This document shows, piece after piece, positions 1 to 64,000 of a stretch of 64,000 nucleotides of DNA (the stretch's first letter is position 1; the number at the start of each line of letters is the position of its first letter). This DNA comes from a virus. The stretch is taken from positions 1-64,000 of the IMG/VR virus record IMGVR_UViG_3300028802_000008; one strand, 5' to 3'. The translations under genes and the position numbers were made by a program. The notes below the pieces were generated by a model. That model did not search any database and was not told the origin of the DNA. It saw nothing but the letters and a program-made list of their open reading frames with translations.

Positions 1-83
1 AGCGCTCTACGCGGCGTAGCGGCAATCGCGTGCGGAATCGTGGCATTCTGGCAGGGGTCGGGAGAGCGCTCGGGAGAGCGCCG

Positions 84-131
84 AAAAACGGGAAAAGCGC
101 TCCCCTCTCCCGGTCGGGAGAGGGGAGCGCT
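84..131 (-). terminator. Intrinsic terminator after the leftward ORF
   Basis: Stem AGCGCTCCCCTCTCCCG (96-112) / CGGGAGAGGGGAGCGCT (115-131), followed on the - strand by TTTCCCGTTTTT, just downstream of the stop at 145. Confidence 0.7.
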
Positions 132-144
132 CGGTCAGAATCGG

Positions 145-942
145 TCAGACCGGGAGAGCGGCAATCTCGGCGGGTGAGAGATTGCAGATATCCGATACGG
201 TCCGCGCTACGTTCCCGGTGGGACGCAATTCGATGCAATGGTCGTAGGGGTTTTTCCAACCATTCTTTTCCTCTCCCCAACCATCGCAATGTTGAATCGC
301 GTTCGTGAGAGTCGGGAACCTCTCACCATCGGGAGTGACGAACGAGAGATTGACCGGATGACCAGGGGTCAATTCCGATTCGCAATGAATCGTCACCATC
401 GATGGGGGAGTGATTCCCGGCCGACCGAGCGTAACGAATGCCATACCATCGGCGCGGCTATGGTCCCGCGGGATGTTGCGCCGCGTGCGCTTTTTGGTCG
501 CGGCGGTCGCGGCAGGGGTCGGCGCAACCATTGCGGCAACATTCTCGGCGGTCATCGGGGTCACCCGCTCTAGAGCGTTCGCGAACATTGCCGCGACATC
601 ATCGGCGGTCAGACCATCGAACGATTCCACCGATTCGGTAGCGCCGAGACTGAACGCGGCCAGACCATCCACCGCGCGGACGATTCGATCGATGATGACC
701 GCCGCGGGGTCGGGACCGGTCGGCGCGGAGAGGATGACCGGGAGAACGTTCCCGAGCGCCGAATCGGTCGGGATGAGAGCGGCAATCTCCACGATTGCCG
801 ATTGACGCCGAGCGGGTGACCATTCCCGAACGATTGCGATAATCGAATCGTTCTCTCGGTCGGATGCCACGATTGCGGCAACATCGGCGGTCATCGGGAT
901 GGCCGCGGGTGCGGTCGGGGTAGTGCGATTCGGGGTAGACAT
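145..942 (-). CDS. Hypothetical protein, 265 aa
   Basis: Long ORF with GAAAGG RBS, its own promoter and a downstream terminator; no recognisable family. Confidence 0.75.
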   Translation of the reverse strand: MSTPNRTTPTAPAAIPMTADVAAIVASDRENDSIIAIVREWSPARRQSAIVEIAALIPTDSALGNVLPVILSAPTGPDPAAVIIDRIVRAVDGLAAFSLGATESVESFDGLTADDVAAMFANALERVTPMTAENVAAMVAPTPAATAATKKRTRRNIPRDHSRADGMAFVTLGRPGITPPSMVTIHCESELTPGHPVNLSFVTPDGERFPTLTNAIQHCDGWGEEKNGWKNPYDHCIELRPTGNVARTVSDICNLSPAEIAALPV

Positions 943-998
943 TTTGGATGCCCTTTCTAGGCTGTTGTGTTCGGCCGGGAATCGGCTGAACGGGAACC

Positions 999-1027
999 AC
1001 TATAGGGGTACCGAAAGCCGAGCGCAA
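999..1027 (-). promoter_or_regulatory. SigA-type promoter for ORF 145..942
   Basis: - strand TTGCGC-N17-TATAGT. Confidence 0.6.
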
Positions 1028-1062
1028 CCTATTCGCGATTATCGTTGCGACACTAGGGGATT

Positions 1063-1350
1063 AGCGCTCCCGCGTGCGCTCCCCTCTCCCCTCCACGCGG
1101 CTATCGCGTGCGCTCCCCTCTCCCCTCCACGCGGCTATCGCGTGCGCTCCCCTGCCGCGTGCGCTCGGCGCTCGGGAGGGGTCGGCGCTCGGCGCTCGGG
1201 AGCGCTCTCGGGAGGGGTCGGCGCTCGGGAATAGGGGTATTACGCGGGACCGAACATACGTACTAGCCGGCGACGATTTTTCCGTACGTATGTTCGTACC
1301 CCTCCCGAGCGCTCTCCCGACCCCTCCCGAGCGCTCCCGAGCGCTCCCGG
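1063..1350. repeat. GCGCTC/GGGAG-rich repeat tract including a 34-bp tandem repeat
   Basis: CGCGTGCGCTCCCCTCTCCCCTCCACGCGGCTAT at 1071 and 1105, partial at 1139; many GGCGCTCGGGAG units in both orientations. Confidence 0.85.
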
Positions 1351-1533
1351 TCGCACGATTCCCGAGCGGTCGCGGCCGATTCCGGAAGGTTGGATTCCGC
1401 GTAATTTCCGCGTTGGCTTTCGCGTTCTCACGCGGTGAGAACGGGTTTTGGAATAGCTTGGAATGGCCTGGGGATAACTTACAGTCATTTGGGAATTAGC
1501 TTGTGGACAACTTTCCGAAAAATTTCCCCGGAC

Positions 1534-1566
1534 GCTTATGTAGGCAAGCGCTGTTGAGCTTGGAAA
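1534..1566 (+). promoter_or_regulatory. Bipartite phage motif copy (GCTTAT-N15-TGAGCTTGGAAA)
   Basis: Matches copies at 1954, 2001, 2048, 4026, 4574, 11977 and 12769. Confidence 0.7.
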
Positions 1567-1596
1567 TTTCTCCCGGAAAACTTTTCGAGAAATCGC

Positions 1597-1624
1597 TTGC
1601 AAACCCGAAACCGCTTGATATGAT
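1597..1624 (+). promoter_or_regulatory. SigA-type promoter with extended -10, probably leaderless
   Basis: TTGCAA-N16-TATGAT with TGn extension; ATG begins 7 nt after the -10. Confidence 0.55.
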
Positions 1625-1630
1625 GAGGTC

Positions 1631-1777
1631 ATGAAGTCAAACGCACCCACCACACAAACCGCCAAGCCGCTGGCCGACCGGATCGCCGCTTACAAGCCGT
1701 ACGAGCCATTCAAGATGGTGACCGGAATCCGCACCCACCAAGCACACTTGCACGACGGGATGCGAGCCGATGACTGA
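1631..1777 (+). CDS. Small hypothetical protein, 48 aa (MKSNAPTTQTAKPLADRIAAYKP...)
   Basis: ORF begins at the predicted TSS of the 1597-1624 promoter; too short for the ORF track. Confidence 0.5.
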   Translation: MKSNAPTTQTAKPLADRIAAYKPYEPFKMVTGIRTHQAHLHDGMRADD

Positions 1778-1953
1778 CGGAAGCGTCGGCTTGCTTCCCG
1801 ACGGGAGCGGGGCTTGCCAAGCGACGGGAGCGGGCGGGATGCGGCTTGGGTAAGCGGCCAGTCGGCGGAGGCGGCTTACAAGCGGAGCGGGAGCGGGCGG
1901 GGCTTGCAAGCGGGAGCGGGGGCGGCTTGGGCTTGCGGAATTTAAGTTAAACT

Positions 1954-2086
1954 GCTTATTTGTGGCGGCTTGGTTGAGCCTGAAATTTTGGGGAACTTAC
2001 GCTTATTTGTGGCGGCTTGGTTGAGCCTGAAATTTTGGGCAGCTTTCGCTTATTTGTGGAAGCTCGGTTGAGCCTGAAAATATTGG
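1954..2086 (+). repeat. Three tandem 47-bp-period copies of GCTTAT-N15-TGAGCCTGAAA
   Basis: GCTTATTTGTGG...GGTTGAGCCTGAAA starting at 1954, 2001 and 2048. Confidence 0.9.
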
Positions 2087-2194
2087 GCTTACAAACACAA
2101 TCCACTACTTGTGGACCGCTTAGGGGGGTCGAACAATTTTGAGCGTTTGGGCCGCTGGGTCGATTACTTGTGCTGGCCGCGATAGACTGGCCGC

Positions 2195-2885
2195 GTAGCG
2201 GTCAGTTCGACCGACCGCCACAAAGTCCCGGAAAGTTGGGACCGCACCTTGACAACCAAAGACCCCGCTGCTGGTGGAACGTCCTAGAGGGATGAACCAC
2301 TACCACCACCTAAGCCCCAGTACTTACTGGCCGTTCGCAAAGCTCAACGGTTTACCCTCGGGTATGACGAAAAGGTATTAGGTGGAGGATGGACCGGCTG
2401 AAAGCTATGGGCTTGAGCATTGCTCGCCTAGTGCTGACAGATTCCCGGTCGGCAGAAAGCATGGCACTTGTGCCCTCTGCTACTGGCGTGACTGCCATAG
2501 GGGGTCTTAGGTGGTGGCACATTGAAAAGTGAAGATATCCGAAAGCACGGAGTAAGTGCAGGCGTTCGTTGACCTATACGGTCGGTGAAATGAGCCCGCG
2601 CTGCCGTAGTAAGTTGACCTAGTGGTGTACCGGGTTAGCGCAACAAGACGACGGAGTGGCTGTCAAAGTCAACCTGAGTCGTAACGTGGAACGAGATCAA
2701 AGTCCGAGGGCTTTGGTGAGGACTGTCCTAGTAACTAGCGCCGATTCCGACCGGTAGAACTAACAATAAGCTACGATCGTAGATGATTAAGTTCCGGGGA
2801 TTAGCTCAATAAAGTAATCGCAAAATCACGAGTAGAGTCCGCACTTACAGATGTGCTTTCGGTTGCCAATGGTGTCTCTTGGTCG
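2195..2885 (+). ncRNA. Candidate large structured ncRNA (about 690 nt), family unassigned
   Basis: No ORF of 60 aa or more in any frame 1910-2844; long-range helices 2303-2314/2506-2517, 2539-2548/2853-2862 and 2552-2559/2841-2848 plus many nested hairpins; possible TAGACT -10 at 2183; ends approximate. Confidence 0.7.
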
Positions 2886-2897
2886 GTTTACGGGACG

Positions 2898-3013
2898 TGG
2901 CAGGGGTCGGGAGAGCGCTCCCGGTCGGGAGGGGATTACCCCTCCCGGTCGGCGCTCTAGTCGGCGCTCGGGAGGGGATTACCCCTCCCGGTCGGCGCTC
3001 CCGACCCCTGCCA
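2898..3013. repeat. Palindromic element: 16-bp terminal inverted repeats enclosing two 33-bp direct repeats
   Basis: TGGCAGGGGTCGGGAG (2898-2913) / CTCCCGACCCCTGCCA (2998-3013); direct repeats 2925-2957 and 2968-3000; 2898-2920 identical to 49-71. Confidence 0.9.
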
Positions 3014-3094
3014 TCCCGAAAGCATCCGAACTTGTATCGGACGCTTTCGGGGTGCGGGAATCCCCCACGCCCACTTTGACCAGGGAGAAACACT

Positions 3095-3430
3095 ATGACT
3101 TACCACACGCCCGATGAGATCGCTGCTTACCTTGGTGAGCCGGTCGACTTCACTCACGACATCGGGTTGATCCACACTTGCGTGCGGATTGTCGGGCGCT
3201 TTGCTCCCGGCGATCCTCAACGCGACGCGGTCCTTGTGAACGACGCTGCCGATTCGATCTTTGACTTTGTCGGAGATTACTTGGCAGAGCCGGTGACGGC
3301 CTACTTCGGACATACACTTGCCGAGTACCGTCCGTCACTTTGGAGCCGGACAAAGCGACGCTTTGTTCGGATCATCCAAAGCCTGGACGGCTTGCTGTTC
3401 TCGCTCCGGTCGCTTGGACCGCAGCGATGA
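3095..3430 (+). CDS. Hypothetical protein, 111 aa
   Basis: AGGGAG RBS and hairpin leader. Confidence 0.75.
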   Translation: MTYHTPDEIAAYLGEPVDFTHDIGLIHTCVRIVGRFAPGDPQRDAVLVNDAADSIFDFVGDYLAEPVTAYFGHTLAEYRPSLWSRTKRRFVRIIQSLDGLLFSLRSLGPQR

Positions 3431-3633
3431 TCAAAACACTTCCCATTCCAACTGTCCTTATCGGGAACGTCGATGGCGTCAAAGCGTGGATTGCTTTGAC
3501 GTTGGATCGTTCACTTGATTCGATGGAGTTTATCGGAGACGAGATTTACGAATCCGGTCCCATCGACACTTCACTTGACTACCTCGGCCGCATTGACTTG
3601 TGGTCGGACAGTCTCGTGATCGAAAGCCACTGA
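3427..3633 (+). CDS. Hypothetical protein, 68 aa
   Basis: ATGA overlap with the upstream gene. Confidence 0.65.
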   Translation: MIKTLPIPTVLIGNVDGVKAWIALTLDRSLDSMEFIGDEIYESGPIDTSLDYLGRIDLWSDSLVIESH

Positions 3634-3744
3634 CACTTTGGCGGCACCGACTTCGGTCGGTGTCGTCCCATAAGGCAGCGAACTTGTGTCGCTGCCTTAT
3701 GGGGCGAGGGATAAGCCCACGTCCACTTACCAGGGAGACAAACC

Positions 3745-3945
3745 ATGTTGTTCGTTGTCGAAAGCAACGATCCAGTCCCTTTCATCTTCATGGTGGAAGC
3801 GGAAACGCACAACGATGCTGCTCAAGTGGCAAACGCTTTCCTGCTCTCAAAGGGCTTGATTGACGTGAACTTCAGCACCATCACCTTGGCTGAACTTACT
3901 GCGGAAGTGGTAAGGGAAGCCCAGGATATCTTGACAAGCCACTGA
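3745..3945 (+). CDS. Hypothetical protein, 66 aa
   Basis: AGGGAG RBS and hairpin leader. Confidence 0.7.
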   Translation: MLFVVESNDPVPFIFMVEAETHNDAAQVANAFLLSKGLIDVNFSTITLAELTAEVVREAQDILTSH

Positions 3946-4120
3946 CTTGTCGGGCGGCATAAGCTCAAGGCATGGGCTTGTGTCGCCCCACAAGCATTCA
4001 AAGCTAAGTTCAAAAAACAAACCACGCTTATGTGGGTATGTTCGGTTGAGCCTGAAATTTGAACGCTTGTGGGGCGAGGGAAAGTATCCCACGTCTAAAC
4101 CGACACCAAGGAGATACAAA

Positions 4121-4543
4121 ATGCACATCATTGTCATCGGAAATGTCGTGGAGGGATTCAAGTTCTTTGGACCCTTCTCCGACATCAAAACGGAAGCGCA
4201 GGCGATCTTGGACGAGCACCCTGAGGGTGTTTGGACCGAGCTTCAGTCAGTGCCTTCGGACGAGGCAAAGTACCTCAAAAGCTTCGGCATCAAGAAAGTC
4301 GAAGTGGCCCGCGGTACCTTCTGGACTGTGATCCAGTACTTGCACACTTACGGTGATACCGGTTCTTCCGTGATCACCGAAGGTGGCGACCATCACTGGC
4401 TAAGTGAGGACGCAGCCAAATCCGCTAAGCGGGTCTACGAAGTCTGCACCGCTTACCACGGTAAGTCGCCCAGTGAAGTGATGGAGGCTTTCGGGAACTA
4501 CTTCCCGGAAGAGTTCTGGCCCCTTGTGGAGCCGATGTACTGA
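4121..4543 (+). CDS. Hypothetical protein, 140 aa
   Basis: AAGGAG RBS before the ATG at 4121. Confidence 0.75.
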   Translation: MHIIVIGNVVEGFKFFGPFSDIKTEAQAILDEHPEGVWTELQSVPSDEAKYLKSFGIKKVEVARGTFWTVIQYLHTYGDTGSSVITEGGDHHWLSEDAAKSAKRVYEVCTAYHGKSPSEVMEAFGNYFPEEFWPLVEPMY

Positions 4544-4573
4544 AGACAAGCCAAAGTTGAAAAACAAACCCAC

Positions 4574-4640
4574 GCTTATGTAGGTAAGCGCTGGTGAGCC
4601 TGAAAGTTGCGCGTGAGCCATCGAGCAAGTGTGATATACT
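4574..4640 (+). promoter_or_regulatory. Bipartite motif followed by an extended -10 promoter
   Basis: GCTTAT-N15-TGAGCCTGAAA at 4574-4605; TGnTATACT at 4632-4640. Confidence 0.6.
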
Positions 4641-4735
4641 TGTTCGATGGTTCACCGGAGCCTTTGTGTTCCCTTGCGATTCTCATTCCGAGAGCCGCAA
4701 GAACAAGCAATACCAAGAGACCATTGGAGGTCATA

Positions 4736-6268
4736 ATGTCAATCACCAAGTCATGCTTGGATTGCCCGTCACTTCTGACGAAGGACGAAGCGGAAACATT
4801 CTTTGGAGTCGCCAACGCGGCTCCGATGTGCTCCCGCTTTGGCCACATCTTCGGACATGTGGGCAATCAAAGTGTGTATCTGGAAGCTGCGACCAAGATG
4901 GCGGCGGGCTGCACGTCTTATGGACAGCCTGCTGCATCGAGCCCAGCTTCCGACCTCACTTTGTCGTGGTTCAACCCAAGGCCGGAGTTGCTCAACGCGA
5001 CTTCGACTGGTCCCAGCTTCTGCGGGGACTGCAAGAACTACGACGAAGTGATGAACGGTTGTGCTGCAACGGGAAGAGTGATCTTCCCGGAGCGCGTCAA
5101 GCAGGAAGCCGTCAACTGCGCTTGGAGCCGTATCGGCGCACCAAGTGAAGCAGTTGGCAGCAAGCTGGACGCGTGGGGCACGGCTGCTCAAGTGTTCGTG
5201 CGGAACGCGACGACGACGCCAAGTGCGCCGCCGCCGCCGCCACCGAAGACGGTCAAGAAAGTGAAAGCCATCTTCGACCCTGCGACTTATTCTTCCGACG
5301 CTCCGGTGACGGAAGATCACAAGAAGCAGGGCATTCGGGCGTGGTTCAAGCTGGAGACAAAGCGAGGCAAGGTCATGTACCTGCCGATCTTTGAAGGATC
5401 GTTCTTCGGTGAGAATGAAGCGTTGATTCCGACTGCCAAGTCGGAGCACGGCGATCCTACCTTGTATATCGACCACGCGAACTTGATCGAAGAGTTCGCC
5501 ATCATGGTCTACAAGAAAGACCTGAACTTGGTCATCGAAGGGGAGCCGGGAACCGGTAAGACGGATGGTTGGCGTTACTTGGCACATCGTCTCAACATGC
5601 CTTTCGTGCGCCTTGCGTACAACGAGGCAAGTGAGTCGGATCAGTTCCTCGGCTTGTACGAGTTCGATCCCATCAAGGGAACGTACTTGAATCCGGGGAT
5701 GCTTCCCGAATGGTGGGTGCAGCAATGCTTCCTCCTTTCGGATGAGCCAAACACGCCAGACTCCAACGCGATCATGCAAGCGTATCGGTCGATGAACGAC
5801 TCCTCAAGGGAGTTGATCGTCTACAAAGAGCGCTTCCGTCGTCACGATTACTGCTTCCACGCGATGGCGATGAATCCACACTGGGACTTCCGGAACATCG
5901 GAACGAAGCCACTTGCCAGTGCGGATTCCCGCAGGCTTGCATTCTTCTGGATGCCAAACCCGGATGAGAAGATGCTTCGACAGATCATCTCTTCCACGGT
6001 TGAGCGTCTTGATGGTGTCGAGCCTGACAAGAAGCTTCTCGATGTGATGATCAAGATCGGCAACGATCTTCGCAACATGTCGAAAGAGGGTACGCTTCCG
6101 GACTTCTGGACCGTATCCCAAGAGATCAAGGTCGCCCGTCTCGTGGATGACTTTGGTCTGGAGGGTGCGTACAAGCGTGCCTACTTCAACTACATCTCGC
6201 CCGACGACGCGGAAGCGGCTTTGGGCGCGATCAAGTCCCACATTCCTTATGGAGCGGACTTCCAGTAA
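4736..6268 (+). CDS. MoxR/CobS/NirQ-type AAA+ ATPase with Cys-rich N-terminus
   Basis: Walker A GEPGTGKT, Walker B LLSDE, AMNP sensor; CxxC motifs in the N-terminus; GGAGG RBS; vWA partner downstream. Confidence 0.85.
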   Translation: MSITKSCLDCPSLLTKDEAETFFGVANAAPMCSRFGHIFGHVGNQSVYLEAATKMAAGCTSYGQPAASSPASDLTLSWFNPRPELLNATSTGPSFCGDCKNYDEVMNGCAATGRVIFPERVKQEAVNCAWSRIGAPSEAVGSKLDAWGTAAQVFVRNATTTPSAPPPPPPKTVKKVKAIFDPATYSSDAPVTEDHKKQGIRAWFKLETKRGKVMYLPIFEGSFFGENEALIPTAKSEHGDPTLYIDHANLIEEFAIMVYKKDLNLVIEGEPGTGKTDGWRYLAHRLNMPFVRLAYNEASESDQFLGLYEFDPIKGTYLNPGMLPEWWVQQCFLLSDEPNTPDSNAIMQAYRSMNDSSRELIVYKERFRRHDYCFHAMAMNPHWDFRNIGTKPLASADSRRLAFFWMPNPDEKMLRQIISSTVERLDGVEPDKKLLDVMIKIGNDLRNMSKEGTLPDFWTVSQEIKVARLVDDFGLEGAYKRAYFNYISPDDAEAALGAIKSHIPYGADFQ

Positions 6269-6397
6269 GCCTGGACCGTCGGCTTCCCCTGACAAGGGAG
6301 GCCGAACGGCCCGATGAGCACTCAAAGTTCACGCTTTGAGTGCTCATCGGACTGCAAAGTCCAAAACAACCGACACCAGGCAACCAAGGAGATCAAG

Positions 6398-8734
6398 ATG
6401 CAAATCACACAGGACAAGTTCGACCAAGGTCGACGTGCTCTGGAGCGCTTCACCAAGCTGATCCAAGTCCGATACAAGCCGCTCTTGCGAGCGGTGACGG
6501 GCAACGAGAAGCTGGACGTGAAGCCTCACTCATCACAAGCGGTGACAGACGGAAAAACCGTCTGGCTCCCGGTCCCCTTGGCGCTTGGAGACGAGACACT
6601 GGAACACGACAAGTCCTTGTGTGGACTGCGTGACTTGGCAGACATGAAAATGCTTTGCCCGATGTGCGAAGTCGAAGATGGGATAGACGCAATGGTCTTC
6701 CACGAATCGGCCCATATCACGGAGAAGTCCTTTGAGAAGCTAAACGGACGGACGTTCCTCAAGATCGTCCAGCCGATAGTCGAGCCTTACCTTGATCAAC
6801 TCCCGCTGGACAAGCGAGACAAGATCGAGCGTGAGATTCGTCAAGAGACCGCTCCGATGATCGCATCGAGCAAGCTGGACCCTTGGCTGCCGTTCGCGTT
6901 GAACATCATCGAAGACATCTACGTCAACCGTCGCTTGTATAAGTACCGGGAGGGTGTGGAAGTTGCGATGAAGCTCACGTCCCGCAAGACATTCGAGAAC
7001 GGAATCGAAGATCTCAATTCCGAAAGCAACCACCTGTGGAAAGACAATGATCCCACCGCGCAAGCGTTGATCAGTGCCTACCTTGCAGGCCAGGGGCTTG
7101 AGGACTTGGGATCTTGTCTGCATCCCGATCACGACCTCACAAACGATCCGGAAGTGTTGGCGATTGTCGGGAAGATTCCCGGCCATTGTGCGATCCAAGA
7201 TCGCGTGGAGTTGGCGATGAAGTTGATGATGCACTTGCGGTCCTTGGGCTATTGCCCGACCAAAAGCACATCTCCTCTTCCTCCTCCTCCTCCTCCGACC
7301 GAGCCGCAAGGCGAAACCGAGCCGCAGCCACCGCAAGGTGAAAGCGAACCGGAGCCGGGTAAGGGTGAGAGTGGTGACCAGGAAGGTGAAGCCGAAGAGG
7401 ATGACGAAGCCGAGAGCAATCACGGCGAAGAGTCAAACGACGAAGCTGATCCTTCCGGGAACCCGGAAGCGTCGGAGTCCGAAGATGAAGGCGACGAAGA
7501 GGAAGATGGAAGCGAAAGCTCCGAGTCTGACTCTATAAGTGAAAGCTCCGTCGAGCCTGAAAATGAGGACGAAGACGAAATGACGGGCAAGGGACGCGGA
7601 CATTCGGAAGAGACCGAAGAGTCTGACGACGACGAAGGCGAAAGCGAAGATGGTCAAGTTGAGGGTCAAATCGGGGAAGAGCCCGTCGAGCCTGAAAATG
7701 AGACCGGAAGCACTGAGCCAACGGAAGAGTCGACTTGGGAGCCTCCGACGGACGATGAGGTTGACGAAGCGCTAAACAGAGCGCGGAAGATGTTGGAAGA
7801 GATCATGGGCCACGATGAATACGGTCCAAGCAACTCCAACTCAAGTCAGGATGGAGACGTGATCAAGCAGGTGATCGAGCAGGCTGGCTTCGACCATCCT
7901 TCCGAAAGCCTGCGTGGCGGCGTCGATCTTCAAACGAAGAACGACTACCCGTACAACGATCCCAACTTGTATGCACCGGAAATCAAGGTGCCCAAGCACA
8001 TGCTGACTCCTCCGCTCTCTCGCTTGCGTGTCGTGTTCTCCTCCAACAAGAAGACCGGAATTGAAAGGTCGCTCAAGTCTGGCACTCGCCTTGACACGAT
8101 GCACTTGTATCGTGCCGGGACGGATGACAAGCGAATCTTTGGAAAGCGCAACGTCCCCAAGAACCGTGACTGGTTCGTGCTTATCGGGTTGGACTTCTCC
8201 GGAAGTACCGATGCAAACGGGGCCGACGCTGCCCACAAGATGGCGGGCCACGCGGTCGGCGAACTTCTCTATCAGCTTGACATCAAGTTCGAGATGTACG
8301 CCCACACAAGTGGAACGAAGCGTGACCAGGATGGCAATACTCAACTCGCTTTGGAGCATGTGCTCATCAAGGGCGTGGATGAGAATTGGAGAGACAAGAG
8401 CGTTCAAAGGATGCTCTTCTCTCAACGCGGTCGTGGCTGCAACTTAGACGGCCACTCGTTGGAACAGTATCGCAAGCGTATCGAAGCTCAACGAGCGACG
8501 GACAAACTCCTCCTCTACTTCACGGACGGCGCAATGCCTGCCTTGAACGCGCATGAGGAACTTCCCATCCTCAAAGAGAACATCGAGATCTTGCGTCGAA
8601 GCCGAACTACCTTGATCGGCGTCGGCTACCGGACGGATTCCCCCAAGCAGCATGGCTTGGACACAATCGAAATCAATGGTCCGGAAGATATTGCTTCCAT
8701 CGTCAAGGGCTTGGAGGATCGTCTCCTGCGCTAA
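6398..8734 (+). CDS. CobT-like vWA protein with HExxH motif and acidic linker
   Basis: FHESAH, NIIEDIYVN, long D/E-rich linker, MIDAS DFSGS and FTDG. Confidence 0.85.
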   Translation: MQITQDKFDQGRRALERFTKLIQVRYKPLLRAVTGNEKLDVKPHSSQAVTDGKTVWLPVPLALGDETLEHDKSLCGLRDLADMKMLCPMCEVEDGIDAMVFHESAHITEKSFEKLNGRTFLKIVQPIVEPYLDQLPLDKRDKIEREIRQETAPMIASSKLDPWLPFALNIIEDIYVNRRLYKYREGVEVAMKLTSRKTFENGIEDLNSESNHLWKDNDPTAQALISAYLAGQGLEDLGSCLHPDHDLTNDPEVLAIVGKIPGHCAIQDRVELAMKLMMHLRSLGYCPTKSTSPLPPPPPPTEPQGETEPQPPQGESEPEPGKGESGDQEGEAEEDDEAESNHGEESNDEADPSGNPEASESEDEGDEEEDGSESSESDSISESSVEPENEDEDEMTGKGRGHSEETEESDDDEGESEDGQVEGQIGEEPVEPENETGSTEPTEESTWEPPTDDEVDEALNRARKMLEEIMGHDEYGPSNSNSSQDGDVIKQVIEQAGFDHPSESLRGGVDLQTKNDYPYNDPNLYAPEIKVPKHMLTPPLSRLRVVFSSNKKTGIERSLKSGTRLDTMHLYRAGTDDKRIFGKRNVPKNRDWFVLIGLDFSGSTDANGADAAHKMAGHAVGELLYQLDIKFEMYAHTSGTKRDQDGNTQLALEHVLIKGVDENWRDKSVQRMLFSQRGRGCNLDGHSLEQYRKRIEAQRATDKLLLYFTDGAMPALNAHEELPILKENIEILRRSRTTLIGVGYRTDSPKQHGLDTIEINGPEDIASIVKGLEDRLLR

Positions 8735-8855
8735 GGGAGGCGACACTCGATCACCGAAAGGTGGTCGAGTGTCCCTCAAGCCAGACAATCTTCACGGATT
8801 GCCTGGCTTGAGGGTCACTCGACCCAAACCGACAATCAAGAGAAACGAGACAATC

Positions 8856-9812
8856 ATGTCTATCGACACCAAGCTGGCTCAGGCACTTACCGTGCTTGAG
8901 CCGACGGCAGAGGCCATCTTGAAGAACCGTGGAACAGACTTCACGGATCAAGATATCGTCCCCTTCCAGCCGCTCCTGGACTTCCCGATGAGGAAAGTTC
9001 TGGCGTCTTATGAGGGAACGAATTCGTTCTTGATGGACCTCCGTCGTAAGCCGAATTGGACGAACCGCCAAGCTCGTGCAGTGGCAAACATCATGCGCCG
9101 TGAACTTCGGGGTGAGAACAGCAAGTTCGGGACAAACCCGAACAATCCCGTGGCACCGCGCAACTACACTTGCTACTACTGCAACGAAGTGCTCGTTGGG
9201 CTTGACGCCCTGTACGATCACCAAGCGGCGGTCCACCAGAAGGGCAAGCGCTACAGGGGTGAGCAAGTCGGGTCGAACGGCCCGGTTGAAACCACTCACT
9301 TCGGTGCTCCGACTGGGCCGATGGTTCCCGTTCTTCCGGATTACAAGCCGGAACTGAACATCGACTTGCGTACCTTCCTTCCCGGACGGTTCGCGATCGA
9401 AGACAAGACGGGAACCTTGAGGTTCTTCATCATCACCGAATTGAAGCGGCGGACGCGCCTTTGGGGCAAGTTCGTCTGGACGAAGTACGCATACGCCAAC
9501 GAGTACCTTGAGAAAGGTGATCGTACCGTGCGCGAACAAGCCGGTGATACGAAGAAGTTCATCGGCAAGCAGCGGATCAACCAGCCGGTCTACTTTGGCG
9601 AGGAAGAAGCCCTCATCAAAATGATCGCCGACAATCCTACCGAAGCGATGATTCGCTACGGCAAGGAACTTCATCGTTGCGGCTACTGCGGTAAGTCCCT
9701 GACAGACGAACTATCAAGGGAACGCGGTATCGGGCCGGATTGCTGGGAAAACAAGCACATCCCGCAGTTGATCCGCTTGGGCGTTGCTGCTGCCAAAGCA
9801 GCGACGCCGTGA
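8856..9812 (+). CDS. DUF6011-like Zn-finger protein
   Basis: C-terminal CGYCGKSLTDELSRERGIGPDC; internal C2H2-like CYYC...H...H. Confidence 0.75.
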   Translation: MSIDTKLAQALTVLEPTAEAILKNRGTDFTDQDIVPFQPLLDFPMRKVLASYEGTNSFLMDLRRKPNWTNRQARAVANIMRRELRGENSKFGTNPNNPVAPRNYTCYYCNEVLVGLDALYDHQAAVHQKGKRYRGEQVGSNGPVETTHFGAPTGPMVPVLPDYKPELNIDLRTFLPGRFAIEDKTGTLRFFIITELKRRTRLWGKFVWTKYAYANEYLEKGDRTVREQAGDTKKFIGKQRINQPVYFGEEEALIKMIADNPTEAMIRYGKELHRCGYCGKSLTDELSRERGIGPDCWENKHIPQLIRLGVAAAKAATP

Positions 9813-9985
9813 ACGGCGCAAGGATGATCGGTTGTGAAGTCCACGACCGAAAGAAAAACACAGCGACAGCCAAGCATGTCAACGACAGGCTAAGGCGTCG
9901 GAGCAAGCGAATCGAGAAGGAAAGCATCCACAAGTCCGTCAAGGACGGGTCGCTGCTTTACTCCTCGCTTCACAAGATGGCTTGA
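9809..9985 (+). CDS. Small basic hypothetical protein
   Basis: GTGA overlap with the upstream stop; start uncertain. Confidence 0.4.
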   Translation: MNGARMIGCEVHDRKKNTATAKHVNDRLRRRSKRIEKESIHKSVKDGSLLYSSLHKMA

Positions 9986-10095
9986 ACATTGCGGATCGGG
10001 GAAAAACCCATAAGGCGCGACGCTGTCGAGCCTGGGTTTTTCCCCCTTCCGGAGTATCCAAGCTCCACACCGACAATCAACCAAGGAGACAAACC

Positions 10096-10941
10096 ATGAG
10101 CACCAACTTCATTGCGGACGCCCCAGAACCTTCGCGTTCGACGGGCACAATCACCCTTTCTTGGGGATTGCTGAACATTCCGCTTTCGATCTATACCGGA
10201 ACGGAAGAGACGAATGTCAGCCGCAAAGAGTTTGTAGACGGCGACGTTGAAAGGCCCGCGGGTCGAGCAGTGATTGACAAGATCTCGCAAGAGATCATCG
10301 ACTCTTCCCGCGTGGTTCGGATGGCTGAGGCAAGCAACGGAACGTTCGTCGTCCTTACGGATGATGAGCAGGCTGCTTGCACAGGCGTTCGGAACGTTGC
10401 CGAAGTTGTGACTTTCATCGACAACCGTGACATCTTCAACTACATGCCGAACAAGCTGATGCAGGTACGGCCGAAGCGAGACAAGGGAATTCCGAATCCT
10501 GCTGGGGCCAAGGCGTTCTCGCTTCTCATCTCTGCGATGGCAAGCCAGAGCGTCACGGCGCTGGTCAAGGTCGCACTTCGCGGCCCTGCTCAGTACGCGC
10601 TTCTAACGGCGACGGGCGATCTCTTGTTCGTCCATTCGTCCGACGGAGTACGCAAGCCACTTGCGATGGGCTTGACGGCAGTGACTCCTCAAGAGCAGGA
10701 TATGGCAAGGAACTTGATCAGTGCCATCGGCATTGCCCAAGCTCCCCATATTCCAGACGTGACGGCGCAAGCGATCGGACAGTACGTCGATCAGAAGGCA
10801 GGCGGAAACACGCCAGCCATGCAAGCAGCGCCGCCCGCGACCAACGGGACGGACTTGATGGATGAACTGATGAAGTCAATCGAAGCCAAGAAGAACGCTC
10901 CCAAGTGGGGCGCTCCGAGTGGGCTTCCGGTAAACGTATGA
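10096..10941 (+). CDS. ku: Ku-like DNA end-binding protein
   Basis: N-terminal RSTGTITLSWGLLNIPLSIY and C-terminal DLMDELMKSI resemble prokaryotic Ku; AAGGAG RBS. Confidence 0.8.
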   Translation: MSTNFIADAPEPSRSTGTITLSWGLLNIPLSIYTGTEETNVSRKEFVDGDVERPAGRAVIDKISQEIIDSSRVVRMAEASNGTFVVLTDDEQAACTGVRNVAEVVTFIDNRDIFNYMPNKLMQVRPKRDKGIPNPAGAKAFSLLISAMASQSVTALVKVALRGPAQYALLTATGDLLFVHSSDGVRKPLAMGLTAVTPQEQDMARNLISAIGIAQAPHIPDVTAQAIGQYVDQKAGGNTPAMQAAPPATNGTDLMDELMKSIEAKKNAPKWGAPSGLPVNV

Positions 10942-11216
10942 GGCGTCGTAAGCGAGAGCCGAAGGAACCTCCGGTTCTCAACCTTACGGAGTTGCCTGAC
11001 GACGAGCCACAGAAGTACACAAGGGTCGGCATGACACCGAACATCTTCGATCTGGAAGAAGCACTCAAGCTTCTCAAGAGCGATCATCCGTTCGATGTTC
11101 GGCTGACCCGAAGTCAACTGAAGTGGCTGATGAAAACCTGCGAGAAGGATTTCGATATCAAGTTTCGACATCCTTATCCGGGTGGTGACGTGAAAGAGAG
11201 CGTTGCACCCTGGTAA
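10938..11216 (+). CDS. Hypothetical protein, 92 aa
   Basis: ATGA overlap with ku. Confidence 0.6.
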   Translation: MRRRKREPKEPPVLNLTELPDDEPQKYTRVGMTPNIFDLEEALKLLKSDHPFDVRLTRSQLKWLMKTCEKDFDIKFRHPYPGGDVKESVAPW

Positions 11217-11311
11217 GTAGGACGTAGCGCGAAGGCTGGAAGGGTGCGATCCTTCCAGCCCCGCACGGTACATCCTAAGTACCATCCGACAATCAAACAG
11301 GGAGATACACC

Positions 11312-11512
11312 ATGAGCAAGCGAATCACGGTTTCGCGTGATATCGAGACGACGACCAAAGAGGTCGTCACCATCGAAGTCCCGGACGACTTCCCCTTCCT
11401 GGGGAATCCGTACTTGGACGAAGAGTTCGATCCCTTCAACTACAAGGTGATCGAGGAGCGCGAACAGATCGAAGAGACTCACGAGTGGGGCTCTTGGGAG
11501 ATCGCGTCATGA
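11312..11512 (+). CDS. Acidic hypothetical protein, 66 aa
   Basis: AGGGAG RBS and hairpin leader. Confidence 0.7.
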   Translation: MSKRITVSRDIETTTKEVVTIEVPDDFPFLGNPYLDEEFDPFNYKVIEEREQIEETHEWGSWEIAS

Positions 11513-11742
11513 CTAGCTTGGAACTGACCCGAGGCAAGCTCGACAAGAGTATCCCGCACGCTTATCTGTTCCTTCCGCTCGTGCAGGAAGGCACGGGCAA
11601 GGAGGGACTGATCACGCCAAGAGCACCATTGACAGTCATCGTTGGCCCCCGAAGCGCGACACGCAAGTCGCAACTCAAGGAGGTCGCCTTCGGCAGCATT
11701 GACGAAATCCTGGAAGCGGGATGGAGGTTTGACGAAGCATGA
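11509..11742 (+). CDS. Hypothetical protein, 77 aa
   Basis: ATGA overlap. Confidence 0.65.
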   Translation: MTSLELTRGKLDKSIPHAYLFLPLVQEGTGKEGLITPRAPLTVIVGPRSATRKSQLKEVAFGSIDEILEAGWRFDEA

Positions 11743-11834
11743 TCTGGGGGTACTTGGGTGCCGTTGGCTTCATCATGTTTGTGGGCATCGTCTGCTTCAT
11801 GATCGGCTACGAAATGGGACGACGCCATTGGTAA
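11739..11834 (+). CDS. Small membrane peptide, 31 aa
   Basis: ATGA overlap; one hydrophobic helix. Confidence 0.45.
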   Translation: MIWGYLGAVGFIMFVGIVCFMIGYEMGRRHW

Positions 11835-11840
11835 GCGGAT

Positions 11841-11878
11841 AAGCCCGCCCTCCTTCGGGAAGGCGGGCTTTCGCTTTG
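11841..11878 (+). terminator. Intrinsic terminator closing the early block
   Basis: AAGCCCGCC...GGCGGGCTT followed by TCGCTTTG. Confidence 0.75.
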
Positions 11879-11889
11879 TCGTTTATTCT

Positions 11890-11942
11890 CTTATAAACAC
11901 CTTGCTTTGCACTTATAAACCCTTTCCTTTGCACTTATAAAC
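11890..11942 (+). repeat. AT-rich 22-bp-period repeats (CTTATAAAC x3)
   Basis: CTTATAAAC at 11890, 11912 and 11934, with CTTTGCA before copies 2 and 3. Confidence 0.85.
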
Positions 11943-11976
11943 GCTTTCACGCGCCCAAGGAGTACGGTAGGAGAAT

Positions 11977-12038
11977 GCTTATGAAGAGAAGTGCTGTTGA
12001 GCTTGGGATTTATGTAGGGCGTTCTGATGAGCCTGAAA
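11977..12038 (+). promoter_or_regulatory. Two adjacent copies of the bipartite motif
   Basis: GCTTAT-N15-TGAGCTTGG at 11977; ATTTAT-N14-TGAGCCTGAAA at 12008. Confidence 0.65.
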
Positions 12039-12039
12039 T

Positions 12040-12333
12040 ATGAAGCAATTATGGGACAACATCCAAAACAATCCTGCCTTCATGCAGAAGGTGAACGGAT
12101 GGTTGACAGTCTTCTGGATCGTGATGGTCCCGGTCTCGATCGCGACCGGCTGGGTCACCAGCGTCGCTTACGTTTCGGCTCTGTCTCTCTGGGCGCTCGT
12201 GACGGGACATTTATCGGCCTGGCAAGCAGCCAGAGTGGAGACACATCAGGACGAGGACAATGACGTAGCGGAAGTAATGGAGGCCATCCGTCGACTCGAC
12301 GCACGGCTTTGCGAGAAGATCGAAGAATCATGA
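12040..12333 (+). CDS. Membrane protein, 97 aa
   Basis: Two hydrophobic segments. Confidence 0.7.
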   Translation: MKQLWDNIQNNPAFMQKVNGWLTVFWIVMVPVSIATGWVTSVAYVSALSLWALVTGHLSAWQAARVETHQDEDNDVAEVMEAIRRLDARLCEKIEES

Positions 12334-12355
12334 CCCATGCTACCGTGGAGGCTTG

Positions 12356-12787
12356 ATGGCTTACAAGCGTGGACATATGGCTTCCAATTCCAGGGCGTAC
12401 ACGAGAGTCGGAACGCACGACTTTCAAGTTGTGGTGGGAGCCAATCACGAAGATTCTTCCAGTCCTCCAAGCGAACACGACTATGGATGGAAACCGATTT
12501 GGCTCAGAGTGGGTCGTCCGGGAATGAAACAATCAACCTGGATCTCCCTTACAAGTATGACGGTCGAAGAATTGGAAGCAATGAAGACGGTCATCAACCT
12601 CGCCATCGATGATGCACTTGTCATCGCAAGTGATCTCGACCTCAAAGCCATTGAACTTATAAACGAAGGTGCAACCGAGATTCCTTTCCGTGCCTTCGCG
12701 TCATCACCACCTTTCTACGAGCGCCCCATTGACTTGAAATACGTCGACCAAGATCCGTACCAGGACGCTCTTATGAAGGAGGATTGA
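12356..12787 (+). CDS. Hypothetical protein
   Basis: GGAGG upstream; start uncertain. Confidence 0.65.
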   Translation: MAYKRGHMASNSRAYTRVGTHDFQVVVGANHEDSSSPPSEHDYGWKPIWLRVGRPGMKQSTWISLTSMTVEELEAMKTVINLAIDDALVIASDLDLKAIELINEGATEIPFRAFASSPPFYERPIDLKYVDQDPYQDALMKED

Positions 12788-12921
12788 TTTGAGCCTGAGT
12801 TTTTGCCTAACCTCTCGCACATAGAGAGGAGGTGACAGGATCTACTCCTGAGGGTCACCGTCAGAGGTCTAGTCCACCATCGGATGCGGTGGCCCTCACT
12901 GAGTTTTTCTTGTCCCTGAGG

Positions 12922-12978
12922 TTGACACCCCTTCTGTAATCGTGTATGGTCTGTTCCTACCGACAACTGATTACAGAA
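12922..12978 (+). promoter_or_regulatory. SigA-type promoter with an overlapping inverted repeat
   Basis: TTGACA-N17-TATGGT (12922-12950); TTCTGTAATC (12932-12941) / GATTACAGAA (12969-12978). Confidence 0.65.
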
Positions 12979-12992
12979 TTGGAGACTCACTC

Positions 12993-13361
12993 ATGGTCGA
13001 ACAGACCACCCACACGAGGGACGCGATCGCGCTCATCCTCCAGATCACTGACGTGGATCAGCTTGATCAGATCCTCGCCGTCGCCACGGAGCGCAGGTTT
13101 GCGCTCTCCGGAGCACCGAACATACCGAAGCCACCCGCACGCATCGTGCTGAAGCAGTCCCCGGCCTGGGTAACGGCTGGAGATTGCGTCCGGGTCAACA
13201 GCCCGAAGAACTACAGCTTTCACGGGCTGGTCGGACGCGTCACCAAGACGACGAATCGCGGCCAACAGCCCAAGGTTCACATCCTGCTGGATGATGGCCA
13301 AAAGCGCACCGGCCTCATCCGCGTCCCGCTCCCTCTCCTGGAAGTGCTGGCACCGTTGTGA
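12993..13361 (+). CDS. Hypothetical protein with a KOW/SH3-like C-terminus
   Basis: GDCVRV...GLVGRVTK pattern; GGAG RBS. Confidence 0.65.
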   Translation: MVEQTTHTRDAIALILQITDVDQLDQILAVATERRFALSGAPNIPKPPARIVLKQSPAWVTAGDCVRVNSPKNYSFHGLVGRVTKTTNRGQQPKVHILLDDGQKRTGLIRVPLPLLEVLAPL

Positions 13362-13771
13362 ACAACACCGAACGCTTCCTCTCCGTCATCATGACGGGTG
13401 GCCGCTACATCGACATCTGTGAGGGTCTCGGTGGCTTCCACAACGATGCCTGGATGGAACTCATCCTTGGTCATGGCGACATCACCATGACGCCCGATGG
13501 CAAAGGCTGGGTGATCGATTGCCTGCCACATCAGTCCACGCACATCGACACCGGCATCAGCATCTTGCGTGTCATCCACTTCGACCAGGACTACGAGAAC
13601 TTCCTGTTCGCTCAGGTGTGGGATCGCCGCGACGAGCGCCCGACGTGGAAGTACGCCCTGTTCTACAACACCGGAGCCAACGAATGGGTGCCCGAGGTCA
13701 TCGCGGCCTGGGACGAACGCCCCAAGTTCGCAGTCGTGAGTGCGATCGTTGACGATTGGCCTGTGGCATGA
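13358..13771 (+). CDS. Hypothetical protein, 137 aa
   Basis: GTGA overlap. Confidence 0.7.
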   Translation: MNNTERFLSVIMTGGRYIDICEGLGGFHNDAWMELILGHGDITMTPDGKGWVIDCLPHQSTHIDTGISILRVIHFDQDYENFLFAQVWDRRDERPTWKYALFYNTGANEWVPEVIAAWDERPKFAVVSAIVDDWPVA

Positions 13772-13935
13772 CTGCCACTATAATTACAGGTGGCTCGGAC
13801 CCTCATGCAAATAAGCGCACCATGACATGTTCGCGGTGCGAACGGTCTGTACGACCAAGTCACAGCCGATGCTGTGCCGAATGTGCATGGGGGAGTCACT
13901 CCCATTGGTGCAACAAGCGACAGGAATCAAAATGA
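13768..13935 (+). CDS. Small Cys-rich protein, 55 aa
   Basis: ATGA overlaps at both ends; CSRC...CCAEC. Confidence 0.5.
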   Translation: MTATIITGGSDPHANKRTMTCSRCERSVRPSHSRCCAECAWGSHSHWCNKRQESK

Positions 13936-14765
13936 GTACCCCCGAAGAGTTCCAGAAGTATGTGTTGGATCGTGGCCGAAGCCACGCCACGGCCATGAAC
14001 TACGCGTCCGACCTCCGCAAGTTCCAAGGGTGGGTTTCCCAGGAAGGGGGTGGGGGGTCAAACTCATTTTCGGATGACGTTGAGGCGTTTATCAATGAGC
14101 TTCGGGGCAACCCTGAAGTTTCGGTGGCGTCGATCCTCCGCTACATGTCATCGTTGCGAAGCTATTGGCAGTACGCGTCGCGCACCGATCCGACGATCAC
14201 GCAACCGTTCGTGGACTACAAGGGACCGCGCACACACAAGCTGTCGTCGCACCCACTGCCCGGAATGATGGCTGACGTGGATGCGATGATCCGGTCGACC
14301 TACCGGCCGCACCACAAGATTCTGATCGCTCTGTGCGGGTACGCGGGCTGTCGCGTGACCGAAGCCCGCAGTATCACGCCCCGATCCTTGTTCCAGGATC
14401 ACCAGGGGAACTGGTGGCTGGGGATCCACGGCAAAGGCGGCACCTATCGGGAAGTTCCCGTCATGGACAAGCTGTTCGACCTGCTGGACGACGCGCCACC
14501 GACCGATCCCGATGAGCCTTATGTCAGGATCAACGATCGAGCGGCAAGAGCGGCCATCACGAACATTGGAGTGCGAGCACGAATCTCACGTCCGGTCGCC
14601 AGCCACGACCTCCGTCACACGTTCGGCTCCTGGGTCTACGGACAGACGAAGGATCTCCGCGTCACTCAGGAACTTCTGGGGCACGCGGACTCCCGAACCA
14701 CTCAGGGCTACACACACATCGACCAGGAAAGGAAGCGAGCGGCAATCATGGGGGCGTTGACGTGA
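13932..14765 (+). CDS. Tyrosine recombinase (XerC/D-like)
   Basis: Catalytic residues in GCRVTE, GKG, HDLRH, LLGH and TQGY; 277 aa, no obvious arm-binding domain. Confidence 0.92.
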   Translation: MSTPEEFQKYVLDRGRSHATAMNYASDLRKFQGWVSQEGGGGSNSFSDDVEAFINELRGNPEVSVASILRYMSSLRSYWQYASRTDPTITQPFVDYKGPRTHKLSSHPLPGMMADVDAMIRSTYRPHHKILIALCGYAGCRVTEARSITPRSLFQDHQGNWWLGIHGKGGTYREVPVMDKLFDLLDDAPPTDPDEPYVRINDRAARAAITNIGVRARISRPVASHDLRHTFGSWVYGQTKDLRVTQELLGHADSRTTQGYTHIDQERKRAAIMGALT

Positions 14766-14974
14766 CCCCCGAGATGCTGTTGCTTCAGAAGCACTTCCCA
14801 TTCCGCAAGAACGGTCACTTCCGACTGCCGTTCACCTACAAGGGTGATCAAGTAGCGAAAACTTTCATTCAGGCGCACCTGTGCAACACTTGCGCTGCAA
14901 TCGTCCCATCCACTGGGCTGGTCAAACATGCCAAATACCACGGGGGAGCCATCCCCCAGAAAGAAGGAAGATGA
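14762..14974 (+). CDS. Hypothetical protein with a CxxC...H motif
   Basis: GTGA overlap. Confidence 0.55.
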   Translation: MTPEMLLLQKHFPFRKNGHFRLPFTYKGDQVAKTFIQAHLCNTCAAIVPSTGLVKHAKYHGGAIPQKEGR

Positions 14975-15544
14975 ATGAGGAAACGTGCGGTTCGGACCGC
15001 GTTACGAAACGTCCTATTGATCGGAGTAGTAGGTATGGCTGCTGGATGCACGCCAGAAGAAATGAATGCCTGGCTCGCCTGGCACGATGCAGATCCCGAA
15101 TCCGCTATCGCCTGGATCGAGCGACCCGAGGTTGCCGAAGACCTCACTCTCGACGCCAACCAGGATGGGGAGTTAGTCCAAGCTGAGAGGCTGGCCCCGC
15201 CACCACCACCAGTTCCGACCGGTCTGAACGGACTTCCGTTTGCGTCCGGTGGCCTGAGTGACTGCGCCGAAATGATGTTCTACGCCAACCAAGTTGGTCT
15301 CCCCGGTCGCTTTGAGGGCATCGGCTGGAGAGAATCCAACTGTCGAAATGAAGATGGAGTTCACACGTCGTGCTGCTGGGGGTATTGGCAGCTTCACCGG
15401 ATGCACTTGCCGAAGCCCCAGTGTGACGCCTGGTCGGCATCGGACATCAACAGTGATGATCCCCTTGAAAAACAACGCCAAGCTTGTGTCGCCAAGGCAC
15501 TTTATGATGCGGCGGGATTGAGTCCTTGGAGCGCAACAACATGA
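14975..15544 (+). CDS. Lipoprotein with an SLT/lysozyme-like domain
   Basis: Lipobox-like MAAGC; WRESNC catalytic-Glu motif, GYWQL and C-terminal SPW. Confidence 0.7.
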   Translation: MRKRAVRTALRNVLLIGVVGMAAGCTPEEMNAWLAWHDADPESAIAWIERPEVAEDLTLDANQDGELVQAERLAPPPPPVPTGLNGLPFASGGLSDCAEMMFYANQVGLPGRFEGIGWRESNCRNEDGVHTSCCWGYWQLHRMHLPKPQCDAWSASDINSDDPLEKQRQACVAKALYDAAGLSPWSATT

Positions 15545-15978
15545 CACCTTGCCGTGAATACCAGGGCACCATCAGCAGCGCGGGGTATGGGGTTCGACAT
15601 GGTGAAGCCGCCAAAAGATTCCAAACGGCCTACGTCCATCGACAGATCATGATCATGGCTGGTCACAACATCGAAGGGAAGGAGGTCATGCACATCTGTG
15701 ACAATCCTCGTTGCTTCCGGTACGACCATCTCCGGGTGGGAACTCACGCTGAGAACATGGCTGATATGAAAGCGAAGGGGAGATACAAGGACAGGTCTCA
15801 AGGGAAGTTGACTCCCATCCCTCACGGGACCAACGCTGGGTATGCCCGTCATCAACATCGAGGCGAGATACCTTGTGATCAATGCAAAAAGGCGCGTCAG
15901 GAGTACGACCGTGAACGTCGTGTCGCAAAAGCACTTTATGATGCGGCGGGGATGTCGCCCTGGAGTGCGACCTCATAG
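15541..15978 (+). CDS. HNH homing-type endonuclease
   Basis: YVHR...VMHICDNPRCFRYDHLRVGTHAENMADM. Confidence 0.9.
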   Translation: MTPCREYQGTISSAGYGVRHGEAAKRFQTAYVHRQIMIMAGHNIEGKEVMHICDNPRCFRYDHLRVGTHAENMADMKAKGRYKDRSQGKLTPIPHGTNAGYARHQHRGEIPCDQCKKARQEYDRERRVAKALYDAAGMSPWSATS

Positions 15979-15992
15979 AACAGGAGGCAATC

Positions 15993-16622
15993 ATGACCGC
16001 CAAGGTCTCAGCCAAGATTTGGGTCTGCAAATACGGATGTCCTTACGTCTACAGATCGACCATTCCGATCTCGGCGAACGCTCACTTCTGCCCGAAACGC
16101 AAGGGGGAACATGTGGAGTCGATTCCGCAGAAAGAAGTTCCCGAAATTGCTTGTGTTTCGGACGATGACCCTGTACCTTCACTAACACCACAAGCACCAA
16201 CGTCCAAGGAGGACACAGATATGGCAACAACCCGAGCCGAACCCAAGGAATCGGCCACGAAGCCCAAGCTCAAGGCAGTGCCCAAGGAGGCAACTGTCGA
16301 GAAGAAGGGTCGTCGTTCGATGGGTGGTCGCGGTTGGCTCGCTACGAAGGTCGAAGCGTACCTTCGTACACGCCCGACCGAGACCGTCTCGGTCGGCGAG
16401 ATCGTGAAGTCGATCAAGAACGTCGAAGGCGAGCATCCGTCAACGGGAGCCGTCGCCGCAGTCATCCTCCGATGGGGTGAGGCGGGATACATCAAGGTCA
16501 AGAATGAGCGTCCGCTCTCGTTCAATGGGTACACGGCCAAGTGGAAGGAATCCAGCTTGGATGCGTTCCTGGAGTTTGAGAAGACGAGGCGCGCCAAGGC
16601 CAAGGCGGCTGCGAAGGCTTGA
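15993..16622 (+). CDS. Basic, probably DNA-binding protein; second in-frame start at 16221
   Basis: AGGAGG RBS at both starts; winged-helix-like C-terminal half (inferred). Confidence 0.7.
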   Translation: MTAKVSAKIWVCKYGCPYVYRSTIPISANAHFCPKRKGEHVESIPQKEVPEIACVSDDDPVPSLTPQAPTSKEDTDMATTRAEPKESATKPKLKAVPKEATVEKKGRRSMGGRGWLATKVEAYLRTRPTETVSVGEIVKSIKNVEGEHPSTGAVAAVILRWGEAGYIKVKNERPLSFNGYTAKWKESSLDAFLEFEKTRRAKAKAAAKA

Positions 16623-16876
16623 GTCAAGCCAGGCCGTCCGTAACGCTCCCGGCCCACACTTTCTTCTACACGACGGATCAGGTCGCACTGATTCTGAACG
16701 TGGAAGAGGCGTGGGTCCGGGAGCGTTGCTACCTCGTAGGCAGAATGCCCGACACCCATGTTCGGAGCAAGTTGCAAGTCGTCAATCTCGCGGAGCCGAA
16801 TGAACGGCCTCGATGGAGGATCAGTGATCGCGAACTCACTCGCTGGCTGATCCGGAAAGGGTACCAAGTCTCATGA
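16619..16876 (+). CDS. Excisionase/MerR-like HTH protein
   Basis: YTTDQVALILNV...WRISDREL. Confidence 0.7.
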   Translation: MSQARPSVTLPAHTFFYTTDQVALILNVEEAWVRERCYLVGRMPDTHVRSKLQVVNLAEPNERPRWRISDRELTRWLIRKGYQVS

Positions 16877-17487
16877 ATGAGACGACCCGTTTACTGAAGT
16901 TCAATTCAGAGATGTTGTTGTGGTTCGACCTGGAGACCACCGGGTTGGACGAGAAGACCGAGGTCATCCTGGAAGTGGGGTGGGGGATCACCGGGTTCGA
17001 CCTGGAGTGGATTCTTGAACCCATCAGTTACTTGGTCGACGCGAACATCATTTTTCAACCCACCAGGGTCGAAGTAAAAGGACTGGGGAAAGCTCACGAT
17101 GTCGATCCCTACGTCTACAAGATGCACCAGCAATCTGGACTGTGGCAAGACCTGATGGACAAGAAACGTCTGTCATTGTCAGAAGTCGAGCGCACCATCC
17201 TCTCGGTGCTGAACATCAACTCCAAAGCCAAGATCACGATGGCCGGTGCGGGAGTCGCCCAGTACGACATGCGGTGGATCAAGTACCACATGCCTGATCT
17301 GCACGCACGCTTGACCTACTACACGATCGACACCGGCATCCACGAACGTGTGGAGAGCCTGGTGAGGCGTCGCGAGATCCGAGGGCCGAGTTCAACCGCC
17401 AAGCATCGCTCCGTGGACGACATTCTTCAGAGCCACGAACGACTTATCCGCTACCGAACTGAAGTCCTGACCGGTGTGGCACGGTGA
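16873..17487 (+). CDS. orn: Oligoribonuclease-like DEDDh exonuclease
   Basis: LWFDLETTGLD, ILEV, MHQQSGLW and HRSVDDI. Confidence 0.8.
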   Translation: MNETTRLLKFNSEMLLWFDLETTGLDEKTEVILEVGWGITGFDLEWILEPISYLVDANIIFQPTRVEVKGLGKAHDVDPYVYKMHQQSGLWQDLMDKKRLSLSEVERTILSVLNINSKAKITMAGAGVAQYDMRWIKYHMPDLHARLTYYTIDTGIHERVESLVRRREIRGPSSTAKHRSVDDILQSHERLIRYRTEVLTGVAR

Positions 17488-17578
17488 GTGTTGGTGACAC
17501 CATCAAGATTGCTCTCGTCATCGCCACCACCTTCGCTGTGATCTGTTGGATCGTGATCGACTACATCAAGGATGAAGA

Positions 17579-17743
17579 ATGAGCAAGCGCATCAAGGTCA
17601 CCGGGTACATCAGTCTCTCCGTTCTGCCCGAGGAATACCAAGACCTCAACCACGAGACTGGGCTGTCCGAGAAGGGATACTTGGACATCGGAGAAGTGGT
17701 TGAGTACATGGAGGACATCATCACTGAGGTAGTCGAAGAGTGA
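17579..17743 (+). CDS. Small acidic protein, 54 aa
   Basis: Overlapping start/stop codons at both ends. Confidence 0.5.
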   Translation: MSKRIKVTGYISLSVLPEEYQDLNHETGLSEKGYLDIGEVVEYMEDIITEVVEE

Positions 17744-18120
17744 GAGACCTGCTTTACATCGCTGGGCCTTACAGTCACCCCGATCCGGTCGAGAACACTC
17801 ACCGGGCCTGTCGAGTGGCTACGGCGATCTTTGAGCAGACGTTGTGGGTGCCGATGCTCCCGCACATCACACTGGCTTGGCACTTGGTCACGCCGCGACC
17901 GGTGGAGTTCTGGTATGCACTCGACCTCCACCATCTCGCGGCGTGCAAGGCAATTGTACGACTGCCCGGTGATTCGACGGGCGCGGACGCCGAAATGCAA
18001 TTCGCTGAAGGGCTAGGAATCGAAGAATTTTCCTTCTGGGAATTGCCTCTGAATATCCGAAATCTCTGGTTGCTATCCGAATCAAGAAGCGCTATGGTGG
18101 GACATGAAGACATTCACTAA
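17740..18120 (+). CDS. DUF4406/DUF1937-like protein (nucleoside deoxyribosyltransferase-like fold)
   Basis: LYIAGPYS...LPGDSTGADAE. Confidence 0.7.
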   Translation: MRDLLYIAGPYSHPDPVENTHRACRVATAIFEQTLWVPMLPHITLAWHLVTPRPVEFWYALDLHHLAACKAIVRLPGDSTGADAEMQFAEGLGIEEFSFWELPLNIRNLWLLSESRSAMVGHEDIH

Positions 18121-18237
18121 TGTCGTAGCCATCACTCTGGTGGTCGCGACTGCCATCCTGGTACTGTCGCTAATCGCTTGGACAGTCATCAGCATCTGGT
18201 CGGCTATCCTCTGACCACTACTCGCTCAGGAGGAACA

Positions 18238-18720
18238 ATGAGCACACCGAAACGAACAAACCGCAAGGGCGACTCTCAGGGTCTCCCGCAGGCGACCACC
18301 GGCCCGATCGCACACGATCTGGTGTCGAACGATCTGACGATCCACGCGGTCGGTAGGTACGTCGAAGACATCGATGAGTTGTACGACAGTCTCATGGACG
18401 GGGCCATCCTCGTTCACAGGATTCGTATGCGAGGGTCGAAGCCGGTGGGATACGTCGAAGACATCACCGCTGACATCGATGCTCGCTTGAAGCTGGGGAT
18501 CGAACGCTACGGGCAACCGCTCCAACCGTTCAATGGTCGCGACATGCTGCTGGATGCTTACGAAGAGATCCTGGATGCGCTCGTGTACCTGCGTGCTGCT
18601 CTCTATGAGATCGACCACGAGAAGAATCCGCGGCCTGCGATCTTCGGCGACAAGGTCACCGAGGCGAAGCAGATGGCTGACAACGACGACGCCAAGCCAA
18701 TCAAGCGGGCAGAACCCTGA
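18238..18720 (+). CDS. Hypothetical protein, possible MazG-like all-alpha NTP pyrophosphatase
   Basis: GIERYG...NGRDMLLDAYEEILDALVYL (EExxD); AGGAGG RBS. Confidence 0.55.
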   Translation: MSTPKRTNRKGDSQGLPQATTGPIAHDLVSNDLTIHAVGRYVEDIDELYDSLMDGAILVHRIRMRGSKPVGYVEDITADIDARLKLGIERYGQPLQPFNGRDMLLDAYEEILDALVYLRAALYEIDHEKNPRPAIFGDKVTEAKQMADNDDAKPIKRAEP

Positions 18721-19058
18721 TGCCGTATGGGTTGGCAATTGACCTTGACGCGATCAAATGCGTTGACCTGGGACATCGATGGAGTGAGACCTTCTACGGT
18801 CGGGCACCGGCAGGAAAGCGACGGGGGAACCCGATCCGCTGCTGCGTGTGCGACACCTGTGGGTCCGGGCGCATCGAGTACCTGAAGTGGGACGGCAAAG
18901 TCTTTGACCGTGACTACGACCCAGACGATGCGTACCTCGCGAACGCTCGTCTCCTGGGGCCATTCCGGGACCGACGCACGGTCCTGCGTAAGGCCAAGAA
19001 CGACCGACTGAAGAAGGAAGGGAATCGAGGAATCCTCAATGGCCAAGCAGATGACTGA
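18720..19058 (+). CDS. Zn-binding hypothetical protein
   Basis: C..GHRW and CDTCG. Confidence 0.6.
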   Translation: MPYGLAIDLDAIKCVDLGHRWSETFYGRAPAGKRRGNPIRCCVCDTCGSGRIEYLKWDGKVFDRDYDPDDAYLANARLLGPFRDRRTVLRKAKNDRLKKEGNRGILNGQADD

Positions 19059-19401
19059 CCAAGCAAAAGAGAACATGCAGTTGGGGGCCAAGGCGATGCG
19101 CGCCATCGAGGCGTACCTCGTTTACATCAACCAGTACAAGACCCGTGGTCGCCCTTTGAGCAGTGAATCTCTTGAGAACAAGATCGCTGACGAGGCTCGT
19201 CTCGCTCAGAAGGTGATCCTGATCGCCAAGTTGCATGAGGCGATCCGTCGCGAAGAGTTGGCCCAGGAGGAAGAGGCTCTGAAGAAGGAGTTCGTCAAGT
19301 ACGCTCCCTGGTTCTCGGAGCAGCACGGCGTGACGTATCCGGCATGGCGGGAGATCGGCGTGTCAGCCTTCGTACTTGCAGAAGCAGGGATCAAGCCGTA
19401 A
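19039..19401 (+). CDS. Conserved helical protein resembling an Acidimicrobiia host family
   Basis: AIEAYL...KTRGR...EFVKYA..FSEQHGVTYPAWREIGV..VLAEAGI; family match recalled, not searched. Confidence 0.7.
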   Translation: MAKQMTDQAKENMQLGAKAMRAIEAYLVYINQYKTRGRPLSSESLENKIADEARLAQKVILIAKLHEAIRREELAQEEEALKKEFVKYAPWFSEQHGVTYPAWREIGVSAFVLAEAGIKP

Positions 19402-19649
19402 TGGCCAACTGCGACATCTGCTTGAAGTCCAAGGGATGTTCGCGGCCACTGAATCATGCGGGGCGTTGCAACGACGTTCTAACTTATGTCTGCCTGTGCC
19501 ATGAGCCTGAAATTGAGGTTCTCAAGGTGTGGAGAAGCGTTTGTGGCGATGCACTTCAGTGCAGGAAATGTCACCGTTGCGTGGACCCACAGCATGGTCT
19601 ACAGTTGCCTCTCCCCGCGAGCACCAAATCGAACCTCGCTGGAACTTGA
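19401..19649 (+). CDS. Cys-rich hypothetical protein
   Basis: TAATG coupling; several CxxC motifs. Confidence 0.5.
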   Translation: MANCDICLKSKGCSRPLNHAGRCNDVLTYVCLCHEPEIEVLKVWRSVCGDALQCRKCHRCVDPQHGLQLPLPASTKSNLAGT

Positions 19650-19685
19650 CAGTCGAAACATACACAACAGATAAGGATGCAAGAC

Positions 19686-20561
19686 ATGGCAAAAGCCGAC
19701 GCAATAGACGTGGTGGACGACGACGAGAAAGTGGCGGTTCCCGCCATCCCGGCCAGCGACATCGATGGCCTGGAAGATGTCGATGAGACCGACATCACGA
19801 TTCCGCGACTCACCATCGACCACAAGAATGGTTGGTTCGTGGACTCACAGACCAACGAAACCTTCACCGAGTTCCAGTGCATCATGCTTGGACTGGTGAA
19901 GCAGCGTGTGCTGTGGCCTCCGACTCCCGGCGAAGAGGGTGACGGTCCACTCTGCCGGTCAGTTGACTTCACCACTGGCTCTCCGTATCTCTCTGGATGG
20001 GTGGAGAAGTACAACGGGATCACGGCTCAGAAGCAGTCAGGGTTCACCATCCAGGAGGTCGAGGATGGCAATCTGCCTTGCAACAACTGCGGACTGAAAG
20101 AGTGGGATTCCCATCCCACCGGCACCACGCCGTGGTGCAATGAGCAGTTCGTCTTTCCCATCATCCGCATCACGGATGAGGGCGGCTACATGCCTGCCCT
20201 GCTCACGTTCCAGAAGACTGGACTGAAGCCCTGCAAGTCCTACATCTCGGGTTTCAAGTCCTCACGACGCCCGCTGTACTCGGCCCTGACACTGATCTCG
20301 GCCATCCATCAGCGCAAGGGCACCGTGGAGTACGTCACCCCCAGCTTCACGCGCCTCAGCGACTCGGACCCGACCGAATGGCCGAAGTATTCGGAATCGC
20401 TGCACAACATTCGGGATTTCATCACGACTCCCCGGACGATGGAGGAAGCGGTGACGACCGAGGAAAAGGAAGAGGAAGAGACGACGCCAACGCCCACACC
20501 AACGGCTGCGGCACCGACGGCTCCCGTCATCGATGACGAGGACGAGGACGAACCCTTCTGA
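19686..20561 (+). CDS. Probable ssDNA-binding or recombination protein
   Basis: Acidic tail ending DDEDEDEPF; replication-module context. Confidence 0.6.
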   Translation: MAKADAIDVVDDDEKVAVPAIPASDIDGLEDVDETDITIPRLTIDHKNGWFVDSQTNETFTEFQCIMLGLVKQRVLWPPTPGEEGDGPLCRSVDFTTGSPYLSGWVEKYNGITAQKQSGFTIQEVEDGNLPCNNCGLKEWDSHPTGTTPWCNEQFVFPIIRITDEGGYMPALLTFQKTGLKPCKSYISGFKSSRRPLYSALTLISAIHQRKGTVEYVTPSFTRLSDSDPTEWPKYSESLHNIRDFITTPRTMEEAVTTEEKEEEETTPTPTPTAAAPTAPVIDDEDEDEPF

Positions 20562-20735
20562 CAAGATCACTGTGAGGGAGAGGGGTAGTTTAGTCCCTTG
20601 ATGCTATGGATAAGCACTCTCCCTCGCAGTACAAGGTGACAGGGGGGAGGGGGTCTTCCGAAGACGGGCGGGAACCCTCCCCCTCTCTGTCAATAGCGTT
20701 GGTCCTATCCGGGATCGACTTATCAAGGAGTAACA

Positions 20736-21146
20736 ATGGCAAGTTTAATGGTTCCCTCAGTCGAAGTTCTGAGGAAGATGACCGATCAAGAACTACTCAC
20801 TCTGCGGACTGACATCGCTGCTGATCTCGGACTGATCCAGGGTCAGATCCGATTCAACGATGAGATCAAGGATGAGGAATGGAAGAAGCGCACAGGGATG
20901 GCGGCTCACTACCGCGAACAGGGTCTCCGAACGATCAAGAACATCCTCGCTGAGCGGCACGAATACCATGCCGTCCTGCTGAGTTCGTGGATGAAATGCC
21001 TGACCACCGTGGCTGACGCCGCCGAAGCTGTCATCGAGAAATACGAATACGACGCCGAGGATGAGCCGGAATACGTCACCTTGGAAAAGGCGATCGAGTT
21101 GTATCAGAGCTTCCGGGTGAGCGCAGAGATCACGGCCGACGCATGA
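20736..21146 (+). CDS. Hypothetical protein, 136 aa
   Basis: AAGGAG RBS. Confidence 0.7.
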   Translation: MASLMVPSVEVLRKMTDQELLTLRTDIAADLGLIQGQIRFNDEIKDEEWKKRTGMAAHYREQGLRTIKNILAERHEYHAVLLSSWMKCLTTVADAAEAVIEKYEYDAEDEPEYVTLEKAIELYQSFRVSAEITADA

Positions 21147-21370
21147 AGATTCACGTCACCTTCGACGCTGACGATCTGATCAATCTTCAGTTCACCGGTA
21201 ACACATCAGGAGCAACGGGCCGTCAGTACATGACTCAGGGCAAGGACAGAGAGTCCCGTCCTTCGTTCTACGCCGAAGGCGCAGAACTGCGTCAGATCGC
21301 TGACCACTTCGATCAACTTGCCACCGAGGCGGGGTACCCGCCCCATTGGCGAATCGAGGTCGGATTGTGA
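21143..21370 (+). CDS. Hypothetical protein, 75 aa
   Basis: ATGA overlap. Confidence 0.6.
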   Translation: MKIHVTFDADDLINLQFTGNTSGATGRQYMTQGKDRESRPSFYAEGAELRQIADHFDQLATEAGYPPHWRIEVGL

Positions 21371-21375
21371 GACGT

Positions 21376-21651
21376 ATGAAGTGGCTGATTCCCGCACTGC
21401 TCGTGCTCGCCGCGTGCGGCACGGACGGCGAAGAGTTCAACGATGCCCCCAAGCTGAACAACGTGGACACTGGTGCAGTACGCATCAGCTTCCCCGACGG
21501 GTTCAGCAACGTGGCAGCGAAGTGTTTCGGCACCGACATGGTCTACTCATCCACCAACTCCCCCTCAGGGAGCGGGCGTTCGATGGCCGTGTCGTCCAAT
21601 CACCCGTGGTGCGCCGACGGGATTCTGACCGAGGAAGAGCAGAAGCAATGA
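21376..21651 (+). CDS. Lipoprotein
   Basis: MKWLIPALLVLAAC lipobox. Confidence 0.7.
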   Translation: MKWLIPALLVLAACGTDGEEFNDAPKLNNVDTGAVRISFPDGFSNVAAKCFGTDMVYSSTNSPSGSGRSMAVSSNHPWCADGILTEEEQKQ

Positions 21652-23069
21652 CCGGCGCAACCCGGAAGTCTCTCGTCAAGGTCAAGGACGAGGTTGACTT
21701 CTACCAGCATCAGGTGGACGGCGTTCGTCTGGGCAACCGGATGGCGTCGTTCATCCTGGCTGACGAGATGGGCTTGGGGAAGTCCCTCACTGCGGCCACC
21801 GTGGCGGCGATCGACTTTGAACGTGGGTACGCGCAGCGAGTTCTGATCATCTGTCCGTCGTTCCTCAAGTGGAACTGGGCAGAGGAACTCGATCACATGA
21901 CCCACTTCACTTACACGATCTATCACGGGACTCCAAAAGAAAGAGAGAAGATCCGCGACGATTTCGATTCTGACATCCTTATTACCAACTACGAGCAGAT
22001 CGTCAACGACTTCGACGCTCTGAACGTGATGGGATGGGACATCGTCATCGTGGATGAGGCTCACTTCATCAAGAGTAAATCCTCTAAAAGGTCGAAGGCT
22101 ATCCGGCAACTGAAGCGCGGGCGTATGTTCCTGCTGACCGGCTCGCCGATGCTCAACCGTCCCGATGAACTGTGGGCGCTCTTGAACGCTTGCGACCCCA
22201 ACCGGTTCGCCCGGTACTACCCGTTCGTCAACCGATTCTGTGTGATGGGTGGGTGGCAGTCCAAGCAGATCGTCGGAGCCAAGAACAAGGACGAACTGCG
22301 CGGCCTACTGTCGGAGTACATGGTCCGACGGCTCAAGAAGGATTGCCTGGATCTCCCGGACAAGCAGGTCATCTCCATCATCGTGGAACTGCACCCGGAG
22401 CAGCGGAAGATCTACGACAAGATGGACGCTGAGCTTCGTATCGACATCCCGAACGACCCGGACCCGATGGAGGCTGAGAACATCCTGGTGAAGATGCTTC
22501 GGCTGAAGCAGATATGTGCCACGCCTGCGTCGATCGGACTCCCCGACGACTCGTACAAGTTGGACAAGGCGATGGAGATGATCACCGAGTTCGTCACCGA
22601 TCCCGACGACCACACACCGGTCGTGGTGTTCACACAATTTCGTGCCGTCCAGACGGCTATGGGGTCACGTCTGGACGGCGCTGGCATACCGTACTGGGTG
22701 CTGAACGGCGACACGCCGAAGGACAAACGGATCGAACTGGTGAACGAGTGGGCGGCTCACCCGCAGCCTGGCGTCATCATGATCATGCTCCAGATGGGGG
22801 TGGGGCTCAACCTCACCGCGGCCAACAAGGCGATCTTCATCGATCGTCTGTACGTTCCCAAACTGAATGAGCAGGCCGAGGATCGCATCCACCGCATCGG
22901 GGCCGATCTCACCAAGCCGGTTCAGGTGTTCAACATCATCGCCAAGAACACGGTCGAGGAACGGATTGAGAAGATCCTGGCGGCGAAGCGAAAGCTGTTC
23001 GATTCGGTGGTCGAGGTCGACGCAGACTGGAAGCGTGAACTCATCAAGCAACTGGCGAACGCGTCATGA
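21648..23069 (+). CDS. SNF2-family helicase
   Basis: LADEMGLGKS, DEAH, TGSP, GLNL and QAEDRIHRIG. Confidence 0.93.
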   Translation: MTGATRKSLVKVKDEVDFYQHQVDGVRLGNRMASFILADEMGLGKSLTAATVAAIDFERGYAQRVLIICPSFLKWNWAEELDHMTHFTYTIYHGTPKEREKIRDDFDSDILITNYEQIVNDFDALNVMGWDIVIVDEAHFIKSKSSKRSKAIRQLKRGRMFLLTGSPMLNRPDELWALLNACDPNRFARYYPFVNRFCVMGGWQSKQIVGAKNKDELRGLLSEYMVRRLKKDCLDLPDKQVISIIVELHPEQRKIYDKMDAELRIDIPNDPDPMEAENILVKMLRLKQICATPASIGLPDDSYKLDKAMEMITEFVTDPDDHTPVVVFTQFRAVQTAMGSRLDGAGIPYWVLNGDTPKDKRIELVNEWAAHPQPGVIMIMLQMGVGLNLTAANKAIFIDRLYVPKLNEQAEDRIHRIGADLTKPVQVFNIIAKNTVEERIEKILAAKRKLFDSVVEVDADWKRELIKQLANAS

Positions 23070-23380
23070 GATCGGTCATCCCACCCCCCAGATCAACCAC
23101 GCCTTATCAGAACTACATGAAGGGTGTGCAGTTCGACTGCGTGGACTGCGGCCACCACACCCAGTTGATGGGAGAGTATTACACCCTCGTCAAGTCAGTG
23201 TGGTGGGAAGCCGTCGACAAGCGACCGGACATGCACACCGTCATGCTGTGCATCGGTTGCTTGGAAGAACGTTTGGGTCGCCGGTTGACGCCGGGAGATT
23301 TTGACCCCACCCTCTGGGTGAACCGACGCCCAGAAGAACATTCACTCAGACTCAAAGATCGCCTCAGGAGGGCAAAATGA
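23066..23380 (+). CDS. Zn-binding hypothetical protein
   Basis: CVDC...LCIGCLEERLGRRL. Confidence 0.65.
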   Translation: MRSVIPPPRSTTPYQNYMKGVQFDCVDCGHHTQLMGEYYTLVKSVWWEAVDKRPDMHTVMLCIGCLEERLGRRLTPGDFDPTLWVNRRPEEHSLRLKDRLRRAK

Positions 23381-23583
23381 GAAGGTTCAACCTCAAAGAC
23401 AGCCACGGGAATCTCCACTTCATAGAATCGGAGATCATCGAGTTCGATGAGAACGGATCAGTCACGTTCCTGGAGTCGGACAATTCCGACGCCCTGATCG
23501 CCTGCTTCGCTCCCGGAGCGTGGCACGCGGTCTTCACCATCCCGGATCAACCGGAACCTCTCGCCCCTCCGACCAATGGATGA
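23377..23583 (+). CDS. Hypothetical protein
   Basis: AGGAGG RBS and overlap. Confidence 0.6.
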   Translation: MRRFNLKDSHGNLHFIESEIIEFDENGSVTFLESDNSDALIACFAPGAWHAVFTIPDQPEPLAPPTNG

Positions 23584-23770
23584 GAAGGAACAAGTCGAGA
23601 TGGCACTCTCGGCGCTGACATACATCCGCCAACGGTGGTACGGCCAAGGCCAGGACAAGCCTGGATGGGCGCACCACACCGTTCACATCGACAGCATGAT
23701 CACGGAACTCAAAGTTCTACGCACCCGACTGGAGACCCAATGCTCAACCCCAACAAGTACATTGTCCTGA
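23576..23770 (+). CDS. Hypothetical protein
   Basis: Packed within the operon. Confidence 0.5.
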   Translation: MDEKEQVEMALSALTYIRQRWYGQGQDKPGWAHHTVHIDSMITELKVLRTRLETQCSTPTSTLS

Positions 23771-24045
23771 GGCGCAGCAATCTCAGCCGCAATCTCATCC
23801 AGACGATCGAGGACGAGAACCTTGCCATCGAGGACGCCGTCGTCATCCGCAAACAAGATGTCTTCGCCGAAGCGGGACTGCACGCCTACGCAGCCAATGT
23901 CCTGACCGGGATCGAGATGCTTGCCTTGTTCCCCAACCTGGCTCAGCATATCGACGTGGAGCACCTTCAAGACCTGGCTGACTTCTTCCATGAACAGGCG
24001 GTCTCGTGTTCTCAGGACACGTTCTTTCGTAAACTTCCAGATTGA
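23740..24045 (+). CDS. Hypothetical protein
   Basis: GGAG RBS; VIRKQDVFA...KLPD. Confidence 0.65.
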   Translation: MLNPNKYIVLRRSNLSRNLIQTIEDENLAIEDAVVIRKQDVFAEAGLHAYAANVLTGIEMLALFPNLAQHIDVEHLQDLADFFHEQAVSCSQDTFFRKLPD

Positions 24046-24239
24046 TGAGCGAACCTCCCGAGACCTACACTCTGACCGAGGTAGCCCGACTGTTCCGACA
24101 GGACTATCGGGACATCAAGATACGGGCCGCGAAGGGGGAGTTTGAGTACACCATTGACGAGCGAGGCCATTACCGGTTCACTCGTGAATCCATCCTCCAA
24201 CATCTGGAAGAACTCCAGATCAGGAACAACCGCATTTAG
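24045..24239 (+). CDS. Excisionase-like HTH protein
   Basis: YTLTEVARLF...GHYRFTRESI. Confidence 0.65.
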   Translation: MSEPPETYTLTEVARLFRQDYRDIKIRAAKGEFEYTIDERGHYRFTRESILQHLEELQIRNNRI

Positions 24240-24250
24240 AAAGCTGCTTG

Positions 24251-25357
24251 ATGGCTAATTCCCACATCGCCACCGTCTCGGCCGCACTGCTGCACGAGGC
24301 ACTGAACAGAGCGAACAAGGTTGCCCCCACCAAGGGGAATGCTATGGACCGCGCTGCTGGCATCCAGATCGACTTCCGACTGGACGAGGCCCATATCCGG
24401 GCCACCGATCTCGATGTCACCTTCTACCAGAAGATCCCGGTCGAACAGGTCAGCGAGGAATGCGTCTTGCGTCTGTCGTCGGTGGTGCCACCGTTCGTGG
24501 CATCGCTGTCGATGGACAAGAATCAGGTGATCCGATTCTTCCGGAACGACCAGAAGCGCATCATCATCCAGTACGGCAAGACTCGGACCAAAGCGACCAT
24601 TCCCATGATCGTCGGGGAGTACCCGACGGTGAACTGGTACGACTACGAAGTGATGACCGACGCCAGTGACCTTGGCAGCAAGATCGCATCGGTTGCGTGG
24701 GCCACCGAGAACGACGCATCGGGCGTGCTGTCCGGGATCAAGATCGATGGCAAGTGGCTGGAGGCTCTGTCCTCCAAGAACGCTGCTCGCATCCAGTGCG
24801 AGGTCGAGAGCGACGTGACGGTGATCGCCGTCCTGAAGTCTCTCGTTCCTCTGGTCAAGTCCGGTTCCCGGCTGCGGATGATGACCCAGGAGGGTCGCAT
24901 CATCGTCGCGCTGGATGAGATGACCCAGGTGACATCCACCACGGTGCTGGGGGAGTGGCCGAATCTCGTGGAACGACTGGAACGCTTTGAGTTCCCGAAC
25001 TCGGTGACGATCCGCAAGACACGGTTCGCCGAGGCACTGGGACGCATCCTGAGCTTCGTTCGCAACGACCGACTGCCACGAGCCAAGGTAACCATCACCA
25101 ATGACTCCATCGACGTGGTGCTGTCTGGCACCTTGAATGGTGACGTGCAGGACTCCTGCGCTATCTCCAGCCGGGAAGGGATCGAAGAAGATGTAGAGTT
25201 CACCTTCAACCCGACATGGCTGTTGGAGGCCATCGACACGTTCCCCGGAGCCTCCGTCAAGATCGAATACAACGGAAACCTTCAGCCAATCCGGCTGAGC
25301 GAACCATCCACAAGTTATGAGGCATACGTCATGCCCATGAGAGACATCGATGAGTGA
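24251..25357 (+). CDS. dnaN: DNA polymerase III beta sliding clamp
   Basis: ATDLD near the N-terminus, FNPTWL, C-terminal VMPMR; about 368 aa. Confidence 0.85.
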   Translation: MANSHIATVSAALLHEALNRANKVAPTKGNAMDRAAGIQIDFRLDEAHIRATDLDVTFYQKIPVEQVSEECVLRLSSVVPPFVASLSMDKNQVIRFFRNDQKRIIIQYGKTRTKATIPMIVGEYPTVNWYDYEVMTDASDLGSKIASVAWATENDASGVLSGIKIDGKWLEALSSKNAARIQCEVESDVTVIAVLKSLVPLVKSGSRLRMMTQEGRIIVALDEMTQVTSTTVLGEWPNLVERLERFEFPNSVTIRKTRFAEALGRILSFVRNDRLPRAKVTITNDSIDVVLSGTLNGDVQDSCAISSREGIEEDVEFTFNPTWLLEAIDTFPGASVKIEYNGNLQPIRLSEPSTSYEAYVMPMRDIDE

Positions 25358-25363
25358 GGAACA

Positions 25364-25822
25364 ATGACCAAGAATCCTGGACCTGACAGCCTGTATCCCT
25401 ACGCCGGATCAAGTGGTTGGTCAGGCACCGACACCAGCAAGGCGTCGGCCGACAAAGATGATGCCGAGGGGCGCACCCTTCGCCGTCACCAGATCACGAT
25501 GGGTCACCTGGCCAATGCCGGTCCCCGTGGGGCGACGGTCAAGGAACTGCGTGACACCTACACCGAAGATCATCACGGCCGATGGTCGGCAGCGTTGAGC
25601 CGAGCCCACAAGATGGGGTACATCTGCATGTTGGAAGACAAGCGTGTCGGTTGTCATGTGTACGTCCTGCCCGAGTGGGTGGGCGACCGCGTCACCATCG
25701 CTCCCCGTCCCCGTCGGATGTCCGAAGTAGTTCGCGGAGAGTTGAAGGCTCTGGCCGAGGCTGGTGACCTGGATGGCATCCTAGAGTACTTGGATGATTC
25801 GCTCGTAACCGCCCCGGCATGA
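25364..25822 (+). CDS. Hypothetical protein, possible winged HTH
   Basis: GAGG RBS; PYAGSSGWSGTDTS. Confidence 0.7.
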   Translation: MTKNPGPDSLYPYAGSSGWSGTDTSKASADKDDAEGRTLRRHQITMGHLANAGPRGATVKELRDTYTEDHHGRWSAALSRAHKMGYICMLEDKRVGCHVYVLPEWVGDRVTIAPRPRRMSEVVRGELKALAEAGDLDGILEYLDDSLVTAPA

Positions 25823-26059
25823 GGGACATACTCGCCATCCTCCTTGCTGGTGTCGTGGTTCCCGCCGTCTACTGCTACATGCGGTATCGATTCATGAACA
25901 GTGATCTCTGATGAGGGACCACACCTACAACCCCAGCCGGAAGGTGGACATCACCGAGCCGGTCTTGGAGTACGACGGTGAAGTCATCAGGCCAGCATCC
26001 CATCCCAAGCGCGACCGCTCTCGGAACCGCCAAGCGAAGTTGTCCCGGAAGAGGAACCG

Positions 26060-26395
26060 ATGAGTAAAATCAAGCTGGCCTGCGGCGAAGTGTGGCCTTC
26101 GCGGTCGGGATGCACTGCGTGGGGATCGCGGTCATCTCACGGATGCCGACTCGACCCAGGCCACGACGGTATCCACCGCTGCCTCTGCGGACGCCCAAAG
26201 CCAGAGAGCGACCGTTACCCGTCAGTAACGGACGAACCATGCGAGTGCTGCGAACGAGAAGTCCTGACACGCCTGCGGCACGACTTCGATGACCCAGACG
26301 TAATCGTGGCGCTATGCGATGAGTGCTCGGCTGTGCTGGAGCACAGAGTCGGTTACCCGTCAGTAACGACGGACGATGGCAAGATCGCGCCATGA
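26060..26395 (+). CDS. Cys-rich hypothetical protein
   Basis: GAGGA RBS; carries two copies of the YPSVT repeat. Confidence 0.5.
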   Translation: MSKIKLACGEVWPSRSGCTAWGSRSSHGCRLDPGHDGIHRCLCGRPKPESDRYPSVTDEPCECCEREVLTRLRHDFDDPDVIVALCDECSAVLEHRVGYPSVTTDDGKIAP

Positions 26396-26605
26396 AAGAA
26401 CGCGAATGGGTCTGCAATATTCTCCGCTGGCGCGTACGCATCTACATCGGAAGCTCGATGCACTCCGAGCGTCGCGTCCGAACCTGGCACTCCGACACCG
26501 GCAGCCGCGGCATCTACGCCGTCCCGTGGGAGATCGACAACCACGACGGGCGAGTGTTCGGCGCACAGTACCGCCGCCACCGATGAGCGGTTACCCGTCA
26601 GTAGC
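26214..26605 (+). repeat. Three dispersed copies of GTTACCCGTCAGTA(A/G)C
   Basis: At 26214-26229, 26352-26367 and 26590-26605. Confidence 0.85.
26392..26586 (+). CDS. Hypothetical protein, 64 aa
   Basis: ATGA overlaps. Confidence 0.5.
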   Translation: MKEREWVCNILRWRVRIYIGSSMHSERRVRTWHSDTGSRGIYAVPWEIDNHDGRVFGAQYRRHR

Positions 26606-26635
26606 GTCCGAGGAGACCTCGTGAGGAGGAGAACC

Positions 26636-26920
26636 ATGAAGAGTAACCAAGGGATCGTCTACATCACAAGGAACGGAAGGGCTCTGACCGGTGCGGAAAT
26701 TGAAGTGCTCGTGGCACAATCCGAAGTCGCAGAATTTGAAATGGCCGATCGCTTCCCACCGGGTCGCACGGAGCCAGATGCCGATTCCCGCATGGCGGCT
26801 CGCGCCATCAACCAGCAGTACCAAGCCCTCATTCTGGAGGGGATGGATGATGATGTGGCCGTCCGAATCATCGGAATGATGCTCGCCAACGCCGCTGCCC
26901 TGTATGAGCAGGGGGAATGA
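26636..26920 (+). CDS. Hypothetical protein
   Basis: GGAG RBS. Confidence 0.6.
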   Translation: MKSNQGIVYITRNGRALTGAEIEVLVAQSEVAEFEMADRFPPGRTEPDADSRMAARAINQQYQALILEGMDDDVAVRIIGMMLANAAALYEQGE

Positions 26921-27022
26921 TCGCCCAGGATCGGCCGCTCAGCGTCCATTTCCGGGGCGAAACCCCCCTTTCTGGTATCCCGGTGGGGTCCAAATCGCCT
27001 ACGAACGCTCAGGAGGGACCAA

Positions 27023-27379
27023 ATGCCACACCTTGAGGAGCCGAAGATGGTGTTCGTCGTTGCCCAAGGCAGCGATCCGACCGAGATAGTCGACCGCGAG
27101 GTCGCTGTCGTCAACTACCTCATGACCACGCATCCGGGACATGTGTTCCTGTGTCGTGGCAGCTTCGTGCTGATCGAACTGAGGTTCGCCCGCCCACTCC
27201 AGGAGTGGTCGGACTTCTACGTCAACTTGGTAGATCGTTGTGACGCCCTGTATTGCGTGGACGACTACCGCCGCCACCCGTTGGCCGACTTTGCTCTTGA
27301 GAACTACATGCCGATCCTGGGTGACGCTATGGATCTGGAACTGTTCCTGTCAGGGCTCAGCGTTCAAGATTCGGATTAA
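27023..27379 (+). CDS. Hypothetical protein, distantly DUF4406-like
   Basis: AGGAGG RBS; W...LVDRCDALY. Confidence 0.6.
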   Translation: MPHLEEPKMVFVVAQGSDPTEIVDREVAVVNYLMTTHPGHVFLCRGSFVLIELRFARPLQEWSDFYVNLVDRCDALYCVDDYRRHPLADFALENYMPILGDAMDLELFLSGLSVQDSD

Positions 27380-27493
27380 GCAATAGATCGCACCCATGAG
27401 AGCCAACGTCGCGAGCACCAACGGAACGACCACATGAGACCAATGATTCGATCCCTGTGGCTCTTTCACGCCCGAGAGTCTGCCTGATCACAA

Positions 27494-27967
27494 ATGCACA
27501 AGGGATGGTATTGGATCACGGGAATCAACCCGGAACCCTGGACGCCCGGAACCGCCTTCCGATACGGAGGAGGGAGAGGAGCCGGGATCGCCAAGCAGGG
27601 CAAGCTCAGGGCGTACCAGGAGGCCGTGGGGGAGGAGTTCGCGTACCAGAACCCTCACTACGTTCCGATGATCGGTGAGTTGTCACTCACTTTCTACTTC
27701 TGGAGATCCACGGCTCACGGGAACGTGGCTGATGCCACCAACCTGCTCAAGTCCACCGAGGATGCACTTCAGCAGATTCTGTACGTCAACGATCGGCAGA
27801 ACCGGCACGTCGCGAGCACGATCATGGAGCAGTCTCCCGAGACGGCTCCGCATATCTTGATCACTATCGGCGCATGGGAGCGCCCGGAGATCGAAGTACC
27901 GGCAGGAGTCATCATCCCGAAGTACGCTGACATCGACTGGAAGCCACCAGACGACGACCTGTTCTGA
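27494..27967 (+). CDS. rusA: RusA-family Holliday junction resolvase
   Basis: DATNLLKSTEDAL...NDRQ. Confidence 0.8.
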   Translation: MHKGWYWITGINPEPWTPGTAFRYGGGRGAGIAKQGKLRAYQEAVGEEFAYQNPHYVPMIGELSLTFYFWRSTAHGNVADATNLLKSTEDALQQILYVNDRQNRHVASTIMEQSPETAPHILITIGAWERPEIEVPAGVIIPKYADIDWKPPDDDLF

Positions 27968-28045
27968 TGTTGTGGATCTGGATAATACTTGTCGTAATCT
28001 ACACTTTTACTATCGCTCTACGTCCATATCTTGAAGAGGAACTTC

Positions 28046-28750
28046 ATGCAAACCGTCCCCGACCACCCGGCGAAGTACAGTCAACCGATCCTGAGAACGA
28101 TCGAGACGATCCTTTTAGCCGAAAGCCTCAAATCTGATCACGAGATCACGGTCTTCGATTGCTTCGGTGGCACCGGCCTGATCCATTCGCTTGCGATGCC
28201 TGGGTTCATCCGAACTGAGGCGATCGAGATCGAGCCTGAGTGGGCCGCGTCTCACCCACTCACCAAGGTGGGCAACGCCCTCCATGTCGATGTCCCCGAT
28301 GACCACTACGACGTGATCTGCACGTCCCCGACTTACGGGAACCGGATGGCCGACCACCACGAGGCCAGGGACGACTCCAAGAGGATGACGTACCGGCATC
28401 AGCTTGGCCGGATGCCCAACCCGGACTCGTCAGCCACTCTCCCGTGGGGGCAGAAGTATTGGGACTTCCACAGGAAGGTGTGGATCGAGCAGAGTCGGAT
28501 TCTCCGTCCGGGTGGACTGTTCATCCTGAACACCAAGGATTTCTACCGCACCCGGACGCTCAAAGGAGCCCGCGTCCAGGAACTGGTCGAGGTCACCAGA
28601 TGGCACGTCGAGTTCCTGCTGACGCTTGGGTACAAAGTGATCTCCACCACGCCCGTGCCGGTCAATGGCATGAGGATGGGAACCAACCACAAGAAGCGCG
28701 TCCCCCATGAGATGGTCGTGGGCCTGAGGAAGAGCAATGTACGGCGGTGA
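28046..28750 (+). CDS. DNA methyltransferase (N4-C/N6-A type)
   Basis: HPAKY, DCFGGTG (motif I), TSPTY (motif IV variant) and LRPGG. Confidence 0.8.
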   Translation: MQTVPDHPAKYSQPILRTIETILLAESLKSDHEITVFDCFGGTGLIHSLAMPGFIRTEAIEIEPEWAASHPLTKVGNALHVDVPDDHYDVICTSPTYGNRMADHHEARDDSKRMTYRHQLGRMPNPDSSATLPWGQKYWDFHRKVWIEQSRILRPGGLFILNTKDFYRTRTLKGARVQELVEVTRWHVEFLLTLGYKVISTTPVPVNGMRMGTNHKKRVPHEMVVGLRKSNVRR

Positions 28751-28964
28751 AATTGTCCGCTTCGTGGACGCCAAGCCAGGCGACCACTCGTTCGTCTACG
28801 GCGGCGAGTACATCACCGACAACATGGATGTGGGATGGGTCACCGACCTGGAATACTTCGATGAACGGGACGGCGAGATCAAGCTCAAGCGTCAGATATG
28901 GCAACTGATCTCCGAGGACGAGATCGTCCTGCCTGATCCTTTCCCACTGGAGGACGACGAATGA
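28737..28964 (+). CDS. Acidic hypothetical protein
   Basis: Packed within the operon. Confidence 0.55.
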   Translation: MYGGEIVRFVDAKPGDHSFVYGGEYITDNMDVGWVTDLEYFDERDGEIKLKRQIWQLISEDEIVLPDPFPLEDDE

Positions 28965-29061
28965 GTCGAAGCGCCGCAATGAACGTCGTCATCGTGGCGA
29001 CGCTGTTCATCCTGATGGTCGTCTTGTTCGTCATCGCTGGCTGGATCTTGAACGGAGCACT

Positions 29062-29298
29062 ATGAAAGTCCATGTCTACAAGATCCGGAAGGACGACTTC
29101 CGAGAGAAGAAGGATCTCCATTTCTGCACCCACTGCAAGGGGTGGTACGGTATCCCCCACTACGGACTCCACTGTCAAGAGGACAGAGCGTCCGACTTCC
29201 CGATCGGATGTGCCTGTCGATTCTGCAAGCAGAAGCTGGGCGTGCCCGTGACGGGAGAGTACGGATTCTTCTCAATTGCTAAGGAATGGCAACCATGA
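29062..29298 (+). CDS. Cys-rich hypothetical protein
   Basis: GGAG RBS; CTHC and CACRFC. Confidence 0.55.
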   Translation: MKVHVYKIRKDDFREKKDLHFCTHCKGWYGIPHYGLHCQEDRASDFPIGCACRFCKQKLGVPVTGEYGFFSIAKEWQP

Positions 29299-30002
29299 AT
29301 GAAGTACTGCACGGTGATTGTCGGGAGCTTCTCTCGATTCTCACATGGAACCGTGAAGTCAACTGTCTACTGACGGACCCGCCTTACGGAGTCGACTTCC
29401 AGTCGACCTACGGAAAGAACGAGACCGACCGCGAGAACTATCAGCGCAAGATCGCTGACGACCACGGGGTAGATGATGCGATCGAGAGCTTCGATGACAC
29501 CCTGAAGCTGATCATTCCCGCTATGGCTGATCTATGTGAGATCTATGTGTTCTCCGCTTGGCAAGTCGCTCCGGAGTGGCAGAAGTATCTTGAGTCACTT
29601 TCGGCTCACGGGCTCGACCTCAGGCAACTGCTGATCTGGGACAAGGGGTATCCGGGGATCGGCGATGTCAAGTACAACTGGGGGGCCGGTCACGAGTTCA
29701 TCTACTACCTCAAGAAGGGCCGTCGGCGGGTGCCGTACCGGCGCTCCGGGATCATCGCCGTCAACAAGGTTCGCCCTGGCACCAACGTCCACCCGACACA
29801 GAAGCCGGTGGCGTTGCTCAAACTGCTGATCGAGTACAGCACCGACCCCGGTGAGTTCGTCTTTGACCCCTACGCCGGGTCGGGTTCGACCATCGTGGCT
29901 GCTCAGGAATGCGGGCGGGACGCGATGGGGATCGAGATCGAGGAAGATTACGTCGATACGGCGCGCAACAGACTCTCGCAAGGCGGCTTGTTCAGCGTGT
30001 AA
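29295..30002 (+). CDS. Beta-class DNA amino-methyltransferase
   Basis: TDPPY, HPTQKP and FDPYAGSGS. Confidence 0.92.
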   Translation: MNEVLHGDCRELLSILTWNREVNCLLTDPPYGVDFQSTYGKNETDRENYQRKIADDHGVDDAIESFDDTLKLIIPAMADLCEIYVFSAWQVAPEWQKYLESLSAHGLDLRQLLIWDKGYPGIGDVKYNWGAGHEFIYYLKKGRRRVPYRRSGIIAVNKVRPGTNVHPTQKPVALLKLLIEYSTDPGEFVFDPYAGSGSTIVAAQECGRDAMGIEIEEDYVDTARNRLSQGGLFSV

Positions 30003-30012
30003 CCTGACCGGC

Positions 30013-30285
30013 ATGTCAGAACCTGATGTGCCACAGAGCACGACACGACGGATTGAGCCGTTCGTGATCATCCCCGGCATCCAGCGCGATGGGTATCCGG
30101 AGCCAGAGAATCCTCCTTCCTTCCGCGACTACGTTCGCAAGCAGCAACAGGAAATGGCTGATCCCACTGAGGATCAACTCGCTCTGCGTCGTTGGGTGGA
30201 TGACGGTGGGTACGAGAAGAAGCCACTTATGACCTTTGACCCCGACGAGGCAGAGTTCCCAGAAGCAGACATCCCTGAGGTCTGA
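30013..30285 (+). CDS. Hypothetical protein
   Basis: TGATG coupling to whiB. Confidence 0.55.
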   Translation: MSEPDVPQSTTRRIEPFVIIPGIQRDGYPEPENPPSFRDYVRKQQQEMADPTEDQLALRRWVDDGGYEKKPLMTFDPDEAEFPEADIPEV

Positions 30286-30569
30286 TGCTGGAAGCCCCCT
30301 GGCGTCGTAAGGCCAAATGCTTCGGGCTGGACCCGAACATGTTTGTTCCTTCGACACCCGGTGGCTCACTCAACCCCGCCAAGAACATCTGCAACGGCCG
30401 AGACGGACTTCCTCCCTGTCCCGTCCGCCAAGAATGCAATACCTTCGCCAACGATCACAGTTTGATCGGCGTCTACGGCGGGGTCGTCCACTCATCCCGT
30501 TCGACGGAGATCGTCGTGTTCGTTGAGATCCAGGATAGCCGACCGCACCGGAGCCCCCAAGCTCCTTGA
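30285..30569 (+). CDS. whiB: WhiB-family transcription factor
   Basis: W...AKC...AKNIC...CPVRQEC...GVYGG. Confidence 0.88.
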   Translation: MLEAPWRRKAKCFGLDPNMFVPSTPGGSLNPAKNICNGRDGLPPCPVRQECNTFANDHSLIGVYGGVVHSSRSTEIVVFVEIQDSRPHRSPQAP

Positions 30570-30710
30570 TACTGTGGTCGAGTCCCCACTCGCCCGACAA
30601 CAACACATAACTCGTGTCAGGGAAGCCCAGCACGATAGCAAGCTTCAACCATCACGACGGACGAGTGGGGACACTGGACCTAGACACACGAAGTCTGTAG
30701 CGTCCTTCAC

Positions 30711-30899
30711 ATGCTCTCTGTAGATGACGGTTTCTTCAACGGCAACTTCAACCTTGCCGATCTCCTGTTCTTCCTCGCCGCGATTGCGTTCGCCGTCGCA
30801 TTCGTAATCCTGGCGACGAAGCCGAAGCCGAAGCCGATCGACTCGGCGCTGATAGCAGCAGGTCTCACCTGTCTCGCTGTCGCCTTGCTGGCTCTATGA
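30711..30899 (+). CDS. Small membrane protein
   Basis: Two hydrophobic helices. Confidence 0.6.
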   Translation: MLSVDDGFFNGNFNLADLLFFLAAIAFAVAFVILATKPKPKPIDSALIAAGLTCLAVALLAL

Positions 30900-30901
30900 C
30901 A

Positions 30902-30940
30902 AGACCCCCCGCCCGACTGGAACTGGTCGTTTGGGGGGTC
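30902..30940. terminator. Hairpin at the convergence of the rightward and leftward blocks
   Basis: AGACCCCCC...GGGGGGTCT; weak U-tract. Confidence 0.5.
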
Positions 30941-30983
30941 TCGGAAGTACAGAGATTACTGAACCCGTGAGGGTGATGCAACC

Positions 30984-31298
30984 TCAGAATGCAGCAGGGT
31001 GGACGCGTACGTCGATCCAGGCCAACTGATCCTCAGGCCACGTCTTGCCGTCGATGTGAAGCTTCAAGTCGTAACGTCCCTCGGTTCGGTTGCTCAACCA
31101 AGATTGAAGTGGAACCGTCACAATCTTGTCATCTGCGTTGAGCACCGAACCGGGGAGACCTACCACGGTCGAATCTTCTCCCGAGAGGTCAGCCGTGATC
31201 ACGGCTCCCGGAAGCAACAAAGCGAGTCCTGACAATTGGATGGCGATGCTATCGCTGTCGCCCTTGTATCGGACCCAGGACACTGGCATGGCGGTCAT
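30984..31298 (-). CDS. Small beta-rich virion-associated protein
   Basis: ATGA-coupled to the giant gene; YKGD...EGRYDL..TWP. Confidence 0.6.
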   Translation of the reverse strand: MTAMPVSWVRYKGDSDSIAIQLSGLALLLPGAVITADLSGEDSTVVGLPGSVLNADDKIVTVPLQSWLSNRTEGRYDLKLHIDGKTWPEDQLAWIDVRVHPAAF

Positions 31299-34200
31299 GG
31301 CACGAGAATACCTTTCTCCGATGTAGCAGGTCTGATTACAGTTCGCTTGTCCTTGCGTTCCATCTCGCGCTCCTCATCGATCCGGATACAGGCGCGCAGA
31401 GCATCCAGCCGTCGCATCTCCAGCTTGTAGCCACTGAGGATGGTGTGCCCGAAGAGGCACAGGGCAGCAGCCGCCATCGTGTCGCGCCCGTCGACCGCAC
31501 CAAACCCGCCAGCGGAGTTCCCTGGAGGGGAGTGCAGCCCGACCGCAGCAAAGGTGTCCCGACCTTCCCCCACAAGGACGGTAGAGGAGAAGGTCGGGAC
31601 AACATGGACGACGGCAGCGGCCATCGTGTCGGAGCCGTCAGTAAGTTCCAGAGTGCTCTCGTGGAGCGGAGGAGTACCTACACCAACAGCAACAAGCGTG
31701 TCTGGCTTGTCGGCGAGAACCAGTGTGCTTGAATGAACCGGAGGAACAGTGACGGCTTCCGCAACGAGGTCGTCACGCCCATCCGGAACAGCCAACGTGC
31801 CGGTGAGGGTCGGAGGCGTCGTGGAGGCCGTCGCCACCATCGTGTCGAGGCCGTCCGTGATCCCCAGGACGCCAGCACCGACCGCACCGGCCACCACATT
31901 GGCCACCAGCGTGTCCAAACCGTCCGAGAGGTCTACGGAGGCCGTGTGCAGTGGTACGACAGCGGATACGGACGCTGAGAGGGTGTCGCGGCCGTCCGTG
32001 AACACCACGGTGGACGTGGCGAGCGGAACAGCAGCCGTGGCAGTCGCATCGAGGTTGTCTGCGCCGTCGATGAACCCCAAGGTGCTCGTGAAGATCGGGA
32101 TCTCGCTCTGCGCCGACCCCACCATCGTGTCGCGGTTGTCGCCCCCCGACATCGTGCTGAGAAGCATCGGGACGACGGTGTCGGCAAAGGCACGCATCGT
32201 GTCTTGGCCGTCGGGGAGAACGAAGATCAGAACATTGACGGCAAGGAAGTCGGGTGTGGCTTCCAGGGTGTCTACGCCGTCGGAGACGACCAAAGCTGCC
32301 GAGATCGTCGGGATGGTGCGGGTGGCCGCAGCCACCATCGTGTCCAGACCGTCCGAGACGGTGAACGCGGCAGCGGAGTTGCCCGGAGCAGCACTTGTTC
32401 CGACAGCACCGATCTGATCCGGTGCTTCGGTGATGACCAAGGATGACGTGAAGGTGGGAACGACAGTGGAGGCCGTCGCCACCATCGTGTCCGGAGCCTC
32501 GGTGATGACGAGGGCGCTGACCAATGTCGGGACATCAGCCGTGGCTTGCGCCACCATCGTGTCCGTGCGATCGGTGAGAACGATCGACGCATCGTTGATC
32601 GGGATGACTTGGAGGACAGCGACGAGAGTGTCCCGGCCATCGGTGACGACCAGCGCACCGGAGAACGTCGGGATGGCCGCTGTGGCGGTCGCTACAAGTG
32701 TGTCTTCGCCGTCAGTGACGGTGATCGCCCCTGCCGAATCTCCCGGAGGCGCGTGGTTCGCCGTGGCGACCATGTCGTCCACGCCGTCGGTGAGAACCAG
32801 AGTCGAATCGAAGGTCGGGATGAATGCCGAAGCCGAAGCGACAAGGGTGTCCCGGCTGTCGGTGGCAGCAGCAGTACCCAGCAGGGTCGGCGGCTCCGTG
32901 TCGACGGAAGTCGCAAGCGTGTCGATGCGGTCGACAACGACCAAGGTTCCCGTGAGCGTCGGGGGAGTCGTCGTGACGACGACGGCAAGAGTGTCCGGAT
33001 TGTCCGACACCGAGAGGGTCGATGCCTGCTCAGGTGGTGCCGCCGTTGGGACGCTTGTAAGCGTGTCAGCGTTGTCGGTGAGCGCCAGAGTCGACGTGTA
33101 CGTCGGAGCAGTGGTGGAGACCGTGAGCGCAAGAGTGTCGAGACCGTCGAAGAGGGAGAGGAAGGCGTTGAGACCGGGAGGCGTGGAGACTCCGGTCGAG
33201 GCGATCGTGTCCGCAGCTTCGGTGTAGAGCAGGGACGTGACATTCGGCGGGGGAAGCGATTCGGACGCAGCGACAAGAGTGTCTCGGTTGTCGGTCTGGG
33301 CGAAGGTCGACAGGTGCGTCGGAACGACCGTCTCGGCCGGTGCAACGAGGGTGTCGACGCGGTCGGAGATGGAAAGTGTGCTTGTGAATGTCGGAACTGT
33401 GGCGTCTACCGTCGTGACGATCGCGTCGAGGCCGTCAGTGCGTGCAAGCGAAGATGTCTGGAACTCTCCAGCGGTCGCTGCCGCCACCAGCGTGTCTGGC
33501 TGATCGGTGAGAGCCAGAGTGCCGGTGAAGATGGGTGCGGTCGTGGTTCCCGCAGCCGTGATCGTGTCGATGTTGTCGGTGAGGACCAGAGTGCCGGTGT
33601 GAATCGGAACAGTGGATGAACCCGAAGCGACCAACGTGTCTGGGTTGTCGGTTGCGGAAGCTAAACCTATGAAGATTGGAACCGTTCTGTCACCGGAAGC
33701 AACGAGCGTGTCCGCTCCGTCGGTGAGGGCGAGCGTGCCGGTGTACGTCGGAGCCGTCGTGGAGGGTGTCGCCACCAGCGCGTCGGCTCCGTCGGTGAGA
33801 TCCAACGTTGCCGTCTGGACGGTCCCGGCCGTTGCCGTCGCCACCATCGTGTCGACGCCGTCGGTGACGGTGATGATGGCTGCACCGAAGGTTCCGGCCG
33901 TTGCGGTCGCGACCAGGGTGTCCTGGCCGTCAGTGACGACGACATTCTCCGAAGTGAAGACTGGAACGGTTCGGCTGGCAGCAGCCACCATCGTGTCGAG
34001 GCCGTCGGTCGCTACCAGAGCACCCGTAGTGATGCCGAGGGCTTCGACCGAAGCCTCAAGTGTGTCTACGCCGTCGGTGCGAGCGACAGTCGAGTCAAAG
34101 GTGGGTACGGTCGTGGAACCCGTAGCCGCAAGCTCATCCGGGTCATCGGTTGCCGACAGAGTGGACTGGAACAGTTGCTGAGCGTTGACCGACGCTGCCA

Positions 34201-37200
34201 AGGTGTCTCGACCGTCGACCAGGATGAGGTCAGTCTCATAAGTACCTGGCTCCTCAGCCGAGACCGAAGCACCGATGACATCAAGCCGATCTGAGACATC
34301 CAGGGTTGCGGTGCGAACAGCGGTGAACGTGACACCGGAAGTGAGGGTGTCCGCTCCGTCGGTGAGCGCCAAGGTTCCCGTGAAGACCGGTACCTGCGTG
34401 TCAACGGTTGGCGCAAGCGTGTCTCGACCATCGGTCGTCGCGATGATCCCCCGATAGACATCCACCCTTGACGCCAACGTGTCCCGACCATCGGTCGGAG
34501 CCATCGATCCTGACGACGACCCCGCAGCCCCAAGCGATACGATGAGTTGAGGGATGACACCTTGAGTGACGGTCGGCGCGCCAGCCTCGGCTACGGGGAC
34601 AACCCTGAAGGCGAACGAATCACTGTCCTCAAGCCCAAGGAAGTTGGTCTGGATCGAGAACACCAACTCCGTGTAGTTGTTCCCCGACCACCCGACATCG
34701 TCTGCTCGTCCATCCTCGGTGACTCGGCCTGCTACGAAGGTTCCGGTACCGGCTGACAGTCGAGCCGTGGTGGCGTTCTGATCCGTCAGGTTCACAGAAT
34801 CGGTGTAAGCAATGATCCCGGCATTCGGGACCGGCGCGTACAGGACCGGTGGGAACGAATCGTATTCAAGCTGCCAATCAGTCGTACTTGGGATAGGCAA
34901 GTCGTTCGTGGACTGAAGCTGCACACGAAGTTGCAAGTTCTGCACGACATCACTGATCGCCGCAGCCGAGTTCTCGGCCGCAGCCGCAGCCGAACTGGTC
35001 TCCGTGCCGTCGAAGTAGAATCTGTACTTGGAAACAGTGACGGCGGGGACGTACTCGGTGACGACTTGCGGAAGCTGAATCCAGGTATCGCCGGTCGTGT
35101 TCGCGACTGGTCCGTTGTAGACCAGAGAGGCAGTACGCCCTGATGATAGCGGGCTGATGTCTTCGTCGTCTATGAATACTCGCAAGCGAAGTCGCTTGCC
35201 CGTCGCTACGGCTGTAGTCGCGCCAGCCAACCATCCCTTGATGGCCGTCTCAGCAGTTGGAAGCCTTCCGTTTTGTTGGTTGACCCAGTTCCCACCCGGA
35301 GCAGGCGTATTCACAATGCTGCCAGCACCCCAGATCACAGCCCCTGAACCGTCAGCGTTGCAGATCGCCAATTCCGCCCGACACGAAGCCGTACCGGAAG
35401 TGGACTGGAATATCCGGAGGTTGAGTCCAACCAACCCATCCAAGGTGAAAGCATTCAATGTCTTGGAATACCACTCCAGCGGATTCGCACCCGGCGTAGA
35501 TGTCCATTGGATTGCTGGGGTCCACCCTAGAACTGTGTTGACTTGAGCCGTAGCGGAGATCGGTCCACGATCGGTCCACATCTCCTTCTCATTCATGGGG
35601 CCGTCGCGGAGAACTTCAACCCAAACCTGAGCAACCGTCAGGCTGGTGTAGTTGTTCAGACCGAAGGTGGTTGAACCTCCTGCGACACCTTGCCAGTCGA
35701 TGATGTTCTGGCCGAAAGCTGTGCCATCACCCGCAGCACGACGTGCAGTCACCGTGCCGGAAGCCGCCAGGGGGGTCTTTCCATTCGGGTTAAGTGAGTT
35801 GAAGTCTGCACAGAAGTAGAGGAGCGTCGAGTTCCTTTGCAATATCGCGGTCTGGGATGCCTCTGTTCGGGAGTTCCCACCATTCGCCTCACCGATCGCG
35901 CCAGGTACGACCCAGGCGCACAAACCGGAAGCCGAATTTCCCGAAAGGATGGTGAAGTTCGCTGAGATGGTCTGGTTGGTCTGAGACGATGCCGCCACGG
36001 CCACCCATATCCACGCAGAGCACTCAGTCGTGCCACCAGTCGATGCAGCAGCATTAACCTGCTGGAACAACAAGTTGGCATTCGTCGGAACACTGAACCC
36101 TTGCGAGTTGATGGAAGATTCTGTTCCACCAGCGACGTAGATCCGGTCACCGGCATTCCAACTGACACCCGTGATCGTTCGCTGCGTTCCGGTGGGGTAG
36201 CCGGTGAACCACGTCGCCGACTCGTAGAACGCAAGATTGGCGGGAGCAGCGGGTGTTCCCGTATCGATACTCGCGGTGTCCTTGAGATACAACTTGGACC
36301 CGTTCGGTTCCGTTTTTTGAACGGCGAAGGGTTGAGCGAACTTGACATAAGCTTCACTGGCTGCTCCTGCCGCACCACCGATAGCAGTAGTCGCCGTACC
36401 CGAAGCCATGTTCTGACCTGCCGGGGCGTCATCGAAGAAAATGCGTGCCCGAAGTCGATCACCCTTCAGAAGGTTGGTCGAGGTTGCGGTCGCGGTGAAG
36501 TTCATCTTGGTTGAAGTACCGGTAGATGGAACAACGTTGGTCGATCTGAAGATCTCAGAGACAATGTTGCCCTGAGAATCCATCCTGTCCACGACGCAGT
36601 TGACAGCGGAGTTGGCTGCGCCAGCAGTACCCATCTGCCAAAGTTGAAGATCAACATTGCCCGAGATCGTCACATTGCGATCGATCGGCAGAGTGATCCA
36701 ATGATGTATCTGTTGGGTGGCGAAATCAACTTCGATACCGGGAATCGGTCCTGGGACCGTAGCGACATTGGGCGACGAAACAACCCCTAACGGAGCGTCA
36801 CCCCAGAGCCAGGTCAGATGAGGAAGAAGCGTGCCTCTCAAGATGAAAGCGCGATCTCCCCTGTTGATACCGGGGTGTGGCCCGGTGTCAGCAAACCAGA
36901 ACTGAGCGACGATCGGTGTCGCTTCAGCGGTGAACGACCACGAGTGGTTGAAGGCGGCTGTGCCTTCCGACATCTCTGCTTCGCCAGTAGAACCGGTGGC
37001 GCTGATCGCCCACTGGTGATTGAGGAATGCCTGTCCGACAGGGTTCCTCTTGCCGACCGCGGTGAGGCCGCTCGACCAGTTGAATGCCGCGGTGCCTTCA
37101 CTTCCGTTCTCACCGGTCGCCGTGAGATTCCAATTGTGACTGAAGGAAGCGGTACCTTGCTTGACGCCCGCAACGGGTGCCACGCCTGTGGCGGTCATCG

Positions 37201-40200
37201 TCCAGTTGTGATTGAACGACGCGGTTCCCTGCTGATCCCGGACAACGTCAATCGTCGGCGTGACGCCGTAAGTCAGTCCTGTCGTCGCTCCGTTGCGGAG
37301 GACACGGAAGCGGATGGTGTCGCCGCCAATGAATGCTGGCTTGCTGATCTGCACCGGGTAGACGAGTTCGGTGAAGTTGTTGCCAGGGAAGCCGAAGTCA
37401 TCAACCAAGCCGTCTTCGGACACCCTGCCGGAAGAGAAGGTACCGGTGCCACCGGTCAAACGATTGGTGGTGGCCTGGCCGTCGGTCAGAGACGGGTCGT
37501 TGTAGGGAGCGACCGACGCTGAAGCAACGCGTGTCTGCACTCGGAAGATCAAGTCATTGGCGGAATTCGCAGTCCACGTTCCCGCAGCCACTCGGGTCAT
37601 CTGGTTGCCGCCATGAGCAGGTGACAAATCGGAGCCGTATCCCCAGGCATTAGTACCATCGAAGGCAGCACTTGCTGTGAGCACGATGACGTACCGGGTA
37701 CCATTCACCAAGGTGAACGTCCCATCGAAATCGAAGTATTCCCACTGTCTGGTGGTGGTGAACGTTCCCGCAGTTCGGACGGTAGAGGTCGCTAGGAGCG
37801 TGGCACCAACACTGCTTGTACCGTAGGTACCCGAATGGGAGAACAACTCAGCCTTGATCGTTGAAGTTGGAGCCCCGAGCCGACAGGCCCAAAAACCGGC
37901 CCTCCACAGAGGCTGTCCGTTGCCGGTGAACGATTGGCCTATCGATACTTGGTTGACTGCCGAGATCGATGACGTGACCGACAGATTCGCCTCACCATAA
38001 ACATCGACATCGGCAAAGGTGTACCCGACATCTGCCCACGTCCCGACGCCGTTCTTCTCCCACTGAAGCTGCCAATCGTCGGTGGCGGGAAGCGGTGCTG
38101 CCGTCGTGGATTGCAACCGCACACGCAATTGACCAATCCCGTCACCCGTGTTCAGGTTGCCGAGGATGGAAGTATTCTGGGCACCCAGCGCGACGCTGCC
38201 CGACTCTGTGCCTTGGTCGTAGAACCGGTATGCCGCTTGATTGACCCCGACCGTAGCCGCGACCAAGTTGACGGTCGGGGTTTGACTGTACGTCATTCCC
38301 GTCGTCGCACCGTTCCTCAGGACACGGAAGCGAACGGAGTCACCGCTGACGAATGCCGCCGCATTCATCTGGACCGGGTAGAGCAATTCAGTGAACCCGT
38401 TCGCCGCGAAGCCCACATCGTCAACGAGGCCATCCTCAGACACCTTGCCCGCAGAGAAGGTGCCCGTGCCACCGGTCAAACGATTGGTAGTGGCCTGGCC
38501 GTCGGTCAGAGACGGGTCGTTGTAGGGGATTGTCGGGCCGTCGTAGACCCTGAAGAGCAAATCTTCGTTGATCTGAGTCCACGAAGTATCGAACTGAGAT
38601 CTTCTGCCAAGATGCGAAGAGATAGTGTCAGCGGTTACCAAGAGGCTGTTCGGACTCGTCATGCCACTGGCTTCAACTGCGATGACGTAACCGACACCCT
38701 TGGTCAATGTGAGACTTCCGTCGAAGTCGAACCGCACCCAGGATGCTGTGAGCGAAATCGAACTCGCTAATTTCGCCGTCGAAGTGGCAAGCGCAGTACC
38801 GGTGGCCATTCCGTCGATGCCACCTGTCGTGGTGGCGTAGAGGGTGGCCGTGACATTTCCGGACACAGTCCCTTGTCGTGCCAACCAGAAGTCAGCCCGA
38901 GTCAACTTCGCCCCTGCACCGAGGAATGATTGGCCCTCACGGATATAACCAGCTACCGGGTCACCGAGAATGATCACCTGCGGCGACTGCGGAGTCAAGT
39001 AAGAATCAAGAACTCCAAGATCGAGCCATATCCCGGTTGAGTTCTTCTCGAACTGGAGTTGCCAATCGTCGGTGGCGGGGAGCGGCGCGATATTCGTGGA
39101 CTGAAGCAGCACACGCAACTGACCGAGGCCGTCACCAAGGGTGATGTCGCCAGTGTGCGCGGTGTTCTGTGCAGCGAGGGCAACGCTGGTGTTCTCAGCC
39201 CCCTGATCAAAGAACCGGTACCCCGCTTGAGTCACGGCGGGAAGCGTCCTTGTGACGTTGATCGTCGGGGTAGACGAGTACGTCATCGTGTCACTGATGG
39301 CGTCGTTCCTCAGGATGCGGAAGCGGAGTACATCACCATTGGTGAGGTCGGCCTGTATCAGCTTGACGGTATACAGCAACTCTGTGTAGTTGTTCGCCGA
39401 CCAGCCGACATCATCGGTGAAGCCGTCCTCCGCAACCTTACCCGCAACGAAGGTACCAGTGCCCGCTCCGAGTCGGTTGGTGGTAGCCGCTGCATTGGTG
39501 AGGTATGCTGAGTCATACGCCCTCGCCGTAGTCGTAACGGCATCAACATCTGTCCACGTCCCATTGGCATTCTTCTCCCACTGAAGACACCAATCATCAG
39601 TGGCGGGGACGAGAGTAGTCGTCGTGGACTGCAACCTCATCCGCAGTTGAGTATTGACATCACCTTGTGTGACATCGATCGTGGGAGCCGTGTTCACACC
39701 GGCAAGCGCCGTGCTGCCTGTCTCTGTGCCGTCGTTGTAGAAGCCATACGCAGCCTGTGTGACTGCGACCGGAGTGATGTCCTTGACTTCAACTTGAGCC
39801 GTCGACCACACATCGGAGCGGGAGACCGTCACCGAGACGGTCGCGGCACTGGTCGTCGTGTTCAAGCGATAGGTGCCGTAAGCTGGACGTGTGCCATTGG
39901 CGTCAATGAGTGTGTGGCCGGTCGGTGTCGGGATTACGACATCCGGACGAACACCGTTGGCGAAGCGGAGAACCTGTGAAGTACCGTCAGCGACCTGAAG
40001 CGTCATTGCCGCCCAAGTGATCGACGTGGACGTGGCCCCCTGGTTGGCGCTTATTCCAGGAAGGCACTCCTTCCCGGCCGCGGGTCGGATCGTGGTGGAG
40101 ACGCACCGGGCAGCACCAGTGAACGTCGGCATCGTCCAGACGCCGTCGTACTCACGGTACGACACCATGATCGACGGCGAGACGTTCCTGCTGACGCATG

Positions 40201-40339
40201 TCGTCCAGCCAGCGGGCAGCGTCGCCAGAGTGGCCGTCGTGCCGTAGGCCGCGACCATGACATAGTCGCCGCTTGCTGTGCCCGCGGGCAAGGTGGCTGA
40301 AGTTGTACCCGGTGTCCCGTTGGCTACCCAGGTTGCCAT
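31295..40339 (-). CDS. Giant 3014-aa Thr/Ala-rich modular repeat protein (probable virion fibre or adhesin)
   Basis: GGAGG RBS; four copies of a large module and about 30 D(G/N/R)xDT repeats; late-gene context. Confidence 0.8.
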   Translation of the reverse strand: MATWVANGTPGTTSATLPAGTASGDYVMVAAYGTTATLATLPAGWTTCVSRNVSPSIMVSYREYDGVWTMPTFTGAARCVSTTIRPAAGKECLPGISANQGATSTSITWAAMTLQVADGTSQVLRFANGVRPDVVIPTPTGHTLIDANGTRPAYGTYRLNTTTSAATVSVTVSRSDVWSTAQVEVKDITPVAVTQAAYGFYNDGTETGSTALAGVNTAPTIDVTQGDVNTQLRMRLQSTTTTLVPATDDWCLQWEKNANGTWTDVDAVTTTARAYDSAYLTNAAATTNRLGAGTGTFVAGKVAEDGFTDDVGWSANNYTELLYTVKLIQADLTNGDVLRFRILRNDAISDTMTYSSTPTINVTRTLPAVTQAGYRFFDQGAENTSVALAAQNTAHTGDITLGDGLGQLRVLLQSTNIAPLPATDDWQLQFEKNSTGIWLDLGVLDSYLTPQSPQVIILGDPVAGYIREGQSFLGAGAKLTRADFWLARQGTVSGNVTATLYATTTGGIDGMATGTALATSTAKLASSISLTASWVRFDFDGSLTLTKGVGYVIAVEASGMTSPNSLLVTADTISSHLGRRSQFDTSWTQINEDLLFRVYDGPTIPYNDPSLTDGQATTNRLTGGTGTFSAGKVSEDGLVDDVGFAANGFTELLYPVQMNAAAFVSGDSVRFRVLRNGATTGMTYSQTPTVNLVAATVGVNQAAYRFYDQGTESGSVALGAQNTSILGNLNTGDGIGQLRVRLQSTTAAPLPATDDWQLQWEKNGVGTWADVGYTFADVDVYGEANLSVTSSISAVNQVSIGQSFTGNGQPLWRAGFWACRLGAPTSTIKAELFSHSGTYGTSSVGATLLATSTVRTAGTFTTTRQWEYFDFDGTFTLVNGTRYVIVLTASAAFDGTNAWGYGSDLSPAHGGNQMTRVAAGTWTANSANDLIFRVQTRVASASVAPYNDPSLTDGQATTNRLTGGTGTFSSGRVSEDGLVDDFGFPGNNFTELVYPVQISKPAFIGGDTIRFRVLRNGATTGLTYGVTPTIDVVRDQQGTASFNHNWTMTATGVAPVAGVKQGTASFSHNWNLTATGENGSEGTAAFNWSSGLTAVGKRNPVGQAFLNHQWAISATGSTGEAEMSEGTAAFNHSWSFTAEATPIVAQFWFADTGPHPGINRGDRAFILRGTLLPHLTWLWGDAPLGVVSSPNVATVPGPIPGIEVDFATQQIHHWITLPIDRNVTISGNVDLQLWQMGTAGAANSAVNCVVDRMDSQGNIVSEIFRSTNVVPSTGTSTKMNFTATATSTNLLKGDRLRARIFFDDAPAGQNMASGTATTAIGGAAGAASEAYVKFAQPFAVQKTEPNGSKLYLKDTASIDTGTPAAPANLAFYESATWFTGYPTGTQRTITGVSWNAGDRIYVAGGTESSINSQGFSVPTNANLLFQQVNAAASTGGTTECSAWIWVAVAASSQTNQTISANFTILSGNSASGLCAWVVPGAIGEANGGNSRTEASQTAILQRNSTLLYFCADFNSLNPNGKTPLAASGTVTARRAAGDGTAFGQNIIDWQGVAGGSTTFGLNNYTSLTVAQVWVEVLRDGPMNEKEMWTDRGPISATAQVNTVLGWTPAIQWTSTPGANPLEWYSKTLNAFTLDGLVGLNLRIFQSTSGTASCRAELAICNADGSGAVIWGAGSIVNTPAPGGNWVNQQNGRLPTAETAIKGWLAGATTAVATGKRLRLRVFIDDEDISPLSSGRTASLVYNGPVANTTGDTWIQLPQVVTEYVPAVTVSKYRFYFDGTETSSAAAAAENSAAAISDVVQNLQLRVQLQSTNDLPIPSTTDWQLEYDSFPPVLYAPVPNAGIIAYTDSVNLTDQNATTARLSAGTGTFVAGRVTEDGRADDVGWSGNNYTELVFSIQTNFLGLEDSDSFAFRVVPVAEAGAPTVTQGVIPQLIVSLGAAGSSSGSMAPTDGRDTLASRVDVYRGIIATTDGRDTLAPTVDTQVPVFTGTLALTDGADTLTSGVTFTAVRTATLDVSDRLDVIGASVSAEEPGTYETDLILVDGRDTLAASVNAQQLFQSTLSATDDPDELAATGSTTVPTFDSTVARTDGVDTLEASVEALGITTGALVATDGLDTMVAAASRTVPVFTSENVVVTDGQDTLVATATAGTFGAAIITVTDGVDTMVATATAGTVQTATLDLTDGADALVATPSTTAPTYTGTLALTDGADTLVASGDRTVPIFIGLASATDNPDTLVASGSSTVPIHTGTLVLTDNIDTITAAGTTTAPIFTGTLALTDQPDTLVAAATAGEFQTSSLARTDGLDAIVTTVDATVPTFTSTLSISDRVDTLVAPAETVVPTHLSTFAQTDNRDTLVAASESLPPPNVTSLLYTEAADTIASTGVSTPPGLNAFLSLFDGLDTLALTVSTTAPTYTSTLALTDNADTLTSVPTAAPPEQASTLSVSDNPDTLAVVVTTTPPTLTGTLVVVDRIDTLATSVDTEPPTLLGTAAATDSRDTLVASASAFIPTFDSTLVLTDGVDDMVATANHAPPGDSAGAITVTDGEDTLVATATAAIPTFSGALVVTDGRDTLVAVLQVIPINDASIVLTDRTDTMVAQATADVPTLVSALVITEAPDTMVATASTVVPTFTSSLVITEAPDQIGAVGTSAAPGNSAAAFTVSDGLDTMVAAATRTIPTISAALVVSDGVDTLEATPDFLAVNVLIFVLPDGQDTMRAFADTVVPMLLSTMSGGDNRDTMVGSAQSEIPIFTSTLGFIDGADNLDATATAAVPLATSTVVFTDGRDTLSASVSAVVPLHTASVDLSDGLDTLVANVVAGAVGAGVLGITDGLDTMVATASTTPPTLTGTLAVPDGRDDLVAEAVTVPPVHSSTLVLADKPDTLVAVGVGTPPLHESTLELTDGSDTMAAAVVHVVPTFSSTVLVGEGRDTFAAVGLHSPPGNSAGGFGAVDGRDTMAAAALCLFGHTILSGYKLEMRRLDALRACIRIDEEREMERKDKRTVIRPATSEKGILVP

Positions 40340-40363
40340 TGGATCAACCTCCCGGTTGGGAGA

Positions 40364-40708
40364 TTACGTCGAAGATCCGTTGATGACGAGGTTGGTGATG
40401 GTGTATTCCCCGGCCGAGTTGAAGGTCAAGTCACCGGCCAAAGCGGCCGACCCGTAGAAGGTGCCACCCGTCTCAGCCGACCAAAGCCCGACGTAAGTGG
40501 CAGGGTTGTTCGCTCCTCCACCCGCGAACACCTTGTTCGTGATGGTCAGATCGCCGGTAGACGGAGCGGGCCAAGTCGCCGCGATTCTTGCCGATGACGC
40601 CGGGTTGGTGCCACCCGATCCGGGGTCGGCCGAATGAATGGCAAGCCACGGCGCGGCGTTGCCCATCGCGGTCGCCCCGATGTTGACCAGAGCGTCCAGG
40701 ATTGCCAT
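40364..40708 (-). CDS. Small virion fibre-associated protein
   Basis: LHxADPG-like AIHSADPG...GLWSA..GGTF. Confidence 0.7.
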   Translation of the reverse strand: MAILDALVNIGATAMGNAAPWLAIHSADPGSGGTNPASSARIAATWPAPSTGDLTITNKVFAGGGANNPATYVGLWSAETGGTFYGSAALAGDLTFNSAGEYTITNLVINGSST

Positions 40709-41112
40709 CAGGGTGTTCCGTCAGTGATCACCGCCGAGGAACAGGCAACGGTTCCACCCGCCACGATCGCTGCGTTGAAGTTCAGATCGCCCGAGCCGAC
40801 ACCGGCCGTCATGTCAACCACGGCTGTCGTGCCGTCCGCCTTCCAGAAGCGAGCCCACGTCGGGGTGCCGGAAGCCGCCGCCGTAGCGGAAGTGATGGGG
40901 TTCAGCGTCAGAACACCACCGGCTGCACCAGGGGCAAAGGTCGCGTTGAGGGTCATCTCGGCGAGCATGGTCGCGCCACCGATGGCGGCTCCGACAGCAG
41001 GCTTGGTGCCTGAGTACACGCGGAACTTGCCCGACGCGCCAACTCCGTTGGTTCCGGAGGAGATTTGATCGAGACGAGCATTGCGAAGGGATGTGACGTA
41101 TCCGAGGGCCAT
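40708..41112 (-). CDS. Small virion structural protein
   Basis: LRNARLD...YSGTKP...GTPTWAR. Confidence 0.7.
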   Translation of the reverse strand: MALGYVTSLRNARLDQISSGTNGVGASGKFRVYSGTKPAVGAAIGGATMLAEMTLNATFAPGAAGGVLTLNPITSATAAASGTPTWARFWKADGTTAVVDMTAGVGSGDLNFNAAIVAGGTVACSSAVITDGTP

Positions 41113-41115
41113 GAC

Positions 41116-41265
41116 TTATTCTTCCTCACCGGCATCGATTCGGGCCTGACGTTCGTCGGCTTCGCGCACAAGGCGGTCGGCTTCCTCTTGAGTCATGCCT
41201 TGGGGGAGTGTTGAGATGCCATTGCCCCCGACGGATAGATTCTCTTTGTTCTCTTCGTTTGACAT
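41116..41265 (-). CDS. Small acidic protein, 49 aa
   Basis: AAGGAG upstream; too short for the ORF track. Confidence 0.5.
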   Translation of the reverse strand: MSNEENKENLSVGGNGISTLPQGMTQEEADRLVREADERQARIDAGEEE

Positions 41266-41339
41266 GCGAACTACTTATCTCCTTGAAAGGACGCTTTGCG
41301 ACACTCTATTCCCTGGTCACGATCCACGCCAGGATTGAA

Positions 41340-42217
<878 letters not shown>

Positions 42218-42220
42218 GCT

Positions 42221-42499
42221 TCATCCCGACTGCCCTTCGGTGGCCGCGGCGAGGTCACGCAACGGCTGGAGGGGCACCACTTCGGCCCGTGTGAACAGTT
42301 CGTTTATGGCCGCTGCCGCGGCAGCGATGACGCCTGTGACTATGCCCGCCACCGCACCGTCGTACACATCGGCTCCCAGCAAAATGGCATTGACAGCAGC
42401 GATGAACGTGAACAAGATGTTCATGACACGAACCGGCTCCCGTTGCCACAGTGACCTGACCGGCGTGGAGCGGACGACCGGCGTGTCGTCGTCGGACAT
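42221..42499 (-). CDS. Probable holin
   Basis: REPV followed by two TM helices; directly after the endolysin. Confidence 0.65.
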   Translation of the reverse strand: MSDDDTPVVRSTPVRSLWQREPVRVMNILFTFIAAVNAILLGADVYDGAVAGIVTGVIAAAAAAINELFTRAEVVPLQPLRDLAAATEGQSG

Positions 42500-43311
42500 C
42501 AGTCCCAGTCTCCTGCGTTGGCCTGCACCTTGATGCCGTCCTCCATCGCCTGCCACGTCTTGGCACCGCACCATCCGTCAGCGGTCTGACCCAGCACAGC
42601 TTGGACATTCTTCAGAGCGCCCACAGACTGTGATCCGAAGTTGCCATCTTCGACCACTCCCTGCCCGGAGAGAAGGTTGATCTGTTGCTGGCACATCTTA
42701 GCCATCTTGCCCTGACTGCCTTGCTTGACATCCTTGCGGTATCCGTTCACGGTGAACACTCCTGTTGGCGTTGGTGGTATCGGTGTCGGCTCCACGGGTG
42801 GCGGCGTTGGCTCCGGTTCGCCTGGAAGTTCCCAAGTCGGAAGATCCCAGGTATACAAGTTCGGCAACACTGTGGCGTATCTGCGTGATGCGCTGATCTC
42901 CGTCGGCTGGATGTGCCACGGCTCTTTGTTCACATTGCGGAATGTGCGGAATCCGAACTTTCCGCAATGCTCCTCCATCCAGTTCCAAGACACATTCGGC
43001 ACCATGTCGATCGCCAGAGCCGTCGCGCTCTCGGGACTGACGGGACAGGACTCGTGCCACGAGTTCCCCGGTGAGGCGAAGCCGCTCGTCGGGGTAACCG
43101 GCTGCACACGCCAACCTCCACCCACTCCAAGTGGGATACCGAGGCTGTACGCCGTGAAGATCAGGTGTTGCAGGCGTCGCTGAACCTCCGGATGCAGGAG
43201 ATGAACCGTCTTCTTGGTCAGCATCTGCTCCCAAGTGAGCATGGTGCCCATGCCCTGTGGGCCACCCTCCGGTGGCCGCGAATACCCGTAAGGGAACGTC
43301 GCGTCGCTCAT
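42499..43311 (-). CDS. Endolysin: M15-type peptidase plus peptidoglycan-binding domain
   Basis: SWHE...AID...EPWH; Pro/Thr linker; DGNFG and DGWCGAKTW. Confidence 0.85.
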   Translation of the reverse strand: MSDATFPYGYSRPPEGGPQGMGTMLTWEQMLTKKTVHLLHPEVQRRLQHLIFTAYSLGIPLGVGGGWRVQPVTPTSGFASPGNSWHESCPVSPESATALAIDMVPNVSWNWMEEHCGKFGFRTFRNVNKEPWHIQPTEISASRRYATVLPNLYTWDLPTWELPGEPEPTPPPVEPTPIPPTPTGVFTVNGYRKDVKQGSQGKMAKMCQQQINLLSGQGVVEDGNFGSQSVGALKNVQAVLGQTADGWCGAKTWQAMEDGIKVQANAGDWD

Positions 43312-43445
43312 GACGGCTCCTTGTCGGGGAACAGAACTCGGATGTCGACGTGTGCGGGATCGTTGAGGTACTCCTCGCGATCGCTCAGGTCGTCGCCGAT
43401 GTCAGGCACGTCATCGCCAGGGATCTTGGCAGTCTTCTTAGCCAT
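43308..43445 (-). CDS. Small hypothetical protein
   Basis: GGAG RBS; ATGA overlap with the endolysin. Confidence 0.5.
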   Translation of the reverse strand: MAKKTAKIPGDDVPDIGDDLSDREEYLNDPAHVDIRVLFPDKEPS

Positions 43446-43622
43446 TTCTCCAGCATACCGATAACAAAGATCTTGAGTCATGGATTGACCACGAGCCCCG
43501 CGACCCGGTATATTGGAGCCCAATCAAGGGGAATCTCCAAACATCCTTGGTTGTCGGGACAGAGGCCGTTCGCTCACTGCGAGCGGCCTCTGTCATCTTT
43601 AGTATCTTCCCTGAGGAGCGTC

Positions 43623-44741
43623 ATGGAACCGAGAACTCTGTCAGCATCATCGATCAAGTGCTTCGAAGATTGCGAAGCCATGTACCACGCCCACTACATC
43701 GACCGGGTAAAGGAACGATCGGGTGCCGCGGCTGATCTCGGAACCAGCGTCCACACAGCCTGCGAAGAGTGGGTGAACGCTGGCGCTCCCGCCGATGTCG
43801 ACCTCCTGCTCAAGCAGTTCGACCAGGATGCGATCATGCACGGGCTGAACCAGGAGATGATCAAGGACGGCCGCAAAATGCTCCGGGACTTCTACGATCG
43901 CTGGCAGGAGTTCCCGCCCCACGAGGTTCTCACGACCGAAGTGAAAGAGACGTTCCCGCTCAAGGTTGGCAACAAGACAGTCCAGGTCACCTACATCTGG
44001 GACCGCGGTGATCGGATGCCCGACGGCTCGATCGATGTCATCGACTACAAGACGTGGCGGAAGGTGCTCGACGCTGAGGACATGCGCTCAACCATCCAGG
44101 TGCGGATCTACGCCCTGAGCGCCGCCATCAAATACAAGAGAGACGAGCCCCCGGCGATCTGGGTGACGCTCGATCAGATGCGAACCGGCCCCGTGAGCGT
44201 GAAGTTCACCCGTGAGGACAACCAGGCCACCTGGCGCTACTTGAAAGACGTGTACCAGCGCATCCTGGCCAGCGATGGCACGAAGATGACGATCAACGAG
44301 AACTGCCGGTACTGCGTCCGCAAAGCCGACTGCCCCGAACTCGCTCGTGCAATCGAAGTCGGCAACATCGTCAAGCTCCGCAACGATCCAATGCGAGCCG
44401 CGACACGTCTGGCCGAACTCAAAGCTGCCCGGAACGCAGTCAGCGACACGATCGCTCAATTGGAAGACTTCATGAGTGAACTACTCGATGAGCATGAAGT
44501 TCCCGTGATCAACTACGAGACCGGGGTACAGGTCAAGCTGGAGGTTCGCAAGAGCCGCAAAATTGAGCACCACGGGGTCAACCGGGTGCTCAATCTCGAC
44601 CCGCTGGCACGTCTGAGTCTGCCAGAAATCGATGAGATCCTCGCCGGAGATCAGATCACCGACGAACAGAAGTGGGAACTTCGCAAGTACGTCACCACGA
44701 CAGCCAACGCCAAGGCAACTGCGGTCTTCCCCAAACGCTAA
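43623..44741 (+). CDS. Cas4/RecB-like PD-(D/E)XK exonuclease
   Basis: SASSI..FEDC, GTSVH, VIDYKT, QxxxY (QVRIY) and CRYC.....CP. Confidence 0.88.
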   Translation: MEPRTLSASSIKCFEDCEAMYHAHYIDRVKERSGAAADLGTSVHTACEEWVNAGAPADVDLLLKQFDQDAIMHGLNQEMIKDGRKMLRDFYDRWQEFPPHEVLTTEVKETFPLKVGNKTVQVTYIWDRGDRMPDGSIDVIDYKTWRKVLDAEDMRSTIQVRIYALSAAIKYKRDEPPAIWVTLDQMRTGPVSVKFTREDNQATWRYLKDVYQRILASDGTKMTINENCRYCVRKADCPELARAIEVGNIVKLRNDPMRAATRLAELKAARNAVSDTIAQLEDFMSELLDEHEVPVINYETGVQVKLEVRKSRKIEHHGVNRVLNLDPLARLSLPEIDEILAGDQITDEQKWELRKYVTTTANAKATAVFPKR

Positions 44742-46531
44742 TTCTGATGTCCGGGTGGCAGTTCAGCTTCCAGCGTTTCGATTCGCTGCACAAGATGGGC
44801 AACGATGTCCCACAACTCTGTGGTGATCACGGCATACGAAATCCCCATCGGTTCATTTTGCAAGTCGTAAGCGATCGCTTTGGGCAACGCTGTCATCAAT
44901 TCTTCTGCAATGAACCCACGCTGATCCTTGCTGCGCGTATACGCACCACAAGGTACTTCCGCCGTACCGCAGCACTTATCAGACTCAGTGCAATCATGCG
45001 GAACGGACTCAATATGATTAGGTGACAACTCAAGAGGTTGATGCCCCATCGCCTTCCAGCGACGGTTGACGTCGCGGAAGCGCTCATTACCTCTGATATG
45101 AAGCTCACCAACCTCGGCGTCGTACACGACGGTGCGAACGTTCTTGAGCGCTTCATATGCCTTGTCTCGATGTTCTGACGTAGCCGAACGTACATTCACC
45201 TTCAAATCACGCGATGAAGGCTTAACGAAATCTCCAGCCTTGATCCAGTTGTAGTCAGTGGCATTATTGTTCTTGAACTCAAACATCTCACCGACGCCAC
45301 CGTTGACTTGCATAGTCGGTGCAAAGCCATAAGGCGTCACCCATGCCGCATACCCGCAGACGAGTCCACCGGAGCGAGCCTGCATTCCCATGCTGGTGTG
45401 GCCTCCCGCGCTATTCACCCAGTTCGTGATGCAAGGACCAGCATTGGAAATGAACTGTCTTCCGGCCGTAACGTCCATAGTCGTCGCGACAGCGTAAGCG
45501 CTAAAACCAACCGTGGAAGTCACGCCCCCGTTGTTGATGATAAGTTGATCGTCGCTGTTGCCTCCGATTCGCAACGTGCTGTACGCACGAAGGTGTGCAT
45601 TCGACGTTGAAGAGACGTGATCCAAGAGGAAGTAACCGCAGTTCCCGATGTAGCAAGTCCAGCCAGTATCTGATGCCCAAGGCCCAATCCTGATCCGGTG
45701 TCCGGTCTTGGACGTACCATTGAAGTAGTTGCGAACATAGGTGTCTGTGTCCGACGAGACATAGCCGCCTTCGGCGCGGACATAACTCGCGCCAGTAATC
45801 GCGCCTGTAACAGAAAGAGCGCCCGCTACGTTCGCCGCGCCGTCGGTATTGAATGTGCCAGCCACGTTCACTCCAGCAGAATGAACTTGTACTTGGTGAG
45901 CACCGTCGTTGGCACCGGCCCGGATAAACACAGCCCCACCCGTATTTGCCGAGACGAATGAGTTGGTCCCATCAGCCAGAAGAACATAAGCTGTCGCTGC
46001 GTAAGACGCAGGATGCAACGTAAGATATGCGCCAGCGTGACCAGGGTGCATCTGCATGACCCAACCACCCAAGGTGGTCGGGTTGTTCGGATTCTGAATC
46101 GTGAGGATGTCTTTGCCAGCAATCCGGTGGAAGATCTTTCCACCGCTGGGAACATCATCACCCTGGTTGATGCCAACCGACAAAACGTCTTCGATGTAGA
46201 GAGCACCTGGGCGACCCGATATGCGGACAGTCTGACCAGCGAACGGCTGAGCACTCCCGTAGGGGACAGGGAAGGTCGGGGCTTCTCCCGGCCATTGACA
46301 GAACGCTACGCGCAGTGTGGCGTGGACGCTGATGACCGTCGCATACCTGACCTGTGGACGCTGTTCATCCACCACTTCGTGGGCGTAGCTACGAATGATG
46401 TCCCGCATCTGCGCGGCGCTGTTGAAGGTGGAAAGCGAACTGGTCGCACGAGTCGCGGTCGGTGTCGCGATGACAGCAGACGTGGATCTCGCCCCAGATC
46501 GGCGGTACACGGAAAGAGAGGTTGTGACCAT
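44738..46531 (-). CDS. Tail fibre/spike with a C-terminal Peptidase S74-like chaperone
   Basis: SSRDLKVNV...GFIAEE...ISY and a coiled-coil end. Confidence 0.8.
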   Translation of the reverse strand: MVTTSLSVYRRSGARSTSAVIATPTATRATSSLSTFNSAAQMRDIIRSYAHEVVDEQRPQVRYATVISVHATLRVAFCQWPGEAPTFPVPYGSAQPFAGQTVRISGRPGALYIEDVLSVGINQGDDVPSGGKIFHRIAGKDILTIQNPNNPTTLGGWVMQMHPGHAGAYLTLHPASYAATAYVLLADGTNSFVSANTGGAVFIRAGANDGAHQVQVHSAGVNVAGTFNTDGAANVAGALSVTGAITGASYVRAEGGYVSSDTDTYVRNYFNGTSKTGHRIRIGPWASDTGWTCYIGNCGYFLLDHVSSTSNAHLRAYSTLRIGGNSDDQLIINNGGVTSTVGFSAYAVATTMDVTAGRQFISNAGPCITNWVNSAGGHTSMGMQARSGGLVCGYAAWVTPYGFAPTMQVNGGVGEMFEFKNNNATDYNWIKAGDFVKPSSRDLKVNVRSATSEHRDKAYEALKNVRTVVYDAEVGELHIRGNERFRDVNRRWKAMGHQPLELSPNHIESVPHDCTESDKCCGTAEVPCGAYTRSKDQRGFIAEELMTALPKAIAYDLQNEPMGISYAVITTELWDIVAHLVQRIETLEAELPPGHQN

Positions 46532-46539
46532 GACTTGTC

Positions 46540-47736
46540 CTATCCAACTAGGGCGACACGTTTGGCAGATCCGGACATGGAGCCCAGACCCAGAGGAATG
46601 CTGAAGCTTGAAAGCAGGAACCGAGTCGGATCTCCGGGAGCCGAATCATCGATCAAAGTCTCCACGGCATCCCCGGCTTCCAGCCAGGGTGCGGCAATCG
46701 ATTCCAAGCTCATGTCGTATTGCTCCAGACCAGCCACCTTCAACAGAGACGTGGCGTTGGCCAGAGCAGTGGCGTTGTCCGGAACGGATTCACTTGGGAA
46801 CATGTTCATTCTCCGTCCCACCTTGGCAATCCTGGTCGGACTGTTCGCGTTGTTGTTCTCCGCTCGACCCATCACGAGAGCATTGTTGGTCGAACTCCCG
46901 TGGACGATCACATCGTTGAACATGAAGGCATCAGTCGTCGTTCGACTGAAGTTCACCAAGTTGGCATCCAGACCCGTGCGGAACGTATACGACACCGGAG
47001 CCGTGAACGGATCGACATTCGGTCGAAAGGTCAGATACCCCTGACCACTGAAGAACAATTCAAAGCCAATTCCCTGAGCCAAGCCTTCCATCACGTTCCA
47101 CCGCGTATCACCACGACTGTAAGGCATATCAGCCAAGAGGACGTTCGTCGTGGGAGCGAAGTTCTTCTTGGTGACACCCGCATTCGTAGCCATCGTGGAG
47201 ATCACCGTCCCCACATTCAGCCCAGCAGCGAAAGTAATCGTGTCCGGGAACTTGTCCATCATCAACTTCTTGGTGAAGTCGCGAGCCGTTACTTGCAGCG
47301 TCCGAGGGAAGTGTGGGCGCTGGATGTTGTCAGGAATGAACTCACCCATGTAGGTCATATAGAAGTCGCCATTGTCGAGGCGAATCCCCTTGCAGACATG
47401 AATGATCTTGTCGTACCAGAAGAATCCCGGACCATATCCGAGGTCTCCATCAGCATCGTTGAGAGTGATCTCCAGGTTCCGACGTTCCGATCGAGTCATG
47501 TCCACACTGACTGATCCGGATTCCACGGCAACATATTCGCGCCAAGGTGTCACATTGTCGGATTCGTAGATATCCGCCCAAGCCACCACCGTCACATGAT
47601 CAGCTTCAAACTGATCGATGATGTCGAAGGTTGGTGTGACGCCGTAGATGATGTTCGGTGGCTCGTAGATGGTCTCGCGGATTCCCTCTTGACCACCTTC
47701 ACCAAATCCTGGACGAGCGAAGAAGATTGTTGCCAT
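46540..47736 (-). CDS. Minor tail protein (hub-like)
   Basis: GSVSVD...RR...PWLEAGD; position in the tail module. Confidence 0.7.
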   Translation of the reverse strand: MATIFFARPGFGEGGQEGIRETIYEPPNIIYGVTPTFDIIDQFEADHVTVVAWADIYESDNVTPWREYVAVESGSVSVDMTRSERRNLEITLNDADGDLGYGPGFFWYDKIIHVCKGIRLDNGDFYMTYMGEFIPDNIQRPHFPRTLQVTARDFTKKLMMDKFPDTITFAAGLNVGTVISTMATNAGVTKKNFAPTTNVLLADMPYSRGDTRWNVMEGLAQGIGFELFFSGQGYLTFRPNVDPFTAPVSYTFRTGLDANLVNFSRTTTDAFMFNDVIVHGSSTNNALVMGRAENNNANSPTRIAKVGRRMNMFPSESVPDNATALANATSLLKVAGLEQYDMSLESIAAPWLEAGDAVETLIDDSAPGDPTRFLLSSFSIPLGLGSMSGSAKRVALVG

Positions 47737-48933
47737 CTACATCTGCCGAGAATAGAAGTTTACCACAAGGTCGCTGACGGACGTGAACGTGGGTGTTCCA
47801 CTCGTCACCAGCACCCCGAAGATGTTTGCTGTGGTCGTCGTGACGAACGGCATCTCGATGTCGCCCCCCACGAACCTTCCGGTGCAAGCCGAACCAGACG
47901 CCGTGTCGCGATAGTCGGCCGTAAGGAAATCAACATGACCAATCAGCAGAGCCGTATCCAAGCTGGCATCCAGCATGTCGAATGGAGCGTTGTCCGTTGA
48001 GACCAAGGTTGGAGTGAGGGTGAACAGCCACATCGTGAATGGTGCCTTCACCTTGGACTTGTCCACGATGAGGACGTTCCTGACGTACCCAGAACGACCA
48101 AGTGCCAACGTGGCATTCGTGAACGTCATGACGCCACCCACCTGATCGCCAGCGGTGTAGGGGGTCAACGTGATGGCCGGAGTCGCGCTGATCCTGATCA
48201 TTCTTTCGTGGACGACCGAGACGACAGCACCGTTGCGATCTGCCCACATCGGCACCATGTCGCCATCAGCACTCATCGCCACCGGCTGAATGTTGTTGGC
48301 GCGAGCACCGTTGTAGATCGGGTTACCGAGGACAGGGAGGTCAGTAGCAACTTGTCCGCCGACACCCGAATTGGTGTGAGTCGCAGCGATCGCCATCGCC
48401 CTCAAACGAACGTTGGCCGTGCCGCTCGTGAACGCTGTCGCACGAACACGAACTCGATCTGCACCAGCAGTGGGAATGATGCACAAGCTCACACCGTTGG
48501 TCGGAATGGCTTGAGTTGTGTTCACTGCGCCGTCCAAGACGTAGTGACCATTCACGGCCCACCAAGTCACACCATCATCTGCGGATGTCTCGTAAGCAAC
48601 GGTGAGACCGGCATACGTTCCACTGAAGTAGGCGTAGACGACGGCTGCACCTTCAGTTGTGATCACCACAGTTCCTGCTGTTGCCACAATGGTGGAAGTG
48701 ACGGACTCCATCAAGGCGTTGGGCGTCGATTGGAGTCGACCGTTGTGATCAACAGAAATGTCAGCGAGGTTCCCCGTGGGGTCATCCAAGACGCTCATGG
48801 AATCCCGACGCCGAGCCAGCAAGACATTCAACTGAGCGATTCCCGTGGCACCACTCTTTGTGATCTCGTCCCCGAGAACGTCATAGTCAGGCCCAGTCGT
48901 GCCGTTCTTGACGGTCACACTTTTAATGGTCAT
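47737..48933 (-). CDS. Minor tail or virion protein
   Basis: Tail-module context; beta-rich. Confidence 0.6.
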   Translation of the reverse strand: MTIKSVTVKNGTTGPDYDVLGDEITKSGATGIAQLNVLLARRRDSMSVLDDPTGNLADISVDHNGRLQSTPNALMESVTSTIVATAGTVVITTEGAAVVYAYFSGTYAGLTVAYETSADDGVTWWAVNGHYVLDGAVNTTQAIPTNGVSLCIIPTAGADRVRVRATAFTSGTANVRLRAMAIAATHTNSGVGGQVATDLPVLGNPIYNGARANNIQPVAMSADGDMVPMWADRNGAVVSVVHERMIRISATPAITLTPYTAGDQVGGVMTFTNATLALGRSGYVRNVLIVDKSKVKAPFTMWLFTLTPTLVSTDNAPFDMLDASLDTALLIGHVDFLTADYRDTASGSACTGRFVGGDIEMPFVTTTTANIFGVLVTSGTPTFTSVSDLVVNFYSRQM

Positions 48934-48942
48934 GCCAATCCT

Positions 48943-51348
48943 TTAAGCTGTGATCTCAGTGTAAGTAATATTGACGGTCGTCATTTCTGACAGCCCAACT
49001 CCAGCCAGGCGGGTGATGCGAGCACTTTCCAAACCCACGGACCACACATCCCCGAATGGGTTGCGAAGGAACAATTCACACCCGGAATCTCGCAGTTCCT
49101 CAAGGATCAACCTCTGAAGACGAGCCGACTGCTGTGGAACGTCGCGGAAGGTTGCCGTGAGAGATCCGGTGTATCCAAATCTTGTTCCATATTCCACACG
49201 ACGACCGCGACCAATCAACTTGGTCACAGCCATCTCCTGCTCATCCTCAAAGTCATCAGCAGTGACGTGGTGCAGAGTGAGGTTCATGTCCATTTCAGGA
49301 CACACGATTATGTATTGAGGGCAGTCACCGTAGAACGGGGAGATCGGGTAAGCCGACTCCACGTTTGCTCCCTGATTGAAGGAGACTTGAACGACTGAGT
49401 ATTCAAGGTTGGTTCGCGTCGGCGCAGAGTAATCGTTGAAGCTTCTCGTATCGACAGAGAAGAACGCCAACTCCTGCCACGTCATGTAGCCCTTCGGACG
49501 ACGAAGAACTCTCCAACCCACCCAAGCCGCATCTCGGGAACTATCAGACCAATCGAGAATCACCAATCCATACCCCCCGAATCGACTGGTATCCAACGTG
49601 AAGATAGGGGTAGCGGGAAGAAGGTAAGCGGAAGTGAAGTTGTTGGTGACCGTCCTTGTCAGCCCAGACGAATCCGTCACAACCAGGGTGACGGAATAAG
49701 GCTTATCCACCAGAACCACAGGATTTTCCAACCTGTAGGAAGTCGCGTTCCCCGACACAGTGCCTGAGTCAGCAACGACAAGCTGACCGTTCACGTCGGT
49801 GACGTACACTCGGTAGTTCACTTGAGTTCGACCCGCAGAAGCTGCGAAGCTCCATGTGATGGTCGGCTGAGCCGTGTTGATTACCTGACCGTTCGTCGGA
49901 GAGGTCAACGTCACCGTTGGAAGATCGCGCAGGAAGAATCCCTGATCGATGGAATAAGCACCGACGACGTTGTCCTGGTCGTAGACCCTGACACGCCAGC
50001 GAAGCTCCGTATCCTTCCAAGTGGCATCCAGCGCAGTCCAGGTGCCGGTCTGGCTCCCGGAGACGACGATTCCTGTCGTCTTGACGGTGCCCGGAGCGGA
50101 GGCCTTCCACAACTCGGCCTCATACTTGAGTTGGAAGTCCTGTGGATCTGGATCTTGGAACTGCCAGGTACCGATCGCCGTGTTGTTCGCCAAATAAGCG
50201 ATACTCGTGCCCGAACCAGGGAGACGATTAGCCGTGGTCGGTGGATGCGTGATGGCAAAGGAGACCACGGTGGAGAGGGCACTCACCACCCCGAACTCAT
50301 CCGTGGCCTTACATCGTAGATACCAAGTACCCTGAGGCAATCGTCCTGCGCCGTAGGTGGGAGTGAACGGCAGCGACTTACTCGTCTCGTAAGTCGTCTC
50401 AGCATAGGAAGCATAGGTCGCAGCGAAGTTGCTGGTGGTCGACAGTTCCCATGTTCGGATCATCTTGACACTGCTCGCCATAGCAGCGACCGTGGCATTG
50501 AACGTCGGCCGCGATGTCGTCTGCGTGGTGGTCGGAGCAACGTTCGTCGGCACCGACACCGGGATCGCCATCGTGAAGGCTGAGAATGCCGACCAGGCAC
50601 CCGCTGTCGTCTTGACGGCACCTGAACCGTTGTACGTCCTGACAAAGAAGCGATAAGCTGCACCGTTGCTGAGATCGCCACTGGAGAGCCAACTGGAAGT
50701 CGTACTCGTGACGACGCCGGAATCCACCGTGTTCGGTGACGTATCGACGTTGAACCCACCGACCGTGGCTTGAGCCAAAGTGAAGATCTTGACCTGGAAG
50801 CCAGCCTGCGTCCCACCCGTGGCCGCATCATTGTGTGTCCAGGTCAGCGTTGGACGACGACTGGTGGTCAGCCCCGTGGCGGCGAGAGCAGTCGGAGCAG
50901 TCGGGATTCCAAAGTAGGTGACATCCAGATACGCCTCGTAGAAGCGGGCAACAGTGTTCGCGCCCGTGACGTGGACCGAACCGAACACCTGCACGTCAGC
51001 CCCCGCCGACGTGACCGCCACCGGAGTGGTATTGACCGTGGTGTACTCAGTCGCCAGGCTCGCTGTGTGGGTGTGGTCGCTGTAGCCCGTGGCCAAAGCG
51101 AAGTAACAAGCCGTCGCGGTGCGAATGCCGAATCGCCGAGATGTCACCACGTTCCCAATCGGAACAGTGAAGTAATAACCGACGTATCCGTCCTGACCAT
51201 TCAGCGGAAGCCAGCCAGCCACGTTGGTGGTCTGCGTATACGAAGCATCCAGGTCGTCGCTAGCAGCCAGGATGTGGGTGGCAGCGCCGACCAGAACACC
51301 CGAAACGTCAGGTGTGACGTTGGTGGGTCGAAGAGTAGCTGTGGTCAT
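48943..51348 (-). CDS. Minor tail protein with Ig/FN3-like domains
   Basis: Repeated PTxTW...Y.F.VR patterns; follows the tape measure gene. Confidence 0.75.
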   Translation of the reverse strand: MTTATLRPTNVTPDVSGVLVGAATHILAASDDLDASYTQTTNVAGWLPLNGQDGYVGYYFTVPIGNVVTSRRFGIRTATACYFALATGYSDHTHTASLATEYTTVNTTPVAVTSAGADVQVFGSVHVTGANTVARFYEAYLDVTYFGIPTAPTALAATGLTTSRRPTLTWTHNDAATGGTQAGFQVKIFTLAQATVGGFNVDTSPNTVDSGVVTSTTSSWLSSGDLSNGAAYRFFVRTYNGSGAVKTTAGAWSAFSAFTMAIPVSVPTNVAPTTTQTTSRPTFNATVAAMASSVKMIRTWELSTTSNFAATYASYAETTYETSKSLPFTPTYGAGRLPQGTWYLRCKATDEFGVVSALSTVVSFAITHPPTTANRLPGSGTSIAYLANNTAIGTWQFQDPDPQDFQLKYEAELWKASAPGTVKTTGIVVSGSQTGTWTALDATWKDTELRWRVRVYDQDNVVGAYSIDQGFFLRDLPTVTLTSPTNGQVINTAQPTITWSFAASAGRTQVNYRVYVTDVNGQLVVADSGTVSGNATSYRLENPVVLVDKPYSVTLVVTDSSGLTRTVTNNFTSAYLLPATPIFTLDTSRFGGYGLVILDWSDSSRDAAWVGWRVLRRPKGYMTWQELAFFSVDTRSFNDYSAPTRTNLEYSVVQVSFNQGANVESAYPISPFYGDCPQYIIVCPEMDMNLTLHHVTADDFEDEQEMAVTKLIGRGRRVEYGTRFGYTGSLTATFRDVPQQSARLQRLILEELRDSGCELFLRNPFGDVWSVGLESARITRLAGVGLSEMTTVNITYTEITA

Positions 51349-54300
51349 CTCACTTGTCCCAGAGACTTGAGGTTGGTAATGAATCGATCAGCATCATGCG
51401 GATCTGTGATGTTCGGGAAGGACAGATCACCATAGAAGTTGAGCGTAACGTTCTCGCCACTCTCTGATTTGCCGTGCAGTGGCGTCACTTGAATAGCTTC
51501 ATCATGCAATCCTTCGCCCACCCTCAGGAGGGTTCCTCCATTGGTGCGAGGAACAACCAGTCCGCCGCGAGCAAGGGCGGCATGGACGTGGTTGATGTGC
51601 TCACGCATGAGAGCAGGAGAGAAGCTGTGATCCGCTCCCCGGAAGACGTTCGTCGCCCCCGGTCCACCGTAAATCAGTTCCTTCAATTGAGGCTTGAAGG
51701 CGCGGTAGATGGCATGGTTGATATCCAACAAGTCATGAGGACTGTAGTTGATCATGCCCGACGGCCCCGAAAGGTCGATGGCTCGATCCTTGCCGTGCCA
51801 AGAAGGCTGACCAGTGTTTCGGGTGATAGCTCCGGGGCGGTAGGTGCTCAGAATCTTGTACGGAATTCCCAACGCCTGAAGGACTGGAGGAATGGCCCTC
51901 CACGAACCTGCCCCCGCCTCCACCTGAGGAGGCAATCGCTTGCTTGCTTCCTCATTCCAAGCATTGTCTGCTCCCGTGATCCAGTCATTGACTGCATTCA
52001 GTACGCCTTGTCCTGAATCCTTGAGGAACTTATTGGGAATGCGATTGACAGCTTGCTGAGCAAGCCAGTGAGCAGGATTCCAGAGAGTCTCAATAGCTTT
52101 GTCCTTGAGGAATCCTGTCACCTTGCCGATACCGCTCTTCGCTGCATTGAACCCATTTTTGACGATGTCGCCGATGCCAAAGAGGTCCATGTTGGAATAA
52201 CCCTGCTCATCTTCACCGAACACATGTCCGAGTTCGGAGTAGAGGCCGCGAGCACGCTGACGATACTTGGGATCGGTCGGGATGACGAACTCGGGGAAGA
52301 TGTTCGATCCTTCGCCCACCAGAGCGCGCATTCCGGCAACGGCACCACCCTCTTCGCCAACCACACCACCCTTGGCGAACCGCGGTACGGCTCCACCCGA
52401 GCCGCCGCCGCCGCCATTCACTGCTGCATCGGATTCTCCCGTATCGAAGTTCCATTTGAGGGCATTCAGGCTGACTGGGTCCATATGGCTGACTTTGTGG
52501 CCAATGCCCAACAGGGACGCCACAGCATTCACCGCATCGGCAACCAAGTTGAACGCACCGATGAATCCGTTGATACCGCCAGCGATCGTGTCCAGAATTC
52601 CGTTCCAAACCCCAGAGATAAGCGATCCGATCGCCTCCATGATCGGCTTGATGACACTGTTGTAGAGCCATCTCAGCGCAGCCTGAACAGGAGTCAATAT
52701 CTCCTGGAATCCAGCGAAGATTCCTCTGATCGCGTCGTAACCAATTTGAACGATCGACGTGATCGCATTCATCACCGGCTGCATGACGTTGTCCCTCAGC
52801 CAGTTCATAGCGGGGGTGATCAAGTTGTCAACAACCCACCTGACCTGATCTCCAAACCATCTGAAGGCTGGCACCACAAGCGTATCGATGATGTAGTCGA
52901 TGGCAGTGAAGATCTCTTCCATGACAGCCCACATCCCCTGGATGGCTTTCCAGACGATGTCGGCAACGTCAACAACCCTGTCACGAAACCAATCAAATGC
53001 CTTGACAACGACGTTCCTGATTATCCAGTCCAGGATGTCGAAGACATCTGTGATGAAATCCACCATGATCCCGATGGCAGTGGAAATCCATCCCGCGACA
53101 TCGTCAATGTGGTCCCATACCAATCCGAAGACATCGATGAGAAGGTGGAGATAGTCCACCCAGAGATCGAAGTATTCCTGAATGATCCACCAAGCCGCCT
53201 GGATGATCTTCCAAATAAGTGTGAACACGATCTCCACAGTGACGAAGATCAACTGCAAGATCGGAATGATGTACCCATCGATGTAGCCCCAGAGAGTCTG
53301 GAAGATCGGGTAAATGATATTCCAAGCTGCCATGATGGCTCCGGAGATCGCTCCCCAGACCGTCGCAAAGACATCGACCAATCCTCCCACTACGGAAGCA
53401 ATGGCACCGAATACCGGCATGATCACGCTGTTCCAAATGGTGCTGAGAACTCCTCCGACGCCCCGGAAGAAACCGATGACCGCTCCCACTACGCCGCGGA
53501 AGAAGCCCCAGATGGCCGAACCCAGATCAGTGAAGAAGTCCCATATCGACGTAGAGAAATCGACAGTAGACCCACCCAGAGAAGCGAAGAAGTCAGCTAC
53601 CGGCTGAACAAGATTATCCATCAACCATTGACCGATGCCCAGGAGCACATCGTACATCGGCTTCAAGATGTGGTCATAAGTCCACTTCGCTACGGGGCCA
53701 GCGACGTAGGCGATCGCCGCGCCGAGGGCTGCGGCGATCAGAGGACCGAATGGACCGAACACAAGGATGAGCACTGCCGCCAAAGCACCGATCAACAACT
53801 GTGGCCAATGCTGCTTCATCCAGTCAGGAATAGACTTGAAGACTTCAATAGCCTTATCTTTCCACCCCTTGAGCTTGTCGATGCTGTCTCCGAATGCGGC
53901 GAAGATATCGAAGTCGCCCATTTTCTTCATTGCTTCATCGATCTCAGTTTCCAACTCCTTGTTGAAAGCCTCGATGTCAAACAGATCACCCTCGCGACCG
54001 AGAGTCGAATCTCCACCAGCAACGTCGAAGTCGACTCCTTCACCGGCAGCAAAGAGACTTTCCTCATCACCCTTCTTGGTCTTTTCGATGTTGGCCGCGG
54101 TCTCAGCCATCGAGATGTAGTCCGCCATCTCGGATTCCATCTCAGAGATCAAGTCTTTGATGTCTCGATACGCATCTTCAAGTTGATCCAACTTGGTCTG
54201 CTCAATATCAAGCTGGTCACCCACCAACTCCTGCGCCGCAGCAGCTTCCTTGGCGACCGCCTGTGCTTCTTTCTGCTTCTGCACCAATCCGTCGTATTGT

Positions 54301-57020
54301 GGTTGAAGTTCATTAACAATCTTCTGCTGTTCAGTGATACCCGCGATGATCTCATCGAAAGTCAACTCTTCAACGCCATTGACCATCTGATCGATCTCAC
54401 GAACCAGCGGATCGAATGTGATGGACTTCGTCAGGTCAAGGAATCGACCCTCCAGATCCAACTCATCAAGTTGATCCTGAATAGCCTGGATCTCATTCTG
54501 AGAATCCTGGAGTCCACCCTTCTGATCCTCCAGAGCCTTGATCTGCTCATCGTAAGCACCGAGAACATCGGAGCCAGCCCCCGCCAATCGGAGGTCTTCG
54601 CGCTTGCCTCGCAGCATCTCGATGTCCGCGTTGAGTGCTGCCCATTTCTCTTGGATCTTTTCGATCGATGTCCCGGCTCGCTCAAACTCCAAGAGCCTCA
54701 AGTTGAGAACATTCTGCGCCTGAGAGTTGGCGAAGATCTGATCTTCCATGTCCCTCATGCCAGCGATAGGAGCACTGGCGAAATCGTTCAGCTTGCTCTT
54801 GGCAGCGTCCAGTCGCTCCCCAACAGCGTCCAACTCGTCCGTGATGGCATCGACCACATCATTGGCCTCGTCCATTCGTTGGGTCGCGGCGTCGTAGGCA
54901 CGGCTCAGATCGTCCACGATCCGGCTCTGTGCCTCGATTTCGACGGTCAACGGCTCCAATGCGGCGTACAACTCGTCAATGCTGTCCGCCATCACCGCAG
55001 CGGCGTTTCCAGCAGCCGGGTTCATTGCCGTGATCTTCGCCACATCAGCATCAGTCTTGGTGCGCCGGAACCCGGTGATGTCATTGCTGGCAACGGCCCG
55101 GAACGCTCCCAGCGACGCCATCGCCCGAGCCACGGTGGCCGGAATCGACTTCAACCGATCGTACTCATCCAGGATGGTCGACACACCCGCCCTCACGTTG
55201 TCGACCAGCGACGGTGAGTGACGAGCAAAAGGATTCAGGTACGACAGAAGATCAACCACAACTTCCATCGCCCGCCCCAGAACGTGGATAACGTTCGTGA
55301 AGACCTCCGCCATGATGGAAGGCAATTCAGCAATGGCATCCACGATGCTCTGGAAGACCCGAATGAAGGGGTCTTCGATGTCTGTCGTGAGAACCAAGGC
55401 AATGGCCGCGGCAACAGCAACGATGATGGCGAGCACAGCCCAGACCGGAATACCGAGAGTGCCAGCAATAGCGCCAACGATCGTCCACAGACCCGTCAGG
55501 ATCGGCTGCACCACCAGCTTGTAGAATTGGATACCGATGTACCTGAAGGCTCTGGCCAACGTCTTGGCTCGTCTCCACACCAACGTACTGAAGACATCAA
55601 TGACTGCCATGAGGTTCAGCAACGACCCAATGACGATCAGAATCGGACCAACGATCGCGACGAGCGCCAGCCCGTACAAGATGATCCCTCGGGTCTTGGG
55701 GCTCAACTTGGCGAAGGCATCCGCCAACTGACGGATGAAGTTCACGATGTTCATGATGACCGGGATCAACGGTATGAAGGCCGACGCCATCGAGTTCTTG
55801 ATCGAATTGGTCATGATGTCCCACTTTTTAGGGTTGGAATCAAGAACCTGCATCAACTCTTTCTGATACTGCTCCGCGTCATCTACTGGGCCGTTGGCCG
55901 CTTCCATCGCTTTGGCGAAGTATCCGGTGGAGGACGACACGTCATCCATCAGAACGTCGAAGCGCGAGACCTGCCACCGGGACGCGATCGTGCTGGAAGC
56001 AATTCCTCTCTGAGCCGTGGAGAGATTGTCCCACTGACCCGCAAGCATCTTAATCTTCTGAGTGGCAGTGGCACCCAGCCAGGAGGGATCGGAGACCGTA
56101 AACCCAATCTCCTTCAAGACATCAACTGTCTCCTGCGTGGGATCTTGCAACCGAGAGAAGATCGTCTTGAGGGCGTTACCGGCTTGAGCCGCACTGCCTG
56201 TCGCCGGAACGAGAGCCGCAGCGAACCCCGCCAATTCATCAATCGTCACACCAGCAGAACGAGCAGAACCGCTGGCTCGCTGAAAGACCTCCACCAAGCC
56301 CGCCATCGTGATGCCGGTCTCGTTTTCCACGATGTTCATGATCGACATCGCCTTGTGGAGTTCACTCACTCCACCAGCAGCGTCATAAGTCGACAGACGC
56401 CATTGGGCTTGGATCGCGATCAAGGCCTCCGTGGCTGAGGCCGCGTCCATCTCACCCAGAATCATGAGTTCCAAGGTGGCCCTGGTGTTCTCTGCGAGCC
56501 CTCGACCAGACGAACCAGCCGATGCCCAGGCAGCGCCGATGTCGATGACATCGGTCTGGAGTACGCCGAACCGTGTGCTCAAAAGCTCAAACGATTTGGA
56601 CAAAGCCTCGGTCTCAGCCTTGAGCACGTTCTGATCTTCACCCAGGTTGCCATAGACCTTACGGACCTGAGTCATGGATCTCTCAAGGTCCATGTTGAAC
56701 GAGAACAACGCCTTCCCCGCCAATACCAACGGGAGGGTAAAGTTGAACGCCAACTGACGCCCAACCCAAGTCATGTTCTTGCCCGCTTTACTCAGGGCAT
56801 TGTTCGCCAACAGACTAGAGAAGCTCTGCTGAGCTTTTACCGCTTCTCGGAGCTTACCCAAGTAAGCACCCATGCCCGAAGCATTGGCACTCAACCCTTT
56901 GGCGTTTGCTCCCAGCGCACCACCAGCACCGATCGCCTTTGCAGCGGCAGCGGTGGCAGCGAGTTGAGCTTGCGCCTGCTTCGCTGCCACCCTGACGACG
57001 ATGTTGAGAGTTGCGTTCAT
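51345..57020 (-). CDS. Tape measure protein
   Basis: 1891 aa; TP901-like core (GNALKTIF), coiled coil, Trp-periodic repeats and GEG..PEFVIP. Confidence 0.93.
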   Translation of the reverse strand: MNATLNIVVRVAAKQAQAQLAATAAAAKAIGAGGALGANAKGLSANASGMGAYLGKLREAVKAQQSFSSLLANNALSKAGKNMTWVGRQLAFNFTLPLVLAGKALFSFNMDLERSMTQVRKVYGNLGEDQNVLKAETEALSKSFELLSTRFGVLQTDVIDIGAAWASAGSSGRGLAENTRATLELMILGEMDAASATEALIAIQAQWRLSTYDAAGGVSELHKAMSIMNIVENETGITMAGLVEVFQRASGSARSAGVTIDELAGFAAALVPATGSAAQAGNALKTIFSRLQDPTQETVDVLKEIGFTVSDPSWLGATATQKIKMLAGQWDNLSTAQRGIASSTIASRWQVSRFDVLMDDVSSSTGYFAKAMEAANGPVDDAEQYQKELMQVLDSNPKKWDIMTNSIKNSMASAFIPLIPVIMNIVNFIRQLADAFAKLSPKTRGIILYGLALVAIVGPILIVIGSLLNLMAVIDVFSTLVWRRAKTLARAFRYIGIQFYKLVVQPILTGLWTIVGAIAGTLGIPVWAVLAIIVAVAAAIALVLTTDIEDPFIRVFQSIVDAIAELPSIMAEVFTNVIHVLGRAMEVVVDLLSYLNPFARHSPSLVDNVRAGVSTILDEYDRLKSIPATVARAMASLGAFRAVASNDITGFRRTKTDADVAKITAMNPAAGNAAAVMADSIDELYAALEPLTVEIEAQSRIVDDLSRAYDAATQRMDEANDVVDAITDELDAVGERLDAAKSKLNDFASAPIAGMRDMEDQIFANSQAQNVLNLRLLEFERAGTSIEKIQEKWAALNADIEMLRGKREDLRLAGAGSDVLGAYDEQIKALEDQKGGLQDSQNEIQAIQDQLDELDLEGRFLDLTKSITFDPLVREIDQMVNGVEELTFDEIIAGITEQQKIVNELQPQYDGLVQKQKEAQAVAKEAAAAQELVGDQLDIEQTKLDQLEDAYRDIKDLISEMESEMADYISMAETAANIEKTKKGDEESLFAAGEGVDFDVAGGDSTLGREGDLFDIEAFNKELETEIDEAMKKMGDFDIFAAFGDSIDKLKGWKDKAIEVFKSIPDWMKQHWPQLLIGALAAVLILVFGPFGPLIAAALGAAIAYVAGPVAKWTYDHILKPMYDVLLGIGQWLMDNLVQPVADFFASLGGSTVDFSTSIWDFFTDLGSAIWGFFRGVVGAVIGFFRGVGGVLSTIWNSVIMPVFGAIASVVGGLVDVFATVWGAISGAIMAAWNIIYPIFQTLWGYIDGYIIPILQLIFVTVEIVFTLIWKIIQAAWWIIQEYFDLWVDYLHLLIDVFGLVWDHIDDVAGWISTAIGIMVDFITDVFDILDWIIRNVVVKAFDWFRDRVVDVADIVWKAIQGMWAVMEEIFTAIDYIIDTLVVPAFRWFGDQVRWVVDNLITPAMNWLRDNVMQPVMNAITSIVQIGYDAIRGIFAGFQEILTPVQAALRWLYNSVIKPIMEAIGSLISGVWNGILDTIAGGINGFIGAFNLVADAVNAVASLLGIGHKVSHMDPVSLNALKWNFDTGESDAAVNGGGGGSGGAVPRFAKGGVVGEEGGAVAGMRALVGEGSNIFPEFVIPTDPKYRQRARGLYSELGHVFGEDEQGYSNMDLFGIGDIVKNGFNAAKSGIGKVTGFLKDKAIETLWNPAHWLAQQAVNRIPNKFLKDSGQGVLNAVNDWITGADNAWNEEASKRLPPQVEAGAGSWRAIPPVLQALGIPYKILSTYRPGAITRNTGQPSWHGKDRAIDLSGPSGMINYSPHDLLDINHAIYRAFKPQLKELIYGGPGATNVFRGADHSFSPALMREHINHVHAALARGGLVVPRTNGGTLLRVGEGLHDEAIQVTPLHGKSESGENVTLNFYGDLSFPNITDPHDADRFITNLKSLGQVR

Positions 57021-57023
57021 GGT

Positions 57024-57272
57024 CTACTTCCTGCGAGCCTTCCGGGCATCCATCGCCTGCTGGCGAGCCCTTGCTTTGTTGTTGATCCTGTCGATCATGA
57101 CAAAATCATCAAGCAATGCCGGTTGCTGATCGTAGATCCCACCGGCCACCGGCAGATGAGCCCACTTCATGGACTGACATTGGAGGTAGAGCCTCAGGGA
57201 CTCATGAACTCGACCCTCTACGGGTTTTTGATTGAAGTACGACTCCGCTTGAGCCTCTAGGACTCTTTTCCC
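57024..57272 (-). CDS. Tail assembly chaperone, -1 frameshift extension
   Basis: GGGAAAA slippery site (57272-57266); the -1 frame is open (...LPVAGGIYDQ...) to a TAG just before the tape measure ATG. Confidence 0.85.
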   Translation of the reverse strand, partial: GKRVLEAQAESYFNQKPVEGRVHESLRLYLQCQSMKWAHLPVAGGIYDQQPALLDDFVMIDRINNKARARQQAMDARKARRK

Positions 57273-57820
57273 TCGGCCTCTTTCAACTTCGTCTCAAGCA
57301 TCTCCTCAAGGTCGGAGATCTGTTCGCGGATGTCCTCGATCGTGACATCACCCAGCAGCCAGGGATTCTTCTCCCTGACATCCTTCTCGATCACGTCGAT
57401 GACTCTCGGTGGAGCCGACTCCAGGAACCTGGCAAGATTCTGACCAGTGAAGTTGATGGGAACCAGTTCCCCATCCTTGTTCTTGGTCATGAGGTTCCAG
57501 CCGACGATGGCCTGCTTCAGCAGCGAATGTCGCTCATCGCCGGTCGCCATCTTCATGTAGGCGTCGCCGCCCTTCTGAAGACGAACCTCACGGTTCACCT
57601 GATTCATGTACGACCGGCGAGCGCCCTCATTCAGAACCTGATGGTCGATGTACGACTTGCCATCCGGAAGCTGCACACGGTGGACAACCTCAAAGCCGAA
57701 GTAGTCAACCTGGGTGTATTCGTCAAGCGATACCCCGGCTTCCTTCATCGCCTCCAGTGTCCGTTGCTGACGTTCCTGTTCGGCGATCTCTGCGGCTTCG
57801 GTGTCGATATCTGTTTCCAT
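57257..57820 (-). CDS. Tail assembly chaperone
   Basis: Between the major tail and tape measure genes; IVGWNL. Confidence 0.8.
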   Translation of the reverse strand: METDIDTEAAEIAEQERQQRTLEAMKEAGVSLDEYTQVDYFGFEVVHRVQLPDGKSYIDHQVLNEGARRSYMNQVNREVRLQKGGDAYMKMATGDERHSLLKQAIVGWNLMTKNKDGELVPINFTGQNLARFLESAPPRVIDVIEKDVREKNPWLLGDVTIEDIREQISDLEEMLETKLKEAEGKES

Positions 57821-57865
57821 AGTAGAGCCTCCTGTGCTCTTGTGGTTTGTTGTGAATCTTGCGGA

Positions 57866-58894
57866 TCAGGGAACCTGCGTGTAGCTGTTCTTCACGGCCA
57901 CAGTCATGATCGGGCTGGCGGCGTTGTAGCGGACGGCCCGGATCTCGATGTCGTGCTCCAGGATGTCGTCACCACTGGGATCAACCGAGAACGGAGCGAT
58001 GATCGCGGTCGGAATGGTGAAGATGCAGGAGTACTTGGTGCCAGCAGGCGTGGTAGCGGGGATGTCCTCGTAGGACGAGATCGTGATGACCACGTCGTCT
58101 TTGAAGGACTGGCCCGACGGTGTCGTGGCGGATGGCCCACCCCACATAGCCGTCTTCCACAGCGCCGCGTCGTTCGGTCGGATCGTCACCGACATCGTGA
58201 TCTCACGACGCTTCTCGGTGAGGTCACCCAGGAACAGCGAGCCAAGGCGGAAGTCGTCGTCCTCGATGTTGTTGTTGATGTCGAGCGAGAAGCTCTTGGC
58301 CGGAAGGTTGGCACCGTTCCACGCCACACCGATGTTGGTGCCGACCACCAGGGGGCTGGTGTCACGGCGCTGAGCGACTGACGCCGTCGCCGTGGTCGTC
58401 GCCTGCGTCAGAGCAATGAAGCCTGCCGTCGACATCAGGTAGCCGTTGGCGTCGGCCTCCAGGTGGAACGTGTTGATCTTGGCATCGGTGTATTTGAACA
58501 CTTCGAAGCTGTTGGTGATCTTCTCTTCCACGGAGATCCAGGGAAGACCGGTCGTATCGGCCGGGGTGATCGTGTGAGTGAAGCCCGTGGCCGCTGTACC
58601 GGCCGTTGCCTTGGTGCCAAGAGCACCGTAGAGAAGCAACGACAGCGATTCCATGCGGGCGTACACGTCGTACTCACCGGAGTACGCGATTGGCCCAAGC
58701 TGGGCATCGGGGATGTCTCGTGAACCACCGATTTCCGGATCGGGAATCAGAAGTTCACGGTTGCCACCCAGCGCGCCCGAACGGACGTAGAGGAACACGC
58801 CCTGGTTGGGAGCGACCGCACCGGGGTCGGCATACACTCCCTTGGTGGCCTGAGTACGAATGCCGACATGACCGGCCTGTGCGATGAGACCCAT
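57866..58894 (-). CDS. Major tail tube protein
   Basis: Position; FTHTITP and FSLDINNN. Confidence 0.85.
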   Translation of the reverse strand: MGLIAQAGHVGIRTQATKGVYADPGAVAPNQGVFLYVRSGALGGNRELLIPDPEIGGSRDIPDAQLGPIAYSGEYDVYARMESLSLLLYGALGTKATAGTAATGFTHTITPADTTGLPWISVEEKITNSFEVFKYTDAKINTFHLEADANGYLMSTAGFIALTQATTTATASVAQRRDTSPLVVGTNIGVAWNGANLPAKSFSLDINNNIEDDDFRLGSLFLGDLTEKRREITMSVTIRPNDAALWKTAMWGGPSATTPSGQSFKDDVVITISSYEDIPATTPAGTKYSCIFTIPTAIIAPFSVDPSGDDILEHDIEIRAVRYNAASPIMTVAVKNSYTQVP

Positions 58895-58899
58895 CTAGA

Positions 58900-59238
58900 T
58901 CACTCCTTGTTTTCCTGGGCGGCGGCTGCTGCCTGACGGTCGGCTTCGGCGGCTGCTTCTGCATCCGCTGCGGCGGCGGCTTCCGCCTCCTTGGCAGCGG
59001 CGAATGCCTCAGCATCCTGCTCTGCCTGAGTCTTGACGTTCGCGGCCTGCTCATCGGCTTCCTTGAGAGCCCGGAGTTGCCCCTCCAGAGACAACTCTTC
59101 CTCTGCGAGAGCCCCAAGCTGGTAGTCAAGGGTGGCTTCGGCGTTGGCGATCGCCTGCTGCACTTTGTAATCGGCGATCTCCTGACGGAGAGCATCGATC
59201 CTCTCGTGCTTGCTATCGATCTCTTCCTGGGTTGCCAT
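58900..59238 (-). CDS. Coiled-coil Ala/Glu-rich protein
   Basis: AGGAG RBS. Confidence 0.7.
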   Translation of the reverse strand: MATQEEIDSKHERIDALRQEIADYKVQQAIANAEATLDYQLGALAEEELSLEGQLRALKEADEQAANVKTQAEQDAEAFAAAKEAEAAAAADAEAAAEADRQAAAAAQENKE

Positions 59239-59246
59239 AGTCGCTC

Positions 59247-59735
59247 CTACTTCGTGATTTCCGTTGTGATGATGAACTCGGTCTTACATAGAAACGTGAA
59301 CCCAACACCTACTCTGCCTACCATGAACTCTTGACGGAGAACGTCATACTTCTTTACTCTTTCGACACTTCCCATGAAGGTCTCTGTCAACCCGCCCAAA
59401 GCTACATGGAACTCCTGATCCCGGTACAGTATTGCCCGAATGGCCTTGGAGTCGATGGAGTAGACGCGACGCCCTTCGATGGCGTCACCGTGGATGTTCA
59501 AGTTGTGAATCGCGATGTTGTAGACCGATTCGTAAGGTTCTCTGTTGGGGACACCCATCAACTTCTCGTCGGGATTCGCCACCCAAGTCGATGGAAACAC
59601 GCCGATCGTTCGATTCGGGTCAGTGGGATTCAGCGGCCGACCGACGATGGTGTACTCGCCGTCGAAGTTGAGATTGCGATTGAAGGCATCGATCATCGGA
59701 TCGATGAACCCCATCGGGAACAGGTCGACAGCCAT
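59247..59735 (-). CDS. Probable tail terminator
   Basis: Synteny only. Confidence 0.55.
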   Translation of the reverse strand: MAVDLFPMGFIDPMIDAFNRNLNFDGEYTIVGRPLNPTDPNRTIGVFPSTWVANPDEKLMGVPNREPYESVYNIAIHNLNIHGDAIEGRRVYSIDSKAIRAILYRDQEFHVALGGLTETFMGSVERVKKYDVLRQEFMVGRVGVGFTFLCKTEFIITTEITK

Positions 59736-60304
59736 CAGACGATCGATCCCATACTGGACAGGAAGCCCACCAGATTCATGATGTGATTCATGAGCATCAC
59801 CATGATGGCCTTCTCGTCATATGCCGAGATCGCGAGAACAGGCCGGGGGGGAGTGTAAGTAACATCCCCCATGAGCGGATTGAACTCAGTATGACCCTCC
59901 TGGGCCGTTCTCAACTTCTTGGTCATCACTTCGTCGCCGGAATCACCAGGAATGGCAAGAGATGCGCCAAGAGGATCGATGCTGGTCTCGTGGTTGCCCA
60001 GCAAGTGCTCCAACATCTCACTGGTTCGATCGTTGATCGCCCAGTCGTCGTACTGCCCCATCGCATGACGAATGCGAAGCGTAGATTCCTTCAACGGAAG
60101 CCAATCCACTTCGATTCCGTTGTAAGCGAATCGTTCCAGAATCCTCTCAGCCAGCCACGGTTGAACATCTCGATTGAGGAAGATCACAAGCTGCGGCGGA
60201 CTCACAGCCAACTGCGACATCGTCAAAAGCTGCTGCACCGATGTCTGGTCAACTTCAATTGCGAAGGCACCAGTCTGATACTTGGTGATCATCCCGGCAA
60301 CCAT
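59735..60304 (-). CDS. Probable neck / tail-completion protein
   Basis: W.PLKEST...PPRP motif; synteny. Confidence 0.6.
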   Translation of the reverse strand: MVAGMITKYQTGAFAIEVDQTSVQQLLTMSQLAVSPPQLVIFLNRDVQPWLAERILERFAYNGIEVDWLPLKESTLRIRHAMGQYDDWAINDRTSEMLEHLLGNHETSIDPLGASLAIPGDSGDEVMTKKLRTAQEGHTEFNPLMGDVTYTPPRPVLAISAYDEKAIMVMLMNHIMNLVGFLSSMGSIV

Positions 60305-60831
60305 CAGAACTCCCCCGGATGCCAATTCTCCACAGGGAAGTCAAGAGACGAAGGCGTCATGAAGTTCAACTCAAACATCCGAACACCGCTGACCTCGTCC
60401 CGCACCGACGCGCCAGGAACGCGAGCCAGAGGATCAGCAATCTCCGCATCAGCGATGTCGCCTCGGGCGTTGCCGTCGCCGTCGACCCGCTCTGCCCCAA
60501 CCAAGATGACATCGCTGTTGGCGATGGCCATCAACTCCATCAAGCCTTCCTTGACGAGTTGAAGACCATACGCGTGCACCGATGTCTCGGAGATTGCCGC
60601 CGTAGCGGCCATCAGGATGCGGCCCGAACACAGCTTGCGATGGATCGACCGAATCAGACTTCCCTGACTATTGGGAAGCGCTGCAATGTTGATGGGGACG
60701 ACGTAAATGACACCCAGCTTGGAGTCGATTTCCTCTTGGGTCATCTCCAAGTATTGCTGGGCGTTGATCGTTGAGGGGAGAACGTTGGTCAACTCCCCGA
60801 GCAACAACTCATTTACTTCGACGTAGGACAT
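60304..60831 (-). CDS. Head-tail adaptor (Mu gp36-like)
   Basis: MSY...EIDSKLG..YVVP. Confidence 0.65.
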   Translation of the reverse strand: MSYVEVNELLLGELTNVLPSTINAQQYLEMTQEEIDSKLGVIYVVPINIAALPNSQGSLIRSIHRKLCSGRILMAATAAISETSVHAYGLQLVKEGLMELMAIANSDVILVGAERVDGDGNARGDIADAEIADPLARVPGASVRDEVSGVRMFELNFMTPSSLDFPVENWHPGEF

Positions 60832-60844
60832 GACCCCTCAAGGC

Positions 60845-61228
60845 TCACGCCTCGGCAGCGGCGATGGCGTCCACCAGTTCGTCATGATCCATCGAGGAAC
60901 GACCCGAGATGTTGAGTTCCCCGGCCCTGGCCCGAAGCTCAGTCAAGGTCAAAGAGTCGAGGTCTTCCTCCTCGTCCAAGCCCTCTTCCTCGGCGGGAGC
61001 ATCTTCCTTGACGACGTTGGAGGTCTCCTTGATCGGGTAGTAGTCGGTCCACTCCCCTGGCTCAGCGACCGCGCACGCCTCCGTGTTGTCGATGATCAAC
61101 TGCTTCTCTTCATCGATCGGACCCGGCTCGCCAGTCGGCGAAGCCGAGTTCTGGTAGTCGGGGTCAACGCCGACATAGACGCTGTCCTCGTTCACTTCTT
61201 CTGCATCGGTCACTTCGACATCACTCAT
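60845..61228 (-). CDS. Acidic protein with a C-terminal Rho_N-like domain
   Basis: LTLTELRARAGELNISGRSSMDHDELVDAI. Confidence 0.75.
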   Translation of the reverse strand: MSDVEVTDAEEVNEDSVYVGVDPDYQNSASPTGEPGPIDEEKQLIIDNTEACAVAEPGEWTDYYPIKETSNVVKEDAPAEEEGLDEEEDLDSLTLTELRARAGELNISGRSSMDHDELVDAIAAAEA

Positions 61229-61258
61229 TGGATTCTCCTGTCAGAACGGAAAGGTGGA

Positions 61259-62383
61259 TCACGGAATCACGTCCATCGTGAACGTCAGTTCCATCAGCGG
61301 GAAGACCGGGAAGGCCTTGATGCCGGTGCCTCGGTTGAGACCCCACGGATCGCTGGTCTCCTGCTCCCACTCGTAGAAGCCACTCTGCCAGTTCCCCTCG
61401 GGGTGCGGGCTGGTGAGCATCTTGCCAAGGCCAAGCTCGTTGCCGATCTCGGACACGTCGTCGTTGCTGGGCAGGAACAGGACACGGTTCTGCGGGAAGA
61501 ACCGGGTGTTGGTGATCGTGGCACCACCAACCGGACGCGTGCGGTACACGGCGTCGTAGGTCTGGAACGTGACACCGGTTGCCCGCTCCACGACTGCCTG
61601 AGCCGCCTGCGGCCCCCATCCATCGAGGATGTAGTCGAGGTCGACAGGACCGCCACCGGACGTGTTCACCATGCCCGAACGGGCGATGAACCGGGTGCTG
61701 TTCTGGAGCGAGTTGATCACCTTGCGGCTGGCGATCGCACGGCTCATGCGAATGCCGTAAGTGTCGAACATGAAGTCCTGAACCGCCATGATGTCGGCGA
61801 TCGGGTCCGAGTTGACCGTGCTCCACAAGCCACCGGCCGGGACTTGCGCCTGCTGACCGGCCGGTCGCCCGTAGTTGATGGAGAAGGCGATCTTGCCGTC
61901 GTCGTAGGCGATGGCCCCGGTGCTCATGGCGGACATTGTCAGCCATTCCAGCCGGTTGTCGATACGACGACGGCGAAGCGCGTCCTCACGGGCGAGCTTG
62001 TTGTTGAAGTCCGACACCATGTTGCCCACGGTGAGCGGTGCGGCCACGTTGGACCCGAGAGTGGACTGCACGAGCAGGCTCTCGCGGTACTTGGTGACAT
62101 CGCTGGCCGAGTAGTGATCCTTCTGCGCCCAGTCCACGACCGATGCACGGCCCTGGCCTCCGAAGAGCAAGTCCTTCTGAGCCAGTTCCGACTCTGCGTC
62201 CTCGGCGCGAGCCGCAACGAGACCGTCGGTCAGACCCTTGGCGTAGTCGAAGATGACATCATCGGCCGACACATCCATGAAGGGGAAAAGTTGAAGTCCG
62301 ATATGAGTCTTGGGGGGCTCGATCTCACGGATCGTGCCCAGTGCGACTTCTTTGCGGACCAGCCGGTCTGTTGAAGTTGGCAT
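61259..62383 (-). CDS. Major capsid protein (lambda gpE-like)
   Basis: IDNRLEW..SAM.TG, INYG and SDPIADI; 374 aa; GAGGT RBS. Confidence 0.88.
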   Translation of the reverse strand: MPTSTDRLVRKEVALGTIREIEPPKTHIGLQLFPFMDVSADDVIFDYAKGLTDGLVAARAEDAESELAQKDLLFGGQGRASVVDWAQKDHYSASDVTKYRESLLVQSTLGSNVAAPLTVGNMVSDFNNKLAREDALRRRRIDNRLEWLTMSAMSTGAIAYDDGKIAFSINYGRPAGQQAQVPAGGLWSTVNSDPIADIMAVQDFMFDTYGIRMSRAIASRKVINSLQNSTRFIARSGMVNTSGGGPVDLDYILDGWGPQAAQAVVERATGVTFQTYDAVYRTRPVGGATITNTRFFPQNRVLFLPSNDDVSEIGNELGLGKMLTSPHPEGNWQSGFYEWEQETSDPWGLNRGTGIKAFPVFPLMELTFTMDVIP

Positions 62384-62394
62384 GTTCTTCTACC

Positions 62395-63075
62395 TCACTT
62401 GAAGATCAGTTGGACTTGCGTGAGGGCCAGGATGGCATCACGCGTGGCATTGGACAGGGCAATCGGAGCACCCGCAGCGTTGTACTCCAGGCACCATGCC
62501 TGCACCACGGTGGCCTCATAGGTCACGGCGATGTCGACATCACGCTCCAGCAGCATCCACGGAACGAAGGTGTCAGCGACACCGACGATGTTGGCGGCGG
62601 TCTGACGACCGTCCGTGGCTCCAGCCTGGAACACACCGAACTTGCCGGTGTAGGTACCTGACGTGATCTTGGCGATCACCGTGCCTGGCTGGAGAATCTT
62701 GGAGACATCTGCGCCTCCGGTCACGGTGCCGGTTGCCGCGCCCGTCACCACGTCAGCGGCAACACGCTCAAAGGAGAACGTGGTGGCTGAACCGACCGCC
62801 GAGACCGTGCGCCGTCCATCGAAGGTGGCGTTGGCGATCGCCACGACGACCGAATCTCCCACGGAGAACCCGTGAGCGGTGCTGGTAGTGATCGTTGCGA
62901 CGTTCGACGTGAGCACACGGTTGGTCGCCGTCTTGACGCTGCCGTCAACCGTGCTCGCCGGGAACACGGCCGCAGCGATCGTCGCGCTGTCCGTCTTGAC
63001 ATCCTGAGTTGAACGCAGGTATGCGTTCTTCCCGAACGGCGTGCGAGCCGCCTTGTTGGCTGTGAAGCTTGGCAT
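62395..63075 (-). CDS. Head decoration protein with an inserted beta domain
   Basis: ILQPGTVIAKITSG...ATDGRQ; insert ATITTSTAHGFSVGDSV. Confidence 0.75.
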   Translation of the reverse strand: MPSFTANKAARTPFGKNAYLRSTQDVKTDSATIAAAVFPASTVDGSVKTATNRVLTSNVATITTSTAHGFSVGDSVVVAIANATFDGRRTVSAVGSATTFSFERVAADVVTGAATGTVTGGADVSKILQPGTVIAKITSGTYTGKFGVFQAGATDGRQTAANIVGVADTFVPWMLLERDVDIAVTYEATVVQAWCLEYNAAGAPIALSNATRDAILALTQVQLIFK

Positions 63076-63087
63076 CTGATCTTCTCC

Positions 63088-64000
63088 TTACTTGGAAGAC
63101 GTGAGGGTCTGGAGTTCGATGAACGAGGACTTCTTCGCGAGATCATCCTCGGAAATCCCGGTGGCTCGGTGGTTGGCCACGATGCCCTGGAGAATGCTGA
63201 TGCGATCCTCCGCGGCGTCACCGGGGGCGGGAGTTCCACCCTGACCCAGATCGTGCTTGCCGAACAGGTTGGCCGGGGCCATCCCTTCAAAGCCAGTCTT
63301 GAAGGCCGTGAACTGATCAGCATTCATCGTCTTCACAAGTCCGTGGAATGCCACGCCCTGTGGGCCGGTGATGACCTTGCCCGAGACCAGGCCATCCACG
63401 AACGCTGCTCGTGCGCTGTCGATCGATTCTGTACGGAACGTCTCCAGTTCCGTGATGTGTTGCTGCACCCTGGCGTAGTCGTTGACCTCCACGCCATCAA
63501 GGCGGAACGACTGCACCTGGAACTGAGCGTTGCCGTGAGCGCCGACCGGCTCGGGCTGCTGCACCGGGGGCTGTGTGGCTTCCGCGGGCGGTTCCGCAGG
63601 CGGTTCTGCGGGCGGCGGCGTCGCGGGCGGTTCCGCGGGCGGGGTCGCGGGCGGATCAGCAGGCGGAACCTGAGCGGCTGGAGTCTTCGTGTCTGTAGCC
63701 ATATCTTCTCCTGAGTTGGCAATCCGGTAAAGTCCTTCGACCGCCGGGTGATCTACAAAGGCGAGACCAAGGACGACAGGATCATACTTGGTTCCGTCAT
63801 TCGCGATGTAAGCACCGATTTCGATCGAACGATTACGCCACTTCTTCGCATCCCACTTTTCCTTGTCCGCTTGGGAAGTGAACTCCCAATCAGCAAAGAG
63901 GAAATCACCAAACCGACGAACGTTGGTGATGTACCCCACAACGTCTTTGATCGACTGGGTGTGATCCTCCCGAAGTGGCACGTTCGGAACGATGTTGGCG
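63088..64000 (-). CDS. Mu-like capsid maturation protease / scaffold (5' partial)
   Basis: DH, RSIE and LAFVDHPAV motifs; frame stays open to the window edge; internal AGGAG-ATG at 63702. Confidence 0.75.
   Translation of the reverse strand, partial: ANIVPNVPLREDHTQSIKDVVGYITNVRRFGDFLFADWEFTSQADKEKWDAKKWRNRSIEIGAYIANDGTKYDPVVLGLAFVDHPAVEGLYRIANSGEDMATDTKTPAAQVPPADPPATPPAEPPATPPPAEPPAEPPAEATQPPVQQPEPVGAHGNAQFQVQSFRLDGVEVNDYARVQQHITELETFRTESIDSARAAFVDGLVSGKVITGPQGVAFHGLVKTMNADQFTAFKTGFEGMAPANLFGKHDLGQGGTPAPGDAAEDRISILQGIVANHRATGISEDDLAKKSSFIELQTLTSSK

Follow-up and report, generated by a model that had tools for sequence, protein, structure and literature searches.

A probable two-domain structured RNA at the head of the early genes in a clade of soil actinophages

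The window analysed here is the first 64 kb of the 77.3-kb IMG/VR virus record IMGVR_UViG_3300028802_000008. Its genes fall into two blocks of opposite orientation (Table 1). The + strand block is made up of non-structural genes, and all early genes are on that strand; the minus-strand block, which holds the structural genes, goes on through the remaining 13 kb of the record. A minus-strand ORF that runs off window position 1 (1-289) resumes in frame at record positions 76934-77319, with 1 + 2 leftover bases at the two ends. Since the frame is kept across both ends, the record is probably a permuted circle, that is, a closed genome, and it follows that the segment 1666-3094 would be a control region from which the two gene blocks diverge, one leftward and one rightward. 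On the minus strand, a single 3014-aa ORF (31295-40339) separates the early block from the lysis and tail genes. The end of the first early transcription unit is marked, at 11741-11876, by a 31-codon ORF that encodes a hydrophobic peptide and, after it, a canonical hairpin and T-run terminator. ARAGORN found no tRNA and no tmRNA in the 64 kb. Searches of the 77-kb record for a reverse transcriptase, the mark of a retron- or DGR-type ncRNA, gave no RVT_1 match.

The early genes are headed by a 0.9-kb stretch, 1910-2844, in which there is no ORF of 60 aa or more, just as a sequence-only reading of the window had reported. This is the sole gap of at least 400 nt lacking 70-aa ORFs across the whole 64-kb window. 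The same reading had proposed that a multi-domain structured ncRNA lies here, at the head of the early block. That proposal has held up, and its detailed fold, namely the closure of the first domain, several small hairpins and a pseudoknot, has not.

The flanks of the gap have features of their own. Upstream are two arrays of direct repeats which may form an operator array; their sequence is not conserved among the homologues described below. The sequence-only reading put a -10 element at the hexamer TAGACT. Each of the six homologues has a TANNNT at a distance of 35-75 nt before motif 1 (TAGACT, TAACGT, TAGTGT, TAGAGT, TAGGGT and TAGAAT), and this hexamer might be the -10 of an early promoter; this is a weak indication, because TANNNT is common by chance. 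A scan for consensus sigma-70 promoters called none, and no terminator was called. At the -35 place for TAGACT there is a half-site-like sequence, ATTACTTGTG (2163-2172), which is conserved in L003. Downstream, two long G+C-rich hairpins separate the RNA core from the first ribosome-binding site. L003 has hairpins of other sequence and length at the same place. No T-run follows the hairpins in the window.

Table 1. Coordinates of features in the window
Feature	Position	Strand	Remarks
+ strand block	~3.1-30 kb	+	MoxR-type AAA ATPase, vWA/CobT-like, DUF6011, Ku
+ strand block, further genes		+	tyrosine-recombinase-like (integrase-like), exonuclease, SNF2 helicase, beta clamp, methylases
Structural block	64 to 41 kb	-	head protease, major head, tail, lysis proteins
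G+C-rich repeats	1788-1929		several units of 21-23 nt
Tandem repeats	1954-2094		three units of 47 bp
Candidate -10 hexamer TAGACT	2183-2188	+	TANNNT in all six homologues
Two 5' hairpins ahead of core	2195-2242	+	from MFE fold
Motif 1 (CCTTGACAAC..AAGAC)	2247-2263	+	conserved in all six; 3' half is the P1 5' strand
Domain 1	2255-2512	+	closed by P1, 2255-2266/2501-2512
Motif 2 (GCACATTGAAAAG..AAGAT)	2516-2536	+	repeat of motif 1, starts domain 2; aligned in all six
Domain 2	2539-2862	+	stacked helices P2 (2539-2549/2852-2862) and P2b (2552-2561/2839-2848)
Long-range helix inside domain 2	2605-2616/2764-2775	+	two compensatory pairs in L003, the same two in X2
Unpaired 12-mer ATGATTAAGTTC	2783-2794	+	identical in window, L003, L010, L011; unpaired in consensus fold
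Near-invariant 3' 16-mer GCCAATGGTGTCTCTT	2865-2880	+	shared by all six; one copy in window
Two long G+C-rich hairpins	2898-3054	+	inverted repeats; between RNA core and first ribosome-binding site
Ribosome-binding site and ATG of first early ORF (3095-3430)	3081-3097	+	

The neighbouring ATPase has relatives, among them P0003-P0013 (60-75% identical), and a metagenome scan yielded 14 loci. Syntenic non-coding homologues are present in five other distinct soil-metagenome phage sequences, with a sixth locus being an identical copy (L012 = L011). All lie upstream of the same MoxR-ATPase/vWA early cassette. The six distinct full-length sequences, the window, L003, L006, L010, L011 and L013, were grouped in three subfamilies: A, the window and L003; B, L010, L006 and L013; and C, L011 (with its copy L012). 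The closest homologue, L003, aligns to window positions 2223-2911 at 72% identity. Subfamilies B and C share only short motifs with the window, at the same syntenic place. L004 provides a 3' fragment only, and two further soil sequencing runs contain partial close relatives, as DNA contigs; no RNA run was among the sequencing runs listed for this sequence. The first downstream ORF differs between the window and L003 and L006. Therefore, the RNA goes with the head of the operon and not with one particular gene, which argues against a gene-specific, riboswitch-like leader.

Wider searches added no further homologue. A blastn search with 1900-3100 against 50,697 phage records gave no match. Scanning IMG/VR with the ATPase and with its alignment returned one relative only, 30% identical and lacking the motifs, and the GTDB genome contigs contained no ATPase relative, no motif match and no visible prophage copy. 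The 14 IMG/VR matches to the 16-nt 3' motif were rejected: all are in low-G+C contigs that lack the ATPase, and by a rough estimate their number is about that expected by chance. The nearest cultured relatives are 74-77-kb phages of Gordonia, Tsukamurella and Rhodococcus, in which the ATPase is ~30% identical and is encoded in the leftward right arm; two of these cultured phages with the ATPase/CobT cassette were examined and have none of the RNA's motifs. The RNA family has so far been seen in a narrow clade of high-G+C soil actinophages.

The sequences suggest that the region specifies a two-domain structured + strand RNA, which would probably be ~650-700 nt long and extend from 2195 to 2890 of the window, with a conserved core at 2241-2887. 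Its predicted build is as follows. One or two 5' hairpins would precede two multi-branched domains, closed by P1 and P2, each coming after a copy of a UUGAMAA..AAGAY motif, and a single-stranded 16-mer would end the molecule. The second of the 5' hairpins in the window, 2225-2242, is conserved in L003; in that position the remaining homologues carry 5' hairpins unlike it. Motif 2 matches motif 1 at ~17 of 21 positions (counted by eye in the window), and each UUGAMAA..AAGAY motif leads into a long helix closing a multi-branched domain. By our own counts from the motif positions, domain 1 ranges from ~115 to 260 nt and domain 2 from ~320 to 420 nt across the homologues; domain sizes thus vary widely, and only the frame and the motifs are common to the subfamilies.

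The conserved motifs lie largely at the domain boundaries. At up to 3 mismatches, motif 1 has a single copy in the window, and its 10-nt core has 13 matches genome-wide against 19.8 expected. With no enrichment, motif 1 was rejected as a dispersed operator; it was also rejected as a promoter -35, since no -10 stands at the right distance (16-19 nt) in any homologue. The 12-mer ATGATTAAGTTC is absent from L006 and L013, and the helices flanking it are tentative across subfamilies, energy-only assignment having given ambiguous partners. At the 3' end, ATGGTGTCTCT is identical in all six full-length sequences and has one mismatch in the L004 fragment. No conserved pairing partner that would explain the invariance of the 3' motif was found. 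Two candidate pairings were set aside. An end-joining helix, P0 (2241-2252/2877-2887), may form and shows no cognate specificity (-14.7 vs -14.3); pairing between motif 2 and the 3' motif (2516-2528/2863-2876) is possible in the window, L003 and L010 and, judged by eye, not in L006 or L013.

Across the three subfamilies, the helices that close the domains stay in place as their sequence changes. Subfamilies A, B and C each have a P2 sequence of their own (CCGAAAGCAC, AGAUCACGAC and CCGAACGUAA, respectively), and in each P2 pairs with its own 3' partner just ahead of the 3' motif. The cognate duplexes have an energy of -21.4 kcal/mol vs -11.0 ± 2.8 for cross-subfamily pairs. P2b contains one compensatory pair. 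Closure of domain 2 by two stacked helices, CCGAAAGCAC (2539-2548) with GTGCTTTCGG (2853-2862) and GTAAGTGC (2552-2559) with GCACTTAC (2841-2848), had been read from the window alone, and the homologues bear it out. P1 behaves as P2 does but more weakly (-16.2 for cognate pairs vs -13.1 across subfamilies), because its AAGA/UCUU end is conserved. It has a compensatory C-G to U-A change in L003, and its equivalents are GAUCCU/AGGAUC in L010 and GAAGAUUC/GAAUCUUC in L011. The hairpins inside domain 1 contribute 15 compensatory pairs.

Domain 1 had been given another closure in the sequence-only reading, a perfect 12-bp helix formed by CCACCACCTAAG (2303-2314) and CTTAGGTGGTGG (2506-2517). The complement is there, a repeat search reporting it as a 16-nt, 94% inverted repeat, and by our own arithmetic a perfect 12-bp long-range complement is expected only ~0.015 times per 700 nt. 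However, L003 has mismatches at 3 of the 12 positions, and P1 closes the domain instead. The segment 2300-2310 pairs locally with 2381-2392, with one compensatory pair. The other helices quoted in that reading are all present in the window, and they fared unequally in the comparison. The homologues agree with CCAGT/ACTGG, CCGTT/AACGG, TACC/GGTA, GGCA/TGCC and TGGC/GCCA, as well as with GACCGG/CCGGTC, which is GACTAG/CTAGTC in L003 through two compensatory pairs; for the 3' arm of the last, RNAalifold prefers another partner, and two conformations are possible. In contrast, the CTACG/CGTAG hairpin is contradicted by the covariation of 2771 with 2609 and not with 2782, and GAACT/AGTTC, GATTA/TAATC and the GTTGAC/GTCAAC pseudoknot are all broken in L003. 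CAAAGTC/GGCTTTG is in a variable region, outside the homologue comparison.

A further feature of domain 1 is CCUAAG at 2309-2314, one strand of the classical 11-nt GAAA-tetraloop receptor, which is kept in the window and L003. It faces an internal loop that reads AUUA in the window; the L003 loop is GGAU, which makes GAUGG with the next helix. CCUAAG and the internal loop may constitute a tertiary-contact module.

The consensus fold of the window and L003 (RNAalifold, + strand) contains 184 pairs in 31 helices, with 100% of cells paired; 31 of the pairs show compensatory double changes. When the 3' partners are slid by 1-3 columns, 0-5 compensatory pairs are left, and 0 of 500 shuffles reach the covariation observed for this structure. 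Column-shuffled alignments, when refolded, give 13.9 ± 2.6 compensatory pairs, and their consensus energy is -103.9 ± 6.6, compared with -191.9 kcal/mol for the real + strand alignment. Most of these covariation statistics derive from one pair of sequences at 72% identity, and the structure tested was obtained from that same alignment; the soil contig X2, left out of the fold derivation, serves as an independent check. X2 has compensatory changes in the long-range helix of domain 2 (2609 G>C with 2771 C>G; 2615 T>C with 2765 A>G) and in another predicted helix (2648 A>G with 2679 T>C; 2649 C>A with 2678 G>T). Four more changes are one-sided and keep pairing. Two changes, at 2504 and 2508, fall in the 3' arm of P1, the comparison with X2 covering that arm only. 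Three changes break the predicted hairpin 2657-2661/2667-2671, beside indels where the alignment is unreliable. Covariation among homologues, a prediction that went with the proposed RNA, was thus found both between the window and L003 and in two helices of X2. The subfamily B alignment alone folds at -124 vs -51 ± 6 in shuffles. Almost nothing was recovered by RNAalifold from MAFFT alignments of the six sequences because these align poorly.

The + strand, which had been favoured on the grounds of G-U pairs and GAAA loops, is also the strand preferred by the consensus. The minus-strand consensus has a higher energy, -143.3 kcal/mol, and 155 pairs, and 41 G-U cells of the + fold become A-C mismatches on the minus strand. 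The single sequence folds better than its shuffled controls on either strand, with MFE z-scores of -2.5 (+) and -4.1 (-) from 20 shuffles each; since the + strand is G-rich, its shuffles fold well too, and the z-score cannot choose the strand.

These observations bear on the reading in which the region acts as DNA, a central control, packaging or origin region whose inverted repeats are protein sites or cruciforms. The setting would suit such an element: the region is intergenic, lies beside repeat arrays, and has the structural block running leftward from it and the early block rightward. In addition, motif 1 resembles a -35 hexamer. Motif 1 also agrees at 10/13 positions with TTGACAGCCACC, which we take to be the reverse complement of the L5 repressor operator and which occurs twice, at +80 and +206, in the L5 leader (L034, L5 51140-51672, minus strand); this is probably a coincidence of the TTGACA core. 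However, pairing in the helices is maintained even where their sequence has been replaced completely, and it includes G-U states, which the opposite strand would show as mismatches; ~30 helices are nested, and motif 1 is neither dispersed nor provided with a -10 partner. We consider a DNA-level element highly improbable.

Coding readings were rejected as well. A + ORF starting from an ATG in a conserved motif changes frame between the window and L003 (79-nt indel), and the minus-strand mini-ORFs of subfamilies A and B, 5 to 21 codons long, lack conservation. At the mini-ORF site, the minus strand of L011 is open over a longer frame, which we take to be spurious.

Might the 3' motif act in translational control, as an anti-ribosome-binding site that pairs with early starts (GGGAGA..ACACYATG) in cis or in trans? 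The early-gene initiation regions share GAGAMMCACYATG, with 4 matches (3085-3097, 3735-3747, 10086-10098 and 11302-11314) vs 0.47 expected, several of which are preceded by CCGACA. Moreover, 7 of 8 early starts pair with the motif in the best 8% of windows, and three in the best 0.6%. L006 also has a 12-nt near-copy of the 3' motif whose reverse complement (AAGGAGACACCATTG) is the Shine-Dalgarno sequence and start of a small + ORF. Against this, pairing with Shine-Dalgarno sequences is to be expected of any motif rich in pyrimidines, the full motif finds its best partners in the genome away from start sites, and the ACACC of the first gene is not kept in subfamilies B and C while the motif is invariant. 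Such control is quite improbable as the role of the motif. In L006, a second exact copy of the 3' motif lies in reverse orientation after the last gene of the early operon and before a terminator-like hairpin (motif copies at 8728-8745 and 8337-8355, minus strand). There, the leader motif could pair with the 3' terminus of the mRNA made from its own operon, an arrangement not seen in the window or L011.

Comparison with described families was made with all 4227 models of Rfam 15, at E up to 10 in the window and up to 1 in L003, L006, L010, L011 and L013. No match was found in 2195-2885 nor in the RNA regions of the five homologous loci. The only weak matches, to microRNA-like or sRNA-like hairpins, are at 2861-3193, outside the core. 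The covariance models of ROOL, GOLLD, group I and II introns, RNase P, tmRNA, OLE, HEARO and 6S gave no match, so that membership in these families is not indicated. Of the two placements offered earlier, a new class is probable, no described family having been matched, and a divergent ROOL or GOLLD member is unsupported, for lack of any Rfam 15 match. Like ROOL and GOLLD, the predicted RNA is large (500-800 nt), multi-branched and phage-borne, with covarying helices. In contrast to them, it has no adjacent tRNA genes, stands at an operon head, and belongs to a narrow clade of high-G+C soil phages.

A free-standing, trans-acting 'ornate' RNA, like ROOL and GOLLD in kind and not in family, would do work that has nothing to do with its own operon: it might build an RNA-only assembly, act as a decoy for a host protein or a defence system, or be a ribozyme. 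With ~30 helices, long-range closures and conservation mainly in junction strands, the RNA resembles globular RNAs more than leaders, and it is phage-borne, as ROOL and GOLLD often are. Expression of the right-end RNA of phage L5 harms the host, and such toxicity suggests a trans effect (PMC5712189). Nevertheless, there is no similarity to an Rfam family and no T-run terminator between the RNA and the first ORF, and the RNA, seen in one narrow phage clade only, is always at the operon head in the same orientation. A trans role is thus unlikely.

L5 and its relatives provide the nearest parallel in genome position. Phages L5, D29 and StarStuff make an abundant, stable ncRNA of ~500 nt from the early promoter Pleft at the right genome end; it is the first and most abundant early transcript of L5, and ~90% of it is terminated before the first gene (PMC5712189). 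The region studied here is likewise an ORF-free stretch of at least ~500 nt in an actinobacteriophage, following an inferred early promoter, preceding the first early gene, and adjoining operator-like repeats. Unlike this region, the L5 RNA lacks the three conserved motifs, and direct comparison of the L5 Pleft RNA (51,140-51,672) with it by blastn and nhmmer gave matches of at most 12 nt, so homology is not indicated. We know of no published conserved fold or function for the L5 RNA.

Another actinophage precedent is the non-coding 'ori' RNA found beside parABS in extrachromosomal cluster A prophages of the Alma/LadyBird type (PMC7157519). It resembles the RNA described here in being structured, several hundred nt long and next to repeats, and a replication element, either a primer or origin transcript like ColE1 RNA II or a counterpart of the cluster A RNA, would fit the iteron- or operator-like direct repeats that the RNA adjoins (the three 47-bp units and the 23-nt units of Table 1). 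RNA-based origins are, after all, documented in actinophages (PMC7157519). However, those origin RNAs adjoin parABS and are expressed in the prophage, while the 77-kb record, searched for ParB, has no ParB_N domain; the RNA here is contiguous with the early operon and points into it, unlike the cluster A RNA and ColE1 RNA II, and the sequence of the repeat arrays is not conserved. A replication role is improbable.

Conservation, covariation, preference for the + strand and a place at the head of the rightward non-structural block are features of this region. We favour, with a probability of about 0.6, a non-coding, highly structured + strand RNA of ~650-700 nt that would represent a previously undescribed family and serve as a cis leader or a stable RNA. 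Position, orientation and the absence of a T-run terminator suggest that it is the first part of the early transcript. Host RNA polymerase would make it as the first ~700 nt of that transcript, from a promoter near 2183-2188. The product would then either stay on the early mRNA as its long leader or become a stable RNA through termination or processing at the 2898-3054 hairpins, as in the Pleft RNAs of L5 and D29. It is tempting to propose that the conserved motifs left unpaired at the domain boundaries give the nascent RNA a binding platform. In cis, such a platform may influence the transcribing polymerase or the transcript itself, securing early expression through read-through of the hairpin-rich early region or through stabilisation. 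A cis-acting platform on the nascent early transcript is, in our estimate, the most likely single mechanism, even so a doubtful one that holds a minor share of the total weight.

Two cis-acting antitermination RNAs of early leaders, put of HK022 and nut of lambda, are comparable: they too lie between an early promoter and a hairpin-rich early operon, and the cis action on polymerase proposed here would be like theirs. The put and nut elements consist of one or two stem-loops of tens of nucleotides. The RNA here is far larger and has no known sequence or structural likeness to them, and the mechanism is in this case inferred. Several findings count against our favoured reading: 650 nt and ~30 helices are far beyond the needs of known cis-antitermination RNAs, the single-sequence z-score is modest and stronger on the minus strand, and consensus promoter and terminator are both uncalled.

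We also make a tentative proposal, which we rate as possible but short of even odds, that large two-domain 'ornate' RNAs of this kind are a class of their own, hitherto undescribed, in which the conserved junction strands form an active core with an RNA-level function at the onset of infection. The core would comprise the two UUGAMAA..AAGAY motifs, the AUGAUUAAGUUC 12-mer and the invariant GCCAAUGGUGUCUCUU. Candidates for its function would be a polymerase-modifying processive antiterminator far above put in size, a ribozyme or processing module, and an RNA-only assembly. In this clade of uncultured soil actinophages, the RNA would be transcribed before anything else.

In bacteria and phages, large ncRNAs that adopt a complex, conserved fold are rare, and the handful of classes studied in depth turned out to be unusual. 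The RNA described here has clear covariation, no Rfam relative, and a place as the first sequence after a likely early promoter. It offers a structural handle on an actinophage question, namely why L5 and D29 begin infection with much ncRNA from the genome end. If functional, the fold and its invariant motifs are directly testable by reporter fusions and structure probing.

A similar arrangement may exist in a cultured phage. The right genome end of Gordonia phage Demosthenes (L031 1-783) has a 709-nt gap lacking 70-aa ORFs upstream of its leftward early genes, and the gap measures 783 nt up to the first annotated gene. It has none of the motifs of the RNA described here and occupies the same position; there may be an analogous RNA there.

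Follow-up and report, generated by a model that had tools for sequence, protein, structure and literature searches.

What lies between the early genes of this phage, and what does it do? The DNA analysed here (64,000 nt, called the window below) comes from an uncultured soil phage of actinobacteria, and in its early gene block (3.0-11.3 kb) all genes without direct coupling to their neighbour were preceded by one type of folded RNA module. Gene joins with an ATGA overlap (3427, 10938, 11509 and 11739) had no module.

Layout of the hairpin-leader modules

The usual order of a module was hairpin A, hairpin B, a short hairpin C, an unpaired leader, AAGGAGA and ATG. In four gaps, hairpin A (9-16 bp, with UUCG or GAAA loops in some cases) directly followed the stop codon; hairpin B (12-21 bp) was the long stem. 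The leader 3' of hairpin C comprised about 25-35 unpaired, G-poor nt, usually with (A/C)CCGACA and an AC-rich linker. The features were as follows.

3012..3054, plus strand: hairpin B in the leader of gene 3095, 18 bp with one G.U and one A.C, loop ACUUGUA (gap region 3005-3094, fold z -4.9)
3052..3097, plus strand: leader of gene 3095 (repeat family D4), hairpin C 3052-3068, linker CCACTTTGACC, SD AGGGAGA 3082-3088, ATG 3095
3643..3664, plus strand: hairpin A in the gap before gene 3745, 9 bp, C(UUCG)G loop, 9 nt past the stop codon
3665..3705, plus strand: hairpin B in the same gap, about 18 bp, loop ACUUGUG (region 3634-3744, z -7.0)
3704..3747, plus strand: leader of gene 3745, hairpin C with GGG-ataag-CCC core, CCACTTACC linker, SD 3732-3738, ATG 3745
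3952..3988, plus strand: hairpin A in the gap before gene 4121, 16 bp including G.U pairs
3989..4071, plus strand: hairpin B in the same gap, a 12-bp closing stem around a ~70-nt insert with a promoter-like bipartite motif inside it (GAGCCTGAAA at 4048; repeat family D3) (region 3946-4095, z -7.3)
4073..4123, plus strand: leader of gene 4121, hairpin C 4073-4095, CCGACA 4100-4105, SD AAGGAGA 4108-4114, ATG 4121
4571..4738, plus strand: ATPase gene leader, of a different type, with promoter-like GAGCCTGAAA at 4596, family-conserved AAGAGACCATTGGAGGTC, SD partly inside a small hairpin, ATG 4736, z -8.3
4613-4655 (20 bp) and 4673-4701, plus strand: hairpins of the ATPase leader, from folding
6276..6309, plus strand: hairpin A in the gap between the ATPase and vWA genes, 13 bp, one double compensatory change relative to L007
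6313..6348, plus strand: hairpin B in the same gap, 16-17 bp perfect, loop UUCACG, z -9.35
6349..6400, plus strand: leader of gene 6398 (vWA), hairpin C 6349-6362, CCGACA 6370-6375, SD 6386-6392, ATG 6398
8742..8773, plus strand: hairpin A in the gap between the vWA and DUF6011 genes, 14 bp, GAAA loop, z -7.9
8773..8814, plus strand: hairpin B in the same gap, 18 bp with one A.C, loop UUCACG, also seen in the L019 orthologue, where the stem differs
8812..8858, plus strand: leader of gene 8856 (DUF6011), hairpin C 8812-8825, CCGACA 8829-8834, purine-rich 8838-8850, ATG 8856
9992..10051, plus strand: hairpin B in the gap before the Ku gene, 13 bp and 4 bp more past an internal loop, z -5.65
10051..10098, plus strand: leader of Ku gene 10096, hairpin C 10051-10066, CCGACA 10070-10075, SD 10083-10089
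11218..11278, plus strand: hairpin B in the gap before gene 11312, core 11234-11260 (12 bp) on an irregular lower stem, z -4.5
11267..11314, plus strand: leader of gene 11312, hairpin C 11267-11283, CCGACA 11286-11291, SD 11299-11305
11841..11880, plus strand: canonical intrinsic terminator closing the early block, 13-bp stem, C(UUCG)G loop, T-rich tail

Each gap was compared with 200 dinucleotide shuffles. The fold z-scores of the eight intergenic gaps in the 3.0-11.3 kb block all lay between -4.5 and -9.35, no shuffle folded as well, and a separate script of our own gave the same range. Windows of 60 nt at ≤ -35 kcal/mol occurred at 11 places in the 77-kb genome, 8 of them within its first 10.1 kb. 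The longest helix measured 17-23 bp in six of the eight gaps. The duplexes were mostly perfect, and among module hairpins an internal loop was seen only in 9992-10051 and 11218-11278.

These results confirmed that the modules are real, and that a first-pass annotation of the same DNA had understated them. The long stems it had listed were all found on reading the sequence (3012-3054, 3663-3707, 3983-4077, 6311-6350, 8773-8814, 9998-10045 and 11234-11260), with the 6311-6350 stem perfect over 17 bp and the loops as described (ACTTGTA and ACTTGTG in the 3012 and 3663 hairpins, TTCACG in the 6311 and 8773 hairpins), and so were its seven short hairpins. Its statement that the stems differ in sequence but keep their architecture also held: a repeat-family search placed the long stems in no family and found repetition just in the SD region and in two leaders, and the layout recurs in relatives. 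Absent from that annotation were the hairpins straight after the stop codon (3643-3664, 3952-3988, 6276-6309 and 8742-8773), the 20-bp hairpin 4613-4655 upstream of the ATPase gene, and the promoter-like repeat within the 3983-4077 hairpin.

The CCGACA linker had been ascribed to the leaders in general. It was found in five of the seven (4100, 6370, 8829, 10070 and 11286), and the first two have CCACTT(TG)ACC in its place. As a word CCGACA is not enriched (7 observed versus 3.8 expected in 12 kb). Five of the seven copies sit 21-28 nt upstream of a start codon, directly past the short hairpin, outside the hairpins and on their 3' side; the corresponding distance is 15-35 nt in relatives. The motif keeps a single orientation in the early block, and a further copy lies at 12960. 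A TGTCGG partner was present in one gap only (3948 with 4100), and actinobacterial 16S rRNA is not known to carry a complement to CCGACA at its 3' end.

Plus-strand RNA selection, apparent operon context and mosaic joints

Stem mismatches in 32 hairpins (430 Watson-Crick pairs) comprised 43 G:T versus 12 A:C (p = 3e-5), although the plus strand is A-rich and base composition alone would favour A:C over G:T. Compared with L019, hairpin B at 6313..6348 has three double compensatory changes in its outer 10 bp and no disruptive one. Repeat family D5, in which the leaders of genes 11312 and 10096 are paralogues (72% over 60 nt), likewise showed compensatory changes between its short hairpins. RNA-type loops, C(UUCG)G and GAAA, close some of the hairpins. 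No U-tract was found 3' of any module hairpin, as the first-pass annotation had noted for its stems, either by reading the sequence or in a terminator scan of the plus strand of the block, whose only flag was 11860-11877. The G:T bias, the compensatory changes and the lack of U-tracts in a block that does end in a terminator point to selection of the hairpins as plus-strand RNA.

The two-halved promoter-like motif is present in two gaps only (4048 and 4596), and its next copy lies at 12029. Since no full copy stands between 4596 and 12029, genes 6398-11834 would need read-through. Sigma-70-like sites were absent from gaps 6269-6397, 8735-8855, 9986-10095 and 11217-11311. Four modules thus appear to lie inside one operon, running from the motif at 4596 to the terminator 11841-11880; note that these boundaries rest on the motif, whose promoter role is our reading of it. 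The layout of this part of the block fits the single early transcript that the first-pass annotation had proposed. A search for this phage among RNA runs found none that contains it.

The same architecture with unrelated stems occurs in seven metagenome relatives (L007, L008, L009, L012, L013, L015 and L019), whose ATPases are 41-86% identical to that of the window phage. Breakpoints of the kind that the annotation would seek in relatives were found. Homology with L007 stops at start codon 3097 and restarts at 4098, at the CCGACA, with different genes between; in a contig from another soil sample, divergence begins at 3711, within hairpin C of the gene 3745 leader. The leader of the Ku gene shares 90% identity over 39 nt with an L013 leader that precedes an unrelated gene. 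About 20-60 nt with 72-95% identity are shared at such joints; the stems are not alike. Homology with relatives ends exactly at the leaders, indicating that gene units swap there.

Terminators, start-associated sites and DNA-level elements as less likely readings

Tail-less hairpins might stop or thin transcription, with the conserved segment before each gene acting as a phage-specific promoter, in which case each gene would be its own transcription unit. We consider this unlikely, although the hairpins begin a few nt past stop codons, often two or three in a cluster, and the promoter-like motif does occur in the gaps at 4048 and 4596. Ingham, Hunter and Smith (1995; cited in PMC3993855 and PMC2602773) reportedly described rho-independent terminators that lack a poly-U tail for the phiC31 early region; to judge by the title, these resemble the present hairpins as tail-less intergenic hairpins in an actinophage early region, and that precedent, which calls them terminators, speaks against a processing reading. 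Hairpin clusters have likewise been proposed as terminators (PMC8355165), and the PeSL stem-loops of T4-type phages are effective terminators beside promoters (PMC2839356). However, no hairpin here has the U-tract without which pure mycobacterial RNA polymerase does not terminate, with or without NusA and NusG, and nuclease contamination has been raised as a possible cause of earlier reports of tail-less termination (PMC3993855). The phage places a normal T-tailed terminator at the true block end, and conservation from hairpin B to the start consists of CCGACA and SD only, too little for a promoter; moreover, no TANNNT-type -10 was visible in the inspected leaders. Hairpin C must be transcribed because its pairing is kept by compensatory changes. 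Canonical intrinsic terminators were rejected for the module hairpins, which drew no scan flags and have no T run behind them. It is also unlikely that CCGACA, linker and SD form an mRNA site for one phage or host factor (protein or RNA), which would set early-gene translation jointly, with the hairpins as insulators only. Precedent is on record in the SAS of cluster K mycobacteriophages, a 13-bp motif GGGATAGGAGCCC located 3-9 bp from the start (PMC3203893). As here, it is an asymmetric actinophage motif tied to the ribosome sites of some non-structural genes, in one orientation, with ATG starts favoured and an inverted repeat often just upstream. Unlike SAS, the core here is CCGACA at 21-28 nt from the start; GGGATAGGAGCCC was not found within 3-9 bp of the start, and the leaders read (A/C)CCGACA...AAGGAGA. 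The ESAS are 17-bp inverted repeats with a consensus, whose RNA pairing is not kept and which are now read as SigA-like promoters plus operator, whereas the stems here lack a consensus, keep their RNA pairing and have a G:U bias. A shared factor would fit a core motif that is invariant down to 41% ATPase identity while its surroundings all change, that is one-directional 15-35 nt upstream of ATG in the early block and at 12960, and whose leader in one case is 90% conserved before unrelated genes; the nearest isolate, GTE7, carries a start-associated motif as well, but a different one (CCACCGAAAGGGGA). Yet a specific site would be expected to have more than 6-8 conserved bases, CCGACA is missing from two of the seven leaders, there is no candidate factor, and the long stems would be left unexplained.

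A role at the DNA level is very improbable, whether as ssDNA-folded cassette recombination sites (integron- or PeSL-like) or, for CCGACA, as a repressor site like the L5 stoperators, which it resembles in being asymmetric and one-directional (PMC3203893). The PeSL cassettes are likewise short regulatory elements that separate accessory early genes and coincide with gene-content joints; they are near-identical repeats that combine a sigma-70 promoter with a functional terminator and recombine by homology (PMC2839356). In contrast, most modules here have no promoter-like motif, U-tract or common stem sequence; a sigma-70-like early promoter was absent from the four gaps scanned, and the bipartite motif was limited to two gaps. 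The gene units of relatives do differ, with joints exactly at the leaders, and a tyrosine recombinase gene is present at 13827-14765. However, gene-boundary joints are expected in any case because only whole-gene recombinants survive, and the long stems have no sequence in common and so could not pair for homologous exchange. The excess of G:T over A:C and the RNA-type tetraloops favour RNA over plus-strand ssDNA. The integron-type sites that the first-pass annotation had offered as an alternative found no support: the recombinase scored 61.1 bits against TIGR02249 (cut-off 265) and best matched a generic XerC/XerD model, likewise under its cut-off, and no conserved inverted core sites (R''/R') or extrahelical bases accompany the mostly perfect stems. 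An attC identity was thus rejected.

A possible processing role and its relation to T7 signals

Bacteriophage T7 carries RNase III signals among its early genes (R0.3, R0.5, R1, R1.1 and R1.3). The modules resemble these in their strong, U-tract-free hairpins, which separate the cistrons of what appears to be one long early transcript, in the short leader and strong AAGGAGA-type ribosome site after each hairpin, and in the proposed outcome of individually stable messages with hairpin-protected ends. The T7 signals, however, are a sequence family with about two helical turns of duplex, built as stem, internal loop and stem, whereas the stems here are unrelated and mostly perfect over 12-21 bp; a T7-like family of sites with shared sequence was not found, as the long stems lie outside every repeat family. 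The modules also come in sets of two or three hairpins followed by the conserved single-stranded CCGACA, in a phage whose host is an actinobacterium; cleavage by RNase III, known for the T7 signals, is a prediction for them. Perfect stems of this length are shorter and more regular than the classical T7 signals, which speaks against processing.

We give a probability of about one half to the reading of the modules as intercistronic RNA processing, stability and translation-insulation elements of the early operon or operons of this soil actinophage. From their arrangement we infer that RNA polymerase would pass through the hairpins and that the long duplex would then be cleaved, host RNase III being the first candidate and, by analogy, a plausible one; alternatively, the hairpins may merely block exonucleases after cuts elsewhere. 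In both cases hairpin A would cap the 3' end of the upstream message and hairpin C the 5' end of the downstream one, while the locally closed hairpins would hold the ribosome site open, independently of the upstream gene, and CCGACA may contribute a role of its own. The leader is also, on this reading, the point where recombination joins different gene units, since it is the only sequence common to them. The modules are thus probably a familiar type of phage signal in a new form, which would cut, protect and insulate individual messages.

Folded units between the early genes

The full IMG/VR virus record comprises 77,319 bp, of which the window covers positions 1-64000, and its genes lie on the + strand between 3095 and ~30,570 and, past that point, on the - strand.

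Genes of the early block, and the recombinase downstream of it, referred to in the text (all + strand)
Small early ORFs, without family match
4736-6268, AAA ATPase
6398-8734, CobT/vWA-like protein
8856-9812, DUF6011 protein
10096-10941, Ku homologue
13827-14765, Xer-like tyrosine recombinase

Megablast of the window against phage records gave no match, Rfam (gathering thresholds) and tRNA scans of it found nothing, and IMG/VR searches for relatives, by protein and by alignment, found none. The nearest isolates in a protein search were GTE7-type Gordonia, Tsukamurella and Rhodococcus phages, with an ATPase identity of 29-30%. A WhiB gene (30300-30503) passed the Pfam cut-off, and of 14 genomes used as controls only Corynebacterium gave a hit to this family; therefore, the host is likely an actinobacterium.

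Non-overlapping early genes are separated by eight gaps of 90-192 nt each. All eight fold much better than dinucleotide shuffles (z = -4.9, -7.0, -7.3, -8.3, -9.35, -7.9, -5.65 and -4.5), and 0/200 shuffles folded as well as the native sequence in each gap, with which an independent script agreed. Genome-wide, 60-nt windows reached -35 kcal/mol at 11 places, 8 of which were within the first 10.1 kb. The first-pass annotation had listed long stems and short hairpins in this region, all of which were confirmed in the sequence. The anatomy is richer than that account, since in four of the eight gaps an extra hairpin (A) directly follows the stop codon. The order is thus A (in these four gaps), a long hairpin (B), a short hairpin (C) and then the leader. 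Note that sorting hairpins into A, B and C by minimum free energy (MFE) was too noisy, as alternative pairings merge them.

Hairpin A in the four gaps (+ strand)
3643-3664, C(UUCG)G loop
3952-3988
6276-6309
8742-8773, GAAA loop

Hairpin C is followed by 25-35 nt that are unpaired and G-poor, by an AAGGAGA or AGGGAGA Shine-Dalgarno (SD) sequence, and by a start codon that is invariably ATG. CCGACA, thought earlier to be common to the leaders, was present in five of seven; the first two carry CCACTT(TG)ACC. In the third leader, hairpin C is that of the first two, and CCGACA that of the later leaders. Genes that overlap their predecessor by ATGA (3427, 10938, 11509 and 11739) have no module. The ATPase leader differs: it contains a promoter-like motif, two hairpins (the first of 20 bp, at 4613-4655) and the family-conserved AAGAGACCATTGGAGGTC. 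Its stretch at 4719-4735 (AAGAGACC..ATTGGAG) is conserved in the related metagenome loci L007, L010, L012 and L013. Part of the ATPase SD lies inside a small hairpin, both in the window and in the relatives closest to it, and this may serve gene-specific translational control.

A repeat search within the window found no repeat family among the long stems. Repeats were limited to the SD region, whose four copies are 84-100% identical to the reference copy, and to the leaders of genes 10096 and 11312, which are 72% identical over 60 nt. In addition, the first 12 kb contain 10 copies of ACTTGT versus 1.9 expected (sites include 3030, 3682 and 4638); it forms a hairpin loop twice in the window, and the complementary CAAGT is present in loops of loci L013 and L015.

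Layout and base pairing in related phages

A protein search gave ATPase relatives at 41-86% identity, and 13 metagenome loci were compared. The layout of hairpins, short hairpin, (A/C/T)CGACA, SD and ATG was found before early genes in L007, L008, L009, L012, L013, L015/L016, L017 and L019, all with stems quite unlike the window's own. The layout is less distinct in L010 and missing from L018 (ATPase identity 30%). When IMG/VR was scanned with the pattern CCGACA...CAAGGAGA...ATG, at least 118 loci had one exact match each, which is chance level, and a looser CCGACA-leader pattern gave few multi-hit loci among the matches listed, all of them unrelated. One of these, the unrelated 71-kb phage L035, whose record has no ATPase, carries its own promoter-hairpin-leader unit three times (10480-10580, 11220-11310 and 13730-13820). 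In this unit TTGACA and TAACTT are 18 nt apart, with a palindrome in the spacer, and are followed by a short GC hairpin, CCGACA, SD and ATG. The early region of Gordonia phage GTE7 (JN035618.1, 50245-67777) also has long intergenic hairpins, some of which contain a word of the TGTGGTACTAT type. Its start-associated motif, located directly before several ATGs, is a different one (CCACCGAAAGGGGA).

In the transcript, a + strand G:T mismatch becomes a G.U pair; an A:C mismatch gives G.U only in the antisense RNA. Using an inverted-repeat search rule that scores G:T and A:C alike, we counted 430 Watson-Crick pairs in 32 hairpins from the window and relatives, with 43 G:T versus 12 A:C (binomial p = 3e-5); the + strand is A-rich, and composition alone would tend towards the opposite of this excess. 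The + strand was also more stable than the - strand by a mean MFE of 2.8 kcal/mol (p = 0.013) in a set that included some coding false positives, and for that reason the mismatch count is preferred. Hairpin B of the ATPase-to-vWA gap differs between the window and L019 by three double compensatory changes (U-A to A-U, C-G to U-A and A-U to G-C) and one G-C to G-U change, without disruption of the outer 10 bp, and hairpin A of the same gap shows one double change versus L007. Similarly, the stems of the two paralogous short hairpins (10051 and 11267) have diverged in sequence and still pair. Several hairpins have loops of the RNA-stable types C(UUCG)G or GAAA, and the loop UUCACG is common to the 8773 hairpin and its L019 orthologue despite different stems, and is also present on the 6311 hairpin. 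Together, the G:T bias, the compensatory changes and the loops show that the folded + strand RNA has been under selection. The same three observations oppose an interpretation of the hairpins as double-stranded operator palindromes.

Putative transcription signals and gene-unit variation

A bipartite motif, GCTTAT and GAGCCTGAAAT separated by 16-17 nt, occurs on the + strand only, at 1976, 2023 and 2070 (in tandem near 2 kb), 4048 (within a hairpin loop), 4596, 12029 (past the early terminator) and 19503; a weaker copy was seen near 1535. At 12029 an ATG lies five bases downstream of GAGCCT, as expected for a leaderless start, and on the basis of this spacing we read the motif as a promoter, probably of a non-SigA class. 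The 5' half of the 4596 copy is missing in L007. The early block ends in a stem with a T-rich tail (11841-11880; a terminator scan flags 11860-11877), and none of the intergenic hairpins was flagged by that scan. From 4596 to 12029 no motif with both halves was found, the partial copies at 6020, 7553 and 7688 being within coding sequence. Given the lack of a full motif and of a flagged hairpin terminator, genes 6398-11834 appear from these signals to require read-through of four hairpin clusters. No RNA dataset was listed with this stretch, and the one metatranscriptome compared gave four short, dissimilar pieces only.

A SigA/sigma-70-like site (TTGCAA, 16 nt, TATGAT preceded by TG) ends 6 bases before the ATG of a 48-aa ORF (1631-1777). 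The layout at 1597-1777 is of the leaderless actinobacterial transcript type and may represent the first early promoter; such consensus sites are not above the chance count in this region. Three direct repeats of (GCA)CTTATAAAC at 11885-11945, downstream of the early terminator and ahead of the next promoter-like motif, may be a regulator binding array at the early/middle boundary.

The gene-free stretch ahead of the first early gene (2223-2911) is 72% identical to L007 638-1337, and near its 3' end (~2864-2880) a 17-mer is unchanged in L010, L014 and L017, which fits a conserved structured RNA. A large composite palindrome of GGGAG/CGGTCGG-type words (2879-3011) adjoins the first leader, arrays of related words fill 1-200 and 1070-1370, and L007 has a shorter palindrome at the equivalent place (1327-1362). 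The complement of the leader motif (GGTCGGTTT) is present at 2881-2888, at the 3' end of this upstream RNA, and in L007 too. This match was set aside as coincidence, the GGTCGG stretch of L008 being apparently within a small local hairpin, as judged by eye.

Locus L007, with an ATPase 86% identical to that of the window, matches in four stretches.

Stretches of the window matched by L007
Upstream non-coding RNA region, 72%
3000-3097, first leader up to the start codon
4098-4177, start of gene 4121 with its leader; the match resumes two bases ahead of CCGACA
4280-7467, 81%

From the first leader to 4098, three genes (111, 68 and 66 aa) are present in the window and a coupled, unrelated pair (56 and 79 aa) in L007. 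One contig of a different soil sample tracks the window as far as 3711, a position within hairpin C, beyond which its leader is a different one. Furthermore, the Ku leader is 90% identical over 39 nt to a leader of L013 that has an unrelated gene behind it. The suggestion that relatives would vary in gene content with breakpoints at the hairpins is thus borne out at the level of pattern. At 11505-11739 of the window, a contig of another soil sample carries a diverged stretch of equal length in place of gene 11509-11742, with both flanks near-identical.

Interpretation and significance of the modules

The best-supported reading is that each module is a post-transcriptional unit making its early cistron act independently. 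The end hairpins would act as exonuclease barriers, the long duplex B would be the likely endonuclease target, and the locally closed fold would leave the ribosome site open. Cutting of B, as the three-hairpin layout would fit, would leave A and C as end caps. RNase III is a plausible candidate for the cutter because helices of 17-23 bp are present in 6/8 gaps, in our judgement longer than expected of a simple terminator or exonuclease barrier. T7 RNase III sites carry an internal loop, whereas most of these helices have none. T7 and PeSLs provide known examples of hairpins that connect early genes of phages and often coincide with mosaic joints; particular here are the A-B-C triplet, the CCGACA leader, conservation across a divergent actinophage lineage, and a module recognised by its architecture, the stems being non-homologous.

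The hairpins might instead be tail-less terminators followed by re-initiation, for which the title of a report on actinophage phiC31 points to a precedent. This explanation is weakened, however, by the U-tract that purified mycobacterial RNA polymerase requires for termination (PMC3993855), by the T-rich tail of the phage's own true terminator, and by the finding that nothing promoter-like is conserved before genes 6398-11312. That CCGACA marks a start-associated, SAS-like regulon (PMC3203893) is possible and compatible with independently acting cistrons. The related ESAS are consensus repeats in which RNA pairing is not kept and which are now read as SigA promoters plus operator, unlike the stems here. 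The first-pass annotation had offered ssDNA-folded recombination sites as its alternative; a DNA-level role of this kind is unlikely, as the Xer-like recombinase (13827-14765) is not an integron integrase, core sites are absent, and the stems have no common sequence.

A more far-reaching version of the post-transcriptional reading, which we consider rather improbable as a whole, is a dedicated punctuation system of one actinophage lineage. A double-strand RNase would consume B, the hairpins on either side would then cap the 3' end of one message and the 5' end of the following one, CCGACA would mark a standard 5' leader recognised by a conserved factor, and phages would exchange early-gene cassettes with this leader as the crossover point. 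If true, one element would serve both expression signals and gene mobility. The phage has a DEDD exonuclease gene (16873-17487) whose best NCBIfam match, oligoribonuclease, scored 81.6 bits, below the cut-off of 106; if active on RNA, the enzyme would bear on the reason for protective hairpins on messages.

The organisation of early expression in actinophages is poorly known, an explanation for start-associated sequences has been lacking since 2011, and tail-less 'terminators' are a matter of dispute in actinobacteria. The module family offers a clean test case, being defined by structure and not by sequence and kept across distant relatives, and its three hairpins and one short motif can be mutated separately. 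Should they act as self-contained insulators, the modules would be useful parts for multi-gene operons in actinobacteria. They also reveal the sites of gene-unit exchange among related phages.
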